Assembly: GCA_034440375.1 (NCBI GenBank)
Contig: JAWXBZ010000101.1
Coordinates: 1 to 21,761 of the forward strand
Length of the DNA stretch: 21,761 nt
Origin: Candidatus Eiseniibacteriota bacterium
GTDB lineage: Bacteria; Eisenbacteria; RBG-16-71-46; JABDJR01; JAWXBZ01
Direction: 5' to 3'
The position numbers were made by a program, and so were the translations under genes. Positions 1 through 21,761 of this stretch are shown here, in pieces. Under the pieces are notes generated by a model that did not search any database, had not been told where the DNA came from, and worked only from the letters and a program-made list of their open reading frames with translations. Position 1 is the stretch's first letter. Each line of letters starts with the position of its first letter.

Positions 1-15
1 CATAAGAAAGCCTCC
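1..15 (-). other. Probable start (ATG plus RBS) of a divergent gene that runs off the left edge of the window
   Basis: Minus strand reads GGAGG (15-11), a 7-nt spacer, then ATG (3-1). Confidence 0.55.
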
Positions 16-150
16 GTATGGTTGATTGGACGTCTCGCAACGCCTTTCTACCACATTGAGGCTTTTCTGTTTTCACACTTCGTGAATTATCCGGGCTAGA
101 CTCACCCGAGCCGCGCGGATGCCCTCCCTCGTTACGCACGGAGATCCAGC

Positions 151-1761
151 ATGACCCGATCCTCGATTGACCGCCGGGAATTCCTCCGTCGGGCCGGCAT
201 GACTGCGGGTACCCTGGGTATGGCGGGGGGAGTTGCCGCCCTTCCGGGATGTGGCAATACGACGACCGGCCCGCGGCCGCCACTGGCTCCCACGACGCTT
301 ACCGCGGTGGCGCACTCCGCCACCCGCATCGACCTGTCATGGACCGACAACGCCTCCGATGAAACATCGTACGAGGTTGAGCGCCGCCTGGCCTCCGACA
401 CGGAGTTTGCGCCACTCGCCACCCTGACCTCCGATCAGGTCGACTTCACGGATGAATCCGTCGGTGAGCAGGTGATGTACATCTACCGGGTTCGCGCCGT
501 GGCCGAGACACTGGAGTCGGAGTACTCCAATGAAGCCGAGGCAACGACGCCGGCGGCCGGCGCCCCGCTCGCGCCGCTCGGACTGACTGTCGAGTCGGTC
601 ATGCCGAATGGGGCCGTCCTGACCTGGACCGACGCGGCCATCAACGAGAACGGCTACCGCGTGGAGCGGATCGACGACGCCGGCGTCGCCACGATTCTGA
701 CTCTCCCGCGGGGAGCCGCGAGCGCCTTGATTGACGGCCTCGCTGCGGACGACATCGTCCGGGTTCACGTGATCGCCTTCAATGAGATCGGCGACTCCCC
801 GCCATCGGCCGAGGTCCGCTTCCTGACAGGGGCCGTGGCCGAGTTGATCGTCTTGACACCCGTGGAGCCGGGACGACTGCGCGTCAACTGGACCGATCGA
901 ACCTCTGGCCGACTCGGATTCCAGCTCGATCGGGATGCCGGCTCCGGCTTCACGCCGGTCACCACCCTGCCGGCCGCCACCCGGTCATTTGACGACACGA
1001 CGTTTCCGCTCGGTGTCACGGTTACCTATCGCCTGTCGGCGGTCGGTACCGCTTCGATTGCACCACCAATGGCGTCGCTGGTCATTCCCGGCGCGCCCCC
1101 GGCGGCGCCGACGAACGCGGCCGCGAGTCTTGTCTCGACGAGTGGCAGCCGAATCCAAATCGGCTGGCTACACCCGGGCGGTGACGATGTGATCGGTTTC
1201 GCGATCGAGAGGCGTATCGGCACCGGTGCGTTCAGTCAACTTGTCATCCTCAACGACCCCCAAATGACCTCCCACGAGGACGCTCCAAACGCCGACTTCG
1301 TTCCGGTGACTTACCGTGTGATTGCCCAACGAGTCATCAACTGGAACCTGGCCGGCGCATCACCGCCCTCCAACGAAGTCGCCATCACCCCGCGGGCCGT
1401 CTTCTTCTTCACCGGCAACCTGGCGGTTCTCAACACGGTGAACAAGGGGGTGGCCGTCACGATCAACCGGCCGTCGGTCAGCATCGGCGCCGCGTGCAAC
1501 GCCACCACGTCGAGCGTCTACCTGGTGCGCGAAAACGAAACCAGGATTGCGGCCGTCGTGGCTCACTGCACCCATGCCTGCCTGCGGCCCCCGAACTTCA
1601 ACTGGGTCGAGTCAGCAACGCGCTTCCGCTGCGCGCACGGTTCGGAATTCAATCTCGCGGGGCAGGTGCTCCGTGGTCCGGCACCGAGCAATGTGGCAAC
1701 CCTTCAGACCGTTCTTTTCAGCGACCGGGTGGAGTTGATCCCGCCGACGCTGATGCTCTGA
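151..1761 (+). CDS. Tat-exported lipoprotein with about four fibronectin type III repeats and a C-terminal Rieske-like [2Fe-2S] domain
   Basis: N-terminal DRREFL twin-arginine motif, hydrophobic stretch, lipobox LPGC (Cys codon 250-252); repeated FN3 signatures (LSWTDNASDETSYEVER, LTWTDAAINENGYRVER, VNWTDR, YRVRA...SNE); C-terminal CTHAC...CAHGSEF...G.VLRGPAP; GGAG RBS upstream. Confidence 0.85.
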   Translation: MTRSSIDRREFLRRAGMTAGTLGMAGGVAALPGCGNTTTGPRPPLAPTTLTAVAHSATRIDLSWTDNASDETSYEVERRLASDTEFAPLATLTSDQVDFTDESVGEQVMYIYRVRAVAETLESEYSNEAEATTPAAGAPLAPLGLTVESVMPNGAVLTWTDAAINENGYRVERIDDAGVATILTLPRGAASALIDGLAADDIVRVHVIAFNEIGDSPPSAEVRFLTGAVAELIVLTPVEPGRLRVNWTDRTSGRLGFQLDRDAGSGFTPVTTLPAATRSFDDTTFPLGVTVTYRLSAVGTASIAPPMASLVIPGAPPAAPTNAAASLVSTSGSRIQIGWLHPGGDDVIGFAIERRIGTGAFSQLVILNDPQMTSHEDAPNADFVPVTYRVIAQRVINWNLAGASPPSNEVAITPRAVFFFTGNLAVLNTVNKGVAVTINRPSVSIGAACNATTSSVYLVRENETRIAAVVAHCTHACLRPPNFNWVESATRFRCAHGSEFNLAGQVLRGPAPSNVATLQTVLFSDRVELIPPTLML

Positions 1762-1797
1762 ACGGGCTCGTTATCGTGCCAGGACCCGCGCCGCACA

Positions 1798-1818
1798 ACG
1801 GGCGCGGGGAGCGCCCGT
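1798..1818 (+). terminator. GC-rich hairpin downstream of the FN3-Rieske gene (possible terminator or 3' protective stem)
   Basis: ACGGGCGC (1798-1805) pairs with GCGCCCGT (1811-1818) around a 5-nt loop; no U-tract follows on the + strand. Confidence 0.4.
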
Positions 1819-1858
1819 AAAATTGAAGGCCCCGCCCACCTTTCGGTGGACGGGGCCT
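1819..1858 (-). terminator. Rho-independent terminator on the minus strand
   Basis: Minus strand AGGCCCCG-T-CCACC-GAAA-GGTGG-G-CGGGGCCT forms a 14-bp stem with one G.U pair and a GAAA tetraloop, followed by TCAATTTT. Confidence 0.75.
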
Positions 1859-2010
1859 CTCCATCACTTCATCGCTTTTCCGTGATGGAAGCCGCTCGGG
1901 GACGAATGAAAACCTTCTTCGTCCCCTCGCGGACCGCGACCGAGGCAGTGCCTCTTCCCCTGTCGCCGGGAACACCGTCCGGGTTACCAGCCCAACCGCC
2001 GCGTTCCTTG
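1819..2010 (-). ncRNA. Candidate structured small RNA of about 190 nt, family not recognised
   Basis: Consecutive stems at 2007-1969, 1939-1927, 1926-1898 and 1889-1860, then the terminator at 1858-1827; G.U pairs and the GNRA loop favour the minus strand; TATATT -10-like hexamer at 2022-2017; no convincing ORF. Confidence 0.5.
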
Positions 2011-2076
2011 AACCTGAATATAGTGGCCGGAACCCGGCAGAGCCACATTGATCTGGTAAAAACAGAGTAAAAGTTG

Positions 2077-3678
2077 TCACGGACCGCGCTGGGGGCTTGC
2101 TCCCGAATCAATAATCAAATCTCTCTCGCTCGAATCAATCTGTGGTGCCAATCGGGACGCCCCACTGTAAAAACTTTTGCTACCGGCTCCGTCTGGAATC
2201 GTGACCATGGCATCGACCCCCGGGTGGTTCCGGGCCAGCCATTCGATGGCCCGGCTCCCAAGCACGAAGAGCGTCGTGGACAGCGCATCGGCAAGCATGG
2301 CCCCGGGGGCCAGCACGGTTGTGCCGAGGACGCCGGTCACCGGCTCGCCCCGGCGGGGGTCCATGATGTGGCCGTAGGTGATGCCGTCGAGCACGACGAA
2401 TTTCTCATAGCCGCCCGAGGAGGCCACCGCCTCATTCGTGAGGCGCAGGACTGACCGAATGGAATCCGGCTGAGCCGGATCTCGTATGGCCACCGGCCAG
2501 CCACAGGTTCCAGGCTCCGCGGAACCGCGCGCGATGATGTTGCCACCGAGATCGATGAGCGCGTCCTCGATTCCGATGGACTCGACTGCCGCCATCGCAC
2601 GATCCAGCGCGTACCCCTTGGCGATGCCCCCGAAGTCGAGCGCCATGCCGGCCGCGCCATACCGGACGCCGCGCCGTTCCATATCGACAACGAGGCGTTG
2701 CCAACCAACAAGCGACCGAACCGAATCCACCTGGGTCGGTGTCGGGCGATGCCCGGCGCGCCGATAAAATCCCCAGAGGTCCATCAGTGGCTTGACCGTG
2801 ATATCGAACGCACCATCCGACTCCCGCGCCATCGTGAGCGAGGCCGCGAAGACATCCCAGGTTGGTCCACTCAATCTCACCATCGAGTCGACCGCCGTTT
2901 GGTTCAGACGCACCAGCTCGCTCGATGGTCGGTACAGGCTCATCAGGGAATCGACCAGGGCCAGTTCCCGGTAGGCCGTGTCGAAACCGCGTCGGGCGAG
3001 ATGCGAATCCGCAATGCGCAGCCGGACCTCGCAGGTGGTTCCCATGATCAGCCAGAGTCGACGGTGTTCCGTGGCAGGGCCCGCCTGGGCGGTATTCGCC
3101 AGCGCCATACCCGCCAGGACCAGAGCCAGGGTGCCGGTCGTCGCGCGCGCGGATTTTCGCGTCGGTGGGTGCCGCGTGAACCACATGTCCCGGATCGGGA
3201 GCATCACCTGGAGCAGGAAGGCAAACGTGAGCGCCAGGATCGAGACGATTGACAGGGGCGCCAGGCCGGGGGATACATAGCGGATCAACCAGGGCATGGC
3301 CGCGTCCAGCAGCATGGCCGCGAACGAAAAAAGATACAGGGCGATTTTTCTCCGCTCCGAAAGCGCGGTCAGGGCGACGATGTGGGAAAGGATGAACAGG
3401 AGAACTCCCTGGCCGAAGAGATGTGGATGCACGGCGTCGAGAAGTTCGCGGAAGGTTTTCTCAAATGTCATGACGCCGGCATCGGGGAGCATCTCTCCCT
3501 CGTTGCCGTTGTACCAGGCCCGAACACCGGCCGGTGTCATCCCCGTCTTGTCCCAGTAGTTGATCACGCCGACGATCAGGGCCACCACGATCACCATGTT
3601 GAACACCGTGATCAGCACCTTCGTGTGCCGGGGCGCCCCGGAGAGGTTGAACTTTCGTTCGGCGTGGTACTGGGTCAT
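2077..3678 (-). CDS. apbE: Fusion of an N-terminal 4-TM His-containing membrane domain and an ApbE-family FAD:protein FMN transferase
   Basis: C-terminal ~330 aa carry ApbE motifs IMGT, FDITV, DFGGIAKGY, DLGGNI, ASSGGYEK, HIMDPRRG and ADALSTTLFVLG; the first ~165 aa have four hydrophobic helices with HPH and SH motifs; ATGA overlap with the upstream gene. Confidence 0.9.
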   Translation of the reverse strand: MTQYHAERKFNLSGAPRHTKVLITVFNMVIVVALIVGVINYWDKTGMTPAGVRAWYNGNEGEMLPDAGVMTFEKTFRELLDAVHPHLFGQGVLLFILSHIVALTALSERRKIALYLFSFAAMLLDAAMPWLIRYVSPGLAPLSIVSILALTFAFLLQVMLPIRDMWFTRHPPTRKSARATTGTLALVLAGMALANTAQAGPATEHRRLWLIMGTTCEVRLRIADSHLARRGFDTAYRELALVDSLMSLYRPSSELVRLNQTAVDSMVRLSGPTWDVFAASLTMARESDGAFDITVKPLMDLWGFYRRAGHRPTPTQVDSVRSLVGWQRLVVDMERRGVRYGAAGMALDFGGIAKGYALDRAMAAVESIGIEDALIDLGGNIIARGSAEPGTCGWPVAIRDPAQPDSIRSVLRLTNEAVASSGGYEKFVVLDGITYGHIMDPRRGEPVTGVLGTTVLAPGAMLADALSTTLFVLGSRAIEWLARNHPGVDAMVTIPDGAGSKSFYSGASRLAPQIDSSERDLIIDSGASPQRGP

Positions 3679-4247
3679 GGCGCGATCCCATAAAATGTCC
3701 GGAGGATGCCCAGAACTTTCCGGACACCGAAATTGAGTGATCGGACCGAGAGCGTGGCGCCGGCAATGTTGATGATGTCCCGGTTCTGCCGGATCGGGTC
3801 ATCCCAATCCTTGCCGCGATACTGGTTGAGAAAGCGGGTCCGCCGGATGTCCGCACCATGCGACTCGCGATAGACAAGGACCGTGACCCGCGCCACCTCG
3901 AGCTCCGGTGTTGTTCCGACAAGAAAGGTGATCGGACGATACTTGCCGATTTCCTCGGAGACCACGCCGTAGCCGATGAGAGTCGTGTCGCACCAGGCCA
4001 GATGCACGGTGACGGTGTCGTCGGCCACCGGACCACCGAGGGATTTTTCCAGCGCGCCACGCTGCACCGTGGTCATCACGCGGTTTTCGGTGTCGAAACG
4101 GTTCGCCGTTGGAAACGTCTCCGACAGGGCCTCATGCGTCCCCTGGTAAACCGTGACCGGCATGTCCGGAATCGGTTCGGACGCCCGAACCGTTCCCGCC
4201 AACAGAAGCATGAGGCCGGCGAGCCTTGCCGCGTGATGGAACCTCAT
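3675..4247 (-). CDS. Exported FMN-binding domain protein, probable ApbE flavinylation substrate
   Basis: Signal peptide ending VRA; YRESHG..I....FL.QY.GK segment; INIAGATLS, a variant of the [S/T]GA[S/T] flavinylation motif; adjacent to apbE. Confidence 0.85.
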   Translation of the reverse strand: MRFHHAARLAGLMLLLAGTVRASEPIPDMPVTVYQGTHEALSETFPTANRFDTENRVMTTVQRGALEKSLGGPVADDTVTVHLAWCDTTLIGYGVVSEEIGKYRPITFLVGTTPELEVARVTVLVYRESHGADIRRTRFLNQYRGKDWDDPIRQNRDIINIAGATLSVRSLNFGVRKVLGILRTFYGIAP

Positions 4248-5431
4248 CAGAAGTAGGTGGCCACGGAAAAGTGGGCGGAATCGTTGGGGAGGCTGTCCGT
4301 GTCGATGCCGCGACCGGCGCGCCAGCCCCGGGTGACATCCACCTTGAAGGCCGTGTCCTCGGTCGGCCGAAAATTGAGGCCAATCGCCAGGCGCCGATTG
4401 CGATCGCCGGTCTGGTCGGTGTCAAAATCAACCTGGTCGAATCGCGCGACGCCGGTCAGGACCGAGTTCGGCATCGAGCGAACCACGCCGGTCAGGAAAT
4501 GGATGTTCGTCTGGATGTAGAAGCCGTTCTGACCAACGTTGTCCGAACCGTTCAGGGTGACGCCGTCGGGAAGCCCGGTGGAAGCCACTGCGTATTCGCC
4601 GAGGATCTCCAGCGGGCCGCGGTTGAAGCGCGCGTCGAGCGCGGTGATGGTGAGTTTTTCCGAGGATGTTGTTCGATCCGTATAGCGGCCCGTATGGGTC
4701 GAGATGCCGAGATCGAGTCCGAGCATTGGGCTCAGGCCGAGTCGCCCCACGAACGAGCGCGAATTGTTATTGTCGGTCTTCGCGCTGCCGCGACCGCTCC
4801 GGATCCGAACCTCGCCGGTCTGTGCCCCACCGGAAGTGGCGAGAATCCCCTCATCAAACCCGTTGACCAGGTAAGCCTCCCAGCTGAGTATCGACGATTC
4901 ACCCGGCTCGATCGAACCGAAAAAGCCCATCCCCGCCTCGGACAGTGTCGTAGGGATGATCTGCTGATCGACCAGCGGCCGCTCGGTCAGATCGTTGACC
5001 GGTGAATCGTGGGTCAGGTTGAACCGACCGAGCGGCGACAGGAGAACGCCGCCGCGGAACTGGATCCACTCGGCCATCCGAAAATCGATCTGGGCGAATT
5101 CAACCTTGATCTCCCCATCGGTCTCCTCATCGCCGGCAACGGTGCCGCCGTATTCGAACTCGATCTCGCTGGCCACCGAGACGCGGTCGGAAATCTGGCC
5201 GTACAGGAATGGCACGAAGCGATGCGCCGTGAACGTGCTGCTTGTCTCGTTGGCATTCAGTTCGATGTCGATGTAGCCACCAACCCAGAAGTTATCGCCG
5301 CTGCGAAAGAGGAATGGCTTGTCGTAGATGCCACCTGAATTCCCGGGCCGAGGCGCCTCGGTTGTTTCCTGTGCCGCGAGGAGTGTCGGTGTGAAACCCA
5401 GAATCAAGGCAAGTGTCGCTGCGCGAACCAT
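4247..5431 (-). CDS. Outer-membrane beta-barrel/porin-like protein (OprO/OprP-like fold)
   Basis: Signal peptide; alternating amphipathic beta-strands (SEIEFEY, VEFAQIDF, LAIGLNFRP, FKVDV); C-terminal Phe (VATYF); RBS GGAGAGG; TGATG overlap with the downstream gene. Confidence 0.8.
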   Translation of the reverse strand: MVRAATLALILGFTPTLLAAQETTEAPRPGNSGGIYDKPFLFRSGDNFWVGGYIDIELNANETSSTFTAHRFVPFLYGQISDRVSVASEIEFEYGGTVAGDEETDGEIKVEFAQIDFRMAEWIQFRGGVLLSPLGRFNLTHDSPVNDLTERPLVDQQIIPTTLSEAGMGFFGSIEPGESSILSWEAYLVNGFDEGILATSGGAQTGEVRIRSGRGSAKTDNNNSRSFVGRLGLSPMLGLDLGISTHTGRYTDRTTSSEKLTITALDARFNRGPLEILGEYAVASTGLPDGVTLNGSDNVGQNGFYIQTNIHFLTGVVRSMPNSVLTGVARFDQVDFDTDQTGDRNRRLAIGLNFRPTEDTAFKVDVTRGWRAGRGIDTDSLPNDSAHFSVATYF

Positions 5432-5469
5432 GAGAATCCTCTCCCAGAATGTAGATAGGCCTGCCGGAT

Positions 5470-5485
5470 GTTAGCTATATCTAAC
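5470..5485. promoter_or_regulatory. DtxR/SirR/MntR-family-like metal-repressor operator 1
   Basis: Palindrome GTTAG-CTATAT-CTAAC (TTAG-N6-CTAA core) just downstream of the predicted transcription start of the porin operon. Confidence 0.65.
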
Positions 5486-5497
5486 TTTCGGATCGGC

Positions 5498-5526
5498 AGA
5501 CTAACCTCTGACCTCGCAGAGGTCAA
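5498..5526 (-). promoter_or_regulatory. Sigma70-type promoter of the porin-FMN-apbE operon
   Basis: Minus strand TTGACC (5526-5521), 17-nt spacer, TAGTCT (5503-5498). Confidence 0.7.
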
Positions 5527-5527
5527 T

Positions 5528-5543
5528 GTTAAATATGCCTAAC
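5528..5543. promoter_or_regulatory. DtxR/SirR/MntR-family-like operator 2
   Basis: GTTAA-ATATGC-CTAAC, the same 16-bp dyad as 5470-5485 with one arm mismatch, abutting the -35 hexamer. Confidence 0.55.
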
Positions 5544-5617
5544 AACCGTTATCCACGGCAGACCAGCGCGAGAGGCCTGTAAACTGTTTCAGTGCAAGAA
5601 CTCTAACTCGCTATAAA

Positions 5618-6979
5618 TTAACATGATAGGATGGCGATCGCACTGCGGGACGGGATTCGTTCCCCTGGGCGCCAAGAGCCAGGAGCACCTCTTTCGGGAC
5701 CGGCCAGAAGCACTTCGCCACTCGGACAATCAACCTCGGCGGGCCAATCGATCGGAGACGACCCGGTGTTGAAGACAACCAGCAGCTCGCCCGCCGGACC
5801 CTGTCGACGAAAGGCCGCCAGTTCGTTTGAATCGATCGTGACGATTGCCTCCGGCGCTTCGAATCCGGCGATGTGGCGGCGGTAGTCCAACAGATTCCGA
5901 AGCCACTCGCGATACCCGGTCGCTCCCGGCACCTCCCACGCAATCGGTTCCCTTTCGAACAGGCTCGGTCGGTGACGGGCACCGACCTCCTGCCCGTTGT
6001 AGACCAGGAAGGCCCCCCCGGCGAGCGCGGCGAAAAGCGCGGCGCCGCGAGCCGCGGTACCCATTCGATGGCAGGCCCGTGGCTCGTCGTGATTCTCCAC
6101 GAAGCGCATGGGGAGCGATCCTTCCGGGAAGTGGCTGAACCGGCGGGCCACAAGGATCCCCAGGTCGGCCGCGGCCCGCACACCGCGCGTGACCTGGCGC
6201 ATCGCCCGGTACAACTCCCAGTCGTAGCTGGCATGAAACCCGACGCGATGAATGGCCGGGTCATCCCATTCGGCCAGAAGGAAATGGTCGGACTTGATCG
6301 AGCCGAGCCGGGCGGACGCCTCCTGCCAGAACCAGCCGGGAACCATTCCGGCCACGTCACAGCGGTAGCCGTCGATGTCATACCGACGAACCCAGTGCTT
6401 AACCACCTCGATCAGGTGATCGGCGAGGCCCGGCGCGGAAAAATTCCAGTCCACGACATCGGACCAATCGCGAACCCGTCGCGTCGGCAGGCCACGGCGG
6501 TCCCGGGCGAGCCAATCGGGGTGATCCACCGCCATTCGATGGTCAGGCGCTCCGTGGTTCAGCACGCAATCAAGGATGACCCGAAGCCCCGCGGCGTGGG
6601 CGGCCTCGACAAGATGGCCAAGGTCCTCTTCCTCACCATATTCGGGATTGACTGCCAGGTAGTCGCGGATGGCGTAAGGCGATCCAAGCCGCCCCTTGCG
6701 ACCCGACTCCCCGATCGGATGAACCGGCAGCAGCCAGAGGATGTCGGCCCCGAGGGTGGTGATTTCCCCCACTCGTTCGGTGACGTCGGCGAGCGTTCCC
6801 CGGGCACCGAAGGCACGCGGATAGGCGCAATAAATGATCGGTTCCCTGGCCCAGGCAGGCGGCGTGGGCCCCTTACCGAGGGGAGTACCCGGGGGGTCGC
6901 GCCGCAGGCCATGCCGGCTGCCGGCCTCCGGGCGGGGTGCGTGGCCAAGTCGATCATGGTTGACAGGGCGCCGCTTCAT
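5618..6979 (-). CDS. GH13 alpha-amylase-family glycoside hydrolase
   Basis: ILWLLPVHP, GSPYAIRDY, ILDCVLNH, GYRCDVA (nucleophile Asp), LLAEW (acid/base Glu) and VENHDE; RBS GAGGAGG; no obvious signal peptide. Confidence 0.92.
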   Translation of the reverse strand: MKRRPVNHDRLGHAPRPEAGSRHGLRRDPPGTPLGKGPTPPAWAREPIIYCAYPRAFGARGTLADVTERVGEITTLGADILWLLPVHPIGESGRKGRLGSPYAIRDYLAVNPEYGEEEDLGHLVEAAHAAGLRVILDCVLNHGAPDHRMAVDHPDWLARDRRGLPTRRVRDWSDVVDWNFSAPGLADHLIEVVKHWVRRYDIDGYRCDVAGMVPGWFWQEASARLGSIKSDHFLLAEWDDPAIHRVGFHASYDWELYRAMRQVTRGVRAAADLGILVARRFSHFPEGSLPMRFVENHDEPRACHRMGTAARGAALFAALAGGAFLVYNGQEVGARHRPSLFEREPIAWEVPGATGYREWLRNLLDYRRHIAGFEAPEAIVTIDSNELAAFRRQGPAGELLVVFNTGSSPIDWPAEVDCPSGEVLLAGPERGAPGSWRPGERIPSRSAIAILSC

Positions 6980-7079
6980 CCCGTTTCCTCCTCATCCCCT
7001 GTGAGATTGATCGATCCCCGTCTGGAGTTGCGAACCCACCGACGATGACGCGCGCATTGTACACACCGATCAGGAGTCA

Positions 7080-8033
7080 TTGATGAGCCGCGTCCTGCTG
7101 GTCTTCATTGATGGCATCGGGATCGGTCGGCCAGATCCGTCGGTAAACCCGATGGCCGGGCTTGACGTGCTCGGCAACACGCTTCCGCCAGGGTGGGAAC
7201 CGCCGGTCGGGGGTGGACGGCCGGACACGCTCCCGGAATTGCGGCGCGAAGTCCCGTTGCCGGCCGGGGGAATCGCCCGTTCCACCGACGCCTCGCTTGG
7301 CATGCCCGGCCTGCCACAGAGCGCCACCGGCCAGACGACACTGTTCACCGGCATCAACGCGGCGGAGCAGCTGGGGCACCATCTTTACGGCTATCCCGGG
7401 CCGACCCTCCGCCGAATCCTGGTCGAACATTCAATTCTGAAGCGCGCCAGGGCCATGAATCTTCGGGCGGCCTTCCTGAACGCCTACCGCCCCCTGTTTT
7501 TCGAACTGGGCGAGGCCATCTGGGATCGGCCGATGAGCGCTTCCAGCTGGAACAACCGTGCGGCCGGCCTGCCATTCATGACGTTGGACGACGTGCACGG
7601 CCGACGGGCTCTGTACCACGATTTTACGAATCAGGAACCGATCGAGAAGGGTTTTGGCTTGCCAGGGTGGTCGCCGGAAGAGGCGGGCGAAGTCCTCGCC
7701 GAGGCGGCGGGTCAGCACGACCTGGCCATTTACGAGTACTTCCTGACCGACAGGGTCGGGCATACTGGCGATCTGGCCAGGGCCCGATCGGTCGTCGAAC
7801 CTCTTGATCGATTCCTGGTAGCCGCCGTCAAGGCCGCCAACCTCACGGAGCAGACAATCGTTGTGACGAGCGACCATGGAAACCTGGACGACATGAGCCG
7901 GAAGACGCATACGTTGAATCCGGTCCCGACGCTGGTCTGGGGCCCCGATGCCGCCGGGCTTGCGGAGCGACTTCCACGGTTGGAGGACTTTGCCGGGGCA
8001 TTGCTCGACCAGGTCGGGGTCAAGGGCGGATGA
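7080..8033 (+). CDS. Alkaline phosphatase superfamily metalloenzyme (cofactor-independent phosphoglycerate mutase/phosphopentomutase-like)
   Basis: FIDGIG, GLPQSATGQT (catalytic Ser), TDRVGH, TSDHGN and HTLNPVP motifs; AGGAG RBS; the start is either TTG 7080 or ATG 7083. Confidence 0.85.
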   Translation: MMSRVLLVFIDGIGIGRPDPSVNPMAGLDVLGNTLPPGWEPPVGGGRPDTLPELRREVPLPAGGIARSTDASLGMPGLPQSATGQTTLFTGINAAEQLGHHLYGYPGPTLRRILVEHSILKRARAMNLRAAFLNAYRPLFFELGEAIWDRPMSASSWNNRAAGLPFMTLDDVHGRRALYHDFTNQEPIEKGFGLPGWSPEEAGEVLAEAAGQHDLAIYEYFLTDRVGHTGDLARARSVVEPLDRFLVAAVKAANLTEQTIVVTSDHGNLDDMSRKTHTLNPVPTLVWGPDAAGLAERLPRLEDFAGALLDQVGVKGG

Positions 8034-8935
8034 CCCGATCCCTCTTGCTGCCGGCCGGCCTCTTCCTGTTGGCCCTCACCGGATGCGCGGGCTCCGAAGC
8101 GATGACGGCCGCCGGCAGGAGAGGCGGGGGTTCGACCGTGCTGACCTCCGCCCGACACGCCGATACGCCGCCGATTCCGACAAGCCCGATTGCCGTCACG
8201 CTGACGGCATTGAACGACACCGTGGTGGCGCACCAGACCGCCTGGATTGAAGTTCGCATCAAGAACAACGGCGCCGGCGGCCTTGACGTGCCGAATCGGG
8301 CGCGCCACCTGGTTGCAGACTGGCGATTCGAGGATGGGCAGGGGCGTCCGAAGCACGAGTGGCAGGGCCGGGAGGAACTGGAGAAAGCCCCCGTACTCCG
8401 GCTCGGTCCGGGCGAGACGCTGTACGAGGTCATCTCGCTCGAAAGCAGCTTCGGCGTGCTGACGGAGCCGGGAACCATCCGCGCGTGGTGTCGCGTACGC
8501 GGGGAGATGTCGCCGCCGATCGAGGTGAGTCGCGTGGCCACCACTGCTGACGCGCGGCCCTCGATCCTTCGCGACTCGGGCCCGCTCCTCGGCACCCGGG
8601 CCCGGGACAACATCCAGGTCAAGCTCTGGTCCGCGTGTGCCGGGAACGGCAAGGAATGGTTCGACTGCGACGAGGCTCTCTACACGGTGGCCTGGGACCG
8701 GATGCAGGGAGCACCGCTCGAGGCGCAGGCCATCGTCGACACGCTGATCGCCCGGCATCCCACCAGCGGCTGGTGCCGCCCGGCCATCCACGATCTTCTG
8801 GAACGCCTGCCCGAAGCCGCCGGCCGCCGGTGGATCGAGGCCGTCATCGATCGCCACCCCGGCGGCGTGGCCGAACGCTACGCCGACGAAATGCTCCGCC
8901 GCGCCGGATTCGGCCAGCTGCCGGCAGCACGGTAG
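8030..8935 (+). CDS. Hypothetical lipoprotein
   Basis: Lipobox LTGC after a hydrophobic stretch; ATGA overlap with the upstream gene; beta-rich N-terminal half and helical C-terminal half. Confidence 0.75.
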   Translation: MTRSLLLPAGLFLLALTGCAGSEAMTAAGRRGGGSTVLTSARHADTPPIPTSPIAVTLTALNDTVVAHQTAWIEVRIKNNGAGGLDVPNRARHLVADWRFEDGQGRPKHEWQGREELEKAPVLRLGPGETLYEVISLESSFGVLTEPGTIRAWCRVRGEMSPPIEVSRVATTADARPSILRDSGPLLGTRARDNIQVKLWSACAGNGKEWFDCDEALYTVAWDRMQGAPLEAQAIVDTLIARHPTSGWCRPAIHDLLERLPEAAGRRWIEAVIDRHPGGVAERYADEMLRRAGFGQLPAAR

Positions 8936-8958
8936 GTCAACGGGTCACGAGGGACGTG

Positions 8959-9007
8959 TTGCCGGCACCAGGCGGATGACGTACAATTTCATTGTGTTTG
9001 TACGTCA
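8959..9007 (+). promoter_or_regulatory. Toxin-antitoxin promoter with an overlapping autorepression operator
   Basis: TTGCCG (8959-8964), 17-nt spacer, TACAAT (8982-8987); perfect 10-bp inverted repeat TGACGTACAA-N11-TTGTACGTCA (8977-9007) covers the -10. Confidence 0.75.
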
Positions 9008-9024
9008 GAAGTGGAGGAATCGCC

Positions 9025-9261
9025 ATGAATACCAAGCTGACTCTTCGCCTTTCCGAATCCCTCATTCAACGGGCCAAGTCATTGGCCCGACTGCGGGGTA
9101 AATCGGTTTCCCAGCTGGTCAGCGACTATTTCAACGCTTTGGAGGGAGGCGAGCCGGGCGACGCAATGTCACCGAAGGTGCGGGCCCTGCGAGGTGCGCT
9201 TCGAGGCGCAAAGCTTGATCGCCTTGATTATCGAAAGCACCTGGAAAAGAAGTACCGGTGA
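9025..9261 (+). CDS. Ribbon-helix-helix antitoxin (DUF6364-like)
   Basis: MNTKLTLRL...AK..A...GKSVSQLV.DYF pattern; GGAGG RBS before ATG 9025; GTGA overlap with the PIN gene. Confidence 0.85.
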   Translation: MNTKLTLRLSESLIQRAKSLARLRGKSVSQLVSDYFNALEGGEPGDAMSPKVRALRGALRGAKLDRLDYRKHLEKKYR

Positions 9262-9686
9262 AATTTCTCTTCGATGCCGACGTGATTCTCGACCTGCTGC
9301 TCGATCGTCGGCCACACGCGCTGCCCGCCGCGGAACTGCTGTCCCGCGTGGAACGAAGCGAAATCGCCGGTTGCCTGTGCGCCACGGCTGTCACGAACAT
9401 CCACTACCTGGCGCAAAAGGCGGTCGGCGCCACGAAAGCAAGGCAACATGTCCGGATGCTGCTCTCGCTCCTTGAGGTGGCGCCGGTGGGCCGACCAGTT
9501 CTCGAAGATGCCCTGACACTTGGCTTTCGGGACTTTGAGGATGCCGTGACACACGAGTCCGCCCGGCTGGCCGGCGCGGACGGAATCGTCACCCGGAACG
9601 GCCGGGACTATCTTCGGGCCACCATCCCCGTCCATTCCCCGGCTGATGCTATTGCGTTGCTGAATTCCGCCTCGGGCCGGAACTGA
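9258..9686 (+). CDS. PIN-domain (VapC-like) ribonuclease toxin
   Basis: FDADVILD, DFEDA and IVTRN.RDY PIN motifs; 142 aa; directly downstream of the antitoxin. Confidence 0.9.
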   Translation: MKFLFDADVILDLLLDRRPHALPAAELLSRVERSEIAGCLCATAVTNIHYLAQKAVGATKARQHVRMLLSLLEVAPVGRPVLEDALTLGFRDFEDAVTHESARLAGADGIVTRNGRDYLRATIPVHSPADAIALLNSASGRN

Positions 9687-10326
9687 CCGGCACCGGTACG
9701 GCATCCACGACATGATCCAGAAACCAGCGGTGGATCGTCGGCTCGGAGGTCATTTCCGGGTGGAAGGTCATGACCAGGACGCGCCCCTGCCGGGCGGCGA
9801 TCGCCTCGCCATCGTAGCGGAGCGGGACGGAAACATCGGGACCGACTCGTGAAATGCGGGGCGCCCGGATGAAGACGAGGCGCAGCACTTCGCCTGGCGT
9901 CAAGCCCGGCGACTCGGGGGACTTCCCGGTATCCGCCTCCGCCCCCCACGCCGCCGATGGCACCTCTGTCTCGAATGAATCAAGCTGGCGTCCCCAGCCG
10001 TTTCGGACGACGTCAATGTCGATGAGGCCGAGCGACTCCTGCACGGGTCCGATCACCTGGCGGGCCAGCAGAATGAGACCCGCGCAGGTACCCCAGAGCG
10101 CGCCGCCCCGCCCGTGAAAATCGCGGAGCGCTTCCCACAGTCCGTTTTCCTTGAGGATGCGGATGTGAGCGCCACTCTCGCCGCCGGGCAGAATCAGTCC
10201 GTCCAGTCCGTCCAGTTCAGCCGGTGTCCGGACCTCCCGGCCGTCAATGCCGAGGCGCTGGAGGCTGACCAGGTGAGCCTGGTAATCCCCCTGGACCGCC
10301 AGGACGCCAATGCACGACGACGCCAT
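9649..10326 (-). CDS. pdxT: PLP synthase glutaminase subunit
   Basis: GVLAVQG, LPGGES, GTCAGLILLA, RNGWGRQLDSFE, FIRAP and FHPE motifs; follows pdxS. Confidence 0.95.
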   Translation of the reverse strand: MASSCIGVLAVQGDYQAHLVSLQRLGIDGREVRTPAELDGLDGLILPGGESGAHIRILKENGLWEALRDFHGRGGALWGTCAGLILLARQVIGPVQESLGLIDIDVVRNGWGRQLDSFETEVPSAAWGAEADTGKSPESPGLTPGEVLRLVFIRAPRISRVGPDVSVPLRYDGEAIAARQGRVLVMTFHPEMTSEPTIHRWFLDHVVDAVPVPVSSGPRRNSATQ

Positions 10327-10334
10327 GACGACGA

Positions 10335-11216
10335 TTACCAGCCCCGGGTCTGGAGCAGCTCACTTTCCGGCAGCTTCGAGATGTCGAGACCGGGCATGGC
10401 ATCGCCCAGCTCTTCGGAAACCTGGGCGATCTTGGCCGCATCCTGGTAGTGAGTCGTGGCCAGAACGATGGCCCGGGCACGCAGCGCCGGATCATTCGAT
10501 TTGAAGATGCCGCTGCCGACGAAGACCGCCTCGGCACCGAGCTGCATCATGAGGGCGGCGTCGGCCGGTGTGGCCACGCCGCCGGCGGCGAAGTTCGGAA
10601 CGGGAAGCTTGCCGTTTTCGGCCACCCACCGCACGAGTTCGTACGGGGCACCCAGTTCCTTGGCCTCGGCCATCAATTCATCGCTTCGCATGCCATGCAG
10701 TTTGCGCATGTGGGCCTGCACCTCACGCATGTGCCGCACGGCTTCCACGATGTTTCCTGAACCGGCTTCACCCTTGGTGCGGATCATGGCCGCGCCCTCG
10801 CCGATGCGGCGCAGCGCCTCGCCCAGGTTGCGGCAGCCGCAGACGAACGGCGTCTTGAAACCGAACTTGTCGATATGGAAGCGATCATCGGCCGGCGTCA
10901 GGACCTCGCTCTCGTCGATGTAGTCGACACCGAGCGATTCCAGCACCTGGGCCTCAACGAAATGGCCGATGCGGACCTTGGCCATGACCGGAATCGACAC
11001 GGTGGCCATGATCTCCTTGATGACTTTGACGTTTGACATGCGTGCCACACCGCCTTCCTTGCGGATGTCGGCAGGGACACGCTCGAGCGCCATGACGCTG
11101 ACGGCTCCGGCCTCTTCGGCGATACGGGCCTGCTCGGCGTTGGTGACATCCATGATGACGCCACCCTTGAGCATCTCGGCCAGGCCAGTCTTGAGTCTGA
11201 GTGTGTATTCCTTCAT
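10335..11216 (-). CDS. pdxS: PLP synthase lyase subunit
   Basis: [44 protein letters not shown] and [15 protein letters not shown]; start corrected to ATG 11216 with a GAGGAGG RBS. Confidence 0.97.
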
Positions 11217-11226
11217 GTCATCCTCC

Positions 11227-12762
11227 TCAAACCGGTGGAGCACCGGCCACAGCCAGGCGGCGTCCGGAAGCCTTCTGCGCACGCAGGATGTCATCCCGCA
11301 CCGCTTTGGCCAGGCGTCGGACGCCTTCCTGGATCTGATCAACCTTTGAATTGCCGAAGGAAAGGCGGAGCAACCCTTTCTCTCCCGACAGCGAGAAAAC
11401 CCTTCCGGGCGTATAAAGAACGCCGAGCTCGGCGGCATGGGTGAGCAGCTCCGCCGAGTCCATCTGTGCGGGCAGCTTGACCACCAGCGAGAATCCTCCC
11501 GCCGGCTTCGTCCAGTGAACCCCCTCGGGCATTTCCTTCTGGAGGGCTTTCAACAGTGTGTCGCGACGCTTGCGGTACTCGGCGCAGACGAGGGCGGCAT
11601 GGCGCTGCAGCCGCTTCCCCTGGGCAAAGCGGACCATCGCCGCCTGGAAAAGTAGTGACGTGGAGAGATCAGCGGCCTGCTTGGCGGCAGCCAGCCGTTC
11701 GATGACCTGGGCCGGGGCCACGACCCAGCCGAGCCGAATCCCCGGGAAGAGCATCTTGGAAAAGGTACCGGTATAGATGACGTCGCGCCCCTCGGGCAGC
11801 CCCTTGAGCGGCGGGAGGTTATCGCCGTCGTACAGCAGGTCGCCGTCGAAATCGTCCTCGAGGACCGGCACATTGCGGTCGGCGCAGAGCTGAACCAGTC
11901 GGCGGCGGCGTTCCAGCGTCATGCTGACGCCGGTCGGGTTCTGAAACGTCGGCATCGTGTACAGGAACTTCGGACGCTCATGCGCCAGGATGCGCTCGAG
12001 GGCGTCCACATTGAGGCCATGGTCGTCCACCGGAACGGGGATGATGCGCGCCCGGAGCGTGCGGAAGAGATTCAGCGCCCCGTAGTAGGTCGGGTCCTCG
12101 ACCAGGATGGAATCGCCCGGCGCCACCAGTGTGCGCGAGATGAGGTCGATTCCCTGCTGGCTGCCGTTCACGATCAGGATTTCATCCGGCGTGGCCCCCA
12201 CGCCCCGCTCCACCAGGTAGTGGCGCAGAAATTCAATGAACGGACGATGACCCGCGGTGGTGCCGTACATCAGGAGCCTGGAGCCCTCTTCCTTCAGCGC
12301 CCGATTGAGCGCCAGCCGAAACTCGTCGGTTGGAAAGAGCGAGGAGTCGGGAACGCCCCCCGCAAACGAGATCATCCCCTCGCGCTGTGCCCACCGTGTG
12401 ATTTGCGGCGTCAGTGGATCCATGTCCTTCAGCGGATCCTGGGCATACAGCTCCTGCCAGCGGATGGCGCCGGCCGCCGGACGCGGCGAGCGCTGGCTCG
12501 CACCAAGGACGCTGTTCAGCTGGTCTCGGTTGGCCACGAAGGTACCCCGACCCACATGCCGGTACAGGAGGCCGTCGGCCACCAGTTCGTCATAGGCGGT
12601 CGTGATGGTGCCGCGGTTCAAACTCAGGTCAGTAGCCAGGACGCGACTGGCGGGAAGTTCGTCCCCGGGGTTCAGGACGCCTTCGACAATCAACCTCTCC
12701 AGGGCACCCTTGACCTGCTCGTACAATGGATCTCGGGAGTCACGATCTATCAGGATTCTCAT
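11227..12762 (-). CDS. pdxR: MocR/GabR-family PLP-dependent transcriptional regulator (PdxR-like)
   Basis: N-terminal GntR winged helix (PLYEQ...LPASR.LA..L.LNRGT...AY..L...G) plus an aminotransferase-like domain ([22 protein letters not shown]); directly upstream of pdxST; GGAGG RBS before ATG 12762. The symbol is inferred from gene context. Confidence 0.85.
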
Positions 12763-12795
12763 GACGGAAGAACCTCCGGCGCTTGAGTTGACGAA

Positions 12796-12912
12796 CCCAA
12801 TGATATCGTTTGGATAGCCTGGAGGAAGATCCAATTCGCATAATTTGTGGTCCAATTAGTCTAATATTGATCCAATTTATTCCATATTTGTGTATTAATT
12901 GATCATATTGGA
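12796..12912. promoter_or_regulatory. AT-rich promoter region with repeated TCCAAT motifs, probable MocR/PdxR operator array
   Basis: TCCAATT direct repeats at 12830, 12851 and 12871; inverted ATTGGA at 12907; weaker copies CCCAAT at 12796 and TTTGGA at 12809. Confidence 0.65.
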
Positions 12913-12918
12913 CTGATA

Positions 12919-13368
12919 CTAAAAAGGGCGGTCCAAGACCCAGCGCAGGATCTGCCAGCTAAGCCAGATTCCAAGGCCGGCGATCACGATCACGAAGAGG
13001 GCCGCCGAAAGGACCACGATCCGGTCGATGGTGCGGGGTGGTTCGATGCCGTGGGCGTGCCGCTTCAAGAGTTCGAGATTGCGCTGATTCGACTTGAAAA
13101 CGGCGTCTCCGATGTCGCCGAAGAATGGAACGGCGCCGATGGCCAGGTCGAGAAGGATATTGAGGAGCATGCGGCCGATGATGGTGCCCGGCACGCGCTG
13201 CCGACTTGCTGCGACCAGGAGCAGCAGCGAGACCCCCGCGGTGACGAAATCACCCAGCCCCGGCACGAGGCCGATGACGGCATCGAGTCCGAAGCGCCAG
13301 CGAGTGCCGGGGATCCGAAACGCGCTGTCGAGTAGTTGAACCAGTCGCTCGATGTTACGGGTATTCAG
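12919..13368 (-). CDS. DUF4112-family membrane protein, probable CTG start
   Basis: The reading frame extends upstream of GTG 13266 with family-typical LLDSAFRIPGT.WRFGLDA.IGLVPG.GD; later RMLLNILLD..IGAVPFFGDIGD.VFKSN.RN..LL; the most plausible upstream start is CTG 13368-13366, overlapping the preceding TGA. Confidence 0.8.
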   Translation of the reverse strand: MNTRNIERLVQLLDSAFRIPGTRWRFGLDAVIGLVPGLGDFVTAGVSLLLLVAASRQRVPGTIIGRMLLNILLDLAIGAVPFFGDIGDAVFKSNQRNLELLKRHAHGIEPPRTIDRIVVLSAALFVIVIAGLGIWLSWQILRWVLDRPF

Positions 13369-13628
13369 GCCACGCTCTTGGGGGAACGGTTGAACATCAA
13401 ACGGTACAGCGCCAGCAGGATGACGGCGCCGATTACCGACATCAGGAAACCGGCCGCCTCACCCTCCTCGTAGAAGTTGGGCGCCTTGCCGATGATCGTC
13501 CCGACGAACGATCCGGCGATGCCGAGCAGGATGGTGACAATCCAGTTGCCCGGGTCCTTCCCCGGCATGACCAGTTTGGCAACGGCGCCGATTACCAGGC
13601 CGATGATGATCGTGTAAAGGAGCTCCAT
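13365..13628 (-). CDS. GlsB/YeaQ/YmgE-family (transglycosylase-associated) small membrane protein
   Basis: IIIGLVIGAVAKLVMPGKDPG...TILLGIAGS.VG...S.IGA.ILL..YR pattern; GGAG lies 9 nt before ATG 13628 (alternative start 13637). Confidence 0.9.
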   Translation of the reverse strand: MELLYTIIIGLVIGAVAKLVMPGKDPGNWIVTILLGIAGSFVGTIIGKAPNFYEEGEAAGFLMSVIGAVILLALYRLMFNRSPKSVA

Positions 13629-13778
13629 GATACCCATCTCCAAATACCGCCGGAAAGGAACTTTCCGGCGGCGCACGTAAGACATCGTCGGCACTTAGCC
13701 GAAGAACACCCCGAACCAGTAAGCAACTTATCACGCTCCCGAATCGAATCACTCCTTTCTTTTCGATTGCCCCCGGAA

Positions 13779-13791
13779 AATCAACGACTTA
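13779..13791 (+). promoter_or_regulatory. IHF-binding consensus site
   Basis: AATCAACGACTTA is an exact match to WATCAANNNNTTR, 16 nt upstream of the sigma54 motif. Confidence 0.7.
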
Positions 13792-13807
13792 CACATCCAC
13801 CGAAAAT

Positions 13808-13822
13808 TGGCATGACCCATGC
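13808..13822 (+). promoter_or_regulatory. Sigma54 (-24/-12) promoter
   Basis: TGGCATGACCCATGC versus consensus TGGCACGNNNNTTGC: invariant GG and GC at the correct spacing with two mismatches. Confidence 0.7.
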
Positions 13823-13890
13823 AATTGACAGGCCTTGTCTCGTCGCGACGAGGCGCTCCCCCTCAACCAATCCCCCGGGAGTACCAGATC

Positions 13891-14271
13891 ATGTCTCGGT
13901 TCCAGATGTTCCAGGCCACGATCCTGACAGCCACCCTCACCCTGGTTGTGCTCGGAGCGGCCACCATCCACCCGCCCGCGGCAGGTGCCCGACGGGCTCC
14001 AGCCGTTGCCCAGAACGCCGGTACGACCGCTGAAACGCCGGCGATGGCTTCCGCTCGGAAGGCGCCCCCATCCGACTCCGTCCAGCCGAATCTTTTCGGC
14101 GGTTGGTGGAAGAAGTTCAAGAAGATCTTCATGCTGCTCATCGATTTCATCGACGCGCTGATCGACAACACGAAGGAGTTGATCACGGACGCCGGCCCGA
14201 CCGGCTCCTTCCGGCCCGATCGCTGGTCGCCGACACGGCCGAATTTCCCGGATCCGTTTCCCCAGGCGTAA
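13891..14271 (+). CDS. Small secreted protein (126 aa) with a cationic amphipathic helix, function unknown
   Basis: GGGAG RBS; hydrophobic N-terminal signal-like segment; Ala/Pro-rich linker; GGWWKKFKKIFMLLIDFIDALIDNTKELI; Pro-rich tail. Confidence 0.7.
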   Translation: MSRFQMFQATILTATLTLVVLGAATIHPPAAGARRAPAVAQNAGTTAETPAMASARKAPPSDSVQPNLFGGWWKKFKKIFMLLIDFIDALIDNTKELITDAGPTGSFRPDRWSPTRPNFPDPFPQA

Positions 14272-14307
14272 ACCGGGCGACGTCGGGCGGGCCACGACTG
14301 GCGCTGA

Positions 14308-15264
14308 CTACTCCAGGCCCAGTCGTCGGATCTTGAGGCGAAGGCCCGGCGCCGAAAGTCCCAGGTTCGCCGCGGCGCGCGTCTTGTTGCCGGCAGCGGA
14401 CACCAGGGCCCTCACAATCTCACGCCTTTCCAGATCATCCACCTTGTCGCGAAGCGATGAAGTCGGTTCAGACCCCTGCGAGGCCGCGGTCGGCAACGAT
14501 GTCCCGTCCAGTTGCTCGATCACGGCCTCCAGGGTGATTCGCCCGTGTACCGGCGCCAGCCAGGCCACGGTTTCCACCACGCTCCGAAGCTGGCGGATGT
14601 TGCCGGGCCATGGGTGCCCGACAAGACGGGCCATGGCCCGGTGCTCGAACCGAAGCTCGATGCCCCGTACGGCGGCCGAGGCCGCCAGAAACTGATGGGC
14701 CAGGTGCGCGATGCGGTGAGGACGGTCCCGCAGGGCCGGCACGACCAGAGTGACCTGTGCCAACCGGTAGTGAAGATCCGCGCGGAATCGATGCTCGCGC
14801 ACGTCGTCGCCCAGATTCCTGTTGGTGGCCGAAATCACCCGGCCATGGAATTGGCGATCGATCGTTTCACCAAGGCGTCGATACAGGCCACCGTCCAGCA
14901 CCATGAGGAGTTTGGCCTGCGCCACCATGGACAGTTCGCCCACCTCGTTCAGAAACAGCGTGCCACCACTGGCTCGCTCCAGGAGGCCGGCCCGGTCGTT
15001 CAGGGCGCCGGTAAAGGCCCCGCGCCGCGCGCCGAACATCTCTCCCTCGAACAGATCATCCGGCAGGTTGGCGGAATTTACCTCGACGAAGGACTTTCCA
15101 CGGGCCCCGGCATCGGCCCGGAACAGCTCCGCCAAGTGGTTTTTACCGGTACCGGTTTCGCCGGTCAGCAGCACCCGGAGCGGCGTGGCCAGGAGCCGGC
15201 GCACCGAGTGCTCCGGTTCCCCCACCGCGATATCCGTATCCGCGACCAGTCGGGACAATGACAT
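14308..15264 (-). CDS. Sigma54-dependent enhancer-binding protein (AAA+ and Fis-type HTH) without an N-terminal sensory domain
   Basis: GETGTGK (Walker A), EMFG...[14 protein letters not shown] (Walker B variant), [27 protein letters not shown] and [16 protein letters not shown]; the start is uncertain (ATG 15264 chosen). Confidence 0.9.
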
Positions 15265-15404
15265 GCTGACCACCACGGACGTGACTCGGGGAACGTGAGC
15301 GGGTTTGAGTCCGCACGACTCCAGTCTGCCGCCACACATTGCCGAGTCGTCAAGGACAAACCACCGGGGAGGCGTTCCTCAATTGCCCGTCCCCGCGTCC
15401 TGCC

Positions 15405-15413
15405 TGCTAGAAT
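15405..15413 (+). promoter_or_regulatory. Extended -10 promoter element upstream of acs
   Basis: TGC-TAGAAT (TGn-TAnnnT) about 50 nt upstream of the acs start codon. Confidence 0.45.
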
Positions 15414-15462
15414 TCGGCAATTCAAACGATTCGATCCTGATGGCCTCCGTGGAGGATGTTTC

Positions 15463-17427
15463 ATGTCGCCCAATCCAATTCATCCCGCCGACAAGACCAT
15501 CGACGCCCTCCTCTTTGAACATCGCCTCTTTCCGCCTCCGGAGGAGTTCGCCCACCAGGCCTGGGTTGGCGACGACTCGGTATACGACGAGGCCGAAAAG
15601 GATTTCGAGGGTTTCTGGGCGCGTTTTGCCTCCGAACTTGAATGGATCAAGCCATGGGATGCGGTGCTGGAGTGGAAGGCGCCGTTCGCGAAGTGGTTCG
15701 TCGGAGGAAAGCTAAACGCCAGCGTCAATTGCCTCGATCGGCACTTGAATGGCCCGCGCCGGAACAAGGCGGCCCTGATATGGGAAGGCGAGTCGGGCGA
15801 TCAGCGAACGCTGACCTACTGGGATCTTCACCGTGAGGTCTGCCAGTTCGCCAACTGCATGAAAGGACTGGGGGTCGGCAAGGGGGATCGGGTGGCGATC
15901 TACCTGCCGATGATTCCGGAGGCGGTCATTTCGATGCTGGCCTGCGCCCGGATCGGAGCCGTGCATTCGGTCGTCTTCGGCGGCTTCTCGGCGGAATCGC
16001 TGCGCGATCGAATCAATGATGCCGGCGCCAAGCTCCTGATCACCGCCGACGGCGGCCATCGGCGCGGCGGGTTGGTACCGCTCAAGACGATGGCGGACGA
16101 GGCGCTCGAGGGAACGCCGACCATCGAAAACGTGGTGGTCGTGAAAAGGGGCGAGTTTCCGATGCATTTTCAGGAGGGGCGTGATCACTGGTATCACCGC
16201 CTGATGCAGGATGCCTCGCCCATCTGCCTCCCGGAGCCGATGGACGCCGAGGATCCGCTTTTCATCCTGTACACCTCCGGCACAACCGGCAAGCCGAAGG
16301 GGATCCTTCACACCACCGGCGGCTATCTTACCGGGACCTATGCCACGACGAAGTGGGTGTTCGATTTGCAGGAGAACGATGTCTTCTGGTGCACGGCCGA
16401 CATCGGCTGGATTACGGGCCATTCGTACGTGGTGTACGGGCCGCTGGCGAACGGCGCCACGCAGGTCATCTACGAAGGCGCCCCTGATTGGCCCGCACGC
16501 GATCGCTTCTGGTCCCTGATCGAGAAATTCGGCGTCACAATCTTCTACACGGCGCCGACCGCCATCCGCGCTTTCATGAAGTGGGGCACCGAGTGGCCCC
16601 TGAAACACAATCTCGGGTCGTTGCGGCTGCTCGGCTCGGTGGGCGAACCGATTAACCCGGAAGCCTGGATCTGGTATCACAAGTTCATCGGTGGCGAGCG
16701 TTGCCCGATCGTCGACACGTGGTGGCAGACCGAGACGGGACAGATCATGATTACGCCGCTGCCCGGCATCACCAGCACCAAGCCCGGATCGTGCGCGCGC
16801 CCATTTCCCGGAATCCGCGCCGACATCCTGAACGAGGCGGGCGAAGGGATCCCCGTTGGCGGCGGCTACCTGGCGCTGACCCGCCCCTGGCCGGCCATGA
16901 CCCGGGGCATCTGGGGCGATAACGAACGATTCGTACAAACCTACTGGTCCAAGTGGCCCAACCTTTACTTCCCGGGCGACGGTGCCAAGCGCGATGACGA
17001 CGGTTATTTCTGGGTGCTTGGCCGCGTCGACGATGTCATGAACGTGGCCGGCCACCGGATCGGCACGATGGAAGTGGAGTCGGCCCTGGTCGACCACCCG
17101 GCCGTGGCCGAGGCGGCGGTTGTGGGAAAATCGCACGAACTGAAGGGGACGGCCATTGCCGCATTCGTCACCCTGAAGGAAGGGCGCGAGGCCACCGATT
17201 CGCTGCGCGATGATCTCAAGGATCATGTCGTCAGGAAAATCGGCGCCATCGCCCGACCCGACGATATCCTGTTCAGCGCCGACCTGCCGAAAACACGTTC
17301 GGGAAAGATCATGCGCCGCCTGCTGCGCGACATCGCCGAAGGAAAGGCGCTGGGCGATACGACCACGCTCGCCGACCCGAACGCCATCGCCGCGCTCCGC
17401 GCCAAGTACGAGGAAGAACAGGGTTGA
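15463..17427 (+). CDS. acs: Acetyl-CoA synthetase (acetate--CoA ligase)
   Basis: [50 protein letters not shown] and [11 protein letters not shown]; start corrected to ATG 15463 with a GGAGG RBS. Confidence 0.97.
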
Positions 17428-18140
17428 TGCCGGAGATCCAAGGCAGAACCCCGTTCGTCGTCGAAGCGCCCTGGCGGCTGATCGTACCGGACGAACCGGC
17501 GCCCGCTTCCGGCTGGCCGCTGGTGGTGTGCCTTCACGGCTGGGGGCAGGGCGTCGATTACTTCGCGCGTCTTTGCCGTCTCCTCCGGTTCGATGGCGCG
17601 GCTTTTCTTTTCCCGCAGGGACCCTGGTCGTTCGAGCAACGGAAGCTCGGAAAAATCCGGATCGGCCACGCCTGGTACCTGTATGACGGCACCGACGAAC
17701 CGTTCCGCTCGACGCTGGGCCGCGCCGAGGAACATATGATCGGCATTCTGGATCACCTCCACGCCCATCACCCAATCGATTCCAGCCGCATCGCGCTGTT
17801 CGGTTTCTCGCAAGGTGCCTACACCGGCTACTTCATCACCCTGCGCAACACCCATCGTTTCCGCGCGATGGTGGCCGTGGGTGGGGGTCGACTGAAGCCG
17901 GAATTCGTCGAGGACCGGCTGGCCGACGCGCGCCGCATTCCGTACCTCCTGATTCACGGCACGGACGATTCCTCGGTGCCGCTGGAGCGAACGGAGCTGA
18001 TGCGGGGAGAACTGACATCCCGCGGCTTTCCCGTTGACTTGCAGACATTTAGCGGCGGCCACGAAATGACTGTCGACATGCTGACCGCCGCCGCCGGCTG
18101 GTTGGCCCGGGAATTAGGATCCGTTCCGCCGGGCATCTGA
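17427..18140 (+). CDS. Alpha/beta-hydrolase, phospholipase/carboxylesterase family
   Basis: LHGWG oxyanion segment, GFSQG nucleophile, HGTDD..VP acid and GGHE His; TGATG overlap with acs. Confidence 0.88.
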   Translation: MPEIQGRTPFVVEAPWRLIVPDEPAPASGWPLVVCLHGWGQGVDYFARLCRLLRFDGAAFLFPQGPWSFEQRKLGKIRIGHAWYLYDGTDEPFRSTLGRAEEHMIGILDHLHAHHPIDSSRIALFGFSQGAYTGYFITLRNTHRFRAMVAVGGGRLKPEFVEDRLADARRIPYLLIHGTDDSSVPLERTELMRGELTSRGFPVDLQTFSGGHEMTVDMLTAAAGWLARELGSVPPGI

Positions 18141-18189
18141 TATCCTCCCGCTTCACCCTTCGATCGGGCTACCACACCGGGAGGTCCCC

Positions 18190-18906
18190 ATGATCCGCCA
18201 CACTCCGATCGCCCTGTCGGCCCTGCTTGCGCTGGCCTTCTTCGCGCCGGTTGCTTCGGCCACCACGTTCGACAACAAGCCAAAGCTGCTTCTCCATGTC
18301 CGAGCCACCACGACAAAGTCTCCCTGCACGACGGCCGGATTCCTCAGCAATTGCCAGACGGCCACCACCGCCGGCACCCTGGTCACTTCGGTCAGTGGCC
18401 CGTTCTACTTCGTCTACCTGCTGGCCGCGCGTGGCTCGCTGACCGATCTGGCCGGCCTTCAGTGCGGCATCAGCTACCAGGGGAACCAGCCCGCCAACAT
18501 TTCGGACGGCATCGGCATCGATGTCTTCGGCTGGTCGCTGTGCGCCACGCTCGAATTCGTGACCACCGGACCGAACGCCTGGCCCCGCCCCGGCGGCGGC
18601 AACCTGATCACCTGGGATGCCAGCAGCCGCTGTCAATCAGGCGATTCCGGCGTAGCGGGCTACTTCTACGTCGGGGCCTACTCCACCGACCAGATGTCGG
18701 TGACGCGCCGCCCCGTCGACAACAAAGCCGCCGTCGTCCGCTGCAACGCCACCGAACCTCCCGCCCTCGGCATCAGCGACCTCGGCACCGCCACCTTCAA
18801 CAACTCCGGCACTGGCGGCTGCAACCCCTGCCTCATCAACTGCTCCGCGCCGGTTGGCGTGGAAAACACAACCTGGAGCGTCGTCAAGACGTTGATACGG
18901 CCGTAG
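18190..18906 (+). CDS. Cys-rich secreted hypothetical protein with a C-terminal PV.VE.TTW..VK motif
   Basis: GGAGG RBS; signal peptide ending ASA; nine Cys in the mature part; C-terminus PVGVENTTWSVVKTLIRP. Confidence 0.85.
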   Translation: MIRHTPIALSALLALAFFAPVASATTFDNKPKLLLHVRATTTKSPCTTAGFLSNCQTATTAGTLVTSVSGPFYFVYLLAARGSLTDLAGLQCGISYQGNQPANISDGIGIDVFGWSLCATLEFVTTGPNAWPRPGGGNLITWDASSRCQSGDSGVAGYFYVGAYSTDQMSVTRRPVDNKAAVVRCNATEPPALGISDLGTATFNNSGTGGCNPCLINCSAPVGVENTTWSVVKTLIRP

Positions 18907-18944
18907 GTCCAGTTGATCCTGCAAAGGATGCGAAACCAGGCGTT

Positions 18945-20066
18945 TCAATTCGGCCGCATCGCCAGGACCAGCGTCAAGTCATCCGCGATCGGTCGCCCAC
19001 CTGACCATTCGCGAACCTCGGTCAACAGGTGATCCAGCAGATTCCCGCCGCCATCCAACCGGCGCGCGGCTGCCGCCACGCGCTCTTCGCCGAACAGCTC
19101 GTCCGTCGGTGATCGCGCCTCGGAGATGCCGTCGGTGTAGAGGAGCAGGTGGGCGCCCTCGGTGAAGGACCTTGTTTCCGCGGACCAGGAACCGGCCGGG
19201 AATATCTGCGAGACGATCGGACCCGTTGTCTCGAGCCGTTCGATCGAGCCCCCGGGCAGGGTCAGCAGTCCCGTCGGATGCCCCGCATTGACGTACTCGA
19301 GGCCCTTCTCCGCCGACAATCGCGCGGCGATCATCGTGACGAACTGATCCGCACCGAAGCTTTTGAGCGAGGCGTGGACCTGTTCAACGACGGCCACGGG
19401 GTCGAAGTCCTCGACCTGCGCGGCGCGGAAGCCGGCTTTGACGATGCCGGTCAGCATGGCGGCGGAGACGCCGTGGCCGGAGACGTCGGCGATGACGAGG
19501 GCGGCGCCGGTCGTGCCCACACGGGCGAAGTCGAAGAAATCGCCGCCGAGTTCGCTGGTGGGCTGGTAGCGGCCGGCCAGGCGGAAGCCGTTGATGACAG
19601 CCTCTTCCCTTGGCAGGAGGCTGCGCTGGAACGCGGTGGCTTGCGAGAGTTCCCCTTCGAGGCGACGGACGTGGCGACGGTTGTCCTCGGCCAGGTGTCG
19701 AAGTTCGAGGCATCTCTCAACCAGCGTGCGCAGAACCTCGCTATCGAATGGTTTCTGGATGAAATAGAACGCGTTTTCGCGAACGGCGCGGATCAATTTC
19801 TGATCGGGTTCGCTGGCGCTGCCGGTCATCAGGATGATGTCGATGCCCGGGACGAGTTCACGCAGGCGGGCCATCAACTCGAAACCGTCCATTTGCGGCA
19901 TGCGGACATCGAGGATTGCCAGGTCCGGGTTGTACTCACGTGCGTGAGCCAGCGCGTCGAGCGGTAATTCGTAGCTGACCACCTGGTGGCGGCGACCGAG
20001 GACACGTTCCACGGCGCGGAGCATGCCGGGTTCGTCGTCAACGATGAGCAGGCGTGATGGTTTCAT
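18945..20066 (-). CDS. Response regulator with a PP2C/SpoIIE (RsbU-like) phosphatase output domain
   Basis: REC domain (IVDDE, LDVRMPQMDG, MTG, KPF); PP2C motifs GGDFFD, IADVSGHG, NAGHP, LYTDG and DDLT; ATGA overlap with the kinase gene. Confidence 0.93.
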   Translation of the reverse strand: MKPSRLLIVDDEPGMLRAVERVLGRRHQVVSYELPLDALAHAREYNPDLAILDVRMPQMDGFELMARLRELVPGIDIILMTGSASEPDQKLIRAVRENAFYFIQKPFDSEVLRTLVERCLELRHLAEDNRRHVRRLEGELSQATAFQRSLLPREEAVINGFRLAGRYQPTSELGGDFFDFARVGTTGAALVIADVSGHGVSAAMLTGIVKAGFRAAQVEDFDPVAVVEQVHASLKSFGADQFVTMIAARLSAEKGLEYVNAGHPTGLLTLPGGSIERLETTGPIVSQIFPAGSWSAETRSFTEGAHLLLYTDGISEARSPTDELFGEERVAAAARRLDGGGNLLDHLLTEVREWSGGRPIADDLTLVLAMRPN

Positions 20067-21727
20067 CGGGCGGCCTCCGTGGGGGCGGCGGGGATCAGAA
20101 GTTTGACGGACGTTCCCTGTCCCGGTTCGGATTCCAGCTCCATCCGGCCGTTCATTTCCCAGAGGATCGAGCGGACGATCGAGAGCCCGAGGCCGTTCCC
20201 GGCGCTCCGGGTGGTGAAGAAAGGCTCCTGCACGCGGCTCAGCAATTCCTGTGGAATGCCCTCACCGGTATCGGTCACCACGACTTCAACCAGCCCGTCG
20301 GAGCGTGTGGCCCCGATGCGGAGTCGACCGCCGCTCGGCATGGCATCGCGGGCGTTGGTGATCAGATTCAGCAGGACCTGTTCGACATCGCTCTGCCCGC
20401 CGGCCAGGAGGGGCAGGCTGGTCGGAATGTCCAGGTTCAGGACGATGCCCCGTCGCTCCAGGCCATCGCGCATGATGGTCAGCGTGGCGGCCACGGCCGC
20501 ATGGAGATCGGCCACGCCGGTCGTTCGGTGGCCGCTCCGCGCGAAGGAGAGCATCCCGCCGAAGATGCGCCGGCAGGTCAGGAGCGATGTCTCAATCTGT
20601 TTCAGGTCGGTGACAAAGACCTCCGGCTCGATCTGGCCGTTGGAGGCTTCTTCGCGCATGGCCTGCACGATCGGCACGACGGATCCGAGCGCGTTGTTGA
20701 CGTCGTGGGCCACACCACGGGCCAGGTCGGCCATCGCATGTTTCTTTTCGGCCTCGACCAGGCGCGTGTGCAGGAACTCGGTTCGCTGCGAGTTCAGGAT
20801 GGCGATGGTGGCCTGGGAGCGAAACCGCTCGACCAGGTCCGCTTCGTACCGGCCGAAACTTCCGGCGTGGCGGCTGGCGATCTTGAGGAGCCCGAAGACG
20901 CCACCCTTTGAGGCGATGGGCGCCACCAGCATGGCGGATTCGCGTTCCAGGCCGGGCTCGCGATTGTAATCGAGGAGCTCGGCCAATTGATGCAACGGCA
21001 GCCAGCGTCGTTCGCGCCAGGTGTCGTCGATGCGCTCGAATCCGAGTACCTCGCCACGCTGAACGATCCGCTCGACGTCGTCGGTCGAATTCAACTTCTG
21101 GCCGATCCGCCGACTCTTCCCCTTCGTCCAGGCAATCTGCTCGGCCACAATGGTGAAGGCGGCATCATCCCCTTCGCGGAACAGCAGGGTGGAGGAATGA
21201 TCGTAGCCGGTGAGCGAGCGAAGGCCGTCCAGGATCTGGTAGAAGAGATCCTTCGGTCGGAGCTGCTCCATGATTTTCTTGTCAAGGCGATCACGAACAT
21301 CGATCATCCGCTCCCGATCGATGGAAGCCAGTGCCTCGGATGCCAGAGCCGAGGCACGGTGCAACCAGCGCCAGGTGCCGGGCTCGAACGGCCGACTCGT
21401 TCGACGCAGCGCGATGGCCCCCCACGGCCGGCCGTAACGCTTGATGGGCGCCAGGATCGTGTCGGCGGGGATATTGGCCTGACGGGTCCGGATGAACTGA
21501 TCGATGAACCGATAGTCCCAGTTCCCGGCCCGTGGCCACTGGATGACCGGGTCGGATTCCGGTTGACCCGGTTTCATGGTGGCGATGACGGCGGCCTCCG
21601 CCTGGAAATGCTCGCGGGTGACGCGCATGGCCGCCGAAAGAGCCTTTCGGGCATCACGCACCTGGCTGAGGTGCGCCCCGAGGGCATCCAGGAATCGGAA
21701 ATGATCCAGTTCTTGTTCCGGCAGCAT
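20063..21727 (-). CDS. Cytoplasmic GAF-domain sensor histidine kinase
   Basis: Two GAF-like segments and no TM helices; H-box AHDVNN, N-box EQVLLNLITNARDA, DTGEGI, PFFTT and GNGLGL. Confidence 0.92.
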   Translation of the reverse strand: MLPEQELDHFRFLDALGAHLSQVRDARKALSAAMRVTREHFQAEAAVIATMKPGQPESDPVIQWPRAGNWDYRFIDQFIRTRQANIPADTILAPIKRYGRPWGAIALRRTSRPFEPGTWRWLHRASALASEALASIDRERMIDVRDRLDKKIMEQLRPKDLFYQILDGLRSLTGYDHSSTLLFREGDDAAFTIVAEQIAWTKGKSRRIGQKLNSTDDVERIVQRGEVLGFERIDDTWRERRWLPLHQLAELLDYNREPGLERESAMLVAPIASKGGVFGLLKIASRHAGSFGRYEADLVERFRSQATIAILNSQRTEFLHTRLVEAEKKHAMADLARGVAHDVNNALGSVVPIVQAMREEASNGQIEPEVFVTDLKQIETSLLTCRRIFGGMLSFARSGHRTTGVADLHAAVAATLTIMRDGLERRGIVLNLDIPTSLPLLAGGQSDVEQVLLNLITNARDAMPSGGRLRIGATRSDGLVEVVVTDTGEGIPQELLSRVQEPFFTTRSAGNGLGLSIVRSILWEMNGRMELESEPGQGTSVKLLIPAAPTEAAR

Positions 21728-21761
21728 GAGACGGACAGGATACGACGGGCCGCGCGGCCCG

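Follow-up and report, generated by a model that had tools for sequence, protein, structure and literature searches.

A conserved structured non-coding element downstream of an apbE flavinylation operon in two related uncultured bacteria

The hairpin-rich stretch between a Rieske gene and apbE in the window (the whole stretch of DNA analysed here, 21,761 nt of contig JAWXBZ010000101.1 from a Candidatus Eiseniibacteriota bacterium) is, as judged from two sequences, a genuine conserved structured non-coding element that belongs to no described family. The hairpins, their conservation above the neutral level, compensatory changes, a strand bias and the position of the element are all observed. The reading that we prefer, and to which we assign about even chances, is that of a functional, lineage-specific RNA made from the minus strand, which forms the 3' end of a flavinylation operon transcript and probably also exists as a discrete RNA of ~170-200 nt. 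According to this model, the element would form the 3' end of the unk394 - FMN_bind - ApbE transcript, and the discrete ~170-200 nt RNA would be cleaved at, or started next to, an invariant heptamer, TATATTC. Three stem domains, P1, P2 and P3, would hold the invariant blocks CUGGUA (P1) and GGGGAA.AGGCACUGCCUCG (P2 tip) in or near their loops, where an mRNA or a protein partner would recognise them. From the two sequences, we infer transcription, processing, action in trans and the existence of a partner.

The element lies in the 315 nt (1762-2076) that separate two convergent genes. On one side, the plus-strand fn3-Rieske gene (151-1761) encodes a protein with Pfam fn3 and Rieske [2Fe-2S] domains, and a twin-arginine motif can be read at its N-terminus. 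On the other, the flavinylation operon runs on the minus strand in the order unk394 - FMN_bind - ApbE, beginning with a gene for an unknown 394-aa protein (unk394, 5431-4247), followed by the gene of an FMN_bind protein (4247-3675) and ending with a 533-aa apbE ORF (2077-3678; Pfam ApbE, E 4.4e-77; FAD:protein FMN transferase in NCBIfam). The apbE stop codon (2079-2077) is located 54 nt upstream of the hexamer TATATT (2022-2017), and the element extends from 2022 to 1819.

The 533-aa ORF itself combines two parts that occur apart from each other in relatives. The ApbE domain spans residues 182-484, and residues 1-178 match a separate upstream ORF in the closest relative. The sister-family genomes G002, G005 and G007 likewise have separate matches for the two parts, and apbE directly follows the gene that matches the N-terminal part. 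The joined ORF reflects either a genuine fusion or a frameshift in the assembly. Its last ~40 codons (2077-2200) have a low GC content of 0.52-0.58 and do not align to the closest relative.

That relative, G001, is the sole other species representative of the family to which the window genome (G000) belongs. A DNA search of 60 relatives gave a notable match in G001 only (57 nt, 79% identity, E 1.5e-5), which is unique in that genome and lies at the corresponding place, where an fn3-Rieske gene and apbE converge as in the window. Collinearity of the window with the G001 contig extends over at least 300-16443, and the encoded proteins share 40% (Rieske), 51% (ApbE) and 60-79% (others) identity. 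Identity at four-fold sites is 38-41% in 6 of the 8 gene comparisons, with PdxS at 61% and a metalloenzyme gene at 46%; one further comparison gives 25%, from 8 sites only. Composition alone would give ~35%, a hand estimate from third-position base composition, so neutral DNA is close to saturation between the two genomes. In the 131-column alignment of the core, 73 of the 125 ungapped columns are identical, with exact runs of 9, 6 and 13 nt, and the alignment score lies at z 8.7 relative to 1000 random G001 segments. On this alignment, conservation of the core far exceeds the neutral level in the single relative at hand. Together with the compensatory changes described below, this answers, for that one relative, the check on conservation and covariation proposed in the sequence-only reading, an earlier description of this DNA made from its letters. 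When the window was compared by blastn with 20 kb of G001, the matches noticed outside long ORFs were the element and a 22-nt block upstream of the operon, apart from one at 14073-14172 in a stretch that may or may not be coding. Conservation is thus not general among the spacers of this region.

Folding supports the earlier description of an almost continuous run of hairpins, all of whose named motifs were found where it had placed them on the minus strand. The 204 nt of 1819-2022 fold on that strand with -104.7 kcal/mol, compared with -77.5 +/- 4.8 kcal/mol for 200 shuffles that preserve dinucleotide content (z -5.72; 0/200 as good). The plus strand reaches -89.1 kcal/mol (z -5.55). The hairpins of the window are thus well beyond chance, and the z-scores by themselves choose no strand. 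The G001 element folds with -83.9 kcal/mol on the minus strand (z -3.82, 0/200 shuffles as good) and -76.5 kcal/mol on the plus strand (z -2.46, 3/200 as good). Independent partition-function folds of both full RNAs agree on the succession of domains: after a 5' tail come P1, with its CUGGUA loop open, then P2, P3 with a closing helix, and the terminator.

A consensus model of 29 pairs, comprising the outer and inner stems of P1 and P2 as well as P3, was derived from the window and G001 sequences alone. In five of its pairs both sides have changed with pairing kept, and in four a change on one side likewise leaves the pair intact. Of the 58 cells, only 3 are unpaired, all of them in P1 of G001, whereas pairing is complete (100%) in P2 and P3. 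When the 3' partners are slid by 1-3 columns, pairing falls from 94.8% to 40-64% and the number of pairs changed on both sides to 0-2, a control that leans towards the model because the model came from the same two sequences. Partner shuffles reached the observed covariation values in 8 of 500 cases. RNAalifold yields a consensus energy of -36.45 kcal/mol on the minus strand (z -4.44, 0/200 column shuffles as good, structure conservation index 0.63) and of -28.55 on the plus strand (z -3.98, index 0.56).

The first domain, P1 (1969-2007, minus strand), is an irregular hairpin seen in the single-sequence folds. Its outer stem GGAACGC (2007-2001) / GUGUUCC (GTGTTCC in the DNA, 1975-1969) encloses an inner stem UUGGG (1995-1991) / CCCGG (1983-1979), topped by a 7-nt loop that reads CUGGUAA in the window and CUGGUAC in G001, with CUGGUA invariant. 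The block GGGCTGGTA is the exact 9-nt run common to both sequences; one P1 pair has changed on both sides and one on one side. The tip of P1 (1984-1995, minus strand), a 5-bp stem with a 7-nt loop that carries U at loop position 2 and A at position 6, has the shape of a tRNA anticodon arm (GGU). This likeness may be a coincidence, since ARAGORN finds no tRNA or tmRNA gene in 1600-2300.

P2 (1936-1966, minus strand) is built from an outer helix GCGAC (1966-1962) / GUCGC (1940-1936) and an inner helix GGGG/CCUC, and it presents the invariant block GGGGAA.AGGCACUGCCUCG (1960-1941). All 18 cells of its nine pairs are paired, both sides having changed in two pairs and a single side in one, and its exact runs in common with G001 are the 6-nt GGGGAA and the 13-nt AGGCACTGCCTCG. 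At the tip of P2, a small AGGC/GCCU hairpin could form in place of the GGGG/CCUC pairing. A mini-hairpin proposed earlier, TCGCG (1939-1935) / CGCGA (1931-1927), competes with the covarying GCGAC/GUCGC helix; its two sequences are present, but it does not appear in the minimum-free-energy fold and has no counterpart in G001.

The P3 domain (1890-1935, minus strand) contains a hairpin of GGGGACGAA (1926-1918) and TTCGTCCCC (1906-1898), also given as GGGGACGAA/UUCGUCCCC (1926-1898). Here, too, 18/18 cells of nine pairs are paired, and two pairs have changed on both sides and two on one side. P3 is closed by a further helix, CCGC/GCGG plus GG/CU, which occurs in both single-sequence folds with unrelated sequence in the window and G001; a MAFFT alignment gave no common register for it.

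The remaining upstream-of-terminator hairpin, P4 (1860-1889, minus strand), pairs TCCATCAC (1889-1882) with GTGATGGA (1867-1860) (stem UCCAUCAC/GUGAUGGA) around a 14-nt purine-rich loop. It had been named in the sequence-only reading and is indeed part of the window fold, but it is specific to the window and absent from G001, where the alignment has a gap. The long-range pairings once suggested to close a multibranch junction fare worse: read against G001, CTCGG/CCGAG is down to 3 pairs and GGAAG/CTTCC to 4 unchanged pairs, and the junction is not kept.

The element ends in a terminator-like hairpin (1819-1857, minus strand; the hairpin itself at 1857-1828) with a 13-bp stem and a GAAA loop, followed by TTCAATTTT (the tract is also given as UUCAAUUUU). 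In the window the T-tract is interrupted, and the pattern scanner did not list the hairpin, which failed its T-tract rule. In G001, the element is directly followed by a 13-pair stem that carries a GAAA loop and, on the minus strand, seven T's; this is the single terminator-like site listed in L116 4600-5400. The combination of a GC-rich hairpin and a T-tract that marks an intrinsic terminator is thus canonical in G001 and carries an interrupted tract in the window. Judged by its sequence and position, the window hairpin probably ends both the RNA and the operon transcript, since it is the sole terminator-like hairpin read downstream of apbE and stands between convergent genes. A terminator scan found no site between the apbE stop and the element in the window or in G001. 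With no terminator-like site intervening, operon transcripts should run through the element to the shared terminator, and this read-through would make the element at least a 3' UTR.

How a discrete RNA might be released is less clear-cut. The heptamer TATATTC (2016-2022, minus strand) is identical in the window and G001 and could act as a -10-like box or else as a single-stranded site of processing immediately 5' of P1. Nineteen nucleotides upstream of TATATT, a conserved block AAYGTGGC (2042-2049, minus strand) aligns with G001, and a T-rich stretch lies beyond it; the block could belong to the promoter context or to the 3' UTR. RNase E prefers AU-rich single strands, and the AU-rich single strand directly 5' of the stable P1 stem would be compatible with an RNase E site. 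An RNase E/G gene was found in G001 and not in G000, which is 93.7% complete, so that absences in G000 are weak.

A stand-alone sRNA gene with its own promoter is a possible, albeit rather unlikely, alternative. TATATT would then act as the -10 box and AAYGTGGC, ~19 nt upstream, would serve an alternative sigma factor or activator, with transcription starting at ~2010 and ending at the terminator. TATATTC is indeed invariant and rare, with 36 occurrences on both strands of this 3.96-Mb GC-rich genome. Partial conservation reaches a further ~45 nt upstream, spaced alike in both genomes, a pattern that suits a promoter as well as, or better than, a cleavage site. The G001 element also begins ~185 nt beyond the apbE stop once a scaffold gap and its duplicated flanks are discounted, a distance that suits an independent gene. 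However, a TTGAnn -35 at 16-18 nt upstream of TATATT is absent in both genomes and promoter scanners reported 0 sites, although such a -35 is typical here: it precedes 11 of 34 tRNA genes, compared with 9 of 5000 random segments, and is also found before the flavinylation operon. This absence favours read-through or processing over a housekeeping promoter. The TATATT box pointed out in the sequence-only reading is therefore present and conserved in G001, as a putative promoter -10 that lacks the genome-typical -35. The combination GTGGC-N18-20-TATATT has one other genome site, inside a coding region, and thus does not represent a recurring promoter type. A sequencing run of unspecified kind (X1) contained one identical 194-nt contig over 1675-1868 and nothing else.

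Between apbE and the element, contig C28 of G001 has a run of 99 N's (L116 5037-5135) with copies of an identical 55-nt sequence on both sides. This looks like a scaffolding artefact that may hide sequence, and it makes the true length of the G001 spacer uncertain. Upstream of the flavinylation operon, the window and G001 share an identical 22-nt block (window 5500-5545, minus strand; L116 9100-9145). Its final bases are TTGAC, and a spacing of 17 nt separates these from TAGTCT in the window and TAGTGT in G001; from its sequence, this arrangement looks like the operon promoter with an adjoining conserved operator or UP-like sequence.

The processed 3' end that we prefer has counterparts among known bacterial RNAs. 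The element shares the position of 3' UTR-derived sRNAs such as MicL, UhpU, FimR2 and autoregulatory 3' UTR sRNAs (PMC7398697, PMC12704781, PMC9723502, bioRxiv 10.1101/341578): it comes directly after an operon's final stop codon, on the strand of the operon and unseparated from it by a terminator, and ends in the operon terminator. A single-stranded AU-rich site ahead of a stable stem is a further likeness. Unlike those sRNAs, the element belongs to an uncultured lineage, is known here from sequence alone, and comes from two genomes in neither of which Hfq was found. Among the matches listed from the literature on such sRNAs, 'ApbE' appears in none, as far as the retrieved text goes. With a length of ~190 nt and three or four structured domains, the element exceeds most 3' UTR-derived sRNAs in both size and structure.

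Among possible protein partners, CsrA was found in G001 and not in G000. Contiguous complementarity to four neighbouring start regions is limited to stretches of 8-11 nt, complementary 10-mers occur genome-wide at 2.48 per kb of single strand, and none of the neighbouring start regions stands out as a target above this background. The junction between P1 and P2 can pair within the first 10 codons of the Rieske mRNA (codons 4-10), over 10 and 8 nt in the two genomes. This is not above background; the sequences on the RNA side and on the mRNA side differ between the genomes and the complementarity stays. The loop-proximal blocks are invariant on covarying stems, which points to a specific RNA or protein partner.

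The same blocks bear on the idea of a purely cis-acting 3' UTR, in which the hairpins and the shared terminator would protect the operon mRNA from 3' exonucleases and insulate the convergent genes, with no function in trans. Such a role would agree with the terminator-like hairpin between convergent genes, with the presence of several stable hairpins and with the apparent dispensability of P4, which G001 lacks. We nevertheless consider it unlikely. Stability requires stems rather than sequence, yet the 9-, 6- and 13-nt loop-proximal runs are identical while the stems covary. In addition, order-level relatives carry the apbE operon without the element: at eight loci around their apbE homologues, a search with our covariance model R1, run with filters off, gave 11.4 bits at best.

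Several lines of evidence favour the minus strand as the functional one. Its fold energy is lower in both genomes (-104.7 vs -89.1 and -83.9 vs -76.5), its consensus energy and structure conservation index are better, and the T-tract and position of the terminator agree with this orientation. Minus-strand-specific G.U pairs, as previously noted for the window, are borne out, with four in each sequence within the conserved model, all of which become A.C on the plus strand. That the plus strand is functional instead, as the 3' UTR of the Rieske gene, or that the conserved blocks are DNA-level protein-binding sites, appears very improbable. The plus strand does fold significantly (z -5.55; consensus z -3.98), and the element has been seen only beside the fn3-Rieske gene, as this reading would have it. 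Against it, plus-strand energies are weaker in both genomes, in G001 to the point that 3/200 shuffles do as well (z -2.46), and the four G.U pairs per sequence turn into A.C mismatches. A terminator-like hairpin also lies between the Rieske stop and the conserved core in both genomes, so plus-strand transcripts would mostly end before reaching the core. DNA-binding sites would not be expected to show compensatory changes.

Chance hairpins or decaying sequence such as a gene relic are barely credible, given that dinucleotide-preserving shuffles never fold as well, that conservation is far above the near-saturated neutral level and that compensatory changes are present, even though GC-rich DNA folds readily and 2046-2017 resembles coding DNA for an alpha/beta hydrolase His motif. 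The likeness at the DNA level is real: minus-strand 2017-2046, including TATATT, matches alpha/beta-hydrolase coding DNA in G000 (contig C18 6955-6986, 28/32 nt, E 5.7e-4), and both read ..PGSGHYI.., the window frame being the apbE frame after the apbE stop. A hydrolase relic was rejected, as G001 lacks the reading frame: a stop codon falls in it. A small protein-coding gene was also rejected, because the conserved core is interrupted by indels of 2, 1 and 3 nt; tblastx of the window against G001 gave only fragments of 13-17 aa at the element, on both strands.

Comparison with known RNA families revealed no counterpart, in line with the earlier failure to place the element. Across the whole window, none of the 4227 models of Rfam 15 matched at its gathering score. 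In E-value mode, the 10 matches listed for 1700-2150 all scored at or below 18.1 bits, compared with thresholds of 34-82, the best E-value being 0.08 (Atu_C7). Atu_C7 (RF02501; 17.1 bits vs gathering 45), BjrC80 (RF02354; 17.6 vs 80) and che1 (RF02935; 18.1 vs 54.1) resemble the element in being GC-rich, with several hairpins and a terminator end, and they align partially, mainly to the terminator and P3. They differ from it in that only one of the three matches falls on the minus strand, the other two being on the plus strand, and the conserved blocks of the element are unmatched.

The element shares with REP-like repeats the form of a GC-rich hairpin cluster between convergent genes. In contrast to such repeats, it is single-copy. 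A DNA search of its own 3.96-Mb assembly returned otherwise short matches with E 5.7e-4 or weaker, and R1 finds one real match each in G000 and G001, the second-best in G000 scoring 18.6 bits (E 0.17). A REP-like or dispersed palindromic repeat, which had been raised as a possible refutation, is thereby ruled out in both genomes. Since the element has no Rfam match, is not a repeat and is conserved with compensatory changes, its description as a stand-alone ncRNA or structured 3' element on the minus strand, outside the known families, holds; the multibranch junction and two of the hairpins included in that description are not conserved.

The element is known from two related uncultured bacteria only and is, as far as the searched sequences go, lineage-specific. 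The 20-nt block of P2, with at most one mismatch allowed, occurs in 2 of 206 phylum genomes, namely G000 and G001. R1 scores these two members at 136 and 138 bits and everything else at 23 bits or below; over 151 phylum genomes, it gave, other than the two members, 5 matches at 20-23 bits with poor alignments. In metagenome contigs, the P2-block pattern was found at 3 loci, one identical to the window and two unrelated by reading, and viral contigs and plasmid records gave no match. The element was found only where the fn3-Rieske gene is its neighbour. A search of genome contigs with the Rieske protein gave 79 distant loci, matching mainly the N-terminal, fn3-containing part with 27-50% identity in the best segment, and no full-length match to the fn3-Rieske protein was found in the sister family.

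A more specific scenario, which we regard as quite doubtful, is that a new regulatory RNA family arose when the fn3-Rieske gene and the flavinylation operon came to adjoin each other, is cut from the apbE 3' UTR, and, through the invariant P2 tip or the P1-P2 junction, couples production of the flavin-transfer machinery to that of the twin-arginine-exported Rieske protein next door or to other redox genes. If the preferred reading of a minus-strand 3' UTR RNA is true, a structured regulatory RNA would have been recognised from its sequence in a family that has not been cultured, within a small phylum represented by 206 species in the collection searched, and RNA-level control would be tied to a gene cluster for extracytoplasmic flavinylation and Rieske redox chemistry. 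The general picture would be unchanged, lineage-restricted sRNAs and 3' UTR elements being common. The element is a good seed for an RNA-family model, and new genomes can be screened with R1, because it clearly separates the members from the rest.

Two further differences and likenesses were seen elsewhere along the collinear region. The alpha-amylase family gene upstream of the flavinylation operon (5618-6979, minus strand) has no counterpart at the syntenic place in G001, and the corresponding region measures ~2.0 kb in the window vs ~0.67 kb in G001. Between the GntR-aminotransferase and sigma-54 activator genes, ~1.4 kb of the window (12856-14307) hold short overlapping ORFs only, and a 100-nt segment within this stretch (14073-14172) is 78% identical to G001.

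Follow-up and report, generated by a model that had tools for sequence, protein, structure and literature searches.

In a stretch of 21,761 nucleotides from a Candidatus Eiseniibacteriota bacterium (hereafter the window), three overlapping genes read on the minus strand (5431-2077) combine a porin, an FMN-binding protein and a membrane-bound flavin transferase into one operon, which raises the question of what this set accomplishes in the cell envelope and which signal controls it. The host genome comprises 3.96 Mb and is 93.7% complete; the coordinates of all features are collected in Table 1. The third reading frame (3678..2077, 533 aa) accommodates both the membrane domain and the ApbE part, and the junctions, as read in the sequence, are TGATG (1-nt overlap) and ATGA (4-nt overlap), exactly as the preliminary description had it. 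Its assignment of the products—an outer-membrane barrel, an FMN-binding protein and a His-bearing membrane domain fused to ApbE—is likewise borne out by the AlphaFold model of the first product, which matches 16-strand porins, by the FMN_bind domain of the second, and by the four-helix model, the invariant histidines and the confirmed fusion of the third.

Table 1. Features of the operon and its surroundings (positions in the window)
Feature	Position	Strand	Remarks
FN3-FN3-Rieske lipoprotein P0285, Tat signal	151..1761	+	convergent to operon
GC-rich hairpin between convergent genes	1820..1858		-40 kcal/mol, z -4.5, 0/200 shuffles fold equally well
Conserved 3′ untranslated stretch, ApbE stop to terminator	1876..2010	-	79% identity over 57 nt with G001; fold z -1.94
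ApbE flavin-transferase part of P0003	2077..3153	-	hydrophobic segment, then ApbE domain
Aq_1264_TM (PF27139) domain, P0003 residues 1-175	3154..3678	-	four long helices, YxGxE loop, invariant H84-x-H86
FMN_bind gene P0002, 190 aa, probably exported, NqrC/RnfG-like	3675..4247	-	AGAT flavinylation site, putative acceptor T165
Porin gene P0001, 394 aa	4247..5431	-	signal peptide, 16-strand general-porin fold, C-terminal ...ATYF
Operator dyad B, GTTAG-N6-CTAAC	5470..5485		GTTAGCTATATCTAAC; perfect 5+5 inverted repeat, downstream of predicted -10
Predicted promoter	5498..5526	-	-35 TTGACC (5526-5521), 17-nt spacer, -10 TAGTCT (5503-5498); read from sequence
Operator dyad A	5528..5543		GTTAAATATGCCTAAC; GTTAGGCATATTTAAC(A) on operon strand; abuts predicted -35

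The porin matched 0 Pfam families at E<=10 and had no NCBIfam match of its own. Its AlphaFold model (pLDDT 81.7) gave 276 Foldseek matches at E<=0.001, with the 16-strand OmpC/OmpK36, OmpU, OprP and OprO at E about 1e-11 to 1e-10 (for OprP 2o4v, E 8.7e-11 and TM-score 0.59). Among 7998 candidates scored, 991 homologues were collected at E<=1e-3; only some of them carry PF07396 or PF13609, the former (Porin_O_P) being present on 26 of 120 homologues among the matches listed. Thus the fold is that of general 16-strand porins and of OprP/OprO, whereas the window protein stays under every Pfam threshold and exhibits an invariance unusual for a general porin: 71 columns, with Asp, Glu and His frequent among them, do not vary in 40 sequences having 47-79% identity to it. 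Such constancy across phyla suggests that the porin may have a particular substrate or partner. Conduits of MtrAB type consist of a large barrel enclosing a multihaem protein; a porin-cytochrome conduit of this kind was ruled out here by the 16-strand fold and by the translations of P0001-P0003, in which no CxxCH motif occurs.

In the second product FMN_bind (PF04205) is recognized with E 2e-4 and 22.4 bits against the Pfam cut-off of 22, and the six-frame search of the genome returned it as the sole FMN_bind match, at 24.1 bits; among the P0002 homologues listed, 111 of 120 bear PF04205. The flavinylation motif AGAT departs from [S/T]GA[S/T] at the non-acceptor position only. None of 41 sequences varies at G163, A164 or T165, and [S/T/A]GAT is found in 29/29 aligned cassette homologues, so far as alignment goes a pattern compatible with T165 being a probable target of ApbE. 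The N-terminus (MRFHHAARLAGLMLLLAGTVRA/SE) looks Sec-signal-like by eye. P0002 shares with NqrC and RnfG the domain and the Thr motif for ApbE-dependent flavinylation but is a soluble protein with a putative signal peptide. Its identity as an NQR/RNF subunit was rejected because no NQR/RNF operon surrounds it and its match to RnfG is weak (E 0.011, 15.4 bits), far under the cut-off of 230. Some sources name its homologues “RnfG subunit”.

The membrane part of P0003 is modelled as a four-helix bundle (pLDDT 93.4). Its membership in PF27139 (Aq_1264_TM), a Pfam family of 376 representative clusters without known function, rests on homologues rather than on a direct profile scan: the family is precomputed on 13/13 close homologues, and the nearest Atlas clusters are 84-100% PF27139. 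The two invariant residues H84 and H86 (HxH) lie near the periplasmic face by a conserved Glu-containing loop. The domain has neither a recognizable cofactor signature nor the four-His di-haem core of PepSY, MsrQ and DUF4405, and the search for a specific structural relative yielded none. Residues 1-213 gave no match to PF03929/PF16357 (PepSY_TM) or PF01794 (MsrQ-like) at E<=10, and for 56 members of the family these three were absent at E<=1 among the 25 families shown; no consistent Pfam relative emerged from the same 56 members, one of which matches cytochrome b561 (E 4e-4). With just two invariant histidines and no such structural or Pfam relative, an electron-transfer role is a guess made from gene position. 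Behind the four modelled helices follow a basic linker, a fifth hydrophobic segment (about residues 182-198) and the ApbE domain (PF02424; residues 212-491, DNA 2206-3045, E 4.4e-77, 259.6 bits against the curated 25.6, profile positions 1-265/266); the NCBIfam ApbE model matches with E 1.8e-39, under its equivalog cut-off of 498. Provided that the N-terminus is cytoplasmic, the model would place ApbE in the periplasm, and the unfused ApbE of the family-level relative G001 has a signal-like N-terminus of its own. That the fusion is genuine is confirmed by another study's contig (run X7, record 23, window 2528-3783), which runs across the junction with 0 gaps and differs by 9 substitutions; the 7 of these listed inside the gene are silent (3) or conservative (4) with no stop, and three more TM-ApbE fusion proteins (P0136, P0143 and P0269) have TM parts of 79%, 43% and 30% identity. 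Since P0003 is the single ApbE and P0002 the single FMN_bind match of the genome, the two appear to be a dedicated pair.

The preliminary description proposed a promoter bracketed by two TTAG-N6-CTAA-type dyads and metal regulation through a DtxR-family repressor. Both dyads exist: GTTARN6YTAAC has 2 matches in the window versus 0.00 expected (100 shuffles). The consensus sigma-70 promoter scan reported 0 sites, so the promoter between them is no more than predicted, with TTGAC and TAGTNT kept in G001. Of the 17-mer GTTAGGCATATTTAACA just one further copy exists in the genome, about 50 nt upstream of an operon encoding a DtxR-like repressor and an FTR1/EfeU iron permease on contig C30, and with up to 3 substitutions allowed only dyad A and this copy (G000:C30:47059) are retrieved genome-wide. 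G001 repeats this arrangement: the 16-mer of dyad A is identical upstream of its porin gene, and its only 2 genome-wide GTTARN6YTAAC matches fall at the orthologous porin operon and at the orthologous dtxR-like/FTR1 operon (72.5% and 69.7% identity for the regulator and the permease, respectively), so that in both genomes the repressor gene has the operator in its own promoter. In silico, this upstream dyad common to the two promoters supports the proposed metal regulation. The host's feoAB promoter contains no operator copy, and a looser dyad pattern shows no excess genome-wide (9 versus 9 for the reversed control). At its other end the operon probably terminates at the hairpin that separates the convergent genes, after which UCAAUUUU stands on the minus strand; the pattern scan does not list this hairpin.

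Actinobacterial DtxR/IdeR boxes are 19 bp long with TTAG/CTAA half-sites; the operator here is likewise an AT-rich dyad with such half-sites, whereas its spacing differs. The candidate repressor (176 aa) shares the Fe_dep_repress and Fe_dep_repr_C domains with DtxR, IdeR and MntR but lacks the SH3/FeoA-like domain, has an added C-terminal CPGx4CxxCx5C tail and falls below all NCBIfam cut-offs, those of DtxR and MntR included; its predicted binding sites are the GTTAGG-N-TAAC dyads. As its best match is MntR (60 bits versus a cut-off of 138, E 2.3e-16), manganese could also be the metal sensed. The co-regulated permease shows both RExxE motifs, EfeU being its best NCBIfam match, below the model cut-off. 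Neither P19 nor EfeO could be identified as its partner, the 150-aa ORF downstream of the permease having no Pfam match.

The repressor site shared with an iron-permease operon makes reduction of iron in the envelope for uptake the most likely task of the operon. Our preferred reading, to which we assign a probability of roughly 0.6, is a flavin-based reductive iron-uptake module induced by iron starvation, spanning the cell envelope and feeding FTR1/Feo. With iron sufficient, the DtxR-family repressor would bind the dyads and shut off its own dtxR-like/FTR1 operon together with the porin operon; when iron is scarce, the dedicated 16-strand porin would admit iron species to the periplasm. ApbE, presumably facing the periplasm and here fused to Aq_1264_TM, would load covalent FMN onto Thr165 of the probably exported NqrC/RnfG-like protein, to which Aq_1264_TM in the inner membrane may pass electrons, probably from quinol, via its periplasm-side HxH. 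The reduced flavoprotein would then convert Fe(III) to Fe(II) for import by the co-regulated FTR1 permease and, in many relatives, by FeoB. Computation supplies the genes present, their folds and families, the common operator, the conserved cassette and its iron-related neighbours; flavinylation, the electron path, and iron as repressing signal and substrate are what we infer from these. The same holds for the reductive direction, since an oxidation step classically accompanies transport by FTR1-type permeases.

Conservation of the cassette, the neighbourhood test suggested at the outset, agrees with the iron-uptake reading. The order porin-FMN-TM-ApbE recurs in 6/8 relatives' loci fetched, and the set porin, FMN protein, membrane protein and ApbE is kept across the phylum of the window and also in other phyla, where 22/32 loci have porin and FMN homologues side by side. 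ApbE and its presumed flavinylation substrate within one cluster tied to iron transport or regulation is a feature present in the window cassette, and elsewhere FeoB occurs near the cassette in 6/32 loci of other phyla plus 3 relatives, ferritin in 6 cases by tblastn and at L055 by Pfam, and Fur or DtxR adjacent to it at L016-L019, L025, L041, L042, L052, L100 and L101. The suspected link to iron acquisition thereby gains in silico support from the FTR1 operator and from FeoAB, Fur, DtxR, ferritin and Nramp neighbours. In 22/26 loci of the phylum the triad is present in a deeply divergent version, and in 3/6 extended loci the ApbE gene immediately precedes the porin gene; the flanks of this divergent subfamily gave no iron-related Pfam match except DtxR-like genes in 2/6 loci fetched.

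The strongest rival reading concerns the Aq_1264_TM domain. It may serve iron uptake as an anchor or organizer, as a periplasmic supplier of flavin or as a metal binder through HxH/E, electrons coming from a protein encoded elsewhere; we regard this as rather unlikely. Its two conserved histidines on the periplasmic side by the Glu-containing loop and the recurrent fusions to ApbE would fit such a role, as would those flavinylation clusters described by Meheust et al. (2021, eLife; PMC8238504) that have no core membrane electron-transfer component and presumably use proteins encoded elsewhere. Against it stands gene position: in 12/22 FMN-containing loci a PepSY_TM-type protein takes the very slot of Aq_1264_TM, in 4 of those 12 exactly between the FMN and ApbE genes. 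Moreover, the ApbE of relatives has its own signal or anchor and needs no partner for membrane attachment, and a four-helix bundle would be an unlikely FAD transporter.

Quite improbable, in our estimate, is another periplasmic redox task—repair or detoxification, reduction of a different small substrate admitted by the porin, or export of respiratory electrons to extracellular acceptors—with iron regulation being secondary. The many extracytosolic redox functions ascribed to flavinylated FMN_bind proteins in PMC8238504 leave room for it, and some porin homologues have thioredoxin-like proteins (3 loci) or Rieske together with di-haem DHOR proteins (6 loci) as partners. Yet the operator is shared only with the iron-permease operon, and in different phyla genes for iron import, iron storage and its regulation are found time and again with the cassette. 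Neither a terminal oxidoreductase nor a multihaem protein is encoded in it, and 16 strands make too small a barrel to enclose a redox protein in the way that MtrB encloses MtrA. Least probable is acquisition or homeostasis of manganese or divalent metals in general, with an MntR-like repressor and the porin as a cation channel: the MntR match, the L042 porin homologue directly upstream of an Nramp gene and the Mn-regulated porin that reportedly acts with MntH in Bradyrhizobium speak for it, but the co-regulated permease is of FTR1/EfeU type with RExxE motifs, the genes found alongside in other loci encode FeoAB, ferritin, Fur and PepSY-type reductases, and Mn(II) uptake, having no reduction step, would leave the flavoprotein and ApbE unexplained.

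Whether the reductive iron-uptake reading maps fully onto a described flavinylation system, as the preliminary description had considered, receives a divided answer. The concept is published: PMC8238504 describes flavinylation for assimilatory iron reduction and PepSY-like proteins as a flavinylation-associated, Fur-repressed ferric-reductase class covering FoxB/VciB-type membrane reductases, so the present system is not new in kind. Shared with it are ApbE, a presumably exported and flavinylated protein, a small inner-membrane partner and the tie to iron assimilation and its repressors, and in the 12 sister loci a PepSY_TM-type protein comes after the same porin-FMN pair. Different are the partner, here a four-helix PF27139 protein with one HxH and no PF03929 match, the flavinylated protein, FMN_bind instead of the DUF2271 usual in those clusters, and the dedicated porin, a word absent from the main text of PMC8238504. 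With the P19/FTR1 clusters of that source and with the bfeUO-sifABCDE/apbE genes of Bifidobacterium breve (PMC5449479), of which the FTR1-type bfeUO, sifE with its FMN-binding domain and apbE are required when iron is chelated, the operon shares the tie of an FTR1/EfeU-type permease to FMN_bind and ApbE; those clusters are mostly Gram-positive, whereas here the system is diderm, has a porin, is linked to its permease in a separate operon by the shared operator only and comes without a P19/EfeO partner. The DUF4405, FezC and MsrQ-like membrane cytochromes (Huang et al., 2024; PMC11334425) are likewise small helical inner-membrane proteins near apbE, discovered by the same gene-neighbourhood logic and put forward as electron donors for flavinylated proteins, but their haem-ligand histidines are four, conserved and central, while Aq_1264_TM has two adjacent ones near the periplasmic face. 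The gene set itself is widespread; apparently new is the occurrence of a dedicated porin and an Aq_1264_TM partner in the setting of flavinylation and iron assimilation, neither of which was found in the literature searched on these subjects.

The idea that the convergent FN3-Rieske protein belongs to the system fared worse: it adjoins the cassette only in the host and G001 among the genomes with a located cassette (2/7), and being convergent it is not co-transcribed. Small Rieske genes adjoin porin homologues in 6/32 other loci, which keeps the idea of a Rieske partner alive, and P0285 is a possible redox partner.

The three overlapping genes, joined according to the preliminary description by TGATG and ATGA, were confirmed by reading both junctions in the sequence, and encode a porin (P0001), an exported FMN_bind protein with acceptor T165 (P0002) and the membrane domain Aq_1264_TM fused to ApbE (P0003). 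The ApbE domain covers residues 212-491 of P0003 (Pfam, E 4.4e-77), while the FMN_bind match in P0002 barely exceeds the curated Pfam cut-off (E 2e-4). Since each family has a single match in the whole genome and the acceptor threonine is invariant among aligned homologues, flavinylation of P0002 by P0003 is the obvious reading; the chemistry of ApbE is established (PMC8238504), and the ApbE domain of P0003 is predicted to act in this way on P0002. The same genome, with no second FMN_bind match, carries on contig C218 an NqrB/RnfD-like gene (57 bits over two stretches summed), which may encode an NQR/RNF-like membrane subunit also served by the single ApbE.

Location of the genes, candidate signals and accessory loci considered in the analysis
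Feature	Position	Strand	Description
P0001	5431..4247	minus	ORF, 394 aa
P0002	4247..3675	minus	ORF, 190 aa
P0003	3678..2077	minus	ORF, 533 aa
P0285	151..1761	plus	convergent FN3-FN3-Rieske lipoprotein
Dyad, proximal to P0001	5470-5485		candidate operator
Dyad, distal to P0001	5528-5543		candidate operator
Hairpin	1820-1858		strong hairpin, likely terminator
Rejected ORF	1718-2080	minus	120 aa, not a gene
3' untranslated stretch	1876-2010	minus	candidate 3'-UTR element or small RNA
C30 regulator	G000:C30:46481-47011 (L024:1393-1923)	minus	DtxR-like
C257 regulator and adjoining binding-protein gene	G000:C257 (L023:209-1914)	minus	second DtxR-family regulator
C218 gene	G000:C218:41339-42001		NqrB/RnfD-like

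The fusion in P0003 is real; a contig of another study spans its junction with substitutions only, without gaps or stops (DNA contigs from other sequencing were used solely for this check). Three other proteins have the same fusion with ApbE at the C-terminus and membrane parts 79%, 43% and 30% identical to that of the window, and six relatives encode ApbE and the membrane protein in separate, adjoining genes.

P0001 matches no Pfam or NCBIfam family of its own, and 991 homologues were collected at E<=1e-3 among 7998 candidates scored, Porin_O_P being carried by 26 of 120 homologues among the matches listed. Its AlphaFold model (pLDDT 81.7) resembles the 16-strand general porins OmpC/OmpK36, OmpU, OprP and OprO (Foldseek E about 1e-11 to 1e-10). 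Conservation, judged from the alignment, is far above that of general porins: 71 columns, many of them acidic or His, are invariant in 40 sequences with 47-79% identity to P0001, which suggests a specific substrate or partner. Modelling of a complex between the porin (residues 21-394) and the FMN protein (24-190) with alignments gave 0.29 and 0.31, the mark being 0.32, in a run made without controls; this speaks neither for nor against an interaction. The search for DUF3570 returned no match and was uninformative, its controls being likewise silent, and that for DUF2271 gave sub-threshold matches only.

Residues 1-175 of P0003 are modelled as a four-helix membrane bundle (pLDDT 93.4), for which Pfam and NCBIfam give no match and which finds only generic helical bundles as structural neighbours (Foldseek E 0.8 at best, VIA Z reaching 9.0). 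The name Aq_1264_TM, taken from the protein atlas, was assigned through homologues rather than by direct profile scan of P0003, PF27139, the recent Pfam family of that name, being annotated in 13 of 13 close homologues of the membrane domain. Exhaustive search yielded 376 representative clusters of this family, mostly stand-alone proteins of 160-190 aa, and scanning 56 diverse members against Pfam gave scattered single matches only. Across these 56 proteins invariance is confined to G58, H84 and H86, with F119, W130 and W166 close to it; the THxH motif, the YxGxE loop and the PWL motif would all be turned towards the periplasmic side if the N-terminus is inside, as the inferred topology has it. 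Unlike PepSY, MsrQ and DUF4405, which have a four-His core (PMC11334425), Aq_1264_TM has none.

The gene order porin-FMN-TM-ApbE recurs in six of the eight relatives' loci fetched. Immediately upstream, three of these six each have a Fur-like gene together with feoB and a DtxR gene bearing a FeoA domain, and a fourth has a Fur gene nearby. The closest named homologues belong to Candidatus Eisenbacteria (73-78% identity). Within the phylum of the window, an Aq_1264_TM gene is present in 47 of 206 genomes, a tally that takes in one genome flagged unpublished (G081), and in 22 of 26 loci examined this gene is accompanied by a porin as well as an FMN homologue, a deeply divergent subfamily included, in which ApbE directly precedes the porin in three of six extended loci. 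The porin scan of other phyla supplied 32 loci, one of them again the contig of the family-level relative G001, from Latescibacterota, Krumholzibacteriia, Gemmatimonadetes, Planctomycetota (Scalindua, Brocadiaceae), Poribacteria and unclassified MAGs; FMN homologues are present in 22 of them, ApbE in nine and Aq_1264_TM in seven, many Latescibacterota loci being close kin and so not independent. Aq_1264_TM adjoins the FMN gene in 6 of the 22 FMN-containing loci, with feoAB divergently upstream in five, and in 12 its slot is taken by a PepSY_TM-type protein, often with ferritin nearby; in four cases its gene sits precisely between those for the FMN protein and ApbE. Three more combine thioredoxin with an FMN_bind-ApbE fusion (one with a Fur gene nearby), and one has such a fusion with DtxR, Aq_1264_TM and VIT1-like genes upstream. 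In six further loci, which have no FMN gene, the porin is preceded by genes for a di-haem DHOR protein and for a small Rieske protein, Nramp being present in one of these loci. In some Latescibacterota (L029-L032 and L040, about 9700-10850) the porin-FMN-PepSY set is followed, a few kb downstream, by another porin-like gene of weak similarity and by a di-haem DHOR gene.

Two dyads of the claimed TTAG-N6-CTAA type are located near the predicted promoter of P0001 (two pattern matches versus none in 100 shuffles). Across the whole genome the loose pattern shows no excess, with 9 matches versus 9 for the reversed control; the consensus promoter scan of the window predicted 0 promoters. The 17-mer GTTAGGCATATTTAACA, allowing up to 3 substitutions, occurs only twice in the 3.96 Mb genome: at the promoter of the operon and, on contig C30, about 50 nt ahead of a DtxR-family gene (176 aa) that is followed by an FTR1/EfeU-type permease gene. 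The genome of G001 likewise contains only two pattern matches, one at its orthologue of the porin operon and the other at that of the regulator/permease operon, whose products are 72.5% (regulator) and 69.7% (permease) identical to those of the window genome. By this comparison of genomes, the porin and regulator/permease operons constitute a predicted conserved two-operon regulon, which gives the earlier designation of the operon as metal-repressed its strongest, computational, support. The C30 regulator scores below the curated NCBIfam cut-offs for both MntR and DtxR, so that iron is preferred as the sensed metal on account of the genes under its predicted control rather than of its family. 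The search for a Fur gene in the window genome (93.7% complete) found none; FeoB is present, and no operator copy was seen at its own feoAB promoter. The features peculiar to this window are its TM-ApbE fusion and a DtxR-type operator in common with the FTR1 operon.

The C30 regulator has no SH3/FeoA-like domain and ends in a Cys-rich tail, CPGLSRCDVCSEFHEC, kept in G001; given its scores below both equivalog cut-offs, it may represent a distinct subfamily, possibly with an extra metal or Fe-S site. Contig C257 encodes the second DtxR-family regulator (232 aa), which has a FeoA-like domain and is most similar to Thermus-type MntR; its gene immediately precedes one for a ZnuA/TroA-type binding protein, and the pair probably forms a separate Mn/Zn regulon. 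Upstream of porin genes of the order- and class-level relatives (L016-L020) the GTTAG dyad is absent, and another palindrome, TGAGAY-N3-GTCTCA, just precedes the start of the porin gene. It is perfect in L017 and nearly so in L019 and L020, and the copies of L016 and L018 are degenerate, suggesting that the cassette was rewired in these relatives to another repressor, either Fur or DtxR with FeoA domain. Dyad matches on contigs C24, C184 and C198 were rejected as operators, being part of a REP-like repeat which mimics the pattern and is unrelated to the operator. The genome contains 10 copies of this repeat, which is based on the palindrome ACTCGCACCGGTGCGAGT (C11, C41, C84, C96, C167, C184 twice, C198 twice and C217). 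A GT[TC]AG-N6-CTAAC dyad often follows, as does a second hairpin, ACTCGGTCCAGGCCGAGT; several of the copies are situated close to a contig end.

PepSY-like proteins are Fur-repressed ferric-reductase partners of flavinylation clusters (PMC8238504), and since a protein of this type takes the same slot, Aq_1264_TM is assigned by analogy a putative electron-input role. In the simplest mechanism quinol would be oxidised at the conserved residues on its periplasmic side, with no transmembrane electron transfer, and Fe(II) would enter via the co-regulated FTR1 permease. With a probability of roughly 0.3, Aq_1264_TM could be a new haem-poor class of flavinylation-associated inner-membrane electron input that would oxidise quinol through a metal or cofactor bound at its periplasm-side HxH/Glu site, and with a substrate-specific dedicated porin, which may dock the flavoprotein, would form an unrecognised envelope-spanning route of reductive iron uptake, widespread in the phylum of the window, Latescibacterota, Krumholzibacteriia, Gemmatimonadota and anammox Planctomycetota and operating beside or instead of TonB-siderophore uptake. 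Of the envelope module proposed in the preliminary description, metal regulation and the link to iron are supported by computation; its membrane electron donor, its substrate and its Rieske partner are putative.

The principle is not new: flavinylation-linked assimilatory iron reduction was proposed by Meheust et al. (2021), and P19/FTR1 clusters with FMN-binding genes are known (both PMC8238504), as is the requirement for FTR1/FMN-type genes of B. breve when iron limits (PMC5449479). The searched literature, which took in the main text of PMC8238504, yielded neither a dedicated porin as core, co-conserved member of such a cassette nor the Aq_1264_TM family as membrane partner; no description of the porin-FMN-TM-ApbE cassette and no mention of Aq_1264 or PF27139 were found in it. 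The iron supply of diderms living without obvious siderophore systems in oxidised settings is understood only in part, and electron-input proteins for many orphan ApbE/FMN_bind pairs are poorly known. The cassette, compact, widespread and directly testable, offers four functions and one predicted repressor, and its membrane family carries no assigned function; Aq_1264_TM would, if the proposal is true, be the sixth membrane partner class for flavinylation systems, and demonstration of ferric reduction or of its cofactor would provide annotation for thousands of genes in poorly studied phyla.

The convergent P0285 encodes a lipoprotein with Tat signal, lipobox LPGC, FN3 repeats and C-terminal Rieske domain, and is separated from the operon by the likely terminator hairpin. 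Among the 7 genomes with a located cassette, it adjoins the cassette only here and in G001. In six distant loci, porin homologues have a small Rieske gene next to them (E 2e-7 in pairwise comparison with the P0285 domain), which leaves the suggested redox partnership a weak possibility. The second metal-ligand motif of P0285 reads RCAHG (Cys-x-His), the aligned position in a Poribacteria-type relative being CPCHG. The locus of G001 (L015, about 5000-5100) contains between the ApbE and FN3-Rieske genes an N run flanked by a duplicated 40-nt stretch, which could reflect masking or an assembly gap.

The ORF overlapping the ApbE stop was discarded, being Arg-rich, crossing the terminator and not conserved as protein. 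Rfam gave 0 matches across the window. The untranslated stretch past the ApbE stop is kept with G001 at 79% over 57 nt and contains a hairpin whose stem pairs co-vary (GGGGACGAA/UUCGUCCCC versus GGGGGUG/CACCCCC), its fold z-score being only -1.94; the stretch could represent either a 3'-UTR element or a small RNA.
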